Below are positions 1 to 64,000 of a stretch of DNA of 64,000 nucleotides, one piece after another. The translations under genes were made by a program, and so were the position numbers. This DNA is from Candidatus Poribacteria bacterium (lineage in GTDB: Bacteria; Poribacteria; WGA-4E; WGA-3G): contig CBDBFU010000007.1 of assembly GCA_965205025.1 (NCBI GenBank), positions 1-64,000 of the forward strand. Direction: 5' to 3'. How positions within the stretch are numbered: the stretch's first letter is position 1; each line of letters begins with the position of its first letter. The notes under the pieces were generated by a model, which had not been told where the DNA came from, did no database searches, and saw only the letters and a program-made list of their open reading frames with translations.

Positions 1-1215
1 AGTTTTCTGAAGGGCATCGCATAACCGGTCTACGTCATCAATTGTATTATAGAGATAAAAACTTGCGCGTGTTGTTGCTATAACACCTAACTTTTTCATT
101 AACGGTTGTGCACAGTGATGTCCAGCACGGATAGCAATATTATGCGTATCTAAAATACCTGCGATATCATGTGGATGGATACCATTTAAATTAAAGGAAA
201 TGACCCCCGCTTTCTGATGTGCTTCCGGACCGTATATTGTAATTCCTTCTATTTCTTCTAATCGTTGATGTGCATATTTTACGAGCTCTTGTTCATGTAC
301 ATGTATAGAGGCTAATCCTGCTTGTGTAAGGTAATCCACAGCGCTACCAAGGCCAATTGCCTCTGCAATACTTGGTGTACCTGCCTCAAATTTCGCTGGG
401 ACATCTGCGTAGGTTGAACTATCGCGTTCCACAGAATGAATCATTGAACCTCCTCCAAGAAATGGAGGCATTTTCTCAAGCAATTCCATTTTTCCGTATA
501 ATGCACCTACCCCGGTAGGTCCACACATCTTATGTCCTGAAAATGCGAGAAAATCGCAATCCAACTGTTGCACATCTACATGGAAGTGTGGAACGGATTG
601 TGCAGCATCAACGATGACAGCGGCATCTACACCATGTGCTGCTTCAATAACAGATTGAATTGGGTTGATTGTACCGAGGACATTTGAAACATGAGTAATG
701 GCGACTAATTTCGTCTTTTCAGATAGTACATCTTGGAGTTGTGTGAAGTCAAGAAGACCTTTATCGGTTATCTCGAGGAATCTGAGTTTAGCACCAGTCC
801 GTTGTGCGAGAAGTTGCCACGGAACAAGGTTGCTGTGGTGTTCGAGAACTGTGAGAACGATCTCATCACCTTGTTTTATATTGACACTTCCCCAACTGTA
901 TGCGACAAGGTTTATGGATTCTGTTGTGTTACGTGTGAAAACTATCTGGCTTGAACGTGGGGAGTTTATTAACTTTGCGACTTTCTGTCGTGCAATTTCG
1001 TATTGTTCGGTTGCTTCTTCGGAAATCCGATAGATGCCACGATGTATGTTAGATCTGTAGGTATCATAATAAGCATCCATTGCTTCAACGACAGGACGCG
1101 GTGTTTGTGTGGATGCTGCACTATCAAGGAACGCTAAGGGAGGATCATCCGCGAAGATGGGAAAATCTGCACGGATGGATTGGACATCAAGAGGACGAAA
1201 ATCGGATGTTTGCAT
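1..1215 (-). CDS. sufS: SufS-family cysteine desulfurase (3' end runs off the window)
   Basis: Hand translation from ATG 1215: MQTSDFRPLDVQSIRADFPIF..FLDSAASTQTP..SNIHRG..FSGHKMCGPTGVG..IAIRAGHHCAQPLM. Missing from the ORF track because there is no stop inside the window. Confidence 0.93.
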   Translation of the reverse strand, partial: MQTSDFRPLDVQSIRADFPIFADDPPLAFLDSAASTQTPRPVVEAMDAYYDTYRSNIHRGIYRISEEATEQYEIARQKVAKLINSPRSSQIVFTRNTTESINLVAYSWGSVNIKQGDEIVLTVLEHHSNLVPWQLLAQRTGAKLRFLEITDKGLLDFTQLQDVLSEKTKLVAITHVSNVLGTINPIQSVIEAAHGVDAAVIVDAAQSVPHFHVDVQQLDCDFLAFSGHKMCGPTGVGALYGKMELLEKMPPFLGGGSMIHSVERDSSTYADVPAKFEAGTPSIAEAIGLGSAVDYLTQAGLASIHVHEQELVKYAHQRLEEIEGITIYGPEAHQKAGVISFNLNGIHPHDIAGILDTHNIAIRAGHHCAQPLMKKLGVIATTRASFYLYNTIDDVDRLCDALQKT

Positions 1216-1400
1216 TGTTTGTTATATATCCTTGTATTTCTATGAAATATCAGATTCATCAGAAATTGAACTTTTTATATTATAGTGTGCAGATGTTCCC
1301 CGAGAATCTCAACAATTTTGGTTTTAATTTTTTATACATTATCATTTCGGATGATGGTAAATTGGACCATAAGTTGTAGAACCCGTATCCAAAACAGACT

Positions 1401-1742
1401 CTACGAAATATCATTAATTTCTATCAAGGATTTTCCCTCTTCTAAGAACAAAAGGATCTTCGGGAAATTCTGTAACAAAATCTTACGTACATGAGCATTT
1501 GATGTATTTCCACATCGAATCCATATAAGTTGTGGTGGAGGTCCAAGTTGATTCAACAATTCTACGAAGTCGTAGTCTTTTGTCATAACCACTGCTTTTG
1601 TCTCGCGAGCTGCGAAAAATATGTCTTTATCACTTGTTTCCTGAAAATTAAGCCACTGAATTGAAAACGCATCAACATCAAAAGTATTCTTTATCCATGG
1701 TGCAAGGGATGGAGAAAGTTGAGCATCTATCCATAACTTCAT
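1401..1742 (-). CDS. DUF5615 PIN-like toxin (VapC45-like)
   Basis: MKLWIDAQLSP..SDKDIF..VVMTKDYDF..PPQLIWIRCGN; overlaps the DUF433 gene. Confidence 0.85.
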   Translation of the reverse strand: MKLWIDAQLSPSLAPWIKNTFDVDAFSIQWLNFQETSDKDIFFAARETKAVVMTKDYDFVELLNQLGPPPQLIWIRCGNTSNAHVRKILLQNFPKILLFLEEGKSLIEINDIS

Positions 1743-2005
1743 ACAGTAATTACAGGATGATTACTTTTTCGAATCACTGGAGGATCAATTTTATGGGATG
1801 CGTACTTAAGACATGCCACAATATCATCCGAATTTAGGTCTGGCATTTCCTCAAGAATCTCTTTAGAAGAAAGTCCACTGGCAAGTAGGTCTAAAACATC
1901 TGTTACTCGAATCCGCATACCTCGTATACATGGTCGTCCCCCACACTTTTCTGGATCGGAAGTAATTCTCAATCTCAAAGTGAAATCACTCCAACTTTTC
2001 CACAC
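1739..2005 (-). CDS. DUF433 family antitoxin (true start probably nearer 1975)
   Basis: RITSDPEKCGGRPCIRGMRIRVTDVLDLLASG..EILEEMPDL..DIVACLKYA. Confidence 0.88.
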   Translation of the reverse strand: MWKSWSDFTLRLRITSDPEKCGGRPCIRGMRIRVTDVLDLLASGLSSKEILEEMPDLNSDDIVACLKYASHKIDPPVIRKSNHPVITV

Positions 2006-2502
2006 CCAACTCCATCTGATCGGACACTATCAGATACATAAAAGCTAAAGTTTGTAGTCTTTTCTAATTTGTTGCGTATATTCTCACAGATCTTAAAATC
2101 CCGTTCAGTGTCTGGGGCCGTTACTTTAACGAACAGCACATCGTCCTTAGAACGTTTTTCATCGTATTCCAGATAATCGTACTCTTTTAGGATTCGCTTG
2201 AGTATCTCTACGATTTTGAGATTGTCGGATAGTTTCATAATGTGCACCATATCACGGTCCAAGGATATTTGCGAGTGTTCCTATACTATATTCAATTCTT
2301 TGTAAACTCCATCTTTTGATATTATCAATTATATACATAATGGCAAGATTCTCATTTTTCACTTTTACATTTTGTCAACGAGTTCTACTTCAAAGTTTTC
2401 GTTTAATTTTTCTGCAATACGATCAAGAATCCTTTTTTTATATCTTGTAGACATAGTTTTAACTGGTTGCTTTATGTCTTCAATGTGTTCCTTAAGTGTC
2501 AT
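1975..2502 (-). CDS. Hypothetical protein, apparently frameshifted (ATG 2502 MTLKEHIEDIK joined to ORF 1975-2262)
   Basis: RBS-like GGAG upstream of ATG 2502; the reading frame breaks near A runs. Confidence 0.4.
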
Positions 2503-2613
2503 TCTATACTTTATATCTCCTATTCTATCCTAACATATCTTTGAAGAGTAGATAATAATCCTGAATAATGCGTAGGTTGAGTTGAATAACATAAAACCTA
2601 AGGCTTTTCAGAT

Positions 2614-3419
2614 TCAAGCTGGTTGATTTTTATGTTTCTCAAGTTGTGTACGTAGTCTTTCTAATTCCGCTTCTAATTCCTGTCGGCGTAGCACTTCTTC
2701 TTCTACCCGTGCCTCTGCTGCCTCTTTAAGATGTTGTTCTTCTATGGAAGTTGTAATTGGAGTACCGTCTGGCAAGTACGGACGTAAAAGTCTAACGTGC
2801 GTATGATGTTGTTCCTCATATCGAAACTGTAGATTTAACGCTTCGCTGAATATACTACCATCCGCTTCTATCTTTATCTCAACTATCTTCCCAGACAGGT
2901 TCCGCTGCCAAGCCCGGAATTCTGCAGGTTTTTTCAGTTCCGGTTGATGTATAAAGTATTCTTTAACCCCGATATCATTTAGATATAACTCAACTTTTCT
3001 ATTTCGATCCTGATGTGCGGTTGAATCTGAAAGAAACTCAAATACTGCTACAGGAACAGCACCTTCTGACCACGTATAGAAACTGCGGCGCAACGGGTAT
3101 TTTTCAACTCGAATACGACGTGAATATCTGGGGCAACAACTTTTGTAATATCACCTTCACTATAGTAGATAAAACTGTCAACGGCAATGTGAACCAGATC
3201 GTTGATTGCGAAGTATCTTTTGAGTTGGTCAGATAAGGTAATTATCTGCGCACCGTGAAATCCTGTCGCAGCCATCGGTTCGTCGTCCTCACACGGATAA
3301 CCTTCAATATAGATAGTCGGTTTGCCACTCGCTTTTGGAAAGACAGGCATATACTTTCGCTGTTTTATTTTAAAGTCTTTACAGTATCCATGATTTCTCC
3401 GTTCAATCAACATGCTCAC
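2614..3419 (-). CDS. Uma2 family (PD-(D/E)XK) protein with coiled-coil tail, split by a frameshift near 3090
   Basis: GYPCEDDEPMAATGFH..FIYYSEGD..VAPDI in ORF 3048-3419 continues as RRSFYTWSEGAVPVAVFEFLSDSTA..GVKEYF in ORF 2614-3093. Confidence 0.8.
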
Positions 3420-4924
3420 TTATATTAAGAGACATCTGTGTATCCGTAAAATGTCGTTCCATTTTTCGCATCGGTTCAAGCCACTGCTTCGGTAAACGGA
3501 TATGACTTCTCAGAGAACTTGGATTTTCAAAAAAAGTATCGTCTATCTGCCAGAATTGCAGTTTTGGAAAAGTCTCGTTGTTATGAGAGAACGTACCCAT
3601 GTCCGCTGCTTCTTGACGCATCCCCGAACTCACAGGCTCAATTGTGATAAAGACACCGATTGCATTGTGTTTATCCATTGTGCGGCAGAATGATTTGACT
3701 TGATTCAATAGTGGGTTTACCGCTCTTGACTTCAGCAAATATTCTTGTGTTAGTTGTTTCTCCTTCCTCTGGATCCCATAGCGTGATATGTCCGACCTCT
3801 GCTTCACCATCCCTACCGCCATCGCCGACAGATTTTGTGGCTGAAGACCGAGACGTGTTACCGCCCAGTTAGAAAAGTCGTGGTATTTTTTTTCGTCACG
3901 GACAAGCATGCGTACTTCTTGCATGTTTGTGGGATAGCCGTGGATTTCGTAGTCTTTTGATGGTTCCAAACCGTGTCTGTCATGGAGGCGTGGCGCGCAT
4001 CGGATCAAGCGAGAGGATTGTTAGGTCAATCCCTATCCAAAAGCGATTGTGCGTGTGTGCTGGCTCTACTGTTGTACCGCAACCTGCAAACGGATCCATC
4101 ACGAGATCGCCTTCGTTGCTGGAGGCTTTTATCATCCGTTCATAAAGGGCGCGCGGTTTTTGTGTCGGATAGCCAAGACGTTCTTTTTTTTGACATGTGT
4201 CCCGCACTAGGGATATCAACCCAATAATCCTCTATGAGTTTTCCGCGTTCAGAATAAGCGTCTTCTAATGCTTGAACTTCCTTAGGTGTCCGATTGCCTC
4301 TTGTAAGTGAACTTGCACCCGTTCCAGTAATACGTTTGTAAGCAACTCGCACACCATCAGGATTAAAAAAAGAAGATACGGTTTTTCCATAAAATAGAAT
4401 TATATCGTGTTTACGAGGAAACCACCTTTTTGCACTGCTGGGTCCTTTGTAACCCCATACGATCTCATTTCGGAAATTATCTCCCTCAAATACTGTGTCC
4501 ATTACACCTTGAGGTAATGGCTTGCGGTCGGATCGCAGTGTAGATAGATGCTCCCTGTATCTTTGAGTATGCGGTGCATCTCTGCAAGGCGCGGTCCCAT
4601 AAACGCCAGATATGCACGCATTGCTCCCTTGTTCCCGGTCACTGCGTTTTGTAGTACAAGGTCATATCCTTTCAAACATGTGTCCAATGCTTTGTAAGTG
4701 TCGCTAGTGAGTGTGCGTCTTTCTATGTCGGCACGGTAATCTTTTGCGGGGTCGTCCCATGTCCATGTGTCCGTGAATGCTTTGGACTGTGCGAGCGAAT
4801 CGGTAAGAAACGCGTTATAGTCACGTCCGCTGTTGAAGGGTGGATCGGTGCAGATTAGGTCAACGCGTTTGTCATCCATTTCTCGCATGACTTCAAGGTT
4901 ATCGCCGAAGTATAGTTTGTTCAT
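3403..4924 (-). CDS. Site-specific DNA methyltransferase (N4/N6, beta class) with C-terminal Mrr-like domain; four frameshifted pieces
   Basis: LYFGDNL, DLICTDPPFNS, GSIYLHCDPTASHYLK, FRNEIVWGY, RLGYPTQKP, DPFAGCGTT, then QVKS..GVFIT. Confidence 0.85.
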
Positions 4925-5019
4925 TGTTTATATGAATCACAGATTAGACAGATTTCGCGAATTATGTTGAGTTTCGCAAACTCAAGCCTCCGCTGGATTT
5001 TGCTATTCTTCTGTGTCGC

Positions 5020-5407
5020 TTAGTCTTGAGAGTATTTCGGATTCAAATCAAGACATTCACCAGGGATTGGTAGCATATTCTCTGGTACCTGACTGGATGG
5101 AGTCCAATCTGTCTGAACTGAAGCATGCTCGTCATAAGGAACCCGGATTTTAAATGTATAGGCATTTTCAGAATGGACAAATGCATCGTGGAGGTCTATT
5201 TTACCAGATCTAATCAGGTTAAGTCGTTCCGTGGATACTGCAACACAGAGCCAGGTTACATATTTATCGTTTTCATCAGCAGCCATAACAAGGAAAAGTT
5301 GACCTGCGGCGTTTTTACAGGAGTAAAGAACAGGTTGATCGTAGTATTCGTATATTTCTACAATCTCAAGTTTTGCCTAGCTCTGGAATATTGATTATAT
5401 CAAGCAT
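5020..5407 (-). CDS. Hypothetical protein (DUF6575-like), frameshifted near 5372
   Basis: Removing one A gives MLDIINIPELGKLEIVEIYEYYDQPVLYSCKN.., which joins WLCVAVSTERLNLIRSGKIDLHDAF. Confidence 0.55.
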
Positions 5408-5614
5408 TTTATATGTTCTGTTATGTAGGACTTCTGCTTTTTTATTCGCTTATTACTCTAAAATCATGCCAAGGCTCTACTCCAATGGGTATCCACCATG
5501 TATAATGAGATTTCTCTTTTCCCTCTGTCTGTTGAATAAAACCAAGTGCTGGATTGAGTTTGTCTTCAGCAGTTTTTCTATCTCTAAGTTGCCTGATTCT
5601 GTTCTTGAACCGAT

Positions 5615-5667
5615 ACATCCATTTCTTACCTGATTTCTAAATTATTGACGAAGTATAGTTTGTTCAT
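5615..5667 (-). pseudogene. Remnant copy of the 5' end of the neighbouring methyltransferase
   Basis: MNKLYFVNNLEIR*EMD versus MNKLYFGDNLEVMREMD; 19 nt identical to the gene start at 4924. Confidence 0.6.
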
Positions 5668-5692
5668 GCTTAATGTCCCAAATGAATTAGAG

Positions 5693-5893
5693 TTACTCCT
5701 TCAACTTAACCAATAGAGATGTACCGGTGATAATGAAGGAAGTACCAACAATTAAATATCCACACCCTTCAATCTCATTGGAATAATTAACATGACGACC
5801 TTCTTCAAAAACAGTAATTCCTGATATAATGAATATAATCCCGGAAATTATTAGAATTAGCATCATAGTTTTTAATGAAAAAATCTTTTTCAT
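5693..5893 (-). CDS. Small protein with two predicted TM helices
   Basis: 66 aa with two hydrophobic segments. Confidence 0.5.
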   Translation of the reverse strand: MKKIFSLKTMMLILIISGIIFIISGITVFEEGRHVNYSNEIEGCGYLIVGTSFIITGTSLLVKLKE

Positions 5894-5954
5894 TTACACA
5901 CATCCTTGAAGTTATATGAACAAGGATAAACGCATGACTTTTAACATCTTCGCG

Positions 5955-6385
5955 CAGTAGGTTGGGTTTCGGAAACTCAACCTGATAGGTGTAAACTTAC
6001 GAAATATTCAATTTCAGAAACCCTCTTCAGTCCCGTAGGGACGAGATGTTTATAGAAAAATGTTATCCATTCCTCTTGAGTTCCGTAGGAACGGCATAGA
6101 AAAATAAACATTTCGTCCCTAATGAAGTTAAAGAATTTATTCGGGTAATTTCCAGTTTCTTGTAGAATCCGGTACGGTTAGGAAACCGCACCTACCGTGT
6201 CTGGGTCCAAATTACCTAATTTATTTTTTAATCTTCATACGGGAGTAAAAAGTGTTTCTCATACTCAGAAAATCCCTAAATTGACACCTATGAGTATGTC
6301 AAAATACGCCAAATCAACGGTATGAATACCTTTTGGCATTCCCCGTGGTATTCTGAATTGGTTAGGAAACCGTACCTCCCGGACC
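5955..6385. repeat. Cluster of GTAG/CTAC-type REP-like palindromes
   Basis: gtaggttgggtttcggaaactcaacc, gtcccgtagggacg, ggtacggttaggaaaccgcacctacc, ggttaggaaaccgtacc; relatives at about 11065 and 63930-64000. Confidence 0.6.
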
Positions 6386-6453
6386 TAGAAATCCAACCTT
6401 ATCGAATTAAATCATGTAAGCGCGCTTACCTATTTATCTATAGAATTGTATTA

Positions 6454-6795
6454 TTACCTGCTTGGGAAACCGATATTGACCGGAGATGGACCGTGGTCCT
6501 CGCAAGCTTGATCAGTGGGGACATCGGTTTCGGCTTCGTTAGGTGTTACAATACCTTCTTCAAGCAGATATGCTTCCACTTCATCACCGCTGACATCGGC
6601 AAGCATTATATTGTCAATTTGGACACAGGGTTGATAAGGTTGACGTGTCTTCTGAACCATTTCACGGTAGTTATCTTCGTTGTTGATAATATCTCTGTCT
6701 TCGTATTCTAAATTATATTTATCGAAAATGGCACGGACGCCGTTGCTCCAGCCACAGACAGGTTTCATATAGGCGATAATTGTTGGTTGACTCAT
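6454..6795 (-). CDS. Monothiol-type glutaredoxin (CGWS active site)
   Basis: MSQPTIIAYMKPVCGWSNGVRAIF..YEDRDI..QPYQPCVQID; AGGAG upstream of ATG 6795; directly downstream of sufD. Confidence 0.82.
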   Translation of the reverse strand: MSQPTIIAYMKPVCGWSNGVRAIFDKYNLEYEDRDIINNEDNYREMVQKTRQPYQPCVQIDNIMLADVSGDEVEAYLLEEGIVTPNEAETDVPTDQACEDHGPSPVNIGFPSR

Positions 6796-6875
6796 TGTAA
6801 GTGACTCCTTTTTTAGAATTATACAACGTCTTATGACGTGCACCGTTTAGGTTTATGACATATTGGTTGTGTCTA

Positions 6876-8231
6876 CTATGTTGAAAGTTTGCGTGAAACG
6901 AATTCTTGTAATTCTGTTTTTACTGAATCTAAAGGTATTCTTTCCATGACAGGTTCAAAGAAACCGTCAACAATAAGTTTTTCTGCTTGAGCATAGGGAA
7001 TACCCCGACTCATCAGGTAGAATACTTGGTCGGCATCAATTTTACCTGCTGTTGCCCCGTGTGTGCAACGAACTTCATGTGCTTGGATTTCTAATCCGGG
7101 TAATGTATCGGCGTGTGCCCGATCACTGAGTAGTAGGTTATCATTTTTTTGATATGCATCTGTATAGTTTGCTTCAGGATAAACGTAGATATTTCCACCC
7201 CATGCAGTCTGCGATCTATCCTTAAGAACGGTTCTATATAACAGATCACTGGAGGTATGGGGTGAAGCATGTTCTTGTGCTGTACTTACATCCAGATGTT
7301 GTCGCGAATCTGTAAATGCCAAACCTAACATCTGTGCGTTTCCACCAGCACCTTCTAACACAATAGCTTGGTTAAGTTTATTTAACCTGCCACCAAAAGT
7401 AGCGGTTACCCAATTGAGTTGTGCGTCTTTACTAACGATTGCTCTGTGTGATGCGAAATTCCATACCTGTCGATTCCAGTTTTGAACCTGGACATAGGTA
7501 ACATGTGAATTCTGACCTGCAAAAATCTCAACTGCTCCACAATGTAAACCGCTTGTATCTGGACTTGATGAGGAGTTATCTTCCAAGATTGCTACTTCAC
7601 TATTTTCCTCAGCGATGACAAGTATATGTGACAGATCAATTTGTTGCTCTTTTGAGAGTTTGATATAAGCACGTAATGGAACATCAACTTTAACACCTTT
7701 TGGCACATGAAGTAGATAACCACCTTGCCAAAATGCACAATGGAGTGCGTCAAACTTATTAGTGGTAGCAAGATTTCCACTTTTTAGTGTAGATTCTAAT
7801 GTGACCGCTCGCGTCATAAAATAATCACGCAGCAGTTCTTCACGTTCGTTTACAGCTGTATGCAGGTCAGCAAAATAGACATCTTTTTGTTTAGCCTCAG
7901 AGGATACGGTGGTATGCTGAGGCTGCCCATCTATCTGTGAAAATACAGCTGCAGCATCTTCAATATCCGGTGCTTCGCCAGATAAATTGCCGTTTGAATC
8001 TACGGTTGTTTGATAACTGTCAATATCAAATCCCCGAAGATGTCTTCGAGTACGACGCCAATAATCCTGTGTCCGCATATCCACAGTACGACGCCATACA
8101 TCATCATCTGTCGTATGTGGCATCGGCAGAGATTCGTATAAATCAAAAGCCTCTAACCGTCTTTCTTGCATCCATTTTGGTTCAGTATCGGCTATTTTTT
8201 GAAGAAATTCTTTCGTTAAATTACTTTGCAA
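6876..8231 (-). CDS. sufD: Fe-S cluster assembly protein SufD
   Basis: QKNDNLLLSDRAHADTLPGLEIQAHEVRCTHGATAGKID..FYLMSRGI. Confidence 0.95.
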   Translation of the reverse strand: MQSNLTKEFLQKIADTEPKWMQERRLEAFDLYESLPMPHTTDDDVWRRTVDMRTQDYWRRTRRHLRGFDIDSYQTTVDSNGNLSGEAPDIEDAAAVFSQIDGQPQHTTVSSEAKQKDVYFADLHTAVNEREELLRDYFMTRAVTLESTLKSGNLATTNKFDALHCAFWQGGYLLHVPKGVKVDVPLRAYIKLSKEQQIDLSHILVIAEENSEVAILEDNSSSSPDTSGLHCGAVEIFAGQNSHVTYVQVQNWNRQVWNFASHRAIVSKDAQLNWVTATFGGRLNKLNQAIVLEGAGGNAQMLGLAFTDSRQHLDVSTAQEHASPHTSSDLLYRTVLKDRSQTAWGGNIYVYPEANYTDAYQKNDNLLLSDRAHADTLPGLEIQAHEVRCTHGATAGKIDADQVFYLMSRGIPYAQAEKLIVDGFFEPVMERIPLDSVKTELQEFVSRKLST

Positions 8232-8247
8232 TACTTTATCCTTCGGT

Positions 8248-9666
8248 TTAACCGACTGAACCTTCCATTTGAAGTTGTATGAGACGGTTCATCTCAACAG
8301 CATATTCCATCGGGAGTTCTTTTACCAGCGGTTCAATGAAACCGTTGACAATCATGGTAGACGCTTCTTCTTCAGAAAGACCACGACTCATCAGGTAGAA
8401 CAACTGCTCTTCTCCGATTTTACTAACATGTGCTTCGTGTTCAATTTTAGTGTCGTTCTCAGCAATTTCTATGACAGGATAGGTATCCGAGCGCGACTCT
8501 TTATCAAGGATAAGAGCATCACAAACGACATGAGATTTACAGCCTTTAGCACCTTTTGCAACATCAACCCAACCGCGATAACTGGAACGTCCACCGTCTT
8601 TACTAATAGACTTTGAGGTGATCTGTGATGTAGTGTGTGGTGCACAATGATATACCTTGGCACCGGCATCTTGATGTTGCCCTTTACTTGCGAATGCTAT
8701 AGAGAGGATCTCACCGCGTGCACCGGGTTCCATCATGTATACACTTGGATACTTCATTGTCAGTTTACTACCGAGATTTCCATCAACCCATTCCATCTGT
8801 GCGTCTTGGTATGCCATTGCTCGTTTGGTGACGAGATTGTATACATTTCCTGCCCAGTTTTGGATGGTTGTGTAGCGTACACGCGAACCTTTCTTACAGA
8901 CGATTTCAACTACAGCACTATGTAGGGATTCGCTGCTATAGGTCGGCGCCGTACATCCTTCAACATAATGTACCTGTGAACCTTCATCTGCGATGATAAG
9001 AGTACGTTCAAACTGTCCCATATTTTCGCTGTTGATTCGGAAATAGGCTTGTAATGGATATTCAACCTTTACACCGGGAGGAACATAAACGAAACTTCCT
9101 CCACTCCAGACTGCGCTATTGAGTGCTGCGAACTGGTTATCCGCTGATGGAATGATTGTTCCGAAGTATTCTTTGATGAGATCTGGATACTCTTTTAATG
9201 CTGTATCGGTATCAAGGAATACGACGCCTATTTTGTCCAATTCTTCAACGATGTTATGATAAACGACTTCGGAATCGTATTGTGCGCCGACACCCGCGAG
9301 GAATTTCCGTTCAGCTTCAGGAATACCGAGTCGGTCGAAGGTTTTCTTTATATCATCTGGCACATCGTCCCAACTTCGTTCGCTTCGGTCAGACGCTTTG
9401 ACGTAGTAGTAGATGTCGTCAAAATCGAGTTGTGATAGATCACCACCCCATTTTGTCATAGGTTTTTGTTTAAAGATCTCATAAGCCTTGAGTCTGTACT
9501 CGCGCATCCAATCGGGTTCTTCCTTGATGTCGCACATCTGATTGATGACTTCCTCGTCCAATCCTTTTCTGGATTTGAACGTTGGTTTAACGTCATCATG
9601 GAACCCATACTGATAATCTTTGCTAATTCCGAGTTCGTCAATTTGTTTCGTTTCTGGAGTTGCCAT
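8248..9666 (-). CDS. sufB: Fe-S cluster assembly protein SufB
   Basis: [51 protein letters not shown]. Confidence 0.98.
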
Positions 9667-9701
9667 TTTATTCTCCTTCAGCGTATTTTATAGTTGTGAT
9701 T

Positions 9702-10127
9702 TCAAGGGTTAACAATTCGTTGTTGCTTTAGCGTTTCTATTTGTTGCTTTAACGTTTCTATTTCCTGTATGAGCATTTTAATCCGTTTTTTGAGCAAAAA
9801 ATCATTTCTGATTTCTTGCACGACCGGAATTAATGGTGCTACTACAACTGCCGCTATGATGGCGATTAGCCCATAAAGTACATACTTTGCATGTGGGAAT
9901 TGCTTGTCAACGTTTTCAAGTTTACCTTTTATCCATGCAACATCCGTTTTTAAGGATACGATATCAGCTTTTATGGGTTTGAGTTCCTCATTGATAATCA
10001 ATCGAATTCTATTGAGGTCGGTATCTGTTAAATCACTGAGAGCTGGTAACGCGATTACACAAAAGAGGATTGAAAAAAGAAAGGTAATTTTCATTGTTGC
10101 CTCCTTTTCACTCATGTGATGTAACAA
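9702..10127 (-). CDS. Hypothetical membrane protein (signal peptide, coiled coil, TM helix); start probably MKITFLF
   Basis: Hydrophobic N-terminus, C-terminal TM helix, tandem IETLKQQ repeat. Confidence 0.6.
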   Translation of the reverse strand: MLHHMSEKEATMKITFLFSILFCVIALPALSDLTDTDLNRIRLIINEELKPIKADIVSLKTDVAWIKGKLENVDKQFPHAKYVLYGLIAIIAAVVVAPLIPVVQEIRNDFLLKKRIKMLIQEIETLKQQIETLKQQRIVNP

Positions 10128-10163
10128 TTGTGAGTTTCAGAAGTTGTTATTTGTACCTTAACT

Positions 10164-10955
10164 TTACTGGACAACTTCAGCAATACCGTGTTTTTCACGA
10201 ATTGGATCGTATCCTTCTTCTTCTAATGTTTGTGTGAGTTCCCAACCGCCTGATTCAACAATTTTGCCATCAAGTAGTATATGCACAAATTGTGGATGGA
10301 TGTAATCTAACAACCTTGGATAGTGTGTGATGATGAGAACACCGAGTTCTGGACCGACTAAACTACTAACACTTTCACCAACAATCCGAACAGCATCAAT
10401 ATCAAGTCCGGAATCTGTTTCATCAAGTATAGCAATTTTCGGTTCAAGCATCGCCATTTGCAGGATTTCTGCGCGTTTCATTTCTCCACCAGAGAACCCA
10501 TCGTTGAGATATCGTCTTGCGAAGGAGTCGTCAACACCGAGTTGCGTCATTTTTTCACGAAGTTCTTTACGGAATTCTCGCATCGGAATCAATTCATTGT
10601 CTTCAGATCCGTTTGTTCCGTTAGAACGGGTAGCACTTACTGCGATCCGTAGGAAATTTGCTAAACTTACTCCTGGAATGGCAGTTGGATATTGGAATGC
10701 AAGAAATAGTCCCAATTTTGCTCTTTCATTCGCTTCCATTTCGAGTATATCAACCCCGTTGAAAATCACTTCTCCGGAATCAACATCGTATGACGGGTGT
10801 CCCATCAATCCTTTCGCGAGTGTACTTTTACCAGATCCGTTTGGTCCCATGAGTGCATGGACTTCACCTTGTTTTACAGAAAGATTTAACCCTTTTATAA
10901 TGGGGTTTCCATCAACACTAATATGTAGGTCTTTAATTGTTAGGTCATAACTCAT
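10164..10955 (-). CDS. sufC: Fe-S cluster assembly ATPase SufC
   Basis: GEVHALMGPNGSGKSTL, LFLAFQYP, GFSGGEMKRAEILQ, ILDETDSGLDIDA. Confidence 0.97.
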   Translation of the reverse strand: MSYDLTIKDLHISVDGNPIIKGLNLSVKQGEVHALMGPNGSGKSTLAKGLMGHPSYDVDSGEVIFNGVDILEMEANERAKLGLFLAFQYPTAIPGVSLANFLRIAVSATRSNGTNGSEDNELIPMREFRKELREKMTQLGVDDSFARRYLNDGFSGGEMKRAEILQMAMLEPKIAILDETDSGLDIDAVRIVGESVSSLVGPELGVLIITHYPRLLDYIHPQFVHILLDGKIVESGGWELTQTLEEEGYDPIREKHGIAEVVQ

Positions 10956-11104
10956 TTCTTGGCTTCTGACTCCTTGTTTATAGTAAAAATATAAATTTTA
11001 GTGTTTTCCTATTTATTTTTATCTGTTCATGGTAGATTTTAGAATTACTTGGACACTCAGCATCGGCGAGGTTGGGAAACCTCGCCTACCAAGGGCAAAG
11101 GTGT

Positions 11105-12100
11105 TTATCCGCCGATTCTTGACATATTCCGTTCAGGTTTAATAAAGTCTACAGCATTAATCTTATGTCCTGCTTCTTTATTGGCAACTGCTTCAATTAT
11201 TAGATCTTGAATTGTTTCGTCCGATGCTCCTTGTCGTAACGGTGTAAGTAAGTCAGTTTCTGTTATAGAAAAAAGGCAAGTTCGGAATTTCCCATCTGCA
11301 GTGAGACGAATTCGGTTGCAGTTATCACAAAAAGGTTCGCTAACAGAAGGTATGACACCTATCTCATTTCCGTTATCAGCGAAGCGGTAACGTTGTGCGG
11401 TATCACTTTTAGCATCTCCATTTAGGTTCATCTGTTCAAGTGGGTAAACATTGTTTATTCTTTCAATAATTTCTTTCCCAGGAATGAACATGTTCCGTCC
11501 CCAAATATCATCTGCATCTAATGGCATAAACTCAATGAACCGCAATTGGTAATGGTTATCCCGTGCGAAAGTAGCTAAATCTACTATTTCATCATCTGTG
11601 AACCCGCGCATTGCAACAGCGTTGACTTTAATTGGATTGAACCCGCATTCGTGTGCTGTTTTCAATCCTTTCAACACCCGTGAGAGTACTTTTCGTCGAG
11701 TCATCTGCTCAAATTTCTCTTCATTGAGTGTATCCAAACTGACATTTATTCGACGCAATCCTGCATCGTATAGTGCTTGTGCTTGTGTAATTAGTCCAAT
11801 TCCGTTTGTTGTTAGACTAATGTCCTTCAATTCGTCTAACTGTCCCAGTTGTTCTATGAGTTGTGGCACCCCTGGACGGACGAGTGGTTCACCCCCTGTG
11901 ATTCGAAGTTTGTTGACCCCTAACCCGACAAAAATGTGTGTGAAATGAAGAATCTCGTCATAGGTCATCAACGATGTATCTGGCATGAAAACCATATCTT
12001 CTGGCATACAGTAGATACAACGGAAGTTACATACATCTGTAACGGAGATTCTGAGGTTGGTATGGAGACGCCCAAAACTATCAAGCAGTTGTTGTTTCAT
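11105..12100 (-). CDS. moaA: GTP 3',8-cyclase MoaA
   Basis: LRISVTDVCNFRCIYCMP, FCDNCNRIRLTADGKFRTCL, C-terminal MSRIGG. Confidence 0.97.
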   Translation of the reverse strand: MKQQLLDSFGRLHTNLRISVTDVCNFRCIYCMPEDMVFMPDTSLMTYDEILHFTHIFVGLGVNKLRITGGEPLVRPGVPQLIEQLGQLDELKDISLTTNGIGLITQAQALYDAGLRRINVSLDTLNEEKFEQMTRRKVLSRVLKGLKTAHECGFNPIKVNAVAMRGFTDDEIVDLATFARDNHYQLRFIEFMPLDADDIWGRNMFIPGKEIIERINNVYPLEQMNLNGDAKSDTAQRYRFADNGNEIGVIPSVSEPFCDNCNRIRLTADGKFRTCLFSITETDLLTPLRQGASDETIQDLIIEAVANKEAGHKINAVDFIKPERNMSRIGG

Positions 12101-12329
12101 CGTTCAATCAAGGGATGTGAATTTTCTTTAAGTATAGCATACTCTTAACCTGTTTGCAAGTCTTTTCTAAAGTAAACACTATAAAAAAGATTTGGTATGA
12201 TTACCTGTTTCACAGAACATGTTTTAAAGGGTTTAGGTTGTTTAGGAAGGATCGTAGATATGTATGTCTTTGTTAGTTTTCAGTTGACAGGGATAGGTCT
12301 GTTGTTTAAAATAAGCTTAAAACAATAAT

Positions 12330-12704
12330 ATGGAGAAGACCATGGAAGAGAAAGTAATCCATGCGGGTGGTGTAGAATTCCACGTGGATAATCGTGATTT
12401 CGGAGATGATGGCGGACCATCTGTGCGTGTTTACGGGAAAGTTGAGGGTGAAAATATCCAACTACTTCGTTTTGACTGTTTCCGCAAGAATCCCCACTAT
12501 CATTACGATCCAACTGGAAAAAATGACCATCGAAACCTTGATAAAGAGAGTGTACCGGATTCTGTTGCTTGGACAATTGAACAACTCGGACAGAATCTCG
12601 CGGAGATGATACATACCGCCGGATATACAAGTATAGCAGACAAGGTTGACCAAGATGCGGTGGTTGAAATACTTCCAGAAATAGAGTCTATTATGCGGGG
12701 TTAA
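12330..12704 (+). CDS. Conserved-looking hypothetical protein
   Basis: Motif LLRFDCFRKNPHYHYDP; good RBS and protein-like composition. Confidence 0.7.
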   Translation: MEKTMEEKVIHAGGVEFHVDNRDFGDDGGPSVRVYGKVEGENIQLLRFDCFRKNPHYHYDPTGKNDHRNLDKESVPDSVAWTIEQLGQNLAEMIHTAGYTSIADKVDQDAVVEILPEIESIMRG

Positions 12705-12750
12705 TGTAATTAATCAACAGAAATGAGAGATATTGTAAAGGAGAATAACA

Positions 12751-13416
12751 GTGTATAGAATTATCATATTTACTGTACTATTTGTTACCCTGTTGATAGG
12801 GTATAACGTTTTTGCTGGTACAGTGCAGAAGTTAGGTGCCTGGGAAAAAGGGGAATTATTACTCGAAAACCATAGTTTTGAAGATGATTTAGCAGGATGG
12901 GAATTGGAAGATGGAAAGTGCTGTGATCGTGGTGGAGAATACAAAATGGAAATAGACAAGAAAAATCCTCAGCATGGAGACAAGAGTCTAAAAATCATCG
13001 GTGTTAAAGCAACTGGCACAGCGTGGCATGCCAAGATAAAACAAAGGGATGTATCTATGGAAAAGGGTGAAGAATACACCGTTATTTTCTGGGCACGTTC
13101 TGAGAAGCCTCGTCAGGTAAGTCTAAATATTCAGATGCAACATGATCCGTGGACATTTTGGCAAGGTGGAAATATAGATCTTTTGGGACCGGAGTGGCAG
13201 GAATATTTTATTACCTTCATAGCTAAGGATACGGTAGTGAATGACATGTGGGTAGGTTTATCCATTGCACAGTCTGATGTGGATTTTTGGCTTGATAATT
13301 TCCGTTATTTTGAAGGAGAACCTAAAGATGATTTGTCGCGAGATGAACCGTTTCCTGTTGATGCGAAAGAAAAATTGACCACACAATGGGCATCCGTAAA
13401 AGGAGATCGTTTCTAA
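12751..13416 (+). CDS. Secreted carbohydrate-binding (CBM4/9-like) protein with Poribacteria-type C-terminal tag
   Basis: Signal peptide; NHSFEDDLAGW..YTVIFWARSE..FWLDNFR; ends PVDAKEKLTTQWASVK. Confidence 0.8.
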   Translation: MYRIIIFTVLFVTLLIGYNVFAGTVQKLGAWEKGELLLENHSFEDDLAGWELEDGKCCDRGGEYKMEIDKKNPQHGDKSLKIIGVKATGTAWHAKIKQRDVSMEKGEEYTVIFWARSEKPRQVSLNIQMQHDPWTFWQGGNIDLLGPEWQEYFITFIAKDTVVNDMWVGLSIAQSDVDFWLDNFRYFEGEPKDDLSRDEPFPVDAKEKLTTQWASVKGDRF

Positions 13417-13592
13417 AGAAGTTTTCTAAGGTATAACCGTTACGTTCTTACAGGTAGGGTGTGGCGGTTTTTAATTTAATTTAGGATTAGGATATGATTA
13501 TAAACTGAATAGAGGAATACTATGACAGAAGATGAAAAGATTATTCGACATCTTGAGATGATTCTGGGAATAATTAACCGATTGGGACGTAT

Positions 13593-14927
13593 TTATTCCT
13601 CATAACCCGATCTATCTGTGTTCCCACCATACTTCAGTGTATAGATTATCAAGTTTGTCATGAACCGATACACATCTGTAGACCGTCGAAGTCTTAACAT
13701 AGTTCGGCTTTCGATTTCTGCGGTTTCCATAGCACACATATAATCTTTTCGATTGAAAATAACTGTTAACCGACCATCTATAATAATACCTTTCTGATAA
13801 CGGAACTTTGTAGGTTGTGCATTGTTCTCGTTTCCCCAGAACACATCACCACCATTGGGTGGTTTCTTTAGGTGATAATAAATAGTGTAGATTTCATGGT
13901 CATGTGGAATTATTTCAAGTGGATAATCTGGGAAAATCCGTTCTAATTCTTCAGCAACAATATGTGCAAAAAGTCCGTGAAAACCGCAATCATCAAAAAA
14001 TAGCATACCACCTTCATGAACAATATATTTTCGTAGGGCTGCACGTTCAGTCTCTGTAAAACCTGTTTGCAGCGGACCATCTTTTACTAACCTACGTCCA
14101 ACTGTTATATCTTTATCATGTCCGGTCATGACAATAAGTGGTGCCTTTAATATTCTGGGATCTGTTAGTGTTAAAGATCCTCCTTGATAGTTCATATCTG
14201 TCCGTATGGAAGTATGTTTATCCATCCATTTCATTAGAGCAGGTAAAGCAGTTGGATCTTGCCACCAATCCGAAAGTGAATGTTTAAGACGTATAATCCG
14301 AATGTGACCACGGAAATCATCACTTGTACCCTCTAAAATTGCCCCTAATTCTCCTTGTGGTAGCATTACAGGATTTTGCATAATGGCAGAATCGAAATCT
14401 CCACGTAAACCACCCTGAGTCAATGGACCTTCTACGAATTCAGCAAATGCCCCGTTCGTAGCAGTATTCAATTCTGGACGGATTGGGGTAGTGGATCGTG
14501 TTTTTATTCGTGTAGGTATGGATGGGGTTACAGTTCCTCTTACTGGCGTTCTTTGAGAAGTTCTATCTGGCCGTTGTACTTCTGTTCGTAAAGTTGGTGT
14601 AGATGTGTCGGGAGAATCCAATATATCTGTATTCAACATGGGTGTGTTCGATGTAATGTTGAGTGAAGTATCGCTTTTGGAGAGATGTGTATTGGCAGGG
14701 ATGTGTACTTGTAAGGGGTTTACAGGTTTCTGTGAATCTGATGGATTTAATCTTCTATGGGTACGTCTTATAGTATCTCTTGCGGAAGTGGGTTTGACGA
14801 ACCTAACATCCATCCCATCTCCATTAAATGTCCAATAGTGGTCAGATATGAAAAGACCGATAATTGCAGCAATGATGAGATGAATTAAGATTGAGGCAAT
14901 CACAGCGTTAAGACGTTTATTTTTCAT
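13593..14927 (-). CDS. DUF4159 domain protein with N-terminal anchor and Pro/Thr-rich linker
   Basis: DWWQDPTALPAL, PLIVMTGH, LRKYIVHEGGMLFFDDCG, IPHDHEIY. Confidence 0.82.
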   Translation of the reverse strand: MKNKRLNAVIASILIHLIIAAIIGLFISDHYWTFNGDGMDVRFVKPTSARDTIRRTHRRLNPSDSQKPVNPLQVHIPANTHLSKSDTSLNITSNTPMLNTDILDSPDTSTPTLRTEVQRPDRTSQRTPVRGTVTPSIPTRIKTRSTTPIRPELNTATNGAFAEFVEGPLTQGGLRGDFDSAIMQNPVMLPQGELGAILEGTSDDFRGHIRIIRLKHSLSDWWQDPTALPALMKWMDKHTSIRTDMNYQGGSLTLTDPRILKAPLIVMTGHDKDITVGRRLVKDGPLQTGFTETERAALRKYIVHEGGMLFFDDCGFHGLFAHIVAEELERIFPDYPLEIIPHDHEIYTIYYHLKKPPNGGDVFWGNENNAQPTKFRYQKGIIIDGRLTVIFNRKDYMCAMETAEIESRTMLRLRRSTDVYRFMTNLIIYTLKYGGNTDRSGYEE

Positions 14928-14933
14928 GATTTC

Positions 14934-15503
14934 TTATAAGTGACGTTTTATTTGATGAAAACTTTTTGGATCTAACTTCCGATAATCGGGTATGTCATAG
15001 CGATTCCCGCGTATGTCGGTTACAAACAAACGTGCTGGAGGAGTTTGCTTTATATTTTGATTCAATCCACGCACCATAAATGTCACGCGACCCCGTTCTG
15101 TTTTTACGTTCCATTCATGAATGCCGAAGTGCTCTTTGACACGGTATATTTTCTGAATTGTTGGTGTGAAATATCGTTTGTCCAATTCCTCATTGAGTAT
15201 TTTCAAACTATCCTTTGACAATTCAGAGGGGTTCACAAGAACACCAATTTCGGTATCTTCATCTGCAGCAAGTGAGATATATTGTTCAGGATTGCTAAGT
15301 GGCATGAGTCTCCGCACTACGACTCGGAGATGGCATGCTTCATCCTTGATCTCAAGCCTCGCTGTCCCTGCTGGAGAACGCGTAAAGGTTAGATCAGCAG
15401 CCTTCATGAATCGTTGTGTGGAATTATTATCCGTCTCAGAAGTTTTTTTCTCTATAGTTTGATGTTCTGGTTTTATTTTTTCTTCAGTATTCTTAATTTG
15501 CAT
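14934..15503 (-). CDS. DUF1854 domain protein
   Basis: RRLMPLSNPEQYISL..EIG..EELDKRYFTPTI..WNVKTERG..DIRGNRY; next to an ABC transporter as is typical. Confidence 0.88.
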   Translation of the reverse strand: MQIKNTEEKIKPEHQTIEKKTSETDNNSTQRFMKAADLTFTRSPAGTARLEIKDEACHLRVVVRRLMPLSNPEQYISLAADEDTEIGVLVNPSELSKDSLKILNEELDKRYFTPTIQKIYRVKEHFGIHEWNVKTERGRVTFMVRGLNQNIKQTPPARLFVTDIRGNRYDIPDYRKLDPKSFHQIKRHL

Positions 15504-15505
15504 AT

Positions 15506-17824
15506 CTATCTCTCGACAATTTGTGCATCGGCGCGTATGTCAGCTGCTTCACGTTGGGTCTCTACAAGTTTGAAGTAGATTCCCTTTTTCTGCATGAGTT
15601 CTTCATGGGACCCACACTCAACACCTTTACCTTTTTCAATGACAAATAGGCGATCAGCATTTCGTAGGGTAGATAGACGGTGTGCAATTGCAAATGTAGT
15701 CCGATTTTTTACGAGTCTGTCAATTGCTTGTTGAATTTCTTTCTCAGTTTCTACATCAACTGATGAGGTTGCTTCATCAAGAATAAGGATACGAGGATTA
15801 TGTAATATTGCGCGGGCAATTGAGATACGTTGTCTTTCACCCCCGGATAAACTTCCGCCCCGTTCACCGACTTCTGTGTCATACCCGTCAGGGAATTTAA
15901 CGATGAAATCGTGTGCATTCGCAGCTTTTGCAGCAGTTATGATATCGTCCATTGAAGCGTCAGGATGTGCATACGAAATGTTTTCCGCTATTGTTCCACT
16001 AAACAAGTAGGGATCCTGAAGTACGACACCAATCTGCCTTCGTAGATCCTTCAGGTCAATCTGCTTTATGTCTTCCCCATCAATTTCCAACTGTCCTGAA
16101 TCGGGTGTATAAAAACGACAAATTAGGTTGATAAGAGTTGATTTTCCAGCTCCTGAATGTCCAACAAGACCAATCATTTCACCGGGTTGGACGTGTAGAT
16201 TGATGTCTCGAAGCACAGGTTTGTGTGAATCATATCCGAATGTCATGTTGTGGAATTTTACCTCTCCTGAGATGTTTGGTATTTCTTTAAGATTGCCATC
16301 ATCAAGCTGCTCAGGTTGAGAATCTACCACTTCAAATAGTCTTTCGGCTGCTGTCATAGATCGTGATGCCCAATTTATAAGTGGACTCACATATCGTAAG
16401 GGTTCATAGAACATAGCGAGATACATAAGGAAAGTCATAAGTCTTCCAAGAGTCATCTCTCCTCCAATAACATTAAGCCCACCATAATACCATACAATGA
16501 GAGAACCCAATCCAACAGCAAACATGAGGGGAGGGTAATATGTTGCCCAGATTAACTCCGCATTCGTTTCATAGTCGCGTGCATCTGTGTTAGCATCGTC
16601 AAATCTGTCGACTTCACTGTTTTGTTGTCCGAATGCGCGAACAACCCGTATGCCTGAGACAGAATCGTTGACAACATCAAACAATTTTGACCGACGACGC
16701 CAAGCACGATGCCAGAGACTTCGTACTGTTCGGTAGAACCAACCCCCTCCCAAAACAATTATAGGAATTGGTAAAAGAATTAGGCATGTCAATTGCCAAT
16801 TCATGAGAAACAATATCGTACCAATCCCAAAAAACATAAAAAACTGCGTACTCAGGAACGACATTCCTTCCAATAGAAAATCCTGTAATCGTTCACTATC
16901 TTCGGTAATATGTGATATGACAGTACCAGTTGTCCGTTTGTCGAAAAACCGGATGGAGAGGTTGTGTAAATGTTCATAAACATGTGCGCGTATACTTGCG
17001 GATATTCGTAGCGATAACCATGCAGCAAGCCGTGATCTAAAAATATCAAGCAAAACCCGAGTTAACTGTACTACCAATAATACCCCTACAGCAATGGATA
17101 GAGCAAAGGATACGGGTTGTAAACCTCTGAATATATTACCTATCCAAGTTGTTTGGTTATCAGGTACAGGTGTAGTAAGACTAACTTGCAAAATATCATC
17201 AATTAAGACTTGTGTAAAATATGGCATAATGAGATTCATCAATGTACCGCTGATGACTAATCCCATATAGAGTATCACTCTCCCACGATAGGGTCGAACA
17301 TAACTCATTATCCGCAACATTACCTTATGTTTCTTAGTGCACGCGGGACACGGTGTATACTCATCTGCTAAGAGCAATCCACAGGATTTACAGTAATGTT
17401 CCTCAATCTTGTAATCCCAGATTGGTGGTTCATCCCGATTGCCTTTTAGGAATTCAATTTCATCTCCTATGAACCTTGCAACAAACCCAAATTTAGGAGC
17501 ACAGCTGTTGGAGTAACGAATTAGGTCTACAGTTCCTTCTTTGGTTTCCAATACAAGCAATCCGGCATCAACTACGTTTTCAGCCCGGATACCTAATACA
17601 CTTTTATAGGGTATATAGTGAATTACTTCACCTGCTCCTGTTACTGTGAAAATAGCTGCATCTGTAAGTATGAACCATTCTTCACCAAATGTGCCTGATG
17701 ATATGACATCACTGCGGACAGCAAATCGTATCTCCTTAAATTCGATATCCAGAGTATTTAGTGTATCTTCTATTGACTTGGGCAACGCATCAAGCGTGCC
17801 CGTGGGTGTGTCTGCTGTTGACAT
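15506..17824 (-). CDS. ABC transporter, fused permease/ATPase, with N-terminal extension and CxxC..CxxC motif
   Basis: GHSGAGKST, LSGGERQR, ILDEATSSVD; CKSCG..CPAC. Confidence 0.93.
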   Translation of the reverse strand: MSTADTPTGTLDALPKSIEDTLNTLDIEFKEIRFAVRSDVISSGTFGEEWFILTDAAIFTVTGAGEVIHYIPYKSVLGIRAENVVDAGLLVLETKEGTVDLIRYSNSCAPKFGFVARFIGDEIEFLKGNRDEPPIWDYKIEEHYCKSCGLLLADEYTPCPACTKKHKVMLRIMSYVRPYRGRVILYMGLVISGTLMNLIMPYFTQVLIDDILQVSLTTPVPDNQTTWIGNIFRGLQPVSFALSIAVGVLLVVQLTRVLLDIFRSRLAAWLSLRISASIRAHVYEHLHNLSIRFFDKRTTGTVISHITEDSERLQDFLLEGMSFLSTQFFMFFGIGTILFLMNWQLTCLILLPIPIIVLGGGWFYRTVRSLWHRAWRRRSKLFDVVNDSVSGIRVVRAFGQQNSEVDRFDDANTDARDYETNAELIWATYYPPLMFAVGLGSLIVWYYGGLNVIGGEMTLGRLMTFLMYLAMFYEPLRYVSPLINWASRSMTAAERLFEVVDSQPEQLDDGNLKEIPNISGEVKFHNMTFGYDSHKPVLRDINLHVQPGEMIGLVGHSGAGKSTLINLICRFYTPDSGQLEIDGEDIKQIDLKDLRRQIGVVLQDPYLFSGTIAENISYAHPDASMDDIITAAKAANAHDFIVKFPDGYDTEVGERGGSLSGGERQRISIARAILHNPRILILDEATSSVDVETEKEIQQAIDRLVKNRTTFAIAHRLSTLRNADRLFVIEKGKGVECGSHEELMQKKGIYFKLVETQREAADIRADAQIVER

Positions 17825-18049
17825 GTATTCCTTAGATGTAGTTGGTATGTTACGCGTACCATATTAATGTGAGTTCTATATAAGATAAATAAGGTATTAA
17901 TTTCTTAAATCCTGCCTTCACAATCACACATAAGATAAACTTGTTCAATCAAAGCATTATGGGGATATAGGGATCGGATTCCCTCCTACAGAAGATCCTA
18001 TGGTTCAGTTGAAACCGCTCCTACCAAAAAAGTAATTAAGTCCAATGGT

Positions 18050-19201
18050 CTATACAGGAATCGAATGTTTATCTAAGACCTCTTCGTTAATTTCAATACC
18101 AAGTCCCGGTTTAGTTGGTGGTATGATGTATCCATTTTCCCATTGGATTGGTTCTTTAAGTAATTCTGCATGAAAGCCATCCCACATGTGAATTCCCTCT
18201 TGAATGAGAAAATTAGGACTACAAACATCCAACTGTATATTTGCTGCACCACCGATGGGACCACCGTACATGTGTGGTGCGATCTGTGCATAATGTGCTT
18301 CACCCATAGAAGCAATTTTCTTCGATTCAAGGATACCACCACTAATTGTTAAATCCATCTGTAATATAGATGCTGCTTGTTGTTCCAATAGATCTGCAAA
18401 CTCATACTTCGTCAACAAACGTTCACCTGTTGCTATTGGGATGCTGGTAGCTTGTGCAACACGTGCCATCTCCTTAATATTCTCAGGTGGTATAGGTTCC
18501 TCAAACCATAACGGATCATACTGTTCGACCCGTTTAGCGAAACGGATAGCACTATTCGTGTTGAATTGTCCATGTGTACCAATGAGAATGTCACATTTAT
18601 CCCCAACTGCATCGCGTATCCCACGGATGACACTTTCTGCATAGTCAAGTGTTTCCAATCTATCTGCTGTACTTGGACTAACAGGATCAAATTTGACTGC
18701 GGTAAACCCTTTTTCTACATAAGAGAGAGCGACTTCTCCTGTTTTTTCTGGTGAGTCCCCATGTCGCCAGTGCAATAGATATGAATATGCCCTCAATTTC
18801 TCATGGAACATACCTCCCAATAGATTATAGATTGGTTGGTCGAGAGCTTTTCCGACGATGTCCCAACACGCCATTTCAATTGCGCTCATCGCAGGTGTGG
18901 CAAGCGGACCAGGATGTCTTACACACGGACCTTCATAAAGTGTAGACCATATTTTTTCTATACGGAAGGGGTCATTTCCAATGAGGTAACGTTCACCCCA
19001 ATCTTTGATTAGTTCAATGACAACATGGTTCAGTCTTGTATGGTATGTACATTCTCCAAAACCTTCAATTCCTTCATCGGTAATAAGTTTAACAAATATC
19101 CAATGTCTTCCACCCCAATGTGGTGGTGGCACATCCACCATGTACGTTTTTACATCAACAATTTTCATGGTTAACTCCTTTGGAACAGCGGACAGATTCA
19201 A
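18050..19201 (-). CDS. Mandelate racemase/muconate lactonizing enzyme family (DgoD-like) enolase
   Basis: SAIEMACWDIVGK, KGFTAVKFD, WFEEP, PIATGERL, IAPH. Confidence 0.92.
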   Translation of the reverse strand: MNLSAVPKELTMKIVDVKTYMVDVPPPHWGGRHWIFVKLITDEGIEGFGECTYHTRLNHVVIELIKDWGERYLIGNDPFRIEKIWSTLYEGPCVRHPGPLATPAMSAIEMACWDIVGKALDQPIYNLLGGMFHEKLRAYSYLLHWRHGDSPEKTGEVALSYVEKGFTAVKFDPVSPSTADRLETLDYAESVIRGIRDAVGDKCDILIGTHGQFNTNSAIRFAKRVEQYDPLWFEEPIPPENIKEMARVAQATSIPIATGERLLTKYEFADLLEQQAASILQMDLTISGGILESKKIASMGEAHYAQIAPHMYGGPIGGAANIQLDVCSPNFLIQEGIHMWDGFHAELLKEPIQWENGYIIPPTKPGLGIEINEEVLDKHSIPV

Positions 19202-19351
19202 TATAAATTCATTATACCGAATCTGATGAAATTATACATTAAAACTTCGGTGTTTTCCAACTGACATGAAGAAATGTAAATGTGAGTTTAATGTATTAGG
19301 TCATAATCTGATTGATTATCCTTATGTTATGTGTGAAAATAGGTATAGAAT

Positions 19352-20701
19352 ATGGATGTTAGGATTAATATGAAAGACGATAAAAGATCAATTTTCGGTT
19401 GGTGTATGTATGATTGGGCAAATTCAGCATACATTACAACAGTTGGTGTTGCCTTATTACCCATCTATTTCGCTGAAGGAATTGTCGGTGTAGATGGTGT
19501 GGAGATTCTTGGACAGACATTCAGTGCTACAGCCTTATGGGGTTTCATGCTTGGAACTGCAGCACTGATAGTATTTCTGTTTGCCCCGATGCTCGGTTCA
19601 ATAGCGGATTTCTCTTCAGCCAAGAAACGATTTCTCATATTTTTTGCTTACTCTGGTAGCCTTTTTGCTATTCTCCTTGTTTTTTGTAGTCCACGGGATG
19701 CTACTGGTCCAGGAGATGTTTGGTTAGCAATTATCTTATATATCTGTACACAAGTTTGCTTTATCGGTGGCAATGTCTTCTACGATGCTTTTTTACCAGA
19801 ACTCACTTCTGAAGATAAACTTGATTCCGTATCAGCAAAAGGATTTGCCTATGGTTATATTGGGGGATCTATACAATTTGGCATAGCACTTGTGCTTGTC
19901 TCTATGCATAAGACTTTCGGTATTCAGAATCAAACGTTGGCTGTCCGTATTGCTATGGGTATGTCTGGATTATGGTGGGCAGGTTGGACATTAGTCACGA
20001 TAAAATACCTAAAAGAACAAGAAACTCAGCATGAGTTACCCGAACAATATCGCCATCTACCCAAAATCATTGGTTATATTTCATTAGGTTTCAGTCGTTT
20101 ACTCACTACAGCAAATAAAGTTGGGAATTTTAGGAACCTGACTCTATTCTTGATTGCATATATGGTATATAACGATGGAATTCACACTGTCACCAGTATG
20201 GGTACCATATATGGGAAAGAGGAATTGGGGTTAACAAACCCCCAGCTGATGGTAACACTTCTACTTATCCAACTTGTTGCTTTTATAGGAGCATTGATCT
20301 TCGGTAGAGTTGCTAATAGTATAGGTGCGAGACGTTCTGTCATGGTCTCTTTAGTCCTTTGGAGTGCAGTGGTAATTTATGGGTATTTTATCCATACTGC
20401 TACAGAATTCTTTATCTTAGGAATAACTGTTGGTTTTGTTCTTGGAGGCACACAAGCCCTTAGTCGATCTTTCTATGGTGCGATGATACCCGAAAACGCA
20501 AGTGCGGAGTTTTATGGATTTTATTCTGTTTTCAGTAAGTTTTCTGCTATTTTGGGACCAATTACATTTGGCTTAATCCGACAGATTACAGGAACTGCTC
20601 GGTTGGCGATTATATCCTTAATGGTATTTTTTATTCTTGGATTTATTCTTCTCGCTTTTGTAAATGAGGAAAAGGCGAAATCAGAAAAATTGTCTTATTG
20701 A
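19352..20701 (+). CDS. MFS transporter (UMF1/ATG22 type)
   Basis: GWCMYDWANSAY, NVFYDAFLP, GYIGG, YNDGI, GGTQALSRS. Confidence 0.93.
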   Translation: MDVRINMKDDKRSIFGWCMYDWANSAYITTVGVALLPIYFAEGIVGVDGVEILGQTFSATALWGFMLGTAALIVFLFAPMLGSIADFSSAKKRFLIFFAYSGSLFAILLVFCSPRDATGPGDVWLAIILYICTQVCFIGGNVFYDAFLPELTSEDKLDSVSAKGFAYGYIGGSIQFGIALVLVSMHKTFGIQNQTLAVRIAMGMSGLWWAGWTLVTIKYLKEQETQHELPEQYRHLPKIIGYISLGFSRLLTTANKVGNFRNLTLFLIAYMVYNDGIHTVTSMGTIYGKEELGLTNPQLMVTLLLIQLVAFIGALIFGRVANSIGARRSVMVSLVLWSAVVIYGYFIHTATEFFILGITVGFVLGGTQALSRSFYGAMIPENASAEFYGFYSVFSKFSAILGPITFGLIRQITGTARLAIISLMVFFILGFILLAFVNEEKAKSEKLSY

Positions 20702-20794
20702 CAGGTCTATTTGTCATATAGGTATATAAAATTCACGTGTATGCACCCTTTCTGAAGATCTTTGTGGCATTAATTATATGGAAATGGAGCAAGT

Positions 20795-21403
20795 ATGAAT
20801 AACGATAGTCAAAGCAGTTACAGTCGCTGGGGATTACCAGAGTTTTCAAAATTACGACTTGGAAAGGGTAAGACAAACGATATTGAATTTTCCGATGATG
20901 GATCTCAGTTTGCTGTTGCGACCCCTACAGGTATATGGGTATATGATGCTAAGACAGGGAAAGAACTGTCTCTTTTACAAAATCCTGGTACTGGTATTCG
21001 TACAATAGCATTTTCACCAGATAGTAAAATTATCGCTGCTGCATCAAACAACAGGCTGGAAGGAAAAATTCAGTTTTGGGATGTAAACAAGCAAAAACTC
21101 CTTACAACTATAGAAGCACAACAAGGAATAACCACTCTATTTTTCTCAGATGATGGAACGCAACTTGCTTCAACAGGTAGTTTTGGACGTGTTGAAATAT
21201 GGGATGTAAGCAATACACTGAAACCTGAAGTCATTAGGCAAGTTCGATTAGAACAGATAGAAAGTTGGGGGCAGTCACAATTAGCGGAACTTTCTCCTGA
21301 TATGCGTTTCTTGGCTATAACTAAACCAGATTGGAAACACAAGTATTTTCCAATTTATCTCTATGATAAAAAATATACATTGAAGAAATCAAAAATAAAA
21401 TGA
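20795..21403 (+). pseudogene. Truncated WD40-repeat protein
   Basis: WGLPEFSKLRLGKG..FSDDG..GIWVYD; ends after about 4 repeats and runs into AT-rich non-coding DNA. Confidence 0.7.
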
Positions 21404-22819
21404 AGAAAATATAAACATCTAACAACTAACATACATATATCACAATAATATAAAATAAATTAACGTGAGTTTGGTAAAAGTCCATTGTAGCGTAAACTTT
21501 CCAGTTTGCGCACATAGACCACAAACTGGAAAGTTTGTGGTACAAGAACAGTAAGGTGTGCCTTCCAAGAAAGAACAACTATTTTCTAATTATTTAGGTT
21601 TCTAAACTTTATGCCAAATTCAACCAAATCCACTATATGGGAAACAGGAAAATCCATGTTAGAATTACAACGAAAACATTCAGAATTATCACCTCATAAG
21701 CAGATACAGAGGAAAATCAATGCGAAATTCAACCGAATATTTTTTTAGTTTTTCAAATTTTAAAATTTTACACCTATTAATCAAATCCTTTGTTATCCCA
21801 ACCCACAACACGGTTTTCGGCTCATTAAAAAATCATTTCTTAAAAAGAAACTTGAAAAACTTGAAAAACTTGAAAAATTTAAAATTAGACCGACTTCAAA
21901 CAAAACAGACTATCTTACACCCCAGTAAACTACTGTGTATCTCATTACTACGAATTGTCCATACAGATATAATTCTCTTCATAGAATTCGGATTTCCCCG
22001 TCCGTTGGTTCAAAATATAGCAAATGGCACGTACAAAGAAACCTCCAAATCTATGATTTATCGAGTATATTCTAATACCATGTCAAAATGGAAACACAAA
22101 ATATTTCACATTCAAACAATCCAAAATCAATGGATCAAAAGAAAAGTAAAAGACACAAAATTCAAACCAACTTTATAATTGGAACAAATTCTTGTAACCT
22201 TAAAAAAAATGGCTCTAAACACAGTGTAGTACTGACGGGAGATGGCATTTTAAAACGTTACACCATGTAACGAAAAGTGTAACTTTATTCAACATATAAA
22301 TAACTAAAACATTACTATTGTGAACATTAAAAACAGCAAAATTACAGTAAAATTACCCTCGGTTCTATATGATACATGACAAAAAAGAGGTATTAAAATA
22401 TAGAATTGATGAGATAGGCTAAAACCACTAACAACAAAAACTACTGGCTACATAGTCATAGGAGAATAATTGATGATTATTCAAAGATCTAATACGCATA
22501 ACGAATATCAAAATGGTTCTAATAATATACACTTTTTTGCATATTTGAAGTTAACAAGAAAAGTTAAAAAAGACACAAAATATCAATTTTTCTAATTCTT
22601 ATTTCAATTGGAGATAAACTCTGTCTGTAACAGGGTTTACAGCCATAATTTACATCAATTTAAATGTCACACCATGTGACGAAAAGTGTAACCTTTTTCA
22701 CAACATGATATACAATATTAACTTAACTTCTATAATGAAGAATCGGATTAATTTTATGGAATATTACCATTTAAACATACATAATTGCTCGTATTTGGGT
22801 ATTCTCAGAACATAACCTA

Positions 22820-22915
22820 ATACCATTTCAGATAAATATAGTCTCTTCTCTGTAATGTAGCATAAACTTCCAGTTTATGCTACATTACAGAGAATTTATT
22901 ATGAGAAATGGTATA
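22820..22915. repeat. MITE/REPIN-like element (ATACCATTTC...GAAATGGTAT ends, central palindrome)
   Basis: Terminal inverted repeat plus ctctgtaatgtagcataaac-ttcca-gtttatgctacattacagag. Confidence 0.75.
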
Positions 22916-22992
22916 AGAATAAATTTATTTTCACTAAGTGTCATATCTATATCCTTCATCAACATAAAGGTTTAGGTAATATTGAAGAAGTT

Positions 22993-25635
22993 ATGATTAT
23001 TGTCAGTGTAGTTATGCAAAACGTAAATTACAATTACAAAAGACCCAATACATTTGTAGTGTATTGTGTGAGTTTAATATACCTCTTTTTTACAGGATTC
23101 ATCCTTCTGACTGGATGTCATACACCAAGTTCAGAACCTCCTCCTAATGTTCCTACTATATCAAACTTAGATGACTCGAAAATTCGTGAAAAGGTATTTG
23201 AAGGGGCAATTCATGAATCAGACTTAAAAATACTTCCAAATACATCTGGTGAAAACATCTATTATGTGAATCCTAAAGGACCACCTTATACTGGATGGGT
23301 AAAGAATATTCGAAAACTACAGCAAGTTCAGAACGGTAAAATACATGGGATATATATCACTTGGTACGGAAATTGGCAAAAAGCAATAGAGGGAAATTAC
23401 AATAAAGGACTCCGTGATGGGGCATGGATAGAATGGGACCCTATTGGAAAAAAAGAGAGTGAAGGTAATTACAAGAACGGCAGACGAGACGGATTGTGGA
23501 CGACATGGAATCTTGATGGTGAGAAATCAAGCGAAATTACATACGAAAACGGTAAAGTTCTAACCACAAAAAGTCTACTACAAGCTGAAAGCGATATATC
23601 TACTGATAGTAGTAATATAGTAGATACCGAGAAATCTGTTTTTCTTCAGCGTGATAATACTCAAGAAGACAAACGGTTTGGATTACCAAATGGTGCAAAA
23701 ACTCGTTTCGGTAAAGGAAGAATATCCAATGTTCAATCTTCTCCTGATGGGAAACGATTGGCAGTTACGACATCTATAGGTTTATGGATCTATGATACAA
23801 GCAGTGGTGAAGAATATGGTGTGCCGGGAGAAACAGGTCGATTAGGAGGAATTGTATTCAGTCCTGATGGGAAAACCATTGCAACTTTTGGAGGAAACCC
23901 TAACGTCCATCTATGGGAAGCAGACACTGGGAAACTAATAAAGTCTATAAAAGGAGAATATGCTGATAAACTTCTTTTCAGTCCAGATGGCAGACTGCTT
24001 GCAAGTGTTAACCACAATAGAAACACTCAACTATGGGATATAAGTACTGGTAACCATATACATACGTTTTTTACGAATACACCTGAAGGAATTTCTATAT
24101 CTTTTAGTCCAGAGGGCGACATTTTTGCAACTGCTCATGGGGATACACTTGAGTTATGGGATACTCTCACAGGACAAAAGACTCATACCCTCTCAGGAGA
24201 TGATTACGAATTTAACACTATCCAATTCAGTCCTGATGGTTCAACACTGGCAACTCGTCATAGTAATGGTCGTGTTCATCTATGGGATGCACATACGTGG
24301 AGACTAAAGGACTTTAATCAGCTGCAAAAGCAGGATTCAGTTTCAACGGTATTGTATAGTCCTGATGGTTCTAAACTGATCTATGGTCATGGAAACGGAA
24401 TAGTGACAATATGGAACGCAATTACGGGACAACACTTGAATACACTTTCCGTATCTAACAATGGTGTACGATCTCTTGCAATTAAGGCAGATGGAACCAT
24501 CTTAGCAAGTGGACATTTATATGGCACAATACAAATATGGGATTTACACACTGGACAATTAATGAATACCTTGAATAATGAAACTTCAGATAACCATGAT
24601 ATTCGACACCATGATATGCATGGAAAGACTATTACCTACCTTTCGTTTAATTCCGAGGCAAATACTTTAGTGAGTCAGAGTGAAACCGATGTGATCCTAT
24701 TTTGGGATCTCGCTATAGGACAAAGAAAAAAAGAACTTTCAGGTTTTAATAAAGAACAAATGTCAGACAGTACTTTTAGTCCTGATGGTAAATTTATAGC
24801 ATTTGGCGGGGGAAGGGGTGACATCCATATATGGAATATATTTACAGGAGAATATACAGATTCATTCTCAGAAAATATAGGTTATGTTTCAAGTATTGTG
24901 TATAGTCCAAATGGGAAGACTCTTGCATGTGGTAGTTGGGGTGGCCGAATAATACTTTTAAATCCACAAAGTCGTCGTAAAATGGACTTATTCAAGAATC
25001 CTATTGATAGTATCAAAAGTCTAACTTATAGTCTTGATGGAAGCACACTTGCAGGAGGTACAGAAGATGGCGACATCTATATATTTAACCTTTCTACCCA
25101 AGAAAAGATACGTACCCTTAAAGGACATAATTCCAATGTTTATAGTGTTGCATTTAGTCCGGATGGAAAAACACTGGCGAGTGGGGAACGGAACCATGCG
25201 CTTCATCTTTGGGATGTCCCAACTGGCACACTCAAAAAAGCTATTAAGGAACATACACATTATGTATCAAGCGTACTGTTTACTCCTGATGGTGAAACTG
25301 TAATCAGTGGAAGTTGGGACAACACGATCCGATTCTGGGATGCACATTCTGGTAAATTTAAGAAATCTCTTGAATGGGATACAATATCTTGTCTTGCTCT
25401 TAGTCCGGATGGAAAAACACTGGCTGCAGGAAGTGTTTTTTCACGGAACAATGTTTACAACTCCATACGTCTTTGGGACATAAAAACAGGGAAAGTACTC
25501 AAGACCTTGTTTGGACACACAAACAGCATCTCAAGTGTTAACTTTAGTCCAAATGGAGAAATGCTTGTCAGTTCCAGTCACGATGGCATTGTGATTTTAT
25601 GGGATGACATCTATACACATGCTAAAATAGATTAG
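22993..25635 (+). CDS. Putative lipoprotein with MORN-variant repeats and about 14 WD40 repeats
   Basis: LLTGC lipobox; EGNYNKGLRDGAW repeats; repeated FSPDGKTLASG..LWD. Confidence 0.9.
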   Translation: MIIVSVVMQNVNYNYKRPNTFVVYCVSLIYLFFTGFILLTGCHTPSSEPPPNVPTISNLDDSKIREKVFEGAIHESDLKILPNTSGENIYYVNPKGPPYTGWVKNIRKLQQVQNGKIHGIYITWYGNWQKAIEGNYNKGLRDGAWIEWDPIGKKESEGNYKNGRRDGLWTTWNLDGEKSSEITYENGKVLTTKSLLQAESDISTDSSNIVDTEKSVFLQRDNTQEDKRFGLPNGAKTRFGKGRISNVQSSPDGKRLAVTTSIGLWIYDTSSGEEYGVPGETGRLGGIVFSPDGKTIATFGGNPNVHLWEADTGKLIKSIKGEYADKLLFSPDGRLLASVNHNRNTQLWDISTGNHIHTFFTNTPEGISISFSPEGDIFATAHGDTLELWDTLTGQKTHTLSGDDYEFNTIQFSPDGSTLATRHSNGRVHLWDAHTWRLKDFNQLQKQDSVSTVLYSPDGSKLIYGHGNGIVTIWNAITGQHLNTLSVSNNGVRSLAIKADGTILASGHLYGTIQIWDLHTGQLMNTLNNETSDNHDIRHHDMHGKTITYLSFNSEANTLVSQSETDVILFWDLAIGQRKKELSGFNKEQMSDSTFSPDGKFIAFGGGRGDIHIWNIFTGEYTDSFSENIGYVSSIVYSPNGKTLACGSWGGRIILLNPQSRRKMDLFKNPIDSIKSLTYSLDGSTLAGGTEDGDIYIFNLSTQEKIRTLKGHNSNVYSVAFSPDGKTLASGERNHALHLWDVPTGTLKKAIKEHTHYVSSVLFTPDGETVISGSWDNTIRFWDAHSGKFKKSLEWDTISCLALSPDGKTLAAGSVFSRNNVYNSIRLWDIKTGKVLKTLFGHTNSISSVNFSPNGEMLVSSSHDGIVILWDDIYTHAKID

Positions 25636-25669
25636 TTTGTAAATGATTCATTAGAAGAATAATGAAGCT

Positions 25670-26953
25670 ATGCTTAATTTCAGAAAATATAGGGATAACA
25701 TGTTTAAATATGTAAAAGGAAAATTTCTTGTAATGACAAATTTTCGATATAGTTATTTGTACTGTATAGTATCGTTAGTTTTTCTGATTGTACTCATAGT
25801 TTTGTTATGTGTATCTACTTCCAGCATAGCACAGGATGTTACTACATTATCTGGTCGTCTAATTGATACAGCGGGTGACCCAATTCCCGATATTACAGTT
25901 CAGATGAGTCGGAATACTGAGGATCAAAATAAATCAGACAATATAGTGCAAACAAGAACTGATTCAAAAGGTCGTTTTGCTTTTTCAAACATAGACTATA
26001 AATCAATTAAGTTGTACATTTATTCTCAGCACAGAAGTTATAATGTCAAAGTGCTTACTGCAGAATTCGGTGATATATCCCTATATCCGTTTCGTTCATT
26101 GGGATCAACTCTAACCTTTGACTTAGATTTAGGTACAAAAATGGAAGGTGTAATCCTTACAGCAGACATTGTAAAGCAATCTCGAATACGGGCGCGCGTT
26201 GTTTATTCAGATGGCACTCCTGTGACAAATACCCGATTTTACGTGTATAGAACAATGCATGAATTTATTAGAAGAGGAGTGGGGTCCAGTCAATCTCCAG
26301 AGGATACAGACGCTGAAGGTTATTTTGTTCAATACGTAACGAGAACACATCATCCAGAATACTATATTAGAATGGCTATAAATCATCAAGATTTATATGC
26401 TAAAGCAGTACCTTTTATATTAGAGAGTGAGAATGAAATCGTATTCACTTTGAATGGCAATTCAGGATCTAAAAATGCCCGACCATTGGATCAAAGTGAA
26501 CGGTTTTTAGTACTTAGAAGATATGTTGAACCATCAGCATCTTGGATTGTAAATCCGACGAATAATCATGCCTACAAACTTACATATACACAAACTATTG
26601 ATGAAGCAATAGCACAAGCTTCATCTGAAAATGCTTATGTCGTTTCAATAAACGATAAAGCAGAAGAAAAATGGCTTAGTGGTATTTACGGAAATAGTCG
26701 CTATTGGATTGGACTCAGTGATGCTGAAAAAGAAGGAACTTGGAAATGGTTCAGTGGAGAGCCTATTGAATATACGAATTGGGAAGCGTATGAGCCGGAA
26801 GGTGGAAACACTGAAACCAAAGATTATGTCATGACAGGCTATTTCGGATGGGGCTGGCACGCTTCTGATAAGACGCGGAAAGTACACAATTCTGACAAAC
26901 GCAAACCTATTAAAGAAAGAACAATTCTTGAAAAAGAAATTATCCTCCGTTGA
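25670..26953 (+). CDS. Secreted protein with carboxypeptidase-regulatory-like domains and a C-terminal C-type lectin domain
   Basis: LSGRLIDTAGDPI..TDSKGRF; NPTNNHAYK..WIGLSDAEKEGTWKWFSGEPIEYTNW. Confidence 0.85.
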   Translation: MLNFRKYRDNMFKYVKGKFLVMTNFRYSYLYCIVSLVFLIVLIVLLCVSTSSIAQDVTTLSGRLIDTAGDPIPDITVQMSRNTEDQNKSDNIVQTRTDSKGRFAFSNIDYKSIKLYIYSQHRSYNVKVLTAEFGDISLYPFRSLGSTLTFDLDLGTKMEGVILTADIVKQSRIRARVVYSDGTPVTNTRFYVYRTMHEFIRRGVGSSQSPEDTDAEGYFVQYVTRTHHPEYYIRMAINHQDLYAKAVPFILESENEIVFTLNGNSGSKNARPLDQSERFLVLRRYVEPSASWIVNPTNNHAYKLTYTQTIDEAIAQASSENAYVVSINDKAEEKWLSGIYGNSRYWIGLSDAEKEGTWKWFSGEPIEYTNWEAYEPEGGNTETKDYVMTGYFGWGWHASDKTRKVHNSDKRKPIKERTILEKEIILR

Positions 26954-27030
26954 TTACACTAAAGAGACATGAATTATCAGAATGGTATTACTTTCTCCTA
27001 CATTAATTTCACTTTAAGGTATCTTCTATT

Positions 27031-28341
27031 ATGACTTGTATTAAAATAAACCACTTTTTTCCTGTTGTATTACTAATCGGATTTAGTGTGACCTTCAATG
27101 CATGCGACCCTCAGAATAGTGCAACAACTTTTTCAGGAAAACTCGTTGACGAAAATTGGAATCCAATTCGTGGTCATATTGTTACATTATACCCTATTGA
27201 GATGAGTGAAAATGGATCCGCTATTTTTAAGCCGTTAATGACTATTGCAGCATCACCAGATTTTCTAACTGCCAAGACAGATAACAACGGAGACTTCACA
27301 TTTAAAGGTCCCATCAAATCGGGTATGAAACGTATGGGACTTATCCCTTCAAAACTCTTAGGAGATATACTGAAAGGTGAGTTACAGGATTATGACTTTA
27401 AAATGGAATATGAACTTGTCTCCGTCAAGATTGGTCCAATGACAATCAACAAAAGTCGTATGGGATCTGGTCTTACAACTTTCTCTCTGCAATCTGATAG
27501 AAATATTAAGGATGTAATCATTACTGCGCGTGCGAATATGTGGATAGATGGGAAGATTAGGTTTGCTAACAAGAAACCGTTAGCCGATGCTCCTGTATTA
27601 TTCAAAGTTCAATCTCGTTTGGAAGATAAGACAGGTGAGTCAAAATATAATGATAGGTTCCACAAGACAGATGAGAAAGGAAATTTCATATTGGAGTTGT
27701 TCTACCATGATGAACCTAAGTTCTATAAGGTTTCAATAGAATATCATGGACTGACAGCTGCCTCCAAAGAATTTCTAATACATGGAGGCTCCCATCACAA
27801 AGGTTTAACATTAACCCTCAATGGCAATAGTAGTGACATACCTGAAAATCCAGAACCACCCCAACAACGACGGTTCCCTGGTATGTTACCCTTACCGAGT
27901 GAAACCACACCTGAAGAGTGGATTATCAATCCAGATAATGGACATGCTTATGTGAAAATTATTTGTGAGAGTATTGAAGCCGCAAGAGCTCAAGCTGCAA
28001 CAGAAGGAGCTTATCTTGTCGCAATTAACGATGAAACCGAACAGAATTGGTTATCAGGTGTATTTGGTTATGAACTGTATTGGATTGGACTTCAGAAGAC
28101 CGAAGAGGATACTGAATGGAAATGGAGTAACGGAGATTCACTGACATATTCCAACTGGGGACCTAAAGACAGATTTCAACCCGATTATATAACTGGAAGT
28201 GGGAAAACGGCTGCTGTTATGACGTTTGTGAAGGGAGAATGGCATGCGATTGCATCCGATGATCTATTCTGGAACGTTACCAAATGGGCACTTCTTGAAA
28301 AGGATAATCTGCAACTTGGTACAACAGGAGAAAATAGGTAA
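27031..28341 (+). CDS. Paralogous lipoprotein with a C-type lectin domain
   Basis: FNAC lipobox; NPDNGHAY..LVAINDETEQNWL..WIGL..WKWSNGDSLTYSNW. Confidence 0.85.
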   Translation: MTCIKINHFFPVVLLIGFSVTFNACDPQNSATTFSGKLVDENWNPIRGHIVTLYPIEMSENGSAIFKPLMTIAASPDFLTAKTDNNGDFTFKGPIKSGMKRMGLIPSKLLGDILKGELQDYDFKMEYELVSVKIGPMTINKSRMGSGLTTFSLQSDRNIKDVIITARANMWIDGKIRFANKKPLADAPVLFKVQSRLEDKTGESKYNDRFHKTDEKGNFILELFYHDEPKFYKVSIEYHGLTAASKEFLIHGGSHHKGLTLTLNGNSSDIPENPEPPQQRRFPGMLPLPSETTPEEWIINPDNGHAYVKIICESIEAARAQAATEGAYLVAINDETEQNWLSGVFGYELYWIGLQKTEEDTEWKWSNGDSLTYSNWGPKDRFQPDYITGSGKTAAVMTFVKGEWHAIASDDLFWNVTKWALLEKDNLQLGTTGENR

Positions 28342-28407
28342 TTATGGAGTAAAGGATAATACAATATAGTTTCGTATTTGTCTCTTTTCACCTGAATTTG
28401 AACATTT

Positions 28408-29361
28408 TTATGAATGATGTTTAGGTGTTGCGTCATTTTGAGTGGAATCAATAATCTTATTGACTATATACTCAACATTATTTGATGCCGTATTTTTCTC
28501 TAACCATTGAATTCGTTGATCTTTTTTGAACCAAGTCATCTGTCTTTTTGCGAATTTGCGTGTGTTCTGTTTTAGCTGCTCTACAGCTTCAACATAAGTA
28601 GATTGTCCATCAAGATATGCTATTAACTCCTTATAGCCAAAACTTTGTAGGGCAAAGGAATCACGAGAATGTCCTGTTGCTAATATGGATTCGACTTCCT
28701 TAACTAAACCGTTTGCAAGCATGACATCTACCCGTTGATTGATACGATCATTAAGTAGTGTACGAGACATAGTTAGCCCAAATGCATTGAAAGAGTATCG
28801 TTGTCCTTTGTGTTCCCATTGTTGTTGATGTTCTGATATGGGGATGCCAGTTAGTTCGTATACTTCAATTGCGCGTATGACTCTGTTAAGATTATTGGGG
28901 TGAATTCGGTCAGCAGAGATTGGGTCGTATTTGCGCAAACGATTGTGAAGTTCTGCAACACCATATTCCACTGCTTCAAGTTGAAGTCTATTTCGTAATT
29001 TGACATTAGCACCCGGTCCCTCAAATAAACCATCAACGATTGCCCTAAAATATAATCCTGCCCCACCTGCAAGTATTACCTGTTTACTTCTCTTCTGAAT
29101 GTCTGAAATTGCTGTATCTGCCAGGAACTTATAGTCCGCGACAGTGAAAGTTTGTGAAATATCTACACAATCAATTAAGTGATGAGGGGCTGCCTGTAGT
29201 TCTTGGTGGGTAGGTTTTGCTGTGCCGATGTCCATCTGTCGATAGATTTGTCGTGAATCAACGGAGATAATTTCGGCATTGAGTCGTTGTGCAAGTTCAA
29301 TTGCTATCTCAGTTTTTCCAACAGCTGTAGGACCGAGTATACAGAGGAGTTGTGATTTCAT
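28408..29361 (-). CDS. miaA: tRNA dimethylallyltransferase
   Basis: GPTAVGKT, DSRQIYRQMDIGTAKP, FAKRQMTW. Confidence 0.97.
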   Translation of the reverse strand: MKSQLLCILGPTAVGKTEIAIELAQRLNAEIISVDSRQIYRQMDIGTAKPTHQELQAAPHHLIDCVDISQTFTVADYKFLADTAISDIQKRSKQVILAGGAGLYFRAIVDGLFEGPGANVKLRNRLQLEAVEYGVAELHNRLRKYDPISADRIHPNNLNRVIRAIEVYELTGIPISEHQQQWEHKGQRYSFNAFGLTMSRTLLNDRINQRVDVMLANGLVKEVESILATGHSRDSFALQSFGYKELIAYLDGQSTYVEAVEQLKQNTRKFAKRQMTWFKKDQRIQWLEKNTASNNVEYIVNKIIDSTQNDATPKHHS

Positions 29362-29365
29362 CTGT

Positions 29366-30451
29366 TTATGTGTCTGTACCTACAATCCAACCACCTCCGA
29401 TGACGTATTCACCATCGTAAAATACTGTGGCTTGACCTGGGGTGATTGCCCGTCGGGGTTCGTCGAATTTAACAATTGCTTCTGATTCTCCGATTGGAGT
29501 AATTGTTGCGGGGCCACCATCATCACGCGATCTGATTTTAACGTGTGCGCGTATGGGGTCTTTTAACTCTTCAATTGAGATAAGATTGATCCGTTCAACG
29601 TTCATGGTGTCTTCAAGAAGATCGTCCGATTCACCAACAACAACGGTTTTTTCATCTGCATTCAATTGTGTTACATATAGTGGTTTCCCAGCGGAAATCC
29701 CTAAGCCGCGTCGCTGTCCTACGGTATAGAAGGGTACACCTTGATGTTTACCGAGGACATTCCCATCCTTGTCAATTATATCTCCCCCTTCGATTTTCTC
29801 AGGTATTCTGTCTTGAAGAAATCTTCTATAATTTGTATCTGCGACAAAACAGAGTTCTTGACTTTCAATTTTTTCTGCAGTTCGTAGGTCATACTGACGC
29901 GCGAGATCTCTGACTTGGGTTTTTGAGAATTCCCCGAGTGGCATTAATGCACATTGTAATTGATCTTGTGTAAGAGCGGCGAGGAAGTAGGATTGATCTT
30001 TGCTTTGGTCAAGTGATTTTCGTAATAGATATCGACCTGTTTCTGGATGTTGTTCTATCCGTGCATAATGTCCTGTTGCGATGGCTTCACATTCTAATGA
30101 CTTGGCGAGATCAAGTAGTTTTCCAAATTTTAGTTTTCGGTTACATACCATGCAAGGACTTGGTGTTCTCCCGATGAGATATTCTTCAACGAAGTAATCA
30201 ATAATTTCTTCTTTAAATATATCTTCGTAATTCACTCCGTAAAAAGGGATACCGAGTTGTGTTGCAACTCGTCGTGCATCTTCAATACCTTCGAGTGAAC
30301 AGCAATTTGGTCGTTCTGGCTCAACTTCAATTGTATCGGGTGCACCAAGACGCATAGTGATCCCTGTAACATCATAACCGGCATCAACCATCATGGCAGC
30401 AGTAACGGAACTATCTACGCCACCGCTCATTGCGACGAGTACTTTTTTCAT
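29366..30451 (-). CDS. mnmA: tRNA 2-thiouridine(34) synthase
   Basis: VAMSGGVDSS, TPSPCMVCN, ATGHY, KDQSYFL, ESQELCF, ITPGQ. Confidence 0.97.
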   Translation of the reverse strand: MKKVLVAMSGGVDSSVTAAMMVDAGYDVTGITMRLGAPDTIEVEPERPNCCSLEGIEDARRVATQLGIPFYGVNYEDIFKEEIIDYFVEEYLIGRTPSPCMVCNRKLKFGKLLDLAKSLECEAIATGHYARIEQHPETGRYLLRKSLDQSKDQSYFLAALTQDQLQCALMPLGEFSKTQVRDLARQYDLRTAEKIESQELCFVADTNYRRFLQDRIPEKIEGGDIIDKDGNVLGKHQGVPFYTVGQRRGLGISAGKPLYVTQLNADEKTVVVGESDDLLEDTMNVERINLISIEELKDPIRAHVKIRSRDDGGPATITPIGESEAIVKFDEPRRAITPGQATVFYDGEYVIGGGWIVGTDT

Positions 30452-30584
30452 GGATTTATATTGGGATTAGGTATTGTGAGTGCTTATCACTATGCAATCT
30501 TATCTTAGGAATGCTATGAAAAATTCATCCTTGATAATAATTAGAATTTAGTTTTTCTTTCATAGGTATCAATAACGGTTTGTC

Positions 30585-31274
30585 TTATTTTTTTGGATTG
30601 CACTCATACTGCTTAAAGTCATCAATGTTGTCATCTTTGATATGTAGTTGACCCTCTCCGACATTTCCTCGATGCTGTCCTTTGGAATAGTGTTTATTGT
30701 TAACTATCTCATTTGAAGATAGTACCCAATATTTAATAATATCTCTCCAAACTGCGATTAAGATAAATACATCTGCACAAGCAGGTTTAATTTGCTGAAA
30801 ATTCATCCAAAACGGATTCATGCTTTCATAAGACAAAGCTTTTATGTAAAGTGGTTCTTCGCTATCTCTATCCACTGCTCTTGATGCTTTTACTTCAATT
30901 TTTATTAGTGCCTTTTCGTATGGTAATGCAATATCATATTCCCCATTATATGATTCATCAAGTTTTTTTGTAGGTTTCAAAAAGTCTGGTTCCATAGACA
31001 TAAGTTGTCCTTGTGCCCATCTTTCTCCAAAACCTCTTGGTGCCACAATTTCGAATAAATATAGATATACATTTCTTGATAAATAACTATCTCGAATTTC
31101 ATAATAGTCATTTAGATTGATCTTTCCGAAACCCATTAAAGATGTAATAATATACTCATAATCATTAAATGGGTAAACAGATACAAGATCATGTAGTCTA
31201 TTCTTGATCACCTCTTTTTTATCTTCAGAAAGTTCTTCTATGAGTTTATCTAATTTCTGTTGTAATATATCCAT
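30585..31274 (-). CDS. Putative PD-(D/E)XK restriction endonuclease
   Basis: GEYDI..KIEVKASRA..MNFQQIKP; directly downstream of an MTase. Confidence 0.7.
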   Translation of the reverse strand: MDILQQKLDKLIEELSEDKKEVIKNRLHDLVSVYPFNDYEYIITSLMGFGKINLNDYYEIRDSYLSRNVYLYLFEIVAPRGFGERWAQGQLMSMEPDFLKPTKKLDESYNGEYDIALPYEKALIKIEVKASRAVDRDSEEPLYIKALSYESMNPFWMNFQQIKPACADVFILIAVWRDIIKYWVLSSNEIVNNKHYSKGQHRGNVGEGQLHIKDDNIDDFKQYECNPKK

Positions 31275-31276
31275 AT

Positions 31277-33253
31277 TTAATTGACTTCAAGTAACGTATC
31301 TGGCACCCTTACATCATTATATATTTTTTCTTTATCTTGAGCATTTAGAGGAAATAAATTCATAATTTCCTCATCAAGTTCCCTATACAACTTTTTCCGT
31401 TCCCCTATAGTAAGGTCTTTTATAATAAGTTTGTCAACCAAATTCTTAATCTTAATATGTTCACTATCGTTAATCTCTGGTAATGGTAATTGTTCTATGT
31501 GGCTTTTAAGTACTTTTATCGTTCCAAACTTTTTTTCAAATATAAATTGATAAAGAGTTGAATTAAACAATGCTAAAATTGTTTTAATAGGATAATTTGA
31601 TATTGTGGGTATCAATACATTAGCACTGTTAAGAGTCAGTCTTTGATTATCATCATATGCAAAGACTAACTGTTTAGAAATAAACTTATAGAGTAATTTT
31701 TCCTTTGCTCTATATTTCTTTTCTGGTGCGACTTGTTGAAACTCATCTGGTTTAAACTTAATATATTTTGTAGGAGTATTTGCCTGAAATCTTTTTATAT
31801 CCTTCCCAGTTAGTATCGGTTCTAAGCCACTACTTCTTTTTTCGTGTAGATGTCTCTTATTATCACCAGTAACAATTCCAAGTGCCCAAATTGCATTATC
31901 TTTTAAGGTGTTATGTTTAAGGGAAAACACTTTATCAGTTAACACTGTATCCTTAGTGTCTGTAAATACATCAAAGATAAAATTGTCATTTGATAATAGT
32001 CGTGATTGCTCAGAGTGAAATTGTTGATTGTTTTTTTTCGCAATGATAGTACTATTCTTACCTTTTTTATTTATTAAGTCTATTCGAACAACATTTGTAA
32101 AAACTCCATCAAACGGACGATTGAGATGTATGATTCTTTTTATAGTAGTTTGATTAAGGATTTTTTCTCTTATATCTTTATGGACTTTTATATTAAGAAT
32201 TGATTCGGGTAAGATATAGGATAGTGTAGCACCATCTTTCAAATACTTGATACCTGCTTCAAGAAAATATGAAAATGCTTCGTTTGAATTAATATGTTGG
32301 TATTTCTTTTTAAGCATTTCCTCTTCCTCTGTAGAAAAATGTGCTCCCCAAGGTGGATTTGTTATCACTAAATCAAAGTGTGGATAATCTTTAGTTTCTT
32401 CAAGTAGTGAATTTATGCAATGAATATTTGGTTTAAATTTATGTTTAGGGAACTTTATTAACAGATTTATTTTTGCAAGCCTAACTGCATTCTTGTCAAT
32501 TTCAAAACCCCATAGATTCGCAGGATTATCTATTTTTTCTGATGCTGATAGTAAAAACTGTCCGGTTCCACAACATGGATCAAGGACAGTGTGGTTCCTT
32601 TTAATGTTTTGGTTAACTGCCTCCAAGACAATGTGCTTTGGTGTATAATAAGTGCCGGTTTTTGCTCGTTCTCCTACATTTAGTAGCGTTTGATATAGGA
32701 ACCCTAAAAAATCACAATTTAATGGTATATTAGTATTAAGAATATCATTATAGTGTTCAGTGATCTGCACACCATCCATATTACCTAACCAGTCTTCAAT
32801 TTCATCTTTTACAAAATCATTAGTATAACAAATTTGTCTATTTGGAAATTGGTCTATATCTATAATTAACCCGACCTGTTTTAGCAGATTCAGTGCAGTT
32901 ACAAGTAATACTATGTCTCTATCAAGACTATTGTACTTAAAGAGTTCAGTAATTCTTTGAATTGACTCAAAAACATCTTGATTATCCGCATATTCTATAG
33001 GGATAATGTTAGAGTGAGATCTTCTTTTATTAGCTCGTTTATTGAGTTTTGCTAAAGAACCGTTAGCGAGATTATTTTTTATCTCTTCTATATGAGAGAT
33101 TAAAAATCTATTATTTAGGTGTGTTGAGGCGGGTTTAATATGTCCAAGTTTTACCCAATTTCTAACAGTTGCATTAGAAACACCTAATAACTCTGCAACT
33201 TCTTTATATGTGAGGAAGTCTTCGTTGGGATGGTCAAATAATTCAATAGACAT
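31277..33253 (-). CDS. Gamma-class N6-adenine DNA methyltransferase with N-terminal HTH and TaqI-like specificity domain
   Basis: EVAELLGVSNATVRNW; GTYYTP; LDPCCGTGQFL; NPPW; GIVTGDN. Confidence 0.9.
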   Translation of the reverse strand: MSIELFDHPNEDFLTYKEVAELLGVSNATVRNWVKLGHIKPASTHLNNRFLISHIEEIKNNLANGSLAKLNKRANKRRSHSNIIPIEYADNQDVFESIQRITELFKYNSLDRDIVLLVTALNLLKQVGLIIDIDQFPNRQICYTNDFVKDEIEDWLGNMDGVQITEHYNDILNTNIPLNCDFLGFLYQTLLNVGERAKTGTYYTPKHIVLEAVNQNIKRNHTVLDPCCGTGQFLLSASEKIDNPANLWGFEIDKNAVRLAKINLLIKFPKHKFKPNIHCINSLLEETKDYPHFDLVITNPPWGAHFSTEEEEMLKKKYQHINSNEAFSYFLEAGIKYLKDGATLSYILPESILNIKVHKDIREKILNQTTIKRIIHLNRPFDGVFTNVVRIDLINKKGKNSTIIAKKNNQQFHSEQSRLLSNDNFIFDVFTDTKDTVLTDKVFSLKHNTLKDNAIWALGIVTGDNKRHLHEKRSSGLEPILTGKDIKRFQANTPTKYIKFKPDEFQQVAPEKKYRAKEKLLYKFISKQLVFAYDDNQRLTLNSANVLIPTISNYPIKTILALFNSTLYQFIFEKKFGTIKVLKSHIEQLPLPEINDSEHIKIKNLVDKLIIKDLTIGERKKLYRELDEEIMNLFPLNAQDKEKIYNDVRVPDTLLEVN

Positions 33254-33314
33254 ACTTACATTGTATTTTAATTTTGGTCTATCAATTCATTTTAGAAAAT
33301 TGTAATTACGACAT

Positions 33315-34482
33315 CTAAGCTCTAATTTCCCAATCCTCATTACCAGCATAACGTTTCTGGTATACATCTTGATTGAGTTCTAAACCGAGTCCTGGGTTTT
33401 CAGGTACAGTAAATGTGCCATTAGTAAAACCATAGGCAGAAGTATCAATGACATCACTGGTAAGGGTTGCGACTTCACCGTAGAGAAAATGTGGAATAGT
33501 CTTTGCAAATTGTAGGGCTAAGGAAAAATCCGAGGAGTGACCCCCAATTATGTGGTGCACATTTTACATCATGCTCTGATGCCATTTTTGAAAGTTTTTT
33601 CCAACCGGTAGCACCTAATCCTTTCATATCGTGTTGGATAACATCAATTACACCAGCCTCAAAGAAGGGGTCATAAAATTCGAGTGGCTCTCGTGTACGG
33701 GTTTCACCATCAGCAATTAAGGTATTTAATCCTTTATCTTTAATATATTTCTTTAGGTTGCGGTATAATTCAACGTCCTCTTCAAACATCTCCTCAATCC
33801 AGAATACATCACAATTGCTTGTCTCATTTAGAAACGTTATTACTTCATCATAGGTGTATGCGTTGTTTGCATCAACAAGTATGTTGAATCCTTCCCCAGC
33901 GGTTGCCCGTGCAATTTGTACGACTTCAATATCCCGTTGTAGTCCGGCATTCCGTTCCATGAGATGATTGCCGCGTCCCATTTTCATTTTACAGGCGGTA
34001 AAACCATCAGCTAAACTTTTCTTGATATCATCCTCAATCCGTTTAATTCCTTCTGTTTTTGTATCATATAAAAGATCGTTAAAGTATATAGTGCTATCAT
34101 AAGCAGGTAGACCATTCCCATAGGATTCAGTGCCCATGAGTTGATATGCAGGCTTGTTTAGGATTTTCCCAATGGTGTCCCATAAAGCGTTTTCAAGTCC
34201 ACGGAATTGTTCAACGACACCATCTTCTGGACTCAGTAGATCGAAAGGATTCTTATCTAATGCCTCTTTAGCTTCATCCTGTGTAGTTCCCCAACTGATA
34301 ACTCCCCAACCGAGTATACCATTATTCGTATGAATTCGTGCAATCCGTTCATGCCACTTTCCGTTTGGATCAGGTTGTTTAATCTCTTTGGCACCAGAGT
34401 TACAACCGATGGCTGGTTGATCAATTTCAATGGTTACTTGCTCAATCTTAGTTATGGTGATATCAGATGGATATTTAAACAT
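33315..34482 (-). CDS. Enolase-superfamily (mandelate racemase-like) protein, frameshifted near 33525
   Basis: ENALWDTIGK, GFTACKMKMG, VDAN, WIEE, ADGE, APHNWGS; tail continues in ORF 33315-33560 (VPENPGLGLEL). Confidence 0.85.
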
Positions 34483-34600
34483 GTCAATCTTTCTATAATG
34501 AAACGAACATATTCATTGGAGGTATATATAATAATTTCTTGACATTCTACCGGTGGAGATCATTTTAGTTTATCTGGAATTATTATAAAGACTTTGATTA

Positions 34601-35896
34601 CTATTCAAGTTTACGTAGTATTTTGCTAAGCTCTGCTTTTACTAAATTATTATGTTCTTTAGTATTAAAGTAATCATAGATTTTTGATGGTAGATTATCA
34701 TAAGGATCGGCATCAGCTATTTGCTTTATGAGTGAGGGTTTTCCCAGAAGTTGTGTTATACGTATTCTGTCTCTGTGGTTCGCAACTTTTGTTTTTGTCA
34801 AGAGGGTGATTAAACGATGAGCTAATCCAGAAGCTAAGCCGTTCTTTGCATAATGATCCAGTGTATTTACAGTAGCTTGTTTGGTGTGATTGCTTGAATC
34901 ATTTGTAAGAATATCAAACAAATTGTCAACCGCGTTAGCGTCTATGTGCTTTTGTAATGCGATAACAACGTGCTTCCGAACAGTATCATCAGTATCCTTG
35001 AGTGCTGTTACCAATTCTGAGGTAGATGGTTTGTTAAGTAGTTTTATTGATCTTGCAGCGGCTTGTCGTACACCCACATGTTTATCCCTTAATCCCGCTT
35101 CAATTTGTGTGCTGTATTCATTTTTTCCAAGCCGGTAAAGGGCAGTCTTTATCTCCATTTTCAACCCTTTATCATCAACGTTCTTCAGGAGAGATTCTAA
35201 ACGTCCGTGAGTAGATGTGTCTCCTTTTTCGCCGATAATTTGGATTAAATTTACCTTTGCCGAGATAGGAATATCTGGATTTTCGATAGCCGGGAACAGT
35301 TTATCAAAACCCTTCATACCGATTTTTCTTAAAACACTGAGAAAGTCTCCATGTGCTTGACTATATTTATTTTCAGTAAAATCTTGTAATATTAGGGGTA
35401 TGACATCTAAACCTTTATCAGCGAGAATTTGTATAGCATCATTTTGAACGCGATGTTTTTCCCTTAGGATTAAGAAGATCTTTTTTATATGAGAACTATT
35501 TAGTTCGGCAAGTCGTCGGGCGCGCTCACTCTGATATTCTGTCTCCAAATTACGATTTTTTAATAAAGTAGCTTCTTGTGAAAGTGCGTAACTATACGCA
35601 ATGAGCAATAGTGATTGGGCTTCAACTTTGTTTTCTTCTTCGATCTCTGCACGTTTGAGGTGTTCAACAGCTTCTACAGCAAGACCAGCTCCTAATAACT
35701 TAGTTCTACCTGGTGAGATTTCAGGAATGATCTGTTCTTGTTTACAGCCAAACGACACAACCCATGCTAAGATAAGGCATATCGTTAAAAATTTTTTCAT
35801 GTTACGTTCGTTTTCTCCTTCTAACATCAGCGTAAGAGCAATAAAATAGGGATTGTTAATAATGAGACCTTTATGTTTAAACAAAGTAAATCCCAA
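34601..35896 (-). CDS. HEAT-repeat lipoprotein (true start probably MKKFLTI, about 35800)
   Basis: SFGC lipobox; LRDKHVGVRQAAA, LKDTDDTVRKHVVIAL. Confidence 0.8.
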   Translation of the reverse strand: MGFTLFKHKGLIINNPYFIALTLMLEGENERNMKKFLTICLILAWVVSFGCKQEQIIPEISPGRTKLLGAGLAVEAVEHLKRAEIEEENKVEAQSLLLIAYSYALSQEATLLKNRNLETEYQSERARRLAELNSSHIKKIFLILREKHRVQNDAIQILADKGLDVIPLILQDFTENKYSQAHGDFLSVLRKIGMKGFDKLFPAIENPDIPISAKVNLIQIIGEKGDTSTHGRLESLLKNVDDKGLKMEIKTALYRLGKNEYSTQIEAGLRDKHVGVRQAAARSIKLLNKPSTSELVTALKDTDDTVRKHVVIALQKHIDANAVDNLFDILTNDSSNHTKQATVNTLDHYAKNGLASGLAHRLITLLTKTKVANHRDRIRITQLLGKPSLIKQIADADPYDNLPSKIYDYFNTKEHNNLVKAELSKILRKLE

Positions 35897-36033
35897 TTTT
35901 ACTATAGTAAATCAGACACACATTTGTGTCAAGTATTTTTTTAAAGGTATATAGATTCTCCCATGTTATACTTGTTATAGTTGAAACTAAAATGAGGTAT
36001 ATTGAAATGACTTAGACTATACAATTTACTCGT

Positions 36034-37240
36034 CTATTTTCTTATTCGTTCAAACAGATCATTCAGTTCAGTCTTAACGAATGAACTATCCTCATATTTT
36101 TGAGAGTAATCATAGAGTTTACTGTCTATATCATCAACAAGTCTGAGTGCATTTAGTTGTTTTACCAATGCGTCATTCTTGAGGAGCTGCACTACTCGTA
36201 CACGATCATCAGCACTTTTTACTTCTTGATTTATTAACATTTCAGCGAGATGTTTTGCTAATCCTTTTGAAAGACCTGTCCCAGTTTTCGTATAATCAGT
36301 AAGGGTATCAATTACAGCTTGTTTTGTTGCCTTTTCATGTTGGCTCTTAAGGATATCTACCAAAGGTTTTACTGCATTTTTTGTCTTATGAATAGATAAT
36401 GCTTTTGCAATATTAGAAACCACCAATGTATCACTATCATTTAATGAGGATATTAATATATTCTCATTAACATTAGTGATATCTTTCATTGCTTTCGCAG
36501 AAGCACGTCGAACTCCTACGTCATCTGATGTAAGTCCTTTTGTAATCTCAGCCTTGTGTTTTTTATCTCCAAGTTTGTATAGTGTTGTTAGGATTTCCAT
36601 TCTGATTGGGGAATCCATACTCTCTCTATCAATACCATTTAATTTTTCAAGAGCTTTTTTATCACCGATATCACCGATCACTCTAATGAGTTTTTATTTT
36701 TGCTGACGAATTTACATCGGAATCATTTAGTCTATTTAGAATAGGATCAACTGCATCGGACCCAATCTGAACTAAGACAGATAAGAAGGTTGCGTGTGCA
36801 TCTGGATATGAGTTTTTTGCTATGTTATCAACAATAAGAACTGCAGCATCGGTTCCCTTTTCAGCTAAAGCATTTAATCCATTTTTTTGTATCTGTGATT
36901 GTACACTAAGAATTTCAATTAATTTGCTTATTTCTGCCTCATTCATTGCAGCAATTCTTTTCGCTCTTTCTCGTTTAAATTCTGCTTCGCGCTTAAAACT
37001 TTGTGCTGCTTTTGTAGCAAGACCATGAGAATATGCAATCACTAATAGTGCGCGGGCTTCTGACTGATCCTCATCAATTTTCTCTGCTTCTATGAGATGG
37101 TTAATTGAATCTAATGCGAGACCACTATTAATAAGTTTACTTTTTCCTACTGATAAATGACTGGGGCCTTTTGGTTTTGTATCGCAACCAACGATGATAA
37201 TTAGGATAAGAATCAATGAAAGAATTCTAAAGTTCTTCAT
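36034..37240 (-). CDS. Paralogous HEAT-repeat lipoprotein, frameshifted near 36695
   Basis: IVGC lipobox; the two ORFs align end to end with the 34601-35896 protein. Confidence 0.78.
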
Positions 37241-37375
37241 AATGCCCTATATTTCTCCCTTAACATAAAATTAGACCGTATTTACAAAATGCGGTCTCTC
37301 GCTGCAACTGATGTAGAGATGTATTATTACTAACCAAATCCATACCAGTCACTATTTTAAACATATTCATTATAA

Positions 37376-38835
37376 CAATACCTTCGCCAAAAACACTTGA
37401 ATAAAAAGGGTGTTTGTCCTAAAGTTTTAAAATATCATTTTAACTTAGAAAGGACACACACCCATGCCAGAAATTATAGCATTATTTACTGTATTTAATC
37501 TATGTTTATCCACTACTATGATCCGCCAGTTATGTCAAGTTGTATTTGCCCTGCTTGCGATGACAGGTCAGGTCACAATGTTAAATATCTCCCGTTGGAC
37601 ATCAAAAGGAGGGAGTTATCGTACGATACAACGCTTCTTTAGCACAGATCTCCCTTGGCCAAAGATGTGTTGGCTCTTTTTCAAAAAATATCTGTTTGAT
37701 CCTAAAAGTTTGTATATCCTTGTAGCAGATGAAGTCACGGTGTCAAAAACTGGGAAAAAAACTTATGGTATAGATCGCTTCTTCTCCTCATTACATGGAA
37801 AACCGATTTCCGGTTTGTCATTTTTAGCGGTGTCCTTAGTAAGCGTCAAAGACAGGTGTTCTTACCCAATGATGATGGAACAAATCGTGCGTAGCAACGC
37901 ATCAGCCAATATGGATGTGTCTGCAATCGAAGATCAGGAGAATACACAGAAAGCCATAACAAAACGAGGGCGTGGTCGCCCCAAAGGGAGCCGGAATCGA
38001 AACAAAAAGGATGTTGTGTTCAGCAATACTTTGAAACAACTTCAAACTATGGTGAAATCATTTCTCAAACAGATGGGAGATTGTATCAAACTCCGTTATT
38101 TTGTGCTTGATGGATATTTCGGACACAATAATGCGCTACAAATGGTATCACAATGTGGTCTCCATCTCATTTCAAAACTTCGCACAGATGCTGCGCTCTA
38201 TTATCCACCAACGACACCGTATAAAGGTCGTGGACGCCGCGCCCCTCTATGGGGATCGTTTCAATCCACAACAAATGGATAACAAATGGCGTGTCTCTGT
38301 TGAAACAACCGATAACATCAGAACCGAAGTGTATCAAGTACACTTGCGTCATAAGCAGTTTGCGGATCCTCTCAATATTGTTTGTCTTCTCAAGACGCAT
38401 CTGCTGACAGGACAAAAATCACACGTGTTATTGTTTAGTTCTGACCTAAAACTGAGTGCTCTAAAGATGATTGATTATTACTCCCTTCGTTTTCAAATAG
38501 AGTTTAACTTCAGAGACGCAAAACAGTATTGGGGGTTGGAAGATTTTATGAATGTCAAAAAAACACCTGTGAACAATGCAGCAAACTTATCCTTGTTTAT
38601 GGTAAATGTGAGTGCGAAAATGGCAAACACATTTCGGTCTAATAACACGGCGTGTAGCGTATTAGATTTGAAAGCAAAATACCGAGCTATGAAGTATTTA
38701 GAGGAAACATTAAAAATACTTCCGCAAAAACCTGAACCTATTGTTATTGAGCAAATCACACAGCACCTTAGTTCTATCGGTGCTATTCATCACACACAGT
38801 TAGAACTAAGCACAGGATAATTGGCGAAGGTATTG
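37376..38835 (+). mobile_element. DDE insertion sequence (IS4/IS701/ISH3-like), 1460 bp
   Basis: 15-bp perfect terminal IR CAATACCTTCGCCAA / TTGGCGAAGGTATTG; TTATAA on both flanks. Confidence 0.9.
37464..38820 (+). CDS. DDE transposase, frameshifted near 38240
   Basis: ADEVTVSK, VLDGYFG, ISKLR, YSLRFQIEFNFRDAKQYWGLEDF. Confidence 0.88.
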
Positions 38836-39058
38836 TTATAATTGTGGGTTATATAAATTCAATTAAAAATACCACAAATTAGAGTAAAAGTCAAAATGTT
38901 TCTTACTGAATGGGATTGTTATCTAATTTTACGGATTTGGGAGAGTTTTGAAAGGTGGTTTTGAACGGGAAGAGTATAACATGTAAACTAACAGGATGCG
39001 GTACATATATTAGGGACTTTGGAAGCGAGTTTCATTAATAGGAATGTACCTTCTGCTG

Positions 39059-40645
39059 TTAGTTGGTTTCTATAGAAACTTTGGCATTAAAAGCGTTTAT
39101 AGTATCTAATCCTCCCCATTGATCTCCAGTTGCACACAATTTGAAATGTTGTCCTTGATCAAACTTGTACTTAAGTTGAGCGGAGTTCCCTGGGAATATG
39201 CCCCAATATTTAGTTAGTGCGTCAATGGCATTTTTGTATTCATCACTTTGTTGGTCATTCCAAACGTCAGGATCTATTCCGTCTGGAGGTGTTTCCGATG
39301 GTAGTATTTTATCTCCATCAAGTAGATAGAATATTCCAATACCTTTGTCTTTACCGACTTGGATATCGATCGTGAGTGTGCCACCAGTTTCAAATGCTGT
39401 AGTATCTATACCGATAATAGTGTAATCCTGATGTGCGACTTTTAGAGTGCGAAAAGTGTTTAAGATTGTTTGTGATGGTTGTTCATGAGTCAGGATTAGA
39501 TCTCCTAAACCGGGACGTTTTCCCTTTAATGATTCTTTAATGAATGATAGATATAGTTCTTCCTCATTATCGTATTCATCTAAATCGTCCAAGAATTGAT
39601 TATAGTCAAGACTTCCCATCAATTCAAAATCATGTGAGATGACGAAACAGTCTACTGGTGATCCCTGTTTACATCCCTTTAGAATTGTTTTTGCTAAAGG
39701 ATGGTTTGTGTCGAAGGTTGTACCTTCACGTTTTCGTCTATTTGCAATTGGTTCTCTTAAACTGGTCATTCTCCCTAAATCTGCATTTGGCACCCAAGTA
39801 TTGATCAGGTATTCGTTTAAGAAATCAATAATATGATCTTTTGAGAGAGCACCTGCTCTCAGGATTTTTCCACTCCCTCAGCATGATTCGTCAGCGAGGG
39901 GACCGTCAATTGCTATAGCATGTATCGGTTTCTGTAAAGTAGGTGCTAATTCCAAAGCCTCTTCTAATGACACCCAGTTAATTTGTTGGGATTTATAATA
40001 TCGCAGCAACAGCAGACGTTCTGCTTTTTCTTGTATGATTGACTCAATGAATTCTACGTCTTCAAGTTTTGTATCAGTCCATAATTCCATGCGTGGACAG
40101 AAACCGATATCCGCATAGGTGCTTTCTTCTTGTGTCCAACCGATATCGAAGTTTACTGTAGTCGGTGGAACATACATGTTGAAGGAGACTACCTTTTTTT
40201 CTATGTGGTTAATTGTGAGATGTCCAGTAAATTGTGAGGGTGTAAGCCAGCCACTCTCCATCTTGAATTGTGCATGGATACGGAAATGTATTTGAGCGAT
40301 TTCATTATTGTATGCACGCAGGCATGCCCACAATCCGCGTGAATCTCCTGAATCAATATGGAGTTGCAGATGTGGTCGGGGATAGAGTTGTTTCAATAGG
40401 GTTAACACTGCATCTTCTTGGATCTGCCAACAATCTCCTACTACGACTGGATCTGATGAAAGGAATGCCTGAAAGACAGAATTAGTGTACTGTTTCACGG
40501 GTTCAGCAACCTGAATATTTGCCAATTCCTCCCATTCTTTATAATACCCGTAAGAGGAATACTCAAATGGAGCGATATAACCATTTATGGACACATTTGC
40601 GTTCGAATCAAGGTTGAGTATGATTTTGTTAGTTGGATCATTCAT
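39059..40645 (-). CDS. SelN (SELENON)-like selenoprotein, copy 5, 528 aa with Sec at residue 256
   Basis: In-frame TGA at 39878-39880: DGPLADESC-U-GSGKILRAGALSKDHIIDFLNEYLINTWV; frame open on both sides; SECIS at 39845-39860. Confidence 0.88.
39845..39860 (-). promoter_or_regulatory. Bacterial SECIS hairpin (copy 5)
   Basis: GAGAGC-AGGU-GCUCUC, 17 nt after the UGA. Confidence 0.82.
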
Positions 40646-40646
40646 T

Positions 40647-42185
40647 TTACTTTTCCTCTACAGTAATTTTTGCCAGAAATGCATTGATACTTCCTTTCTC
40701 GTCAGATGTCCACCCCATAGCAACCAATTTAAATATCTGTCCCTGTTCAAAACGGTGTGTCATTTGTCCAATTTCACAAGGATCATACCAACCTATATCG
40801 TGTGCATCATCAAACATTATTACTTCCGGACGTTTATGAATTGGATCAAAGGTAAGTTTATGGTCGGCATTGAGCAAAAAGAACGTGCCATAAGCCTTTT
40901 CGTCCCCTACTTCCAAATCAATGGTAAGAGTTCCTCCTTTTTCAAAGTTTGTGGCATCAATTACGATAACTTTGTAGTCTTGGTGTCCATATTCTGGTTT
41001 TCGAAAAACGTCCAGTATCTGTTGTGAAGGCTGGTCAGGGGTGAGAATAGTGTTACCGAATCCCGGGAGTTTTCCATCTAAAGCATCCTTGAGAAACAGG
41101 AGGTAATTCTGGCTTTCCAAAGTGCCGTCTTCACGTCGATTTTCCCCAAGGTAATCATTGACGGCTACATGTCCTATTGCTTCCAGGATAGGAGATATGA
41201 CCCATGTATCCACTGGACCTCTTCGCCATTTGTGCCCAATGATTGTGCGTGCCAATGGAGGCATTTTCTCAAATCCTTGGGAATCCCGCATGTGTTTAAG
41301 GTCAGTATTACGTACCCACATATTGATAAAATTTTCGTTCAGGAATTCGATGATTCGTTCGTCGGAGAGGACACCTGCCCTCAAGTTTTTGCCACTTCCT
41401 CAGCATGCTTCGTCTGCGAGGGGACCATCGATTGAAATGGCATGGATCGGTTTCTGTTGCTCTTGTGATATTTTTAATGCTTCATCAAATGGCACCCAGT
41501 TGATTTGCTGCGACTTATAAAAACGTTGTATTAGCGTATTTTCGACCTCTTCACAGGTGATTGAAGTTATGAATGCAGTTTCCTGATGGACATAATGCTT
41601 TTCTGCCCGAAGTTCAATATGCGGACAAATCCCACCACCAGTACTATAATAATAGTCAGGTTCGTCTTTATATTTTTTCCAATTAACATCGAACAATGTC
41701 CCTTCAGGAACCCGCATCTGGAAAAACGCCACACTCTTATTAATACGATCGATCACCAGATGTCCGGCAAACTGTGAAGGGGTGAACCAACCGTCTTCTA
41801 ATGCGAATTCTGCATGGATACGGAACGTAATATCGGCGAGTTCATCGCTATAAGCGCGGAGACATGCCCATAAACCACATGAATCACCCCTGTTAATGTG
41901 CATATCCAGATTCGGTTTGGCATGAAACTGCCTCAACAAGGTAAGAGCCCCTTGGTCATCAATCTCCCAGTAGTCTCCAACGGAGACAGGTTTATCTGGA
42001 AGGAACGCCTGGAAAACCGTAGTAGGATACGTCTTTTCTGGTTCAGCAACGCAGAAATTTGCCAATGCATCCCATTCTTCATGGAAGTTGGGGTTCATGT
42101 GCTCAATCGGTGCGATAACACCTGTGAGGGAGACTTCTGCATCATTGATAAGTTTAAGTGTTATTTTATTTTCCGTTTTTTTCAA
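40647..42185 (-). CDS. SelN-like selenoprotein, copy 4, 512 aa with Sec at residue 262
   Basis: In-frame TGA at 41400-41402: DGPLADEAC-U-GSGKNLRAGVLSDERIIEFLNENFINMW. Confidence 0.88.
41367..41382 (-). promoter_or_regulatory. Bacterial SECIS hairpin (copy 4)
   Basis: GAGGGC-AGGU-GUCCUC, 17 nt after the UGA. Confidence 0.82.
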
Positions 42186-43719
42186 TTTTATTTTCCTTTA
42201 CAGAAATTTTTGCGAGAAAGGCGTTAGTACAGAATTCTCCTTCGTACCAATAGCCTGAAGCCCCTAACCTAAAGATCTGACCCTGGTCAAATTGGTGTTT
42301 AATCTGTAATTCATCATCTGGTTCACCCCAGGTTTCAGCGAGTGCATCACTCGGTTCTTCTTCATCAGTAGATAGTTCACCTTTTTCAGCAAATAGATAA
42401 AACTCACCATCCCCTTTTTCTCTACCGATTTTAATATCAATTGTAAGTGTGCCTCCATTCTCAAAAGATGTTACGTCAATTACGATTACAGTATAATCTA
42501 AATAACCTACAGTAGGTGTTCTAATAACATCCAACACCTCCTCTGAAGAATTCTCAGGAGTAAGTACAATATTTCCCAATCCGGGTTCTTTTCCCTCCAA
42601 CGCATCCTTTAGAAACATTTTGTAATTTTCAGCACTGGTAGGTATACCCGGTCCTGCGTTGACTTCAAGTTCCCTTATCTGTTTTTTACCTAATAAAACA
42701 AGTTCAGAGGATAGAATGTATGAATCTACTGGAGATCCTTTTCTTGATCCAGTTTTAGTGCCTTTAAGGATAGCTTGTGCTAATGGAAGTGTTGCGTCAA
42801 ACGGATTTCCTTCCCGTTCGCGTTTTTTGGCAATCGGTGCTTGTAATCTACGTACACGTCCTAATTCAGAGTTGGATACCCATGTATTGATAAAGTTATT
42901 ATTTAGAAATTCAATAATTGTGTTTTTTGAGAGGACACCTGCCCTCAATCCTTTACCACTCGCTCAGCATGATTCATCGAAAAGCGGTCCATCTAATATG
43001 ACAGCATGGATGGGTTTCTGTTGTGCCAGTGCCATTTCATGTGCTTCCTGCAGCGATACCCAGTTGATTTTTACTAAATTGTAGAAACGTAATATCAATA
43101 TGCGTTCGGCTTCCTCTTGTGTGATTGAGGTAGCGTATTCAACGTTCTGAAATGTTATGTCAGAACGGAGTTCTATTTTTGGACAATATCCAATTTCGCT
43201 TCCAACTTTATCCTGATAAGCATCAAAGTTTATTGTACCATTTGGCACATACATATTAAAGAATGCGACGTTTTCTGTGGACCGGTTAATTACGATGTGA
43301 CCAGTAAATTGCGAGGGTGTAAATCTACCTCCAATAAGTGTGAATTCTGCATGAATTCGAAACACGATGTCAGCATAATCATCATTATATGCGCGTAGGC
43401 ATGCCCACAGACCGAGTGAATCCCCATTATTGCAGTCCAAATTCAAGTTAGGGTTGGTATGAAGTTGGCTTAGTATTTCTAACACACCGTCCCTGATTTG
43501 CCAACATTCACCAACCGAAACGGAATCCGAAGGTAGAAATGCATTAAACACAGAAGTTGGATGTTGTTTTTCCGGTTCCGAGACTCGTAGATTTGCTAAG
43601 ACATCCCATTCTTCATGGAAGTTGAATTGTGTGTATTCTATTGGAGCAATATAACCTTTTAAGGCTACTTTCGTATCGCTATTAAGTGTGAGTGTAATTT
43701 TCTCAGATATTGTGTTCAT
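42166..43719 (-). CDS. SelN-like selenoprotein, copy 3, 517 aa with Sec at residue 252
   Basis: In-frame TGA at 42964-42966: DGPLFDESC-U-ASGKGLRAGVLSKNTIIEFLNNNFINTWV. Confidence 0.88.
42931..42946 (-). promoter_or_regulatory. Bacterial SECIS hairpin (copy 3)
   Basis: GAGGGC-AGGU-GUCCUC, 17 nt after the UGA. Confidence 0.82.
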
Positions 43720-43780
43720 TGGTCTTCTCTATTTTTAAAATCAGTTTAAATTATTACTAAACTTTTGACAATTTTATGTT

Positions 43781-43908
43781 ATACCATTTCTATAAATGAT
43801 TCTCCCATGATTAGGTGATATTTATGTCTTGAAATACTGCACAAACTGGAAGTTTGTGCTACATTAAAGAGATTTTATTAATGGGACTTTAATTACCAGA
43901 AATGGTAT
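43781..43908. repeat. MITE/REPIN-like element
   Basis: ATACCATTTC..gcacaaactggaagtttgtgctaca..GAAATGGTAT. Confidence 0.75.
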
Positions 43909-43911
43909 AAT

Positions 43912-45228
43912 TTATAATTCAGACTCTATAAAAATATTTGCAAAAAAAGAATTAGTGCTTCCTTTTTCATTAATGAAAGTGTTGCCAATTGCTCTCAACT
44001 GAAATATTGTGCCTTTGTCAAAATAGTGTGTTATTCTTCCAGTTTTACCACTCGGAATGCCTGATGCGGTAGCAACTATGCTACTTTGTACTCCTTCCTT
44101 AGAGCGTTCGGCTTTGCCATCAAATAGGGAAAATGATCCAGAAGCATTTGCGCTACCTACCCAGATTTCAATGGTAAGGGTGCCACCATCCTTGTAGGCT
44201 GTCGTATCAATTTGAACAATAGTGTAATCATTAGAATCTGCGTTTGGCGTTCGGAATATTCCTAAAACATTTTTTGACGACTCCTCGCTGTTGAGTACTA
44301 CATTTTCAATTGGATCAATGGACGATATGCTATCTGATTCTGTAGTAGCCCCATTGCTCTTACCAGTGACATCAGAATGTCCTACTCGCTTTCTCACATC
44401 CATTTTTGATGGCACATTCAGAACTGCGGGTACATCAACAATAGCAACAGTCTTTTCTGATATTGCATCATAATCATACGGTTCTTGGAAATGGGTTAAG
44501 TATTGATTACCTATCCCATACATCAAGGTCATAACAACAAAGATTGAAGCGGCGATTATCCACGGAACAATAGGTTTATTTTCAGGGGTAATAGAAGGTT
44601 TTATTCGACAAACCTCTTGGAGAATATTCTTTGTTAGATTTGGCGAGATTTTAAAATGTTCTAATGCTTCCCTAATTATTAATTCATTTTTCTTTAAACG
44701 TTGTCGACCACGTCGGAGACGACTCTTAACAGTGCTTAGTGATACACCTAACATTTTACTAATTTCTGCACATGTCATTTCTCCTAAATAATGAAGCGTC
44801 ATCACAGTCCGTTCACTCTCCTGCAACTTTGATAGTAGTGTCTTTACTACTTCACGTTGAGAGTTGACAGTAGCTTTTTCCTTATCCTCTGCTACATATC
44901 TGGAATAAGCATCATTTTCTATCAAGTCATTGACCTTGTCATCTAACACCTCGGTTTGTAGATGGTTTTTTCGTAACCAGGCAAGACAACACCGTGAAGT
45001 AACAACATAAAGCCATCCAAGAAACTGTTTTGGATCTTTAAGAGTTGACAACTTCTGATATACTCTCAAAAATGTATCTTGAGTAATATCCTCAGCAATA
45101 TGGAAGTCCCCTATTTTCCGCCATGCAATTGCATGAACATGCTTTTGATATCTTTCAACTAAGGTGGAAAAAGCAGTGTCATCACCTTCAAGGATACGGT
45201 GAATTAATACTACATCGTCGTTTTCCAT
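43912..45228 (-). CDS. ECF sigma-70 factor with a TM helix and a C-terminal domain shared with the SelN-like proteins
   Basis: ILEGDDTAFSTLVERYQ..AEDITQDTFL..WLY; EISKMLGVSLSTVKSRLRRGR; TM PWIIAASIFVVMTLMYGIG; then DYTIVQIDTTAYKDGGTLTIEI..FQLRAIG..NSFFANI. Confidence 0.9.
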   Translation of the reverse strand: MENDDVVLIHRILEGDDTAFSTLVERYQKHVHAIAWRKIGDFHIAEDITQDTFLRVYQKLSTLKDPKQFLGWLYVVTSRCCLAWLRKNHLQTEVLDDKVNDLIENDAYSRYVAEDKEKATVNSQREVVKTLLSKLQESERTVMTLHYLGEMTCAEISKMLGVSLSTVKSRLRRGRQRLKKNELIIREALEHFKISPNLTKNILQEVCRIKPSITPENKPIVPWIIAASIFVVMTLMYGIGNQYLTHFQEPYDYDAISEKTVAIVDVPAVLNVPSKMDVRKRVGHSDVTGKSNGATTESDSISSIDPIENVVLNSEESSKNVLGIFRTPNADSNDYTIVQIDTTAYKDGGTLTIEIWVGSANASGSFSLFDGKAERSKEGVQSSIVATASGIPSGKTGRITHYFDKGTIFQLRAIGNTFINEKGSTNSFFANIFIESEL

Positions 45229-45314
45229 TAGATACCTCAATGAAGACTTCCCATTACTCATGCAAGTCAGATACATTTTGTATGAAAGAACATGCTAACA
45301 ACCTGAACCTTTCT

Positions 45315-46964
45315 CTATCTACTTTGTTCTATTGATATTGTTAGTAGAAATGCATTCATGCTTCCTTCATCACTAAACCAATTACCCGTAGCCCCGAGTT
45401 TAAAGACTTGACCTTTCTTAAATTTATACCTGATGATTTTACTATTACCGGGTGATATGTCCCATGCGTTGACGAGTGCGTCTCTTGGAACCCCTTCCGT
45501 GGGAATCTTTGTCTGATTATCAAACAGATCAAATGAACCACTTGCTTCAGCACTCCCGACCGAGATATCAATAGAAAGTATACCGCCGTTAATAAAGGCA
45601 GTGGTGTCCAATTTCAATGACAGTATAATCTTGATGACCCCTTTTTGGTGTTCGAAAAACGTTGAGGATTTGTTGTTGAGATTTCTCTGCAGTGAGTTTA
45701 ACTTTTTGCCCTTTCACTATTGCAGGATCTAAGTTATCTATCACTTCAACATCTAACCCTGGGTATTCCCCTGCTAATGCCTCTTGTAAAAACACGAAGT
45801 AATCCCGTCCCCAGTTTGATGATGGAAATTCATTGACCGGTTGTCTCCCCATAACTTCAAGATCTGTTGAGATTACTAAAGAGTCTGCTGGTGAACGCTC
45901 TTTCCAACCTTTGATGACGGCTTGAATTAATGGGTCATTTTTGTCTAATTTACGAAATCCCTCTTCCTGTCTTTTCGTGATATAAGCGTGCATTACTGAT
46001 GTGCGTCCTAATTCTATATTTGATACCCAAGTATTAATAAACTTATCGTTCAATAATTGTATATTCCGTTTATTAGAGAGGGCAACTGGCCCTCAAGGCT
46101 TTGCCACTTCCTCAGCAGGCTTCGTCATTCATCGGACCATCTATTGAGATAACATGGATCGGTTTATCTTGTTTCTTGTGCCAACCTTAACGCATCATCA
46201 AGAGGAACCCAATTAATTTGGTAAAAACTATAAAAACGATGTGCAAGAGTCATCTCTGCTGCCTGTTGTGTAATGGATTCTTCGAATTGGATATTCTCCA
46301 AAATATATCTTGTGTCCCACTACGGAGTTCCATTTGTGTACAGACACCAGAATCTATTATACTATAATCCCTATCTTTATATTTTTTCCATCCAACATCA
46401 AAGTTAATTACCCCATCAGGGACATACATATTGAAGAACACTACCTTTTTTTCCATGCGATCAAGTATGAGATGTCCCTTAAACTGTGATGGCGTGAACC
46501 GACCGTCTTTTAACTCAAACTCTGCATGAATTCGAAACACGATGTCAGCATATTTATCGTTATAGGCACGTAGACATGCCAACAATCCATAGGAATCTCC
46601 GGAGTCAATGTGCATAGAATACTTTGGTTTTTGGGAGGAGTTGTTGCAATAATGGGAGTATTCCTTCCGCATTTATTTTCCACAGTTCACCAACTGAAAC
46701 CGGTTTGTCTGGCAGAAAAGCCTGAAAAACCGTTGTTGGATGCTGTTTTTCCGGTTCGTTTTCCCGTAGATTTGCTAATGCATCCCACTCCAAATGGAAA
46801 TTGTTTATAGTTATCTCAATCGGAGCAATGAATGCGTTGACTGATATCTGTGATGTATCTTCAATAGTAAGCAATACTTTTTCTCCGTTCACTAAACTGT
46901 CATCTGCGAAAATATGGCAGTTGATTAAAATCAAAATAGAACAATACAAAATTACGATTTTCAT
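45315..46964 (-). CDS. SelN-like selenoprotein, copy 2, with signal peptide; several frameshifts in this assembly
   Basis: Fragments 46605-46964, 46250-46672, 45589-46053 and 45315-45617 tile the paralog; TGA at 46112-46114 in DGPMNDEAC-U-GSGKALRA. Confidence 0.78.
46078..46094 (-). promoter_or_regulatory. Bacterial SECIS hairpin (copy 2)
   Basis: GAGGGC-(C)AGUU-GCCCUC, 17 nt after the UGA; one extra base also shifts the reading frame. Confidence 0.72.
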
Positions 46965-47026
46965 TTCAAGAATCCTTTCTATTTGTGTATTTATAGTAAA
47001 CTTTAGATTTAATTAGACACTTTACT

Positions 47027-47070
47027 TGTAGGAGCGACCTCCTGGTCGCGACCGGGAGGTCGCTCCTACA
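47027..47070. repeat. Near-perfect 44-bp GTAG-type REP-like palindrome
   Basis: tgtaggagcgacctcctggtcg-cgaccgggaggtcgctcctaca; half copy at about 49432. Confidence 0.8.
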
Positions 47071-47463
47071 GAAGAGGTGTGGGACGCGAACGTAAGTTGA
47101 TCCAATAGAAAATGTAGTATTCATTTTATTGTTTACTATAATACACAATGAATTTACTGCTATCAACAGTATTTCTACACATAGAAACTCGGACATTATT
47201 GTTATGGCAAATATTTTTGTATACTTTTATTTAGGTCATACGATCACTCACAAGTTAGTCAACGAGAAATAAAAAATGACAACCTAAAAGAAATCATGCA
47301 ACATTTCCTAATTGAACAATATAGTGACGCGTGTAATGTATAAAACGGTTGCGTAATTCTGCATATTCTTGATGAAATAATCGAGATATAATCATTAAAA
47401 TAACATACTCAGATATAGTAATTATGATTTTACCTGTCTAAAATATGTAGGTGACAACTTGGT

Positions 47464-49126
47464 TTATTCTACAGATATTCTTGCTTGAAATGCATTGACA
47501 GAATCTTTACTATCCTTTATTTCCGAGGCTGCTAATGCAAACCTGAAATGTTGGCTACGGTAGAATGGGTACGAAATTTTCGCTGTTCCATTTTGAGGGA
47601 CATCTGTTGCATTTGCAATGGATTGATCGTATCGTTGTCCTCGTTTTTGTGGGAATTGAATGTCTCCTTCGTATAAATAGCAGGAAGTAATGAATTCTGC
47701 ACTTCCAAACCGTATATCAATGTTAAGTGTGCCACCATTTTCGAATGCGGTGGCATCAATATTTACAATAGTGGACTCCTGAAAACCTGCCTTGGGAGTT
47801 CTTACAACATCTACCACTTCTAATGTGGATTGTTCGGAATTGAGAACTACATCTAAACCAGTTATGTAAGGTATTAATGGATTTTTTTGTTCATTTGTAT
47901 CTTCCACATCTTCTAACAGATAAGCGAATGAATTGTCAGTATTGAATCCAGGTAATTTTCTTTCTAATGACTCAATGAGAAAGAGACGGTAGTTTTCTGC
48001 TCTTGTTCTACCCCCATCCCAATCGTGTCCATCGTAAAGATATTTGTTCAAGGGTAGTTTACCTATCACTTCAAAATCAGGTGATATAACAAGGCAATCA
48101 ACAGGAGATCTCTCATGCCAACCCTCTTTAATTGCTTGTGCTAAAGCATGATTCGTATCAAACGTTTTTTCCTTGTCCGCATATCTTTTAGCGATGTATT
48201 CCCGGGAACTCGGTTTCCGTCCTGCTTCAAAATTGGATACCCATGTGTTGATGAAGTTATCGTTTAGAAATTTAATGACACGTTCATTTCCGAGGACACC
48301 TGCCCTCAAGTCTTTTCCGCTCCCTCAGCAGGCTTCATCAGTAAGTGGTCCATCAAGTGAAATAGCATGAACAGGTTTCTGTTGCTTTGGTGCTAATTCA
48401 AGTGCTTCTTCTAACGAAACCCAGTTAATCTGTTGTGAATCATAGAATTTCAGAATTAGGTTGTGTTCTGCTTCCTCTTGACTAATGGCTTGTGTGTATT
48501 TGACACCATTTAAGACCTCTTCTGAACCTGTCCATAGTTCCATTCTTGAGCAGTAACCACAGTCAGTGATCCACCGTGGTTTATCCCAGTCATCTAATAT
48601 AGTTTCCCAATGTACATCGAAGTTTAATGTGCCTTCCGGTACACCCATTTGAAAGTATGATACAGATTCTTGTGTGCGGTCAATTACAAGGAGTCCAGCA
48701 AACTGTGAAGGTGTAAACCAACCATCAGTGAGTGCGAATTCAGCATGAATCCGGAATACAATATGAGCGAGTTGATTGTTGTATGCCCGTAAACATGCGC
48801 GGAGACCTTTTGCTTCCTCTATACCGTACATTTCTACACGCATTTCTAAAGATGGATTAGGATGGAGTTGTTTTAACAGTCTTGTTGCCGTGCCTTGTTT
48901 TATGTCCCAGCATTCACCCACTGCGACAGATTCAGGTGGGAGAAAGTCATGAAAATCGGAATGAGAATACTGACTTTCTGGTTCTGCGGTTTGCCAATTT
49001 GCTAATGCATCCCATTTTTTCGTGAAAGTTTCCAGCAGTATGTTGGATTGGTGCTATTGTTGCATTTACGGTGATTTCTGTTTTACTGTTTATGTTTAAG
49101 TTAATTTTATCTGTATGTGTATTCAT
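47464..49126 (-). CDS. SelN-like selenoprotein, copy 1, about 553 aa (one extra A near 49015-49020)
   Basis: ATG 49126 MNTHTDKINLNINSKTEITVNATIAPI; in-frame TGA at 48325-48327: DGPLTDEAC-U-GSGKDLRAGVLGNERVIKFLNDNFINTWV. Confidence 0.85.
48292..48307 (-). promoter_or_regulatory. Bacterial SECIS hairpin (copy 1)
   Basis: GAGGGC-AGGU-GUCCUC, 17 nt after the UGA. Confidence 0.82.
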
Positions 49127-49150
49127 CTGATTTCTCTAATTTATCTAATT

Positions 49151-49265
49151 ATACCATTTCTATAAATTATTGTCTCATTAGGCGGTGATTATGGTAGTCA
49201 TTTTTCAGGTCACAAACTGGAAGTTTGTGGTACAAAAAAGAGACATTTTCAATTAGAAATGGTTT
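49151..49265. repeat. MITE/REPIN-like element
   Basis: ATACCATTTC..cacaaactggaagtttgtggtaca..GAAATGGTTT. Confidence 0.72.
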
Positions 49266-49452
49266 AAGTACGTGTGATTGGGTTTCTTCAACAGAGAGAA
49301 AAAATTATAATCCTCTTATACACATTTATGGATGCACTTTGGTGTTCTTATGGGTGTAAAATGCAATAAGATAATAGTCTAAAAATTGGTATATCTGTAA
49401 GAAGGAAGAGTTTCAGGTTTGTGACCTGTATGTCGCTCCTACAGAAAGCTGG

Positions 49453-50160
49453 TTACGATTCAGATTCAACCAAATCAGGTAAAATGTTGGATAGTTCTGA
49501 GATTTCATCGATTGTAGTACCGTTCCAATTTTCAACATCTGATCGATGTGGGTCATAGGCATCTGATAAGTCTGTGCGTTTTAAAATTGGAAGCATTCCA
49601 ACGTTTGATGCGCCAGTAAGTTCTTCACTACTTCCATCACCGACATAGATACATTCTTCTGGTTTCACGTTTAGTCGCTCACATGTTATTTCGTATATGC
49701 GGGGTGATGGTTTCTTTATGTGTTCATCACAAGAGAAGACTGGAATGTCGATGTATTTTGCTAAAGGGGAATCCATATAAAGCATGGGGACAGATTTGTT
49801 ACAGTTTGTAATTAATCCGAGAAGAAAACCCTTACATTTTAGTTGATCTAACCCTTGTAACACTTCAGATTTAGGGATTAGGGAATTCCTTGTAAATTCA
49901 TTATTGATTGCAAATATTTCTTCAATTTGGGTTTTATTGACTGAGACATTTAAGCGACGACCAATCTCTTTGATGTGGTCTTCCGCAGAGAGATTTCCTA
50001 AAGATCTGTCATTGATGGTTTCTGCCTTTATCTTCCAAAATTTCTGATATGGAACATTAAGTATTTTTGCCATTTTAACTAATACGGGGTCATATACTTT
50101 TCTACTGAAGATTGGGACTAAAGTGCCGTATAGATCGAATATGATGGCTTTGTATTTCAT
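49453..50160 (-). CDS. HAD-superfamily hydrolase
   Basis: IIFDLYGTL, GLITN, KKPSPRIY, YVGDGSSEEL. Confidence 0.92.
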   Translation of the reverse strand: MKYKAIIFDLYGTLVPIFSRKVYDPVLVKMAKILNVPYQKFWKIKAETINDRSLGNLSAEDHIKEIGRRLNVSVNKTQIEEIFAINNEFTRNSLIPKSEVLQGLDQLKCKGFLLGLITNCNKSVPMLYMDSPLAKYIDIPVFSCDEHIKKPSPRIYEITCERLNVKPEECIYVGDGSSEELTGASNVGMLPILKRTDLSDAYDPHRSDVENWNGTTIDEISELSNILPDLVESES

Positions 50161-50350
50161 TAATGTAGAATAGTGTTAATATTTATTGTTCTGAGATGAT
50201 TGTACTTTCACGGAAACCTTCACGGAGCAATTTTACGAACCCTTATTCTATCAGGGTTTATAATTTTAAGTATACCTATTTTCCGTGAATCACACACGTT
50301 AATATGAATATAACTTAAGTGTGAATGAGATGCATCTTTGGTTTCATCTG

Positions 50351-50464
50351 ATACCATTTCTATAAATGTCTGTTCCATGAACAGTTGTTATACGGTGCTT
50401 GAAATACTGCACAAACTGGAAGTTTGTGCTACATTTAAGAGACCTTAATTATAAGAAATAGTAT
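50351..50464. repeat. MITE/REPIN-like element
   Basis: ATACCATTTC..gcacaaactggaagtttgtgctaca..GAAATAGTAT. Confidence 0.72.
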
Positions 50465-51287
50465 GACTCTGAAGTCTGAATGTTTTCAAGTTTTTCAAGT
50501 TTTTTTTAGTTTTTCAAGTTTTTTTAGTCGCTTTTTCAGAATTTTCTTTCTAAACAGTGCCTAAACCCTGTGGTAGACAGGGAGTATAAAGAATTCGATT
50601 GATCGGTGAAAAATTTCAAAATTTGAAAAACTTGAAAAATTTGCTGTGTAATTCACTTTATATTCCTCTATATTCCTTTCTTGAACTTTGTCTGTATATG
50701 TATTGATAACATTCTTCAATAACTGATAATTCTGAAGGTTGAAAGTGGAATAAAAACATGGGGTTTATCTTAATTTTCAGCGGTTGAATCAAGTTAATGT
50801 TGGAAACAATCTTAGAATAGAAAATATGAAAAAAGTTACACTTTTTGTCACATGGTGTGACATTGAAATTGGGGTAAAAAACGGCTATAAACCCTGTTAT
50901 AGACTGATACCACGGCAATTTAAAAAAGTAATTAAGAATTTCTAAAAATGTCATTTTTTCTCTTGTTTGCTTTATTTCATTTGGAGACTCCATGTTCGCA
51001 AATAGCGGTATATTCTTAGATGTATTTGTTGTTTGGTTATGGTAATAAATTCTATGTAATGTTTGTGTTTTAGTTTTTAAACTATTCATACGAAATTCCT
51101 ATTATACTCTTTTTAGTGTGGGTATACCTTAAATGAACGATGTAGTATTATACGATATTTTTCTTATTTTGGCAACCTTTTTTGTGTTAATTCTATATGT
51201 GAGTATGATTTATGTATGTTAGTTGATTAATACTTGTTAATTCTTCAATTTATTTTTTCTATCGGTTGGTGGTTTTTAGTTAATTTT

Positions 51288-51598
51288 TCTGAATCGCAGA
51301 TTACACGGATTGGGTGGTGAAGAGGATTTTGATAGGAGACATTTTTCTTTTTCTGAATCGCGGATTACACGGATTACGCGGATTTCACGGAAGGGGTTAC
51401 TGTGTATTCTGAATGTTTGTGTAGTATATGTGTTCTTGTCTGAACCGCGGATTACGTGGATTTTTGTCTGAATCGCGGATTACACGGATTACGCGGATTT
51501 CACGGAAGGGGTTACTGTGTATACTGAATGTTTTGGGAAGTATAGGTGTTCTTGTTTGAAACGCGGATTACACGGATTGTTGTCTGAATCGCGGATTG
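51288..51598. repeat. Cluster of TCTGAATCGCGGATTACACGGATTACGCGGATTT repeats
   Basis: About 6 full or partial units, including a ~60-bp direct duplication (51352-51418 and 51467-51533); further copies at about 63730 and, degenerate, about 4932. Confidence 0.8.
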
Positions 51599-51732
51599 TT
51601 GACAATACCGTATATTTTCACTCAATAAAATCGTTTTTTCTCTGGAACGTCGCTTTCAACCATTTTAAAATGTTCTACAGTATAGTCAGTATAAATCGTT
51701 AATGTGTTCGTCAAAGAAGTTGCGGTTAATGT

Positions 51733-54306
51733 TTAAATGGTTGTTAATACGGCACTGAGAGCATCCCAGAAAGGATTTTCATTTGTTTCATTATAGAATG
51801 GTAAACCAATCAAACGGAAATCTTTGCTATCAATAGTTAAAAGTTTGTCTTTAAATTCGGCAGTTATCTCTTTCATGAATCTTTCTTTCCATCTGTCAGT
51901 CGGTTGAAGAAATTTACCTTTAGGTTCAACGAAAAATTGAAAACAGACTAATTCTCCTTTTTTCTGTTGAAGGAACAAAGCGAAATCAGGATAAAACGCC
52001 TGCCCATCGGAGAAGTTATAGATTGCAAAGTGCTTCTCGTTGCGAAGAAGATAGATCTCGTTATGATTTACACCTAAGTCCTTAACCTTTCTGATTAATA
52101 GATCAACAAAGGCTTTTTCTTCACTTGTGCCGTAGAGCGCATTAAAGGCATACCAGTTTTCATTTTCAAATTGCCGATCAATAGTTGCGCGTGGGTTACG
52201 TTCGTCAAACTTCAAGAGTTTATCTTTAAAAATATTGTGGATTTGTTTCGGGCGGAAGTGTTTTGTTCCCTGGAATTCAGTTGCTTGTTCTCGAATTTCG
52301 GATTCGATTTGACTTAACAGCCCCTTACATGCTGACAGTTTTACTGAACGATTTTCATCCAAATCGGAGATATTTCCCTTGAAAGTGATTGCCAAACCAC
52401 CCAATAAGTTCTCCGATGTCATAAATTCACGGATAGATGTTAAATGTGGGAAATAGTGTTTGAGCGATGCAAACGTGAAAAACGGATTGTACGCAATTGC
52501 TGTTCTCAGAATATTCTGTTCAATATCACAAATAGGTATGTCCTGTGCATCTTCGTGCTGTTCCGAAGTTGGTGCCTCATTCTCCATAACGGTAGTTTGA
52601 CCTACGAAACCTGTATGCATGATATGCTCGTAGTTTTTCTGTTTCACACTTAGACTTGCCAAGTCGTTAAAGGAGTTAACATGCTGATAATCTGTTGGGG
52701 CCTGATCATTAAGCCAGATAACACCGTATTTATAAAAATTGGTTCTCTTGAATTTATCCTTCAACTTTAGCTTGCGAGTTACAAGGCGTTCGTCCATCAT
52801 GCCTTGTTGAATTAGGGCAGTGCTGATTTCAGAGATGTAGCGCGAATCGTTAATACTATGGTAATGGAGTTCTTCCAACACACGGAGTTCATGGTTTCGT
52901 TCCTCATCAAACTTACGGAGAAACCGATCTGGATAGTCTGGCAGCACAAAAGGAAAATAACGTGCACCGCGTCCAATAAGTTGTGCTTCGGAAATTGTTG
53001 TCTTACCGATTTTACCTTGTCCTGAGTCTCGGGTTTCGTAGCAACGGACAATATCAAATAGGTTCAGTACATCCCAACCTTCATTGAGTTTTTGCACGGC
53101 AAAGATAGCACGGATCGGATTGTTTTTGTCTTCAAGTGTGTTTACCTGTATCTGATAATTTTTCTTTTCATCTTCATCGTTAACTGAGAGGCAGTATGCT
53201 TCCTGAAATTCGTGCTTCAGACGTTGTATCAGTTGTTCAGTGTTTATTCCGTTTTCATTAAAAAAGCGGAATGCCTGTTGAATAATCTCAGACTTTGATT
53301 TCCGAATGACTTGGATTTGGGCATCGGTTAGTCCTTCAATCAGTTTGTGAAAGTTATCCTTGTTTTCTTCTGATTGCGCGATTGTCTTTTGTGCCTTGAA
53401 CAGAATAACTGGTTTTAGGTTAATACCGTTTTTCTCAGCAACCTCCTGCTTATAGTAATTGAGTATGAGTGCTTGCAAGATACGGGAGTCCTGATCTAAA
53501 TCGGAATGCACAAGTTCCACTTCTTTTGAATACTTGTCATTCCGATAATTTATTAGGTCATACTGATAGATAATTTTATTCCGATATTTTTGGACCATCG
53601 CTGGTGTTTCATAATCGTGTGTAGCGGTGAATTCCAACAATAGATTAGCGTCATTGGACGTAAAGATGCGCTGCACCGTGTTTTCCCAACTTTCAAATAA
53701 CTCCATTCCTATTTGTGTCTTTGTGCTAACGTTCATGTGATGTGCTTCATCTGCCAATAACACAATTTGCTGTTCAGCGAAATTCTCATAGGTTAAAGTA
53801 TTTTCTTTTTCCGTTGTCATGTCGGTGTGGAGTTGCTGTATCGTTGTAAAGCAGATATTGATGTCATTTTCGTTGACTCCTTCAAAATTCTCTACTTGCG
53901 TCACTGCTATCGGTTTCCCTTCAAAACGGATGTCTTGACTGAAAAGGTATTTCGCTGTGCGCGGGTTAAGGAAGTTGTCCTTTGTCTTTTCAATGATATT
54001 GGTAGAGTTGACGAAAAAGAGGAAGTTACGATACCCTTTTTCATAGAGGTAGAGAATCAAACCTGCCATGATGAGCGTTTTGCCACTACCAGTTGCCATG
54101 TTGAACAGTAGATGTAGAGGTATTTCCTTCTCCTCAAAATCGTTTTCAAAACAGAGAATAAACCGTGTGAATGCTTCCTCTTGGTAAGGACGGAGTGGGA
54201 AGGTAGGGTTTAGGTTATCTCTTATGTATGCGGGAATTTCGGTGTCTCGAAGGGTTTTCCGTCCGAATTCCTCTAATACTGTTTCGTGTAAGAATTTATT
54301 CTGCAT
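51733..54306 (-). CDS. res: Type III restriction enzyme Res subunit
   Basis: LRPYQ, FNMATGSGKT, DEAHH, EGWDVLNLFDI, QLIGRGARY, FYPDF..VEPKG. Confidence 0.93.
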   Translation of the reverse strand: MQNKFLHETVLEEFGRKTLRDTEIPAYIRDNLNPTFPLRPYQEEAFTRFILCFENDFEEKEIPLHLLFNMATGSGKTLIMAGLILYLYEKGYRNFLFFVNSTNIIEKTKDNFLNPRTAKYLFSQDIRFEGKPIAVTQVENFEGVNENDINICFTTIQQLHTDMTTEKENTLTYENFAEQQIVLLADEAHHMNVSTKTQIGMELFESWENTVQRIFTSNDANLLLEFTATHDYETPAMVQKYRNKIIYQYDLINYRNDKYSKEVELVHSDLDQDSRILQALILNYYKQEVAEKNGINLKPVILFKAQKTIAQSEENKDNFHKLIEGLTDAQIQVIRKSKSEIIQQAFRFFNENGINTEQLIQRLKHEFQEAYCLSVNDEDEKKNYQIQVNTLEDKNNPIRAIFAVQKLNEGWDVLNLFDIVRCYETRDSGQGKIGKTTISEAQLIGRGARYFPFVLPDYPDRFLRKFDEERNHELRVLEELHYHSINDSRYISEISTALIQQGMMDERLVTRKLKLKDKFKRTNFYKYGVIWLNDQAPTDYQHVNSFNDLASLSVKQKNYEHIMHTGFVGQTTVMENEAPTSEQHEDAQDIPICDIEQNILRTAIAYNPFFTFASLKHYFPHLTSIREFMTSENLLGGLAITFKGNISDLDENRSVKLSACKGLLSQIESEIREQATEFQGTKHFRPKQIHNIFKDKLLKFDERNPRATIDRQFENENWYAFNALYGTSEEKAFVDLLIRKVKDLGVNHNEIYLLRNEKHFAIYNFSDGQAFYPDFALFLQQKKGELVCFQFFVEPKGKFLQPTDRWKERFMKEITAEFKDKLLTIDSKDFRLIGLPFYNETNENPFWDALSAVLTTI

Positions 54307-54336
54307 TCTCCTGATTTCTTTTAAGAATGATAGGAA

Positions 54337-54827
54337 TTATATAACCCATTTTTCTTTTTTTATTAAATCCACAACTTTGATACATTCAATTTTAAAGTGC
54401 ATGCAAACATCAGGTATTTTTGGTCTTTTTACACTACCCGTAAGGTTTTCCTCGGTTACAACAGTACAATTTTCTGTGATTAGTGCGTAAGCAATACACC
54501 AAGGGTCTGCTCCTGATTTTCCAGACCGACTGTCTACAAGACGCGGGAATTCTGCTAATATCTCACGGACTTTTTCTTGAACAGGTATATCAATTCCTCA
54601 TATAGGTATTGTCTGAATTGATTTTGGTTACACCACTGTTTTATTTCAGGATCTTTCATAGTTTCTTCAAAAACAACTTGTGACATTTTCAACCTATGAC
54701 TTCGAATCAGTTGTTCAATCTTATTCCATAAAGTAGGAAAGGAATTGATTGGATAGTGTTCATGAAATGCAGCGATTGTGGAACTGGTGTCTATGCTATA
54801 GATGTTAACTTCAGACTGATTATTCAT
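54337..54827 (-). CDS. DUF4411 PIN-like protein, frameshifted near 54590
   Basis: YSIDTSS..YPINSFPTLW; other frame continues GADPWCIAYA..VVTEE..KIPDVC. Confidence 0.82.
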
Positions 54828-56038
54828 TTAAAAATAGAACTTTCAATTTTAGAAAGATGTTTTGTGGCACAATTGGAAAAAACAGATGTTAAATCTGCAA
54901 GTGTAATTTTGTCTTCATAATACGCGCTGAAAGCAGTGCGCGCAAAATACTCTCCAGTAGCGTTAAGTAACCGCGTATGATAATGTGGAAAACCTTTAGG
55001 ATTTTGATCGGTCTCGTTATACTTATTTTGTTGTTCAATTCTAAATGTTTGGTACATTTGTCGTGTGATCTTTTTGAGTGTTAACAACCGTCGCATGATA
55101 ACTTCAATACTAACCCCAAAGTGTTGACATGCTTCGGTTAATAATTTTAAACTGAAGGGAGGTTCTACTATTGTTAGTAGTTCTTTTTCAGGAACTAACA
55201 CTTCTGCTGCAACTTGATTACAGAAGACTTCCACCGGGTCTACATTTTGAAAACTGACATCTTCGTATTTCATATTCTGAATGATACTTTCCCCAAGAGC
55301 AATATGTACTAATTCGTGTAAAATCGTAAAAATTCGTCCATTAGGACTGTCTTGAGAATTTAAAACGATAACGGGAAAAGGTTTTTGTGCAATACAGAAT
55401 CCGCGGAAAGTTTTCAATTCAACAGAAAGGTGTGTGTTAGCAGAAGTTTGACAAACGAGAATCCCTTTTGACTCCACAGTCCGTTTCCAAAACTTCAATA
55501 CTTTATAACGATCCTTGGTTCGTGGGAGTATTTCAGTATTAGTGTTTAGAAATTTCCTTATTTTCTCGGCAGCGCGGATGTATGTTTCATTACGATTGAC
55601 CTTTATTGAGACTTCAGGAAAAGGCATATCTAACAATTCATAAAAGTCAATCAATGTTTCCCGTCTATCAAAAACTTCAAGAATATTCGCTTTCAATCTA
55701 TAGGTCTGCTCATTATCGGGAGCGGTAGTCTGTGGCAATACACGATAGTCTGTAAGTGGGTGAAAATCGGTAGGTGGTTTCGGCAAGTAGAAAATAGAGA
55801 CATGCGTCTTATAGATATTGGCAATCTTCTTTAATTGCGCGAAGGTCGGTTGTTCTTTACCGTCTTCCCAGTCAGTAAGACGTTCTGGGTCAATTTTTAG
55901 TTTTTCTGCCGCCAAATCAAGATCTAAGTTGATACGCCTTTCCCGCGCCCACTTTAGAACTTCTGGCGTAATGAGTGCTTTTACAGATTTAGCCATAGTA
56001 TTTATTCCTACTAAATTTGAAGAGGGTAAATCAATCAC
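54824..56038 (-). CDS. XRE-HTH plus ImmA/IrrE metallopeptidase
   Basis: VLKWARER..WEDGKEQPTFAQL; RIFTILHELVH; EVFCNQVAAEVLVP. Confidence 0.92.
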   Translation of the reverse strand: MIDLPSSNLVGINTMAKSVKALITPEVLKWARERRINLDLDLAAEKLKIDPERLTDWEDGKEQPTFAQLKKIANIYKTHVSIFYLPKPPTDFHPLTDYRVLPQTTAPDNEQTYRLKANILEVFDRRETLIDFYELLDMPFPEVSIKVNRNETYIRAAEKIRKFLNTNTEILPRTKDRYKVLKFWKRTVESKGILVCQTSANTHLSVELKTFRGFCIAQKPFPVIVLNSQDSPNGRIFTILHELVHIALGESIIQNMKYEDVSFQNVDPVEVFCNQVAAEVLVPEKELLTIVEPPFSLKLLTEACQHFGVSIEVIMRRLLTLKKITRQMYQTFRIEQQNKYNETDQNPKGFPHYHTRLLNATGEYFARTAFSAYYEDKITLADLTSVFSNCATKHLSKIESSIFK

Positions 56039-56108
56039 AACTACAACTTAATACTTGATGTGGTGTGTCGTTATGTTATCCGCTAAACGAAACAGAGTCA
56101 GTATAGGG

Positions 56109-56453
56109 TTAATTCCCTTTTGTTATCAGAGCAACGGTAATTGAAACAATACTAAGAATACTGATGCCTGCAATCCACCACAAGCGTTTTACTAACCCTT
56201 TGTGGCAATCCAAAACTCTCTGAATATCTTTTTTCAGGTCAGTCTCAACTTTGAGAATGCTTTCTTTTAGGTCAGTCTCAACTTTGAGAATGCTTTCTTT
56301 TAGGTCAGTCTCAACTTTGAGAATATCTTTTTTCAGGTCAGTCTCAACTTTTTGAATACTATAATTAAGGCGCGCTTCAGCATCTGTCTCCCCCAGAAAT
56401 CGTTTCTTTTTTAAACTCTCAAGTTCTTCATCATTATAATCGTTTTGATTCAA
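56109..56453 (-). CDS. Small coiled-coil protein with four 11-aa repeats and a C-terminal TM anchor
   Basis: (KVETDLK[K/E][D/S]I[L/Q]) x4, seen as 33-bp tandem repeats at about 56221-56356. Confidence 0.7.
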   Translation of the reverse strand: MNQNDYNDEELESLKKKRFLGETDAEARLNYSIQKVETDLKKDILKVETDLKESILKVETDLKESILKVETDLKKDIQRVLDCHKGLVKRLWWIAGISILSIVSITVALITKGN

Positions 56454-56464
56454 CTATGTTCTCC

Positions 56465-57343
56465 TTACGAAATGTAATCCTGGCTATACTTTTCGTCTAA
56501 ATATTGGGCAATACTTTCCAATTCCTTTACTTGTCGGCGTGCAAAGTATCCGAAAATGTAAAGATCTTTTTCTTTGAGGTGAGTATCTATATTGTTGTCA
56601 AAATATGCCTTAATGTGTTTCAGAGAGTAGTCAAGATTTTCGTATATGTCAGATATATTATCATCAGGCTCTCCCCTCTCTTTGAGATCAGATTTAAACT
56701 CATTAACTGAACTTAAGATTGAATCGACATGACCGCCTACCATAAAGGTATGTGGTGATTCTTCGAAAAAGATAGCGTCATATATTTTTTCAAACCAGTA
56801 AGATGTAATGTGAAAGGTATTTGACAGTTTTTTATTTTTAAATTTCCTTCGATGCTTTAATTCTTCATCACGTAAGGTGTTAATTACTCTGTTTAAGATT
56901 TTCCTGAAAATATATTTTTGGTTTGCTATCAAGTCAGGAACTTTAGTGGAGATTGGTACTTTACCGATTTCTTTATTTTTTAAGTGTTCCTTAGTGTCAA
57001 TGCAAATCTGTAGGATATTTTCTAATGATGAATCTTTAGTATATGGAATTTTGAGAGATTCATGGAGTTTTTCAATTGATGTTTGCTGCGCAATAAGAGA
57101 GTCAAGAACATCATAAGCAGGCAAAAACTCTATACCTTTATCAGAACTATCAACGTCTTCATTAAGGAAATCTTCTAAGACTCTTTCTGTATCTTCAATA
57201 TCATCCATGGCATTACATAGTATATGCCACATTGCACGATCTTGTAACAAGATGTGCTGTTTTCGGGGCATATTGATTAAATCTCGGATTTCACTCATTC
57301 GTTCATAGAGAGTATTCTTAATCATTTTATACCTTTCTATCAT
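56465..57343 (-). CDS. Hypothetical protein
   Basis: 292-aa open frame, co-oriented with its neighbours; a paralogous remnant lies at about 63335-63480. Confidence 0.7.
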   Translation of the reverse strand: MIERYKMIKNTLYERMSEIRDLINMPRKQHILLQDRAMWHILCNAMDDIEDTERVLEDFLNEDVDSSDKGIEFLPAYDVLDSLIAQQTSIEKLHESLKIPYTKDSSLENILQICIDTKEHLKNKEIGKVPISTKVPDLIANQKYIFRKILNRVINTLRDEELKHRRKFKNKKLSNTFHITSYWFEKIYDAIFFEESPHTFMVGGHVDSILSSVNEFKSDLKERGEPDDNISDIYENLDYSLKHIKAYFDNNIDTHLKEKDLYIFGYFARRQVKELESIAQYLDEKYSQDYIS

Positions 57344-57755
57344 TGCTTAATGAATTCTTATTTAATGATCCACTAAAAGTTGGTGCTGTAGCATCATGGA
57401 ACAGTCAGAATAGTGAGAGTTAACGTGTGTCGGTTCCACCTAAACCGATTTGAATTAGTATAACATAAGAATTAAAAATTACCAATTCCACCTTAGACTT
57501 AAAATAATACCATCTTTTCATAACATCAGCTAACAATTTCATAAATTTTTCTTTCATTCATCAGTCATTTCCCAATTTCAAACCGTGCAACTATAACCTA
57601 TCATGTTAATATTGAAATTTCACAATTTCTGTGGTGTAATATTATCAATTGCCACGGGCGAAACGCTGCTCCAGGCCGCGTGATTAACGTGCTGCGGTTC
57701 GTACATTCCTATATCTTTGGTAATGGTAACAATGGTAGAATGCAGGCATCAACCG

Positions 57756-60665
57756 TCAATTTTCCAGATCCAACAAATCAAATCTTCCCTCTTGTAGCAA
57801 ATTATCACGCGCTTGGACTGCTTGCTGACATACGCGTTCATCAGTGCTATTGAGTCCCGCATTTAGGATGGTTTTTGCTTCTTCGATCAGAATATAGACA
57901 TTGTCTTTTTTCCCTTTGGTCAACTTAAAGAAGCATTCAACTACTTTTTCGGTATGTTCGGGCAGCATTTCACACAACGTTTTAAAATGTAAACCACAAT
58001 CTTCTACTTGACAAACATCGAGTACTTTTGAATAAGCTTGCAATCTCCATTTAGCCTCTAAACACTTAGCTTGTAACCAAATAGTAAAATATCGGAGTTC
58101 TGTCGATTCTTTCTGTTCAAAACGCCAATTAAAGAATTTTTTTACTCTGGCTTTCATACTTGGATCTAAGTGTTTTCCGGTGTTCCGCAATCGGTGCCCG
58201 ATATCGTTGAACAAATTTGCCCAATGTTCTGGTTTTTTCTCAGTTTGCTGGTAAAATTGTTCAAGTAAACTTTCTTGACCTTTAAGTGGAAACATTTCCC
58301 ACAGATAATAGGTGAAGATATGCTCCCCGAAGACATCAATTGGTTGTCGTGCAAAGTGATCATGCTTTTTGAACTCAGATAAATGCTGTAAGGCAAAATT
58401 GAAATCGTCTTTAAGAATCTCAAATAGTGGCTTAACTGCACCATTACAGAGAACAAAGCTACTAAATGCCGCGTACCACTCTTGGCGTTTACTTTGTGTT
58501 TTCGGAAAAAAATCGGATTTATGTTTAATTGTCCATTTCTCATTGAAACTATAAATTGAACCATAATTCTTACCCAAAATAGCATACTCAGGCGGCGTTA
58601 AGGGATAATCGGTTTCTGATGTAAACCGTTTTTCAAGAATCGTTATTATTTCGGGAACTTCACATTCAGGTTCATGTCTCTGCACCCAGAAACCGAATTT
58701 AATAAGGTCATCTAATGCTCGACTTCGTGTATTATTGACACCTTCCGTTAGTGGATCATTCTTATATAAATTCTGCAGGTGTCTTTTATCCAAGTTCCAA
58801 TCATATTGTGTGCAAAGTATGCCCAAAATCTTAGCAAGTTTTTTTCGGACAGTAATGGGGACATCTGTCTCCTTTTCAAGACATACACCGATAAAGTCCC
58901 CGACTGCTCGTCTTGCAATGGTCCAGCTCTGATTCTCGCGGGATTCATCGCCTTGTGTATAGTCTGAACCGTGCTCACGATCAGGATGTGAAAGCACCCA
59001 TTCGCTGAATGCTAACCATTCGTTGAGTTGGTCAAAGTTCCTTTCCTTTACATGTGCTTGCATTGCATAAATCATTACACGTACATAAATGGGTCTCTCA
59101 ATCTGATGACGATTTTTCATCCAAAACTTTAGTCTGTTAGGATCGGGAATGATTGATTTCCTAAAAATGGTTTGAAATGTGTTGGCAAGTGCTTCAATAT
59201 TAATTTCTACATATTTTTCATTTTCGTAGAATTTATCTTCATCATCCCAAACATTTATGACGTTGAGAAGATTATCATCAGTTAACATTGCAAGTTCTTG
59301 GTGTGAATAAGGGCTACGTTTAGATACAGCAACTGATCGAACCTCTGCTTTAGTAGGGATACAATCCTCATCAAAAATTCGGGAAGTGCCTTCAGTCTCT
59401 AACTCTTGGAGATAGGTTTCATATTTTCCAAATAGTACAGGTGCAAAAGGAGTAAACTGTATTCGATGGCGACGACGTTTATACTGCAGGAAATCCTCAT
59501 CATTAGATTCAATACCAAAAAATTCCACCATCCTCTTTTGGTAATCTATTTTTGATGTTCCTGCAAGAATAGCATCAAAGATTTGTGTTCGTTCTTCTTT
59601 CGTGAGTAAAGTCTCCCCAAAATGCTCGCAAGCACCCCGTATCATCAGTTGGAATTCATAGGAATGATACCATCGATTGTAATATTCAGGAGTTAGAATC
59701 AATTCCAGAATCCACGGTTTGGTTTGTTCACTTGGGTATTTGGCATAAAGATGGTGGCGAAGGCGTTTGAAAATATTCCAATGTTGATTTCGTAAAATTT
59801 TGTTTAATTCCACTATTTCATTTGGTAATTTTTCAAACACTTTTTCGCACGCATAGGTCAGCGTGTGTACAAGTGATTCCTCGGAAGTTCCACCGTCTTT
59901 ACCTGATTTGTAAAGGCAAGGACACCAGGACCAGGAAGCGTCTTTCTCTATATTAAAATCTTGTTTATGTTTTCGTAAATAGATCATATTTGCTGTAGCA
60001 TCAATCAATATACAAGCAACTTTGTAAGGATCCCTTTCGGTTATAGGTCGGATACCTTTCATCATTATATCACGGTATTCCCCAGGGAACATGCGGGGTG
60101 AAGGTACAAGCATAGCATTACTGTCACTTGGATTTTCTATTCTGAGTTTCTGTTTACTCTCTGACTGGGGGTCGGGTGCAAATTTAACCAATATTTTTGC
60201 GAGTTCCAATGCTGCAGATGTCTGATTTTCCTCTGCCCATTGTGCCAATATTTTCCCGAATTTGTGTGTTTGGAGTTGATGTTCCATACCAGCATACTCA
60301 AGTATTTTATCTTTTAGTTTCACCGATTGTTTTCCGGTAAGCTGCAATGCGATATCTAAAATTCCATCATAGACAACTGGGTTATCAACTGTTGGCAGAT
60401 TCACTACTAAATTGATAACTTCATTTGGGAAATCGGTACATACGTTTTTGAGGTATCGAATTTCGGGCCAGTATGGGTATATAACGGTTCCATCATCAAA
60501 TCGTTGGATTTTTGGAGGGTATTTAAAACAGTCCCGTTCGACAAGCGGTTTGAGCCATAATGGATTTTCCAAGCGTGAGAAAAAATACTGGCGCGCAGTT
60601 ATCTTGTTGATTGAGGCAAGTGCCTTATCTATAAGCTCATCGGTTGGCTTCGTCCAAGATTTCAT
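57756..60665 (-). CDS. Large hypothetical alpha-helical protein (969 aa)
   Basis: RQYFFSRLENPLWLKPL..YWPEIRYL..EGVNNTRSRALDDL; no catalytic motif recognised. Confidence 0.75.
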   Translation of the reverse strand: MKSWTKPTDELIDKALASINKITARQYFFSRLENPLWLKPLVERDCFKYPPKIQRFDDGTVIYPYWPEIRYLKNVCTDFPNEVINLVVNLPTVDNPVVYDGILDIALQLTGKQSVKLKDKILEYAGMEHQLQTHKFGKILAQWAEENQTSAALELAKILVKFAPDPQSESKQKLRIENPSDSNAMLVPSPRMFPGEYRDIMMKGIRPITERDPYKVACILIDATANMIYLRKHKQDFNIEKDASWSWCPCLYKSGKDGGTSEESLVHTLTYACEKVFEKLPNEIVELNKILRNQHWNIFKRLRHHLYAKYPSEQTKPWILELILTPEYYNRWYHSYEFQLMIRGACEHFGETLLTKEERTQIFDAILAGTSKIDYQKRMVEFFGIESNDEDFLQYKRRRHRIQFTPFAPVLFGKYETYLQELETEGTSRIFDEDCIPTKAEVRSVAVSKRSPYSHQELAMLTDDNLLNVINVWDDEDKFYENEKYVEINIEALANTFQTIFRKSIIPDPNRLKFWMKNRHQIERPIYVRVMIYAMQAHVKERNFDQLNEWLAFSEWVLSHPDREHGSDYTQGDESRENQSWTIARRAVGDFIGVCLEKETDVPITVRKKLAKILGILCTQYDWNLDKRHLQNLYKNDPLTEGVNNTRSRALDDLIKFGFWVQRHEPECEVPEIITILEKRFTSETDYPLTPPEYAILGKNYGSIYSFNEKWTIKHKSDFFPKTQSKRQEWYAAFSSFVLCNGAVKPLFEILKDDFNFALQHLSEFKKHDHFARQPIDVFGEHIFTYYLWEMFPLKGQESLLEQFYQQTEKKPEHWANLFNDIGHRLRNTGKHLDPSMKARVKKFFNWRFEQKESTELRYFTIWLQAKCLEAKWRLQAYSKVLDVCQVEDCGLHFKTLCEMLPEHTEKVVECFFKLTKGKKDNVYILIEEAKTILNAGLNSTDERVCQQAVQARDNLLQEGRFDLLDLEN

Positions 60666-61278
60666 TGATACTCCTCATTCTTCCAAATTCGCTTGTTGCA
60701 GCATCGTATAAGAATTGCTCTAATATCTGGAAGTGTTTTTTCACTTCAGAGACCTCAATCTCACTAAAATCACCTTTCTGCAGATGAGCATGTTCATTAA
60801 ACCATCGTCTTGCTTTCTGCCATTCTTGAAAAAAATTCTTACCAATCTTTACTCCATCTTTGTAACCTAAAAAATCACTAAAAAAGAGGCTATTAATAGT
60901 TGCGTCTCTAAGATTGCCTTTTTTGTGTTCATCAATCAGATCTTTTACCTTTTTGCAAATTTCAGTAGGGATTAAATGTTCTTTCGGAGCGTCATCATCT
61001 GAATGAAATCCTTCTTCTCCCCATTCATCTTCCCACTCGTCTTTGAAATCAGCTACAAGTTCTTTATAGTCGACCCATCCCTTATCAATTTCTCTATTAA
61101 CAACTACCTTAACAAGTATGGTCATCAAATCTCTACCTACATGGGATACAAGTGTAATATAACCTGATGATTTTCTGTTGAGTAGATCTACCGCGCCTTT
61201 GTAAGCTTTAGCAAACAACGGTAACTGGAGATTATCGTTTAGCCAGTCATAGATAGTTTGTTGGTTTGATGTTAGCAT
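60637..61278 (-). CDS. Hypothetical protein, possibly HEPN-like
   Basis: 213 aa; RRWFNEHAH resembles the HEPN Rx4-6H motif; overlaps the downstream gene by 29 nt. Confidence 0.6.
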   Translation of the reverse strand: MLTSNQQTIYDWLNDNLQLPLFAKAYKGAVDLLNRKSSGYITLVSHVGRDLMTILVKVVVNREIDKGWVDYKELVADFKDEWEDEWGEEGFHSDDDAPKEHLIPTEICKKVKDLIDEHKKGNLRDATINSLFFSDFLGYKDGVKIGKNFFQEWQKARRWFNEHAHLQKGDFSEIEVSEVKKHFQILEQFLYDAATSEFGRMRSINEILDEANR

Positions 61279-61314
61279 TATTATACTTCAAAAAACTCTA
61301 TTAATTAAGATGAT

Positions 61315-63264
61315 TTATTCTCCATAAAACTTTTTATTCAAATCTCTATCTTCCTCACTCACCTCAAAATCCGCGTCTTCTATTTCGGAGAGGTTAACAT
61401 AGAGTTGGTTTTTATCCAATAGTTCTACCAAGCAATGTTTCTGTGCATCAAGGTTATCAATAGCGATGAAATCTTGGACTGCTTCTTGCGGCATTTCAGC
61501 GTTGACATACCAGTTTAGGAATGAGTTTTCGGCAATCTCTTTCCAGAGTGCTACAAGTTCATCAGAGGATTGTGCGGCTTGGATTTTTTCCATATAAACT
61601 TGGTTGTATTCCATTAGTTCGCAATAGATAAAATCACCGATGTTTTCTTTTTCCATCACTTTTTCTACGCGTGGAACGGTAACGCTTTCAACATAATCCA
61701 TCTGTTCGACTAAAATGAATTTACGATTTCCATTATCTTGTTTGTTCAATTCTAAAATAGCATGAGCAGTTGTTCCGCTTCCCGCAAAGAAATCAAGAAT
61801 TATGTCGTCCCCACTTCTTTCCGTTAATATTTCAAGGACATCTTTGACAGCATGTATAGATTTTGGATAACTAAAAACTTTCTGCCCTTCAAATAGGTTC
61901 TTTAATAGTTTTGTCCCATGTGAAGATGCGTCATATCTACTGTCAGTCCAGACACTTTTGGGCCGTGTCCCTTCCTTTATCTTGTCAATAATCTTAACCT
62001 TCCATTGACCTGATTTATTCTGCTCAATTTTTATTTCGTTACTATTGACATGTTTTGCAAAGGAAGAACGTGTTTTTCGCCAAACTCTTTTATTACCTTT
62101 ACTATCTAATGGCAAGATTTCAATTTGTTCATCAGAAGTCCTTTCTAAAGAAATATGTTCTCCCTGTGGCAGAAAGTAAATTGGGTAATACGAGTTCGGT
62201 CTTTCTTCAGGAGTTGATAGTCCACCCGTTCTTAAAAAATCACGCCATCTGAAAAGGTTTTTCCCTGTGCCTTCAGTGTATTGTTTCTTTTGTTCATCAG
62301 TTAACTCAAGAAAATTTATTTCTGGCAAACCTGCCTGTTTAGAATAAATGTGTAAGTATTCATGGCATGTGGCAAAATAAGAATCGGTTGTCCTGCCACT
62401 CGGTTTACTCTGAACTATGACCGTGCCCATGTGATTTACTCTACCAAAGACTTCATCACACAAAACAGCAAGATAAGCTTGTTCTTCATCATCAATTGCG
62501 ATTATAATCAAGCCGTCGTCTCGTAATAAGTCTTTAGCTAATTCAAGCCTATTTCTCATAAAAGTGAGCCAGCTTGAATGGTTAAAAGCGTTGTTATATC
62601 CAAAAGTAGTACTTTCACCTTTCGTGTTATATGGCGGGTCAATGTAAATCAATTTAACCTGTCCACGGAATTGCTGTTTGAGGGTGTAGAGAGCGATTAG
62701 GTTATTGCCTTTAATGATTAGGTTTTCACGTATCGTGCCGTTCTCGTCCCGTTGGATTTTTTCTACGTCTTGTTCACCTGCAGCGGTGTGGCGTTTCCAG
62801 TTGGTAAGCACCTTCGGATCAAACATCCGATTGATTTCGTCTTGTGCAAGGATTTCGTTGAAGAATATCTCTTTGCGTTTTTCCTCCTCTTTTGTTTGTC
62901 CGCCTTCAAGAACACAATCTTTGTAGGGCCAAACAAGTGAGACTTCGCCGCGTTCACGAAGGAATTTTCCGTCAATGTTCAATCCAATTTTGTTACGGAA
63001 TTGTGTGTAAGAATTGGAGAGGAAGTTTTTAGCGGTGATGTAGTCAATAAAGGTGTTGTAGTTAAAAATCCAGTGTCCGTCAATTTCGTCAAAGAAGGTT
63101 GTTTTTATGTCAGGGTCGGTCAGCAGTAACTTGATAAGGTTGTGTTCAAGCTTCCATGCGTGGTCTTTGACTGCTGCGGGGAGGAGTTCGCCTGATTCGT
63201 CTGTAAAATCGGGGTTGGTTTTGAGGAGTGCGATAAGTTTTTCGTTGAAGTTTTGTTTTGGCAT
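61315..63264 (-). CDS. mod: Type III restriction-modification Mod subunit
   Basis: NLIIKGNNL, LIYIDPPYN, WLTFMRNRL, FSYPKS, LDFFAGSGTT. Confidence 0.94.
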   Translation of the reverse strand: MPKQNFNEKLIALLKTNPDFTDESGELLPAAVKDHAWKLEHNLIKLLLTDPDIKTTFFDEIDGHWIFNYNTFIDYITAKNFLSNSYTQFRNKIGLNIDGKFLRERGEVSLVWPYKDCVLEGGQTKEEEKRKEIFFNEILAQDEINRMFDPKVLTNWKRHTAAGEQDVEKIQRDENGTIRENLIIKGNNLIALYTLKQQFRGQVKLIYIDPPYNTKGESTTFGYNNAFNHSSWLTFMRNRLELAKDLLRDDGLIIIAIDDEEQAYLAVLCDEVFGRVNHMGTVIVQSKPSGRTTDSYFATCHEYLHIYSKQAGLPEINFLELTDEQKKQYTEGTGKNLFRWRDFLRTGGLSTPEERPNSYYPIYFLPQGEHISLERTSDEQIEILPLDSKGNKRVWRKTRSSFAKHVNSNEIKIEQNKSGQWKVKIIDKIKEGTRPKSVWTDSRYDASSHGTKLLKNLFEGQKVFSYPKSIHAVKDVLEILTERSGDDIILDFFAGSGTTAHAILELNKQDNGNRKFILVEQMDYVESVTVPRVEKVMEKENIGDFIYCELMEYNQVYMEKIQAAQSSDELVALWKEIAENSFLNWYVNAEMPQEAVQDFIAIDNLDAQKHCLVELLDKNQLYVNLSEIEDADFEVSEEDRDLNKKFYGE

Positions 63265-63334
63265 AAAACAACTATCTCCAAATGCTGTTGGGGTATAAGG
63301 TATTTACGGTATCTTAATAAAATTAATGCGTTAC

Positions 63335-63480
63335 TTTATTTTCGTATCTGTAAGCGAAATTGTCGTCTGGTTCATCACGTTCCTTTATTCCAGTTCTAAA
63401 CGTCTCAACGGATGCTAAAATCCTCTCAACATGATTACCAACAAGATCGGCATGCGGGGAAAGTAAGCAGAAATTATACT
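63335..63480 (-). pseudogene. Remnant paralog of the 56465-57343 gene
   Basis: SPHADLVGNHVERILASVETFRTGIKERDEPDDNFAYRYEN versus SPHTFMVGGHVDSILSSVNEFKSDLKERGEPDDNISDIYEN. Confidence 0.7.
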
Positions 63481-63514
63481 ATTCCTCCATCGGATGTAAC
63501 CACGTAATTATATC

Positions 63515-63680
63515 ATGCTTGGGTTAAAACGACAAACAAAGTCAGATGGAATCGGTATTGACCGACTGTTAAGCCACCATCAATCACAAAGATTGTTCCT
63601 GTTGCGAAACTTGCTTCATTATAGATAAAGAATAAGGCAGCATTTGCTATATCCACAGGTTTTCCAATACGATATAACCC
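63515..63680 (-). pseudogene. C-terminal fragment of an SDR oxidoreductase
   Basis: RIGKPVDIANAALFF..EASFATGTIFVIDGGLT; no N-terminal part present. Confidence 0.72.
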
Positions 63681-63925
63681 GAAGCGTCAATTTAATGAGA
63701 TTCGTATTTTTTAGGTTTGTTTTGAGTTGTCTGAATCGCGGATTACACGGATTACGCGGATAAGAGTGTTTGGAGAGGGTAAGGAGCAAGAACACAAACT
63801 GAATGAAGAGTACTTTATTAATACGGTAATTTTGGAGAAAGATCCAGTGCGGTGAATCAAGGAATCAACGGTATGAATGACATTTAGACATTCACCGGGA
63901 CTTGGTATATTGGTGATAACGACTT

Positions 63926-64000
63926 CTCTAAACATTCCGTCCCTACGGGACTCAATTATGGGATATACACCTTTACTATAAACATTCCGTCCCTACGGGA
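63926..64000. repeat. Two direct copies of TAAACATTCCGTCCCTACGGGA (REP-like)
   Basis: Direct repeat; a reverse-complement relative lies at about 6030-6055. Confidence 0.7.

Follow-up and report, generated by a model that had tools for sequence, protein, structure and literature searches.

Reading frame of a tandem array interrupted by stop codons

Does each of five neighboring paralogs in a Candidatus Poribacteria bacterium end at the stop codon where a gene caller ends it, or does it continue through that codon as a single protein? The window analyzed here, a stretch of 64,000 nucleotides, carries the array on its minus strand at 39059-49126. Annotation splits the paralogs into nameless halves because each carries an in-frame stop codon, and under table 11 the five genes become 12 ORFs, in agreement with the estimate of about 12 in a first-pass annotation of the same DNA. 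The transcription order is E, D, C, B, A, with a gene for an ECF sigma fusion protein between copies D and C:

47464..49126, minus strand: SELENON-like gene, copy E; ATG start at 49126; no signal peptide; UGA at 48325-48327
48292..48307, minus strand: putative SECIS hairpin of copy E, GAGGGC-AGGU-GUCCUC
45315..46949 (about), minus strand: SELENON-like gene, copy D; UGA at 46112-46114; aligns to copy B residues 7-511 after frameshift repair
46079..46094, minus strand: hairpin of copy D, disrupted in the window by one extra letter at 46088
43912..45276, minus strand: ECF sigma factor fused, via one transmembrane segment, to a beta-sandwich domain; Pfam Sigma70_r2 and Sigma70_r4_2 matches
42166..43719, minus strand: SELENON-like gene, copy C; 517 aa, SCUA, U252; UGA at 42964-42966
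42931..42946, minus strand: putative SECIS hairpin of copy C
40647..42185, minus strand: SELENON-like gene, copy B; 512 aa, ACUG, U262; TTG start; UGA at 41400-41402
41367..41382, minus strand: putative SECIS hairpin of copy B
39059..40645, minus strand: SELENON-like gene, copy A; 528 aa, SCUG, U256; UGA at 39878-39880
39845..39860, minus strand: putative SECIS hairpin of copy A, GAGAGC-AGGU-GCUCUC

The first-pass annotation described the paralogs as stopping after DE[S/A]C and resuming with [G/A]SGKxLRA, and all five sites were located. In coordinate order, the TGA codons are preceded by DESC, DEAC, DESC, DEAC and DEAC, and followed by GSGKILRA, GSGKNLRA, ASGKGLRA, GSGKALRA and GSGKDLRA. If the codon is read as selenocysteine (Sec, U), the resulting motifs would be SCUG in copy A, ACUG in copies B, D and E, and SCUA in copy C. 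With TGA translated as U, copies A, B and C are continuous frames with exactly one TGA apiece; these are the three intact frames of 512-528 aa correctly reported earlier as copies 3, 4 and 5 (C, B and A, counted by transcription). The TTG start of copy B overlaps the end of copy C. No signal peptide is seen in copies A, B, C and E; the N-terminus of copy D resembles one, with a hydrophobic stretch ending IFA-DDS, and its start codon is uncertain (TTG at 46949, TTG at 46934 or GTG at 46892).

Several frameshifts break copy D in the window; copy E, whose ATG at 49126 agrees with the end coordinate of the first-pass annotation, has one, within a run of A near 49015-49020. Six letters within copy D are missing from contigs of four public runs (X1-X4), at 45608, 46088, 46172, 46303 (two letters) and 46628, the last gap being seen in three runs, with no X1 contig over that place; one letter of copy E is omitted in two runs (49015 in X1, 49018 in X4). 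Removal of these extra letters yields a 542-codon frame for copy D and a 556-codon frame for copy E, each open save for its single TGA. The frameshifts are probably assembly errors, because they are absent from the contigs of the public runs.

Homology to SELENON

SELENON (SEPN1) is an ER-lumenal redox protein that is mutated in SEPN1-related myopathy. Profile comparison of 12 Poribacteria proteins against 11 animal SELENON sequences gave a highly significant match (hhalign probability 100%, E 1.1e-43, 345 columns, 29% identity), which spans copy B residues 18-375, begins at column 112 of the SELENON profile and places the U site on the animal DDQSC...SGRTLRE. The family profile also matches a SELENON paralog of the wombat, a marsupial (hmmsearch E 7.2e-33), relatives of which carry the name Selenoprotein N, and BLASTP against a human SELENON isoform in UniRef gave E 7e-23 with 72/276 identical residues. 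The human motifs that the first-pass annotation had quoted (ACL and others) are present in this isoform and align with those of the window; its proposal of a bacterial SelN-like family with a CU motif is supported, as each of its suggested checks that could be carried out gave a favorable result. An alignment of 64 sequences has 39 columns in which conservation reaches 85% or more in the bacterial as well as the animal rows, and for 31 of these the residue is the same in both; Cys261 (copy B numbering) is present in 96% of the bacterial rows.

The two groups share a homologous core of about 345 columns, the motif order ACLRA, FRIHAEF, TPxQF, MEL, KP/L-H, DD/E-x-C-U-G-S-G-K/R-x-LR, a thioredoxin-like region, Sec (predicted in the bacterial proteins) at the equivalent site beside Cys, and an Arg three residues past GSG[K/R] (R269 in copy B). 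The bacterial proteins differ in lacking the N-terminal type II transmembrane anchor and the Ca-binding EF-hand; a Pfam search of the window proteins returned neither an EF-hand nor any other match beyond a weak Thioredox_DsbH hit (residues 223-291, E 0.11), and no NCBIfam or Pfam family model matched them. The Poribacteria proteins add a C-terminal beta-sandwich, their genes form multi-copy tandem arrays, and their putative decoding signal is an in-frame bacterial hairpin, whereas that of SELENON is a 3'-UTR SECIS. Reviews describe SELENON as ER-lumenal, with a role in the redox control of SERCA2, a client absent from the bacterial context. Our main reading, to which we assign a probability of roughly 0.8, is that the array encodes five bacterial proteins of the SELENON family, in which UGA would be read as selenocysteine via an in-frame hairpin and would form part of a redox-active Cys-Sec pair.

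Decoding of the UGA codon

A tblastn search gave 241 matches in 79 Poribacteria loci and in two contigs of this genome (C4 and C7), 237 of which cover the codon in question: it is TGA in 236 and TCA, a Ser codon, in one. Among the 223 copies away from locus ends, the frame is open for at least 242 codons upstream in 221 and for at least 250 codons downstream of the TGA in 214. The genome contains all four components of the Sec machinery that the first-pass annotation had left to be confirmed, each above curated cut-offs: selA (599 bits), selB (366 bits), a tRNA-Sec (selC; 78.5 bits) 58 nt from selB, and selD, which itself carries one in-frame TGA.

Downstream of each codon lies a hairpin (stem of 6 bp, loop AG[G/U]U), which starts 20 nt past the UGA (+21 to +36) and is contained within the reading frame. 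The stem positions pair in 96.1% of 894 cells (149/199 distinct 54-mers), compared with 45-80% when the partner is slid, and the observed score was reached by none of 500 shuffles. A perfect 6-bp stem occurs in 172/205 distinct sequences and a perfect 5-bp stem shifted by two in 27 more, giving 199/205 in either register; loop position 2 is G in 201/206 and position 4 is U in 205/206. Covariation is modest, with three stem pairs altered on both sides (15 cells), and the hairpin of copy A differs from those of copies B, C and E by compensatory changes. The copy D hairpin of the window is the only one of the 205 distinct sequences without an intact stem, and the extra letter responsible is absent from the contigs of the four runs. 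The selD hairpin of this genome has the loop CGGGU. The hairpin is short and overlaps the conserved peptide LRAGVL, which by itself would preserve much of the sequence.

One objection is that TGA is a true stop, such that the halves are separate proteins or the genes are decaying. Gene callers do end the genes at this codon, and a TTG occurs 16 nt past the TGA of copy B. Against this, the frame continues open in nearly all copies, the Sec machinery is complete, and the forms with Cys, Gly or Trp at this site are unbroken proteins; moreover, in the predicted model the codon divides a thioredoxin fold, falling after strand 1 and ahead of helix 1, and contigs of the four public runs lack the frameshifts that make copies D and E look decayed. 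We therefore give a true stop almost no credence, and the stop codon of each gene is, on these sequence data, most likely read as selenocysteine. In vivo, SelB and tRNA-Sec would decode the single in-frame UGA, directed by the short downstream hairpin with its AGGU or AGUU loop, a putative SECIS to which SelB is predicted to bind. Catalogued bacterial thioredoxin-like selenoproteins such as SaoT (UxxC) and KCU-star/DUF466 (CU) likewise have a UGA within the frame, followed by a hairpin, and place Sec in a redox motif (PMC13188914); in the main text of that catalogue, neither a CUG- or SCU-type motif nor a SELENON entry was found. A literature search found no publication on a bacterial SELENON-like family.

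Predicted fold and proposed chemistry

The proteins are about 510-560 aa long and comprise three parts (copy B numbering): a beta-rich N-terminal domain (about 17-195), a thioredoxin-fold domain (about 210-370) and, at about 385-512, the C-terminal beta-sandwich, which has no counterpart in animal SELENON. An AlphaFold2 model of copy B residues 1-380, built with 64 sequences (pLDDT 92.9, pTM 0.90), sets C261-U262 between a strand (247-252) and a helix (263-270). Foldseek matched this model to DsbH-domain proteins, DsbH, AGR2/AGR3, ERp19 and thioredoxins with probability 1.00, and returned no confident structural match for the N-terminal beta domain. The top matches are of the Thioredox_DsbH/DUF255 and AGR/ERp19 types (PDB 7tkv, 3ira, 2ju5, 3ph9, 1sen; TM 0.5-0.67 by target), which share a redox motif at the start of helix 1, although their sequence identity to the window proteins is just 13-20%. 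In a profile alignment to 3ira the Cys-Sec pair falls on the CHWC motif. The pair is thus predicted to stand where CxxC would in a thioredoxin fold of the DsbH/AGR type; the window motif is C-U-G-S rather than CxxC, so the resolving Cys would be vicinal.

A vicinal Cys-Sec pair followed by Gly is also found at the GCUG center of animal thioredoxin reductase, to which SELENON reviews liken SCUG (PMC12839072). That center lies on the flexible C-terminal tail of a flavoenzyme rather than within a thioredoxin fold, and the reductase has no homology to the window proteins. By analogy, the [S/A]-C-U-[G/A] pair, located at the N-terminus of the first thioredoxin-fold helix where thioredoxins have CxxC, would alternate between a selenol/thiol and a selenenylsulfide state, like the reductase center and in line with proposals for SELENON, and may thereby reduce oxidized cysteines or peroxides of client molecules.

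Distribution of the family and replacement of Sec

The first-pass annotation spoke of a five-fold expansion. Five paralogs do stand in the array, but the expansion is larger: this genome has seven copies, and the family was found in 131/176 genomes of the phylum, often with eight or more matches. Homologs carrying Cys in place of U, which had been proposed as a check, were found, and Cys-Cys forms occur in other metagenomic bacteria. Among 20 aligned relatives, 17 (including P0130, P0132, P0142, P0146 and P0171) carry Cys-Cys, mostly as CDESCCG[ST]GK; most of these possess a signal peptide, and their C-termini all coincide with that of SELENON. Gly (GGA or GGC) replaces Sec in nine of the best-scoring 20 orthologs of one signal-peptide-bearing clade, two proteins have Trp, and one copy has the Ser codon mentioned above. 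Judging from these codons, Sec is replaceable in the family.

By a crude rule, 200/216 Poribacteria copies lack a signal peptide; about 12 have one, as do most Cys forms, and the periplasm is topologically lumen-like. Most Poribacteria copies differ from SELENON in having no export signal. As SELENON is lumenal, most Cys forms are exported and most Poribacteria copies have no signal peptide, the compartment and clients of the latter may differ from those of SELENON.

Origin of the family

Poribacteria inhabit sponges, which raises the possibility that the array consists of eukaryote-like proteins recently acquired from the host, a host-mimicry trait rather than an old bacterial family. Close relatives of the stretch occur in runs labeled sponge metagenome, and sponges are reported to have SelN (PMC3473315). 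A free tree that contained no sponge sequence joined the 11 animal sequences in a single, long-branched clade (support 100), while the Poribacteria copies nested within bacterial and metagenomic sequences, next to a Cys-Cys clade. The first-pass annotation had suggested a phylogeny with sponge and other eukaryotic SelN; the tree with animal sequences does not place Poribacteria beside animals, although an AU test did not reject a tree holding animals and the Poribacteria clade together (p 0.18). The wider distribution argues against transfer: 816 representative clusters at 50% identity match the family, mostly of bacterial gene-call type, and the nearest Atlas clusters belong to Planctomycetota. 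The genes are moreover intronless, have a hairpin of bacterial type within the frame, and encode neither the transmembrane segment nor the EF-hand. The family is not visibly of sponge origin, and we regard recent transfer as very unlikely. SELENON, described in the first-pass annotation as mainly animal, is no longer seen as strictly animal, because a few algae possess it.

The human SEPN1 SRE is a stem-loop just past the UGA that stimulates recoding. The Poribacteria hairpin covers the codons homologous to that part of the human gene (LRAGVL versus LRETVL), and a bacterial SECIS origin has been proposed for SRE elements (Mariotti et al. 2015). Taken together, a broader scenario is conceivable, albeit doubtful: animal and algal SELENON would stem from an old and diverse bacterial family of exported Cys-Cys/Cys-Sec proteins with a thioredoxin fold, the human SRE would be a relic of the bacterial in-frame SECIS, and in Poribacteria the family would have radiated into tandem paralogs, most of them cytoplasmic; one paralog that is exported would be coupled to an ECF sigma factor tethered in the membrane and serve as a redox sensor based on selenium. 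Were the relic reading true, SEPN1 would be the first gene to permit a codon-by-codon test of the SRE-from-SECIS proposal.

Association with ECF sigma factors

The C-terminal 136 aa of the sigma fusion protein between copies D and C share 33% identity with residues 378-512 of copy B (E 7e-17), such that the fusion bears the family's own beta-sandwich. The pairing of a copy D-type gene with the sigma fusion gene also stands in locus L073. This recurrence in other Poribacteria suggests that one branch of the family, comprising the signal-peptide type of copy D and the ECF sigma-transmembrane-beta-sandwich gene, acts in envelope redox sensing.

Such a role could be extended to the whole family: with Sec or a substitute inserted, the proteins would act as modules for binding and for redox or ligand sensing rather than as turnover enzymes, ECF sigma factors tethered in the membrane would receive a signal of oxidant or selenium status from the SELENON-like domain, and the many paralogs without signal peptides would be diversified binders. 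The beta-sandwich shared with the sigma fusion accords with this, as do the Gly, Trp and Ser forms, which show that some orthologs are retained without Sec. Nevertheless, the near-invariant TGA and the conservation of Cys261 represent a constraint that fits catalysis, and an ECF sigma homolog lies within 6 kb of the gene at only 10/79 loci. We consider a purely sensory family unlikely, and retain the redox-active Cys-Sec pair as the preferred reading; sensing and catalysis are not mutually exclusive. On the side of sensing, the seven loci with clear-signal-peptide copies all fall among the ten with an adjoining sigma homolog, and ECF sigma-transmembrane fusions bearing a whole SELENON-like domain were found in P0132, which has Cys-Cys, and in P0202, which is cut at U.

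A tandem array of probably intact SELENON-like genes

Re-reading of the frames confirmed the observation of the first-pass annotation that the minus strand carries, from 49126 down to 39059, five paralogs with an in-frame TGA; in transcription order they are copies E, D, C, B and A, and a sixth gene is located between copies D and C. In every copy the TGA is preceded by DESC or DEAC and followed by GSGK or ASGK-x-LRA, and the frame ends at TAA or TAG. Under translation table 11 these genes break into 12 ORFs, about the number that had been predicted, and NCBI labels the gene halves 'hypothetical protein'. When TGA is read as selenocysteine (Sec, U), copies C, B and A are indeed intact, each forming a single frame with exactly one TGA.

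SELENON-like genes with a single frame as assembled
39059-40645, minus strand, SELENON-like copy A, 528 aa with TGA as U
40647-42185, minus strand, SELENON-like copy B, 512 aa with TGA as U
42166-43719, minus strand, SELENON-like copy C, 517 aa with TGA as U

Packing is tight: the start of copy B overlaps copy C by 20 nt, and copy A starts one base past the copy B stop. The source genome comprises 5.66 Mb in 33 contigs and is 95% complete; all relatives of the window are titled Candidatus Poribacteria.

As assembled, copy D contains several frameshifts, and the frame of copy E is broken once, within an A-run close to 49015. We compared Logan contigs of four public sequencing runs (X1-X4) with window positions 45300-49200. 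The run contigs are one letter shorter than the window at each of 45608, 46088, 46172 and 46628, and two letters shorter at 46303; the gaps at 45608, 46088, 46172 and 46303 are present in all four runs, and that at 46628 in X2, X3 and X4, X1 having no contig that covers it. In copy E, one letter is missing at 49015 in the X1 contig and at 49018 in the X4 contig; X2 contigs retain it and X3 has no contig there. X1 is the run nearest to the window, with no further differences on those contig pieces; it is possibly the window's source sample and thus not independent, and X2-X4 come from other studies. None of the runs listed as carrying this sequence was an RNA run. Removing the extra letters yields a 542-codon frame for copy D and a 556-codon frame for copy E, each with a single TGA, which align to copy B residues 7-511 and 6-510, respectively. 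Since the letters are absent from the run contigs and the frames are open without them, the five genes are most likely all intact and their apparent breaks indel errors of the assembly. The readings of copy D as a pseudogene and of copy E as frameshifted were accordingly dropped as probable assembly indels. Relative to the run contigs, the assembly has at least seven extra letters in these 3.9 kb (45300-49200), mostly in short homopolymers, and other apparent frameshifts in the source genome may also be assembly errors. Directly downstream of the array, a DDE transposase appears as two overlapping ORFs (DDE_5 and DDE_Tnp_1; 37464-38820, plus strand), a split that could reflect a genuine frameshift, a programmed one or a further assembly indel.

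Repeats punctuate the locus. The intergenic region between copies E and D contains a palindromic, REP-like repeat (47027-47070, within 46990-47140), which has 113 blastn matches spread over 22 of the genome's 33 contigs and whose word depth is very high in each of the four runs. The repeated sequence upstream of copy E (49149-49260) has 130 matches on 27 contigs, and a version 75% similar to it lies upstream of copy C (43779-43872); the two could represent a promoter or leader element common to both genes. HEAT-repeat proteins are encoded below the array (34601-36681, minus strand), and a ResIII/DEAD helicase and an HTH plus IrrE-like peptidase gene lie above it (51733-56038, minus strand); neither group showed an evident connection to the array.

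Homology to SELENON

Neither Pfam nor NCBIfam has a family for the window proteins, returning chance-level matches only (Thioredox_DsbH at E 0.11, DUF2521 and CUB), and phmmer against PDB sequences gave 0 matches. A profile built from 12 Poribacteria proteins and searched against 1.84 billion cluster representatives matched 816 proteins at E <=1e-3, 541 at <=1e-10 and 166 at <=1e-30; most matches end at the UGA, which corresponds to profile position 280. Three animal proteins, from wombat, Nematostella and a jellyfish, are among the best 150; the wombat protein scores E 7.2e-33, and its relatives are named Selenoprotein N. Comparison of profiles from 12 bacterial and 11 animal sequences gave an hhalign probability of 100% and E 1.1e-43; the 345 aligned columns are 29% identical, span copy B residues 18-375 and reach the SELENON C-terminal end. 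BLASTP of copy B against a human SELENON isoform gave E 7e-23, and the human motifs that the first-pass annotation had cited are found in that isoform in the same order as in copy B. The hhalign and BLASTP results support the proposed family assignment: these proteins form a bacterial branch of the SELENON family that is both large and unannotated.

Of the columns in a 64-sequence alignment, 39 reach at least 85% conservation in the bacterial and in the animal rows alike, with the same residue in both at 31 of them; the conserved columns include R122 and H124 (FRIHAEF), P136, Q138 and F139 (TPSQF), C261, G265 and R269. The N-terminal part of animal SELENON, with its transmembrane segment and EF-hand, has no counterpart in the bacterial proteins, whereas the C-terminal 130 residues of the Poribacteria proteins have none in animal SELENON.

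SELENON is a human disease gene; its biochemistry is poorly defined and it is not known to have an experimental structure. Sequence and profile searches of the PDB found no SELENON entry. Soluble bacterial homologs, among them natural Cys-Cys forms that require no Sec machinery, would make both the SCUG centre and the conserved N-terminal domain accessible to structural and enzymological work. Passages of Lobanov et al. (2007) describe SelN as apparently specific to animals, and parts of an algal survey place SELENON in a few algae. A 2026 SELENON review (PMC12839072) gives orthologs in vertebrates and some invertebrates and has no word starting 'bacteri'. The main text of a 2026 catalogue of prokaryotic selenoproteins (PMC13188914) contains neither SELENON nor a CUG or SCU motif, and the examples of selenoproteins shared by bacteria and eukaryotes in passages of that work are only SelD, GPX, deiodinase-like, SELENOW-like and MsrA, a short list to which the present branch would add a large group. 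Text matches to 'selenoprotein N' in PMC13326102 proved to be 'selenoprotein name', and those in PMC13188914 'selenonucleoside', 'selenoneine' and 'selenoprotein neighborhoods'. Full-text literature yielded no report of a bacterial SELENON homolog; supplements and subscription journals lay outside this search, so an earlier report is possible, and because plain BLASTP detects the likeness, specialists may already have noticed it elsewhere. The Poribacteria copies are all currently annotated as truncated hypothetical proteins.

Predicted fold and redox centre

A first full-length model, built from 12 sequences, was poor (pLDDT 67.8, pTM 0.43), and its Foldseek matches were generic beta-sandwiches only, for the C-terminal domain, which is accordingly described here as a beta-sandwich and no more. 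Residues 1-380 modelled with the 64-sequence alignment reached pLDDT 92.9 and pTM 0.90. This model comprises a beta-rich domain (17-194) and a beta-alpha-beta-alpha-beta-beta-alpha domain (~211-369), and places C261-U262 between strand 247-252 and helix 263-270. Foldseek against the PDB matched, at probability 1.00, DsbH-domain proteins (7tkv, 3ira), DsbH (2ju5), AGR3/AGR2, ERp19 and thioredoxins, with no confident match for the N-terminal beta domain. In a profile alignment to 3ira the Cys-Sec pair falls on the CHWC motif, suggesting that the redox centre is a vicinal Cys-Sec pair at the CxxC position of the predicted fold, in agreement with the SCUG-GCUG analogy drawn for SELENON in passages of PMC12839072. 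The proteins would then act as Cys-Sec oxidoreductases on a thioredoxin fold, and, with the UGA codon falling mid-fold, the two halves would be unable to fold alone.

Probable decoding of UGA as selenocysteine

The reading of UGA as Sec is matched by the genome's own machinery, namely selA, selB with an adjoining tRNA-Sec, and selD, all above curated cut-offs. The selD gene (contig C4 of the same genome, 104148-105074, minus strand; locus L011) itself carries one in-frame TGA (...KCAG-U-ASKL...), followed by a hairpin with a CGGGU loop, so SelD is itself a selenoprotein in the source genome. At the U site of the SELENON-like genes the codon is TGA in 236 of 237 copies and TCA in one, counting all copies that cover it in 79 Poribacteria loci and contigs C7 (the window's) and C4; because of overlap between some loci, part of these copies are redundant, leaving about 205 distinct downstream sequences. 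With copies at locus ends left out, 223 remain: in 221 of them the open frame extends 242 codons or more upstream of the TGA, and in 214 the same frame continues 250 codons or more downstream of it; the remaining nine have 12 to 189 open codons after it, 12 being the window's unrepaired copy D. Homologs with Cys at the U position also exist, as ~405-aa metagenomic relatives with CDESCCG[ST]GK, mostly with signal peptides and with the same C-terminal end as SELENON. The bacterial branch thus most probably uses Sec.

Sec is not invariably retained: some database proteins have Gly or Trp at the U site, the latter in two proteins. An artefact of translation with code 25 or code 4 was considered for these and ruled out by the DNA, which has genuine GGA or GGC codons in nine orthologs. 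These nine are among the 20 best-scoring orthologs of one signal-peptide clade, eight others of which have TGA; the other three are listed with one TGA. The Gly-for-Sec orthologs are L102-L110 (genomes G164, G159, G125, G142, G140, G144, G170, G152 and G120), and one of them also has Ser replacing the neighbouring Cys.

A putative SECIS hairpin, GAGGGC-AGGU-GUCCUC, begins 20 nt past the UGA. Across 149 distinct sequences 96.1% of cells pair, versus 45-80% with the partner slid; changes on both sides occur in three of the six stem pairs, and none of 500 shuffles reaches the observed values. Stem conservation is partly due to the protein, because the stem encodes the conserved LRAGVL. A perfect 6-bp stem is found in 172 of 205 distinct sequences, a perfect 5-bp stem with its register shifted by two in another 27, and five of six pairs in five; the sole sequence with neither stem is the window's copy D, whose hairpin is spoiled by the extra letter at 46088. 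The loop is AGGU in 133 of the 205 and AGUU in 63. The Gly orthologs retain the stem, and three of the nine have lost the loop G (AACU), which hints at relaxed constraint after Sec loss. Passages of Mariotti et al. (2015) propose that stem-loops just after the UGA in some eukaryotic selenoprotein genes (SRE) descend from bacterial SECIS elements, and published passages describe the human SEPN1 SRE as functionally tested. Bacterial SELENON genes with a SECIS on homologous codons would make the SRE-from-SECIS idea testable within one gene.

Origin of the family

These sequences are relevant to where an animal selenoprotein and its recoding hairpin came from. A quick tree was built from 64 chosen rows; 31 of these are N-terminal halves cut at U, the bacterial rows lack taxonomy, and neither sponges nor algae are represented. 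In it the 11 animal sequences group as a single clade with support 100, set off by a long branch. The copies from the window belong to a starred Poribacteria clade that lies within metagenomic sequences, beside a Cys-Cys clade. A recent gift from sponge host to symbiont is not supported, because this free tree places Poribacteria among metagenomic sequences and does not unite them with the animals; however, an AU test does not reject a tree in which the animals and the Poribacteria clade are held together (p 0.18). The breadth of bacterial members argues instead for an old bacterial family. The Atlas clusters closest to a Cys form comprise 'Selenoprotein N' (score 0.93) together with bacterial clusters, mostly labelled Planctomycetota.

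Range in Poribacteria and association with ECF sigma genes

The five-fold expansion claimed by the first-pass annotation describes the array; the whole genome holds seven copies, two more being on contig C4 (12511-16902), and all have TGA. In the second C4 gene the C-terminal beta-sandwich is duplicated, and 395 codons follow the U. Of the 176 genomes in the phylum, 131 have a match at E <=1e-10, distributed by family as 109/111 (f1), 10/11 (f2), 11/29 (f3) and 0/24 (f4-f11). Matching genomes carry from several to at least eight copies, many having at least eight scored matches, and loci of 13.5 kb hold up to six. In a contig scan for relatives, the best 80 of 314 were all Poribacteria; beyond the phylum the commonest Atlas label is Planctomycetota.

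By a crude hydrophobicity rule, for which about four of 16 'SP-like' calls look false by eye, 200 of 216 copies lack a signal peptide and about 12 have a clear one. The latter sit in seven of the ten loci (among 79) with an adjoining ECF sigma gene. At locus L073 the gene after a signal-peptide copy encodes a sigma-transmembrane-beta-sandwich protein resembling that of the window's 43912-45276. Copy D has a signal-peptide-like N-terminus and lies directly before that window gene, so the window has the same pair. In two related database proteins, P0132 and P0202, an ECF sigma factor is fused to a whole SELENON-like domain. The gene order at L073 (1960-12437) runs from PD40/TolB-like periplasmic beta-propellers through two signal-peptide SELENON-like genes to two ECF sigma-transmembrane fusions, one of which is 951 aa long with a large outer domain.

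Follow-up and report, generated by a model that had tools for sequence, protein, structure and literature searches.

The minus strand of the analysed stretch, a window of 64,000 nucleotides from the genome of a Candidatus Poribacteria bacterium, a sponge symbiont, contains between positions 39059 and 49126 an array of five genes for proteins similar to selenoprotein N (SelenoN). Each gene has an in-frame UGA followed by a short hairpin. A gene for an ECF sigma factor fusion sits within the array (Table 1).

Table 1. Genes, in-frame UGA codons and hairpins of the SelenoN-like array
Feature	Position	Strand	Remarks
Copy 1, SelenoN-like selenoprotein gene	47464..49126	minus	Basis: homology to P0002
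Copy 2, SelenoN-like gene	45315..46964	minus	Basis: reading frames and short-read contigs
ECF sigma factor, membrane segment and C-terminal domain (fusion)	43912..45276	minus	Basis: Pfam Sigma70_r2/r4/ECF
Copy 3 (P0003), SelenoN-like selenoprotein gene	42166..43719	minus	Intact, 517 aa, U252
Copy 4 (P0002), SelenoN-like gene	40647..42185	minus	Intact, 512 aa, U262
Copy 5 (P0001), SelenoN-like gene	39059..40645	minus	Intact, 528 aa, U256
In-frame UGA (Sec codon), copy 1	48325..48327	minus	In D-E-A-C-U-G-S-G-K
In-frame UGA, copy 2	46112..46114	minus	
In-frame UGA, copy 3	42964..42966	minus	In E-S-C-U-A-S-G-K
In-frame UGA, copy 4	41400..41402	minus	
In-frame UGA, copy 5	39878..39880	minus	In E-S-C-U-G-S-G-K
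SECIS-like hairpin, copy 1	48292..48307	minus	GAGGGC-AGGU-GUCCUC, -7.7 kcal/mol
Hairpin, copy 2	46078..46094	minus	GAGGGC-(C)AGUU-GCCCUC
Hairpin, copy 3	42931..42946	minus	GAGGGC-AGGU-GUCCUC
Hairpin, copy 4	41367..41382	minus	GAGGGC-AGGU-GUCCUC
Hairpin, copy 5	39845..39860	minus	GAGAGC-AGGU-GCUCUC, -8.3 kcal/mol

The N-terminal part of copy 1 is frameshifted in the window at a T-run near 49015, where a short-read contig of run X1 has one base fewer; read in this way the gene encodes 553 aa from the ATG at 49126 and contains one TGA. Copy 2 as assembled resembles a pseudogene, with one frame interrupted by 22 stops. Single bases at 45608, 46088, 46172, 46303 (two) and 46628 are absent from short-read contigs, and the version given by these contigs has a single reading frame of 547 codons that contains one TGA and shares 47% identity with P0002 over 534 columns. 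Copy 2 is probably intact, despite its pseudogene-like appearance in the window.

The C-terminal domain of the ECF sigma fusion (43921-44316) matches residues 374-511 of P0002 (E 4.8e-17); by sequence similarity, the fusion and the SelenoN-like proteins have homologous C-terminal domains.

Homology to animal selenoprotein N

P0002 matched a jellyfish protein with an E value of 6.9e-20, and phmmer against cnidarian proteins also gave 7.5e-19; these cnidarian matches themselves match named Selenoprotein N at about 1e-97. With BLASTP, P0002 aligned with the coelacanth protein designated Selenoprotein N in UniRef (P0306) over 386 columns (26% identity, E 2e-30), and the alignment includes the region of the C-U-G-S-G motif. 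The matches to the jellyfish and coelacanth proteins bear out the earlier note, made from the DNA letters of this stretch, in which the gene product was called a eukaryote-like selenoprotein.

The Sec motif of animal SelenoN is given as SCUG in the available text of PMC12839072. The C-U pair is present in all five copies; the full motif reads S-C-U-G in copy 5 and S-C-U-A in copy 3, and A-C-U-G in the other three (1, 2 and 4). The likeness to animal SELENON/SEPN1 comprises a homologous protein core, Sec in the same motif (S/A-C-U-G/A in the bacterial copies) and a stem-loop adjacent to the UGA within the coding region.

A Pfam search with P0001-P0003 and copy 1 found no family, with neither an EF-hand nor an ER membrane anchor detected, and the alignment with animal SelenoN begins past the animal EF-hand region. 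The predicted proteins of the window are therefore homologous to the core of SelenoN and are not orthologs of the animal ER protein. No solved structure matched the SelenoN-like proteins by sequence. Unlike animal SelenoN, the bacterial proteins have an additional beta-rich domain of about 140 aa at the C-terminus, and the genes have been amplified to 7 copies in this genome, with as many as 19 matches in other genomes. A eukaryotic SECIS in a 3' UTR is also lacking at the bacterial genes, which leave no room for such an element because they are packed end to end; an Rfam search of positions 39000-49200 with E values up to 10, including the eukaryotic SECIS models, gave no SECIS match.

Hairpins downstream of the UGA codons

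In all five copies a 6-bp stem begins exactly 17 nt after the UGA. Its sequences are those reported in the earlier note, and the G-C to A-U and G-U to G-C stem changes described there are present. The loop of copy 2 had been given as (C)AGUU, which is what the assembly contains, but the extra C (window 46088) is absent from the short-read contigs of all four runs and is probably an assembly error. One short-read contig without this C is identical to the window except for six gaps. Without the C the loop becomes AGUU and the reading frame is kept, and the same hairpin recurs in a paralog at G000:C4:15718.

The hairpins alone have folding energies of -7.7, -7.7, -7.7, -8.3 and -9.6 kcal/mol, and their 48-nt contexts -10.3 to -15.3 kcal/mol. 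The bare hairpins of 16-17 nt have fold z-scores of -2.85 to -3.20, and the z-scores of their 48-nt contexts lie in the ordinary range (-1.36, -0.61, -1.47, +0.33 and -2.40). Within the window two of the six pairs vary, with a single two-sided change. Because of the few varying pairs, the paralogy of the copies and the ordinary context z-scores, the five copies by themselves amount to no more than shared descent could yield, and the support for a function of the hairpin rests on relatives outside the window.

In the bSECISearch model (Zhang and Gladyshev 2005), with E. coli fdhF as prototype and as restated in the legend of Fig. 2 of PMC13188914, the apical loop has 3-9 nt and the upper stem 4-16 bp. 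At least one of loop positions 1 and 2 is a G, with G or U usually coming next, and the minimum free energy is at most -7.5 kcal/mol. A bacterial SECIS must sit directly 3' of the UGA, according to the parts of PMC1088965 and PMC13188914 that deal with its position. The SelenoN hairpin agrees with all four criteria of PMC13188914, i.e. loop and stem size, loop G, UGA-to-loop distance and energy. The stem has 6 bp and the loop 4 nt in all five copies (5 nt in the assembled version of copy 2), and a stem of at least 5 bp is found in 147 of 147 tabulated Sec-type relatives. The loop is AGGU in four copies and AGUU in copy 2 without the probable extra C; only two of the 147 relatives deviate in the loop G, having it at loop position 3 (L103:4246 and L130:1083). 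The 17-nt spacer and the 6-nt stem give a distance of 23 nt from UGA to loop in each copy. The energy threshold is passed narrowly by the three copies at -7.7 kcal/mol.

As in the bacterial SECIS consensus, the element is a stem-loop of the coding region just 3' of the UGA, with a small loop having G at position 2 and then G or U. It differs from the consensus in being very short and unusually uniform, with the same 16 nt in most paralogs, in showing no covarying lower stem and in matching no Rfam model.

Codon constraint and pair changes among relatives

Of 61 genomes sampled from the phylum, 45 contain the family. The halves downstream of the UGA are open and conserved, and among the listed matches all but 8 have a single TGA and are otherwise free of stops. 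The 147 Sec-type segments comprise 32 stem/loop variants. These include purely synonymous double changes (GAGAAC/GUUCUC), replacements of G-C by U-A and by C-G at the base pair of the stem, a shift of the stem register where Val becomes Glu and, in a divergent clade, the hairpin GAGAGCG-GGUC-CGCUCUC.

The hairpin is written on the codons of L-R-x-x-V-L, a motif common to animal SelenoN, and exists only because particular synonymous codons are kept: AGG/AGA for Arg, then GCA, GGU/GUU, GUC and CUC. Arg+7 is AGG in 107 and AGA in 18 of 125 Sec-type sequences, while the family-wide Arg usage of these codons is 8% and 18%. The other stem codons are near-fixed (Ala+8 GCA 116/118, Gly+9 GGU 78/79, Val+10 GUC 89/93, Leu+11 CUC 114/123), whereas nearby two-fold sites are saturated (Asp-4 68/56, Glu-3 71/54).

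A hairpin at this position might be a by-product of the conserved L-R-A-G-V-L peptide and of shared descent, the UGA being a true stop or a pseudogene lesion. The conservation of L-R-x-x-V-L in animals is in line with this, as is the finding that 32.6% of synonymous resamples form some hairpin of at least 6 bp in codons +4 to +15; the amino acid sequence itself thus favours hairpins. The exact helix (register 0 or +2), however, has all six pairs in 121 of 124 Sec-type relatives and five of six in the remaining three, and is complete in only 4.4% of 62,000 synonymous-codon resamples. The mean minimum free energy is -8.96 against -6.07 in the null, with only 16 of the 124 sequences individually beyond 5%.

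Two-sided changes were found in the larger alignment, which the earlier note had named as the place to look for covariation; the five window paralogs, from which the note had claimed it, are not enough alone. Across 117 sequences 97.3% of the cells pair, and three of the six pairs are changed on both sides (14 cells). None of 500 shuffles reached the observed value, and pairing in slid controls is 46-81%. A tree for which the hairpin codons were left out requires at least 9 changes of state for pair 1, at least 21 for pair 4 and at least 12 for pair 5. Given these recurrent compensatory and register-shifting changes, the rare codons held next to saturated synonymous sites and a frame that is open past the UGA in almost all relatives, an origin as a mere by-product is scarcely credible.

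Five homologs have a Gly codon (L098/L109, L063/L117, L115, L121) or a Cys codon (L148) in place of the UGA, and all five are recent derivatives. The 6-bp stem is kept in all of them, a point in favour of the by-product reading, and so outlasts the loss of Sec for some time at least. The loop G is lost in two. An equally conserved hairpin in Cys-containing homologs had been put forward as evidence against a SECIS, and in these recent non-Sec forms it is the stem, but not consistently the loop, that is conserved.

It is possible but doubtful that a larger recoding signal extends over the UGA-proximal codons -1 to +4, with the 6-bp hairpin only as its core. UGC encodes Cys-1 in all 125 sequences, GGG encodes Gly+1 in 97 of 116 and AGY encodes Ser+2 in all 116; UGC has become UGU in three of the five non-Sec forms, and RNAalifold proposes a second 5-bp helix, UGCUG/CGGCA, containing the UGA. 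Neither this helix nor a pairing of UGA-GGG with the 3' arm shows two-sided changes, however, and shuffles equal the observed values. The Ser AGY and Gly GGG codons may also owe their conservation to codon-family inertia or to effects of stop-codon context.

Selenocysteine decoding and evolution of the family

The Poribacteria-like genome encodes selA, selB, selD and tRNA-Sec. The selB gene scores 366 bits against a cut-off of 242 and covers profile positions 1-579 of 581, and selD has an in-frame TGA of its own. Other selenoprotein genes of the genome are FdhA-like, three HMA, five AhpC/TSA, thioredoxin-like, GRDB-like, UGSC and selD. Like the SelenoN genes, the same-genome selenoprotein genes have apical stems (6-9 bp) and G-containing loops; the selD hairpin is weak, with 4 bp. 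The comparison with these elements, proposed in the earlier note, showed that the loops of the HMA genes (GUGC-AGGAU-GCAC) and the UGSC gene (GUGC-AGUAU-GCAC), whose families were confirmed, resemble the SelenoN loop and share the pattern GC-AG(G/U)..U-G with GGGC-AGGU-GUCC. As calculated from stem starts, stem lengths and folds, their apical loops start 18-24 nt after the UGA, compared with 24 nt for SelenoN, whose 17-nt spacer is the longest among the selenoprotein genes of the genome. The loops of FdhA (GGUCU) and of the AhpC genes (GUU or AGG) are unlike that of SelenoN. In E. coli fdhF the SECIS loop reads GCAGGUC.

Instead of a SECIS, the hairpin could be a SelB-independent stimulator of UGA read-through or pausing (e.g. 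with near-cognate decoding), akin to the Sec redefinition element (SRE) of SEPN1. [quoted passage not shown] This reading is nevertheless very unlikely. A bacterial SECIS has to follow the UGA directly, as the same parts of PMC1088965 and PMC13188914 state, and no other candidate element was found there. Moreover, the genome has the full Sec machinery, the site is the Sec position of SelenoN, adjoining a Cys, and the loop matches those of other selenoprotein genes of this genome.

The genes, the in-frame UGAs, the hairpins, the constraint at the RNA level and the Sec machinery genes are directly established. The probability that each hairpin is a bacterial SECIS inside the coding region of a bacterial selenoprotein N homolog is put at roughly 0.88. 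Decoding by the bacterial SelB system, as the earlier note had proposed, is well supported at the sequence level by the Sec machinery, the bSECIS criteria, the constraint on the stem codons and the loops of other selenoprotein genes. SelB with GTP and Sec-tRNA(Sec) would bind the apical loop, A-G-G/U-U closed by a C-G pair. When the UGA occupies the ribosomal A site, the spacer of 17 nt would hold the 16-nt hairpin immediately outside the entry channel for mRNA. Instead of terminating, translation would then insert selenocysteine at C-U-G-S-G-K and yield a protein of about 510-550 aa.

The SelW-like, GPx and deiodinase families (PMC1088965) and SelO (PMC12013277) are described in the available parts of these papers as 'eukaryotic' selenoprotein families that occur in bacteria with a bacterial SECIS. 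SelenoN resembles them as a family first known from eukaryotes that has an in-frame UGA and an immediate downstream hairpin. It is not among the bacterial families named in those parts of PMC1088965 and PMC12013277, and a literature search found no publication on bacterial SelenoN.

The animal SRE and the bacterial hairpin both lie just after the homologous Sec codon, and the bacterial L-R-x-x-V-L codons align with L-R-E-T-V-L of animal SelenoN. It is unlikely that the two are the same element by descent, and the parallel position poses a testable evolutionary question. If SelenoN moved between bacteria and early animals, with sponges and their symbionts as one possible example, the SRE could be the retained remnant of a bacterial-type SECIS that was demoted to an enhancer after a 3'-UTR SECIS took over. 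In a lesser version, the family in Poribacteria may be the first SelenoN family of bacteria, with amplified genes that are coupled to ECF sigma/anti-sigma factors.

Public annotation splits the SelenoN-like genes at the UGA and labels both halves 'hypothetical protein', so that a large amplified selenoprotein family goes uncounted. The 16-nt hairpin would be a very compact natural SECIS, and its many natural variants would be useful for defining the recognition by non-proteobacterial SelB and for improving the prediction of bacterial selenoproteins. In humans SelenoN is a muscle-disease protein, and its catalytic mechanism is described in outline only in the available text of PMC12839072. Bacterial homologs could permit expression, structure determination and biochemistry, and if the present reading is true, poribacterial SelenoN would be a tractable model for this disease protein.

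The SelenoN-like gene array and its proteins

The window contains five paralogous genes, each with one in-frame TGA, and together with two copies on contig C4 there are seven SelenoN-like copies in the genome. A Cys precedes the TGA in every copy, within the motif D-E-S/A-C-U-G/A-S-G-K. With the TGA read as selenocysteine (Sec, U), copies 5, 4 and 3 are intact genes encoding 528, 512 and 517 amino acids (P0001, P0002 and P0003, respectively). These three copies lie end to end, the stop adjoining or overlapping the next start, and the N-terminal signal-like segment found in many homologs and in copy 2 is absent from them.

Coordinates and identifiers of the features (C, contigs of the source genome G000; L, loci of relatives; P, proteins)
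Feature	Location	Strand	Remark
SelenoN-like genes, five copies	window 39059-49126	-	
ECF sigma-factor gene	window 43912-45276	-	splits the SelenoN-like array
Junctions of copies 3, 4 and 5	window 40645-40647, 42166-42185	-	
Codons -1 to +4 relative to the UGA (example)	window 41388-41405		
Perfect GC-rich palindrome	window 47020-47076		
High-depth intergenic stretches	window 43721-44053, 46718-47383		
selB	G000:C20:46468-48363		
Selenoprotein loci, G000	C3:196743, C15:368209, C23:110831, C23:111287, C23:107917, C25:52375		in-frame TGA + hairpin scan
Selenoprotein loci, G000	C25:51313, C2:185029, C3:116014, C7:85881, C20:97252, C28:254193		in-frame TGA + hairpin scan
Homologs with Gly codon	L098/L109, L063/L117, L115, L121		
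Homolog with Cys codon	L146/L148		
Homologs with Trp	P0017, P0018		
Fusion genes with whole SelenoN-like domain	L146:1-1419, P0127		other genomes

As assembled, copy 2 has at least five frame changes and copy 1 a frameshift near the N-terminus. The window was compared with short-read contigs from four public sequencing runs, of which X1 may be the sample behind the window assembly (one X1 contig had zero substitutions) and the other three are from other studies and represent close relatives. Single bases were missing from the short-read contigs at 45608, 46088, 46172 and 46628 and two at 46303 (46303-46304), the X1 contig also lacked one base at 49015, and a further extra base of the window was found at 45250, close to where the sigma-factor gene starts. 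All these sites are homopolymer runs, with support from up to four runs. Without the extra bases copy 2 is a single frame of 547 codons with one TGA, and copy 1 encodes 553 amino acids from an ATG at 49126. The extra bases are probably assembly errors, and copies 1 and 2 are probably not truly broken. Contigs of an RNA run (X23) matched stretches within 43779-46991, among them the one with the UGA of copy 2, with about 96% likeness, but were not counted as evidence because the library may contain DNA and the contigs are silent on translation.

The ECF sigma-factor gene within the array continues into a membrane segment and closes with the C-terminal domain also found at the end of the SelenoN-like proteins. 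Related fusions in other genomes include the whole SelenoN-like domain; the visible part of the L146 fusion is a membrane segment and a linker, its 5' end being cut off, and P0127 has the whole sigma-like N-terminus. The domain is Sec-encoded in seven of eight orthologs of the L146 type. The fusions suggest that SelenoN-like domains serve a stress regulon as extracytoplasmic sensors or partners. Two intergenic stretches had a summed contig depth 10-100x that of their flanks in three DNA runs; these and the palindrome are repeats, probably of the REP or MITE type.

Searches of Pfam, NCBIfam and PDB sequences with the proteins of the copies gave nothing relevant, and a protein atlas searched with P0004, a homolog from the database, gave nothing beyond a Poribacteria cluster without a name, at 0.78. 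An exhaustive phmmer search gave 436 cluster representatives, many of which terminate at the residue preceding U; public gene calls thus end at the UGA. The sole name found among more distant truncated relatives was 'hypothetical protein, Candidatus Poribacteria'. Among the phmmer matches were proteins of a sea anemone (E 7.5e-19) and a jellyfish (E 6.9e-20); used as a query in turn, the jellyfish protein matched dozens of entries that bear the name Selenoprotein N, with E about 1e-97. In BLASTP, P0002 matched coelacanth SelenoN with E 2e-30, aligning the active-site stretch and L-R-x-x-V-L...L-N-E-N-F-I. By the animal matches and this alignment, the copies code for bacterial proteins homologous to the core of SelenoN. 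Compared with animal SelenoN, the bacterial proteins lack the EF-hand region and have an added C-terminal beta-rich domain. Foldseek of the AlphaFold model (mean pLDDT 75.1) against the PDB matched one Thioredox_DsbH chain and otherwise beta-sandwich domains of a generic kind; TM scores were low throughout, and no functional use was made of these matches.

The closest of the nucleotide relatives kept (best 80 of roughly 430) were nearly all labelled Candidatus Poribacteria or uncultured Poribacteria, with a few labelled only 'uncultured bacterium'. A family match was present in 45 of 61 sampled genomes of the phylum, with up to 19 matches in one genome; by family the fractions were 35/36 (f1), 5/6 (f2), 4/11 (f3) and 0/7 (other families). 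All but eight of the matches listed in this sample had a single TGA and were otherwise free of stops.

Constraint and covariation in the hairpin

The hairpins described in the earlier note are present in all five copies, with a 6-bp stem starting 17 nt after the TGA: GAGGGC-AGGU-GUCCUC in copies 1, 3 and 4, GAGAGC-AGGU-GCUCUC in copy 5 and GAGGGC/GCCCUC in copy 2. Only the extra C placed before the AGUU loop of copy 2 is likely an artefact; it is position 46088, missing from the short-read contigs, so the true loop is most likely AGUU. The 48-nt contexts of the five copies fold no better than shuffles (z +0.33 to -2.40), and only one pair is changed on both sides. As five paralogs could not decide on an RNA function, relatives were collected.

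In the Sec-type sequences the stem is written in nearly invariant codons that are uncommon otherwise: Arg+7 is AGG or AGA in 125/125 (family-wide usage 8% and 18%), followed by GCA in 116/118, GGU in 78/79, GUC in 89/93 and CUC in 114/123. Observed/expected codon entropy was 0.04-0.24 at +7, +8, +10 and +11 and mostly 0.5-1.1 at the other codons from -40 to +35, and two-fold sites a few codons upstream of the stem were saturated. The exact helix was complete in 121 of 124 sequences, the remaining three having five of six pairs, compared with 4.4% of synonymous resamples. There was, however, a counter-result: 32.6% of the resamples form some hairpin of at least 6 bp, and the encoded peptide itself predisposes to pairing. 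The mean MFE was -8.96 against -6.07 in the null, with only 16 of the 124 sequences individually beyond the 5% level.

Covariation, which the earlier note proposed to check in a larger alignment, was borne out in 117 sequences, where 97.3% of the cells pair and slid controls reach 46-81%. Changes on both sides were found at three of the six pairs, and none of 500 shuffles reached the observed values. A tree from which the hairpin codons had been left out required at least 9, 21 and 12 state changes at pairs 1, 4 and 5, respectively. The 147 tabulated Sec-type segments comprise 32 stem/loop variants, among them GAGAAC/GUUCUC, in which both changes are synonymous, UAGGGC/GUCCUA, CAGGGC/GUCCUG and GAGGAC/GUCCUC. 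In relatives with Val changed to Glu the stem register is shifted by +2 and the loop is 6 nt, and a clade with 36% identity has GAGAGCG-GGUC-CGCUCUC on the peptide L-R-A-G-P-L.

Codons -1 to +4 are also frozen (UGC 125/125, GGG 97/116, AGY 116/116, AAA 107/122). A small extra helix including the UGA, UGCUG/CGGCA, was proposed by RNAalifold, but neither this helix nor base pairs between UGA-GGG and the 3' arm of the hairpin had any covariation, and neither accounts for the synonymous constraint at these codons.

Homologs without selenocysteine

The 6-bp stem was kept in all five non-Sec homologs, four with a Gly codon and one with a Cys codon. The Gly, Trp and Cys codons at the site are each a single base change from UGA. 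The five are of recent derivation: the Gly forms are placed among near-identical Sec forms, and the Cys form (L146) shares 62-85% identity with seven orthologs that carry TGA, so that the TGA kept in seven of eight orthologs shows a recent Sec-to-Cys change. The non-Sec forms show signs of relaxation. The loop G, present in 147/147 Sec forms, is absent in two of the five (AACU, AUUU), which by our hypergeometric count has a chance of about 9 in 10,000 if related sequences are treated as independent, which they are not; the preceding UGC is changed to UGU in three of five, as against 0/125 Sec forms. Since the same chemistry is impossible for the Gly and Trp forms, these may be inactive or repurposed paralogs. 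One metagenome scan for the DNA of the Trp form P0017 returned only a Sec-type relative.

Homologs with a more ancient Cys are known at the protein level (P0127, P0131, P0136, P0145 and P0151). A DNA scan for anciently Cys-containing homologs gave two loci, L146 and L147; the latter (Verrucomicrobiales) was set aside, with E 5e-5 over 63 residues and a reading frame interrupted by stops.

Predicted selenocysteine decoding and known SECIS elements

The genome encodes a full-length SelB (366 bits, cut-off 242), SelA, SelD (with its own in-frame TGA, on C4) and tRNA-SeC. A genome-wide scan for an in-frame TGA with a hairpin gave 384 candidates, mostly noise, retained only if the read-through product had a Pfam domain match spanning the UGA. 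Twelve other selenoprotein genes were recovered, namely one FdhA-like, three HMA, five AhpC/TSA, one thioredoxin-like, one GRDB-like and one UGSC; the selenoproteome is rich. In these genes the TGA lies within a redox or metal-binding domain, which speaks against TGA having been reassigned in general. The three proteins with a heavy-metal-associated (HMA) domain have G-M-T-U-x-x-C, and one of them is joined to WD40 repeats and to a planctomycete cytochrome c domain. A candidate with DUF4432 (L167) was left out because it is probably a pair of neighbouring genes.

An Rfam scan of 39000-49200 with E up to 10 gave chance matches only and no SECIS family. [quoted passage not shown] The model given in the Fig. 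2 legend of PMC13188914 has a loop of 3-9 nt, a stem of 4-16 bp, at loop position 1 or 2 a G that usually precedes G or U, a distance of 16-37 nt between UGA and loop and an energy of at most -7.5 kcal/mol. The SelenoN-like hairpins agree with it on four of four criteria, in energy narrowly (-7.7 kcal/mol in three copies). The comparison with other selenoprotein genes of the genome, also proposed in the earlier note, gave a similar picture: GUGC-AGGAU-GCAC (HMA) and GUGC-AGUAU-GCAC (UGSC) resemble GGGC-AGGU-GUCC; the loop of the FdhA-like gene is GGUCU. By our own arithmetic the loop starts 23 nt (HMA), 19 nt (UGSC) and 24 nt (SelenoN-like) after the UGA. That unrelated genes have such loops is consistent with a common motif recognised by SelB.

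The SelenoN homology, the Sec genes, the constraint and the covariation together support the reading of a eukaryote-like selenoprotein decoded via a bacterial SECIS, and the hairpin is the SECIS of the SelenoN homologs with a probability of about 0.88. SelW-like proteins, GPx and deiodinase, families once regarded as eukaryotic, are found in bacteria together with elements of this kind (PMC1088965), and so is SelO (PMC12013277); a eukaryote-type selenoprotein with a bacterial SECIS is thus an already known kind of thing. Literature searches found no paper on a bacterial form of SelenoN, and the passages of prokaryotic reviews that were consulted do not mention one. The classic example of a stem-loop that adjoins the Sec UGA within the coding region is that of animal SEPN1 mRNA, the Sec redefinition element (SRE), which enhances recoding (PMC12839072, PMC3541580, PMC2248747 and PMC5727441). 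The bacterial hairpin sits on codons whose aligned counterparts in animal SelenoN encode L-R-E-T-V-L. As a bacterial SECIS the element is compact but otherwise ordinary, and its interest lies in the SelenoN family that it serves and in the parallel to the animal SRE.
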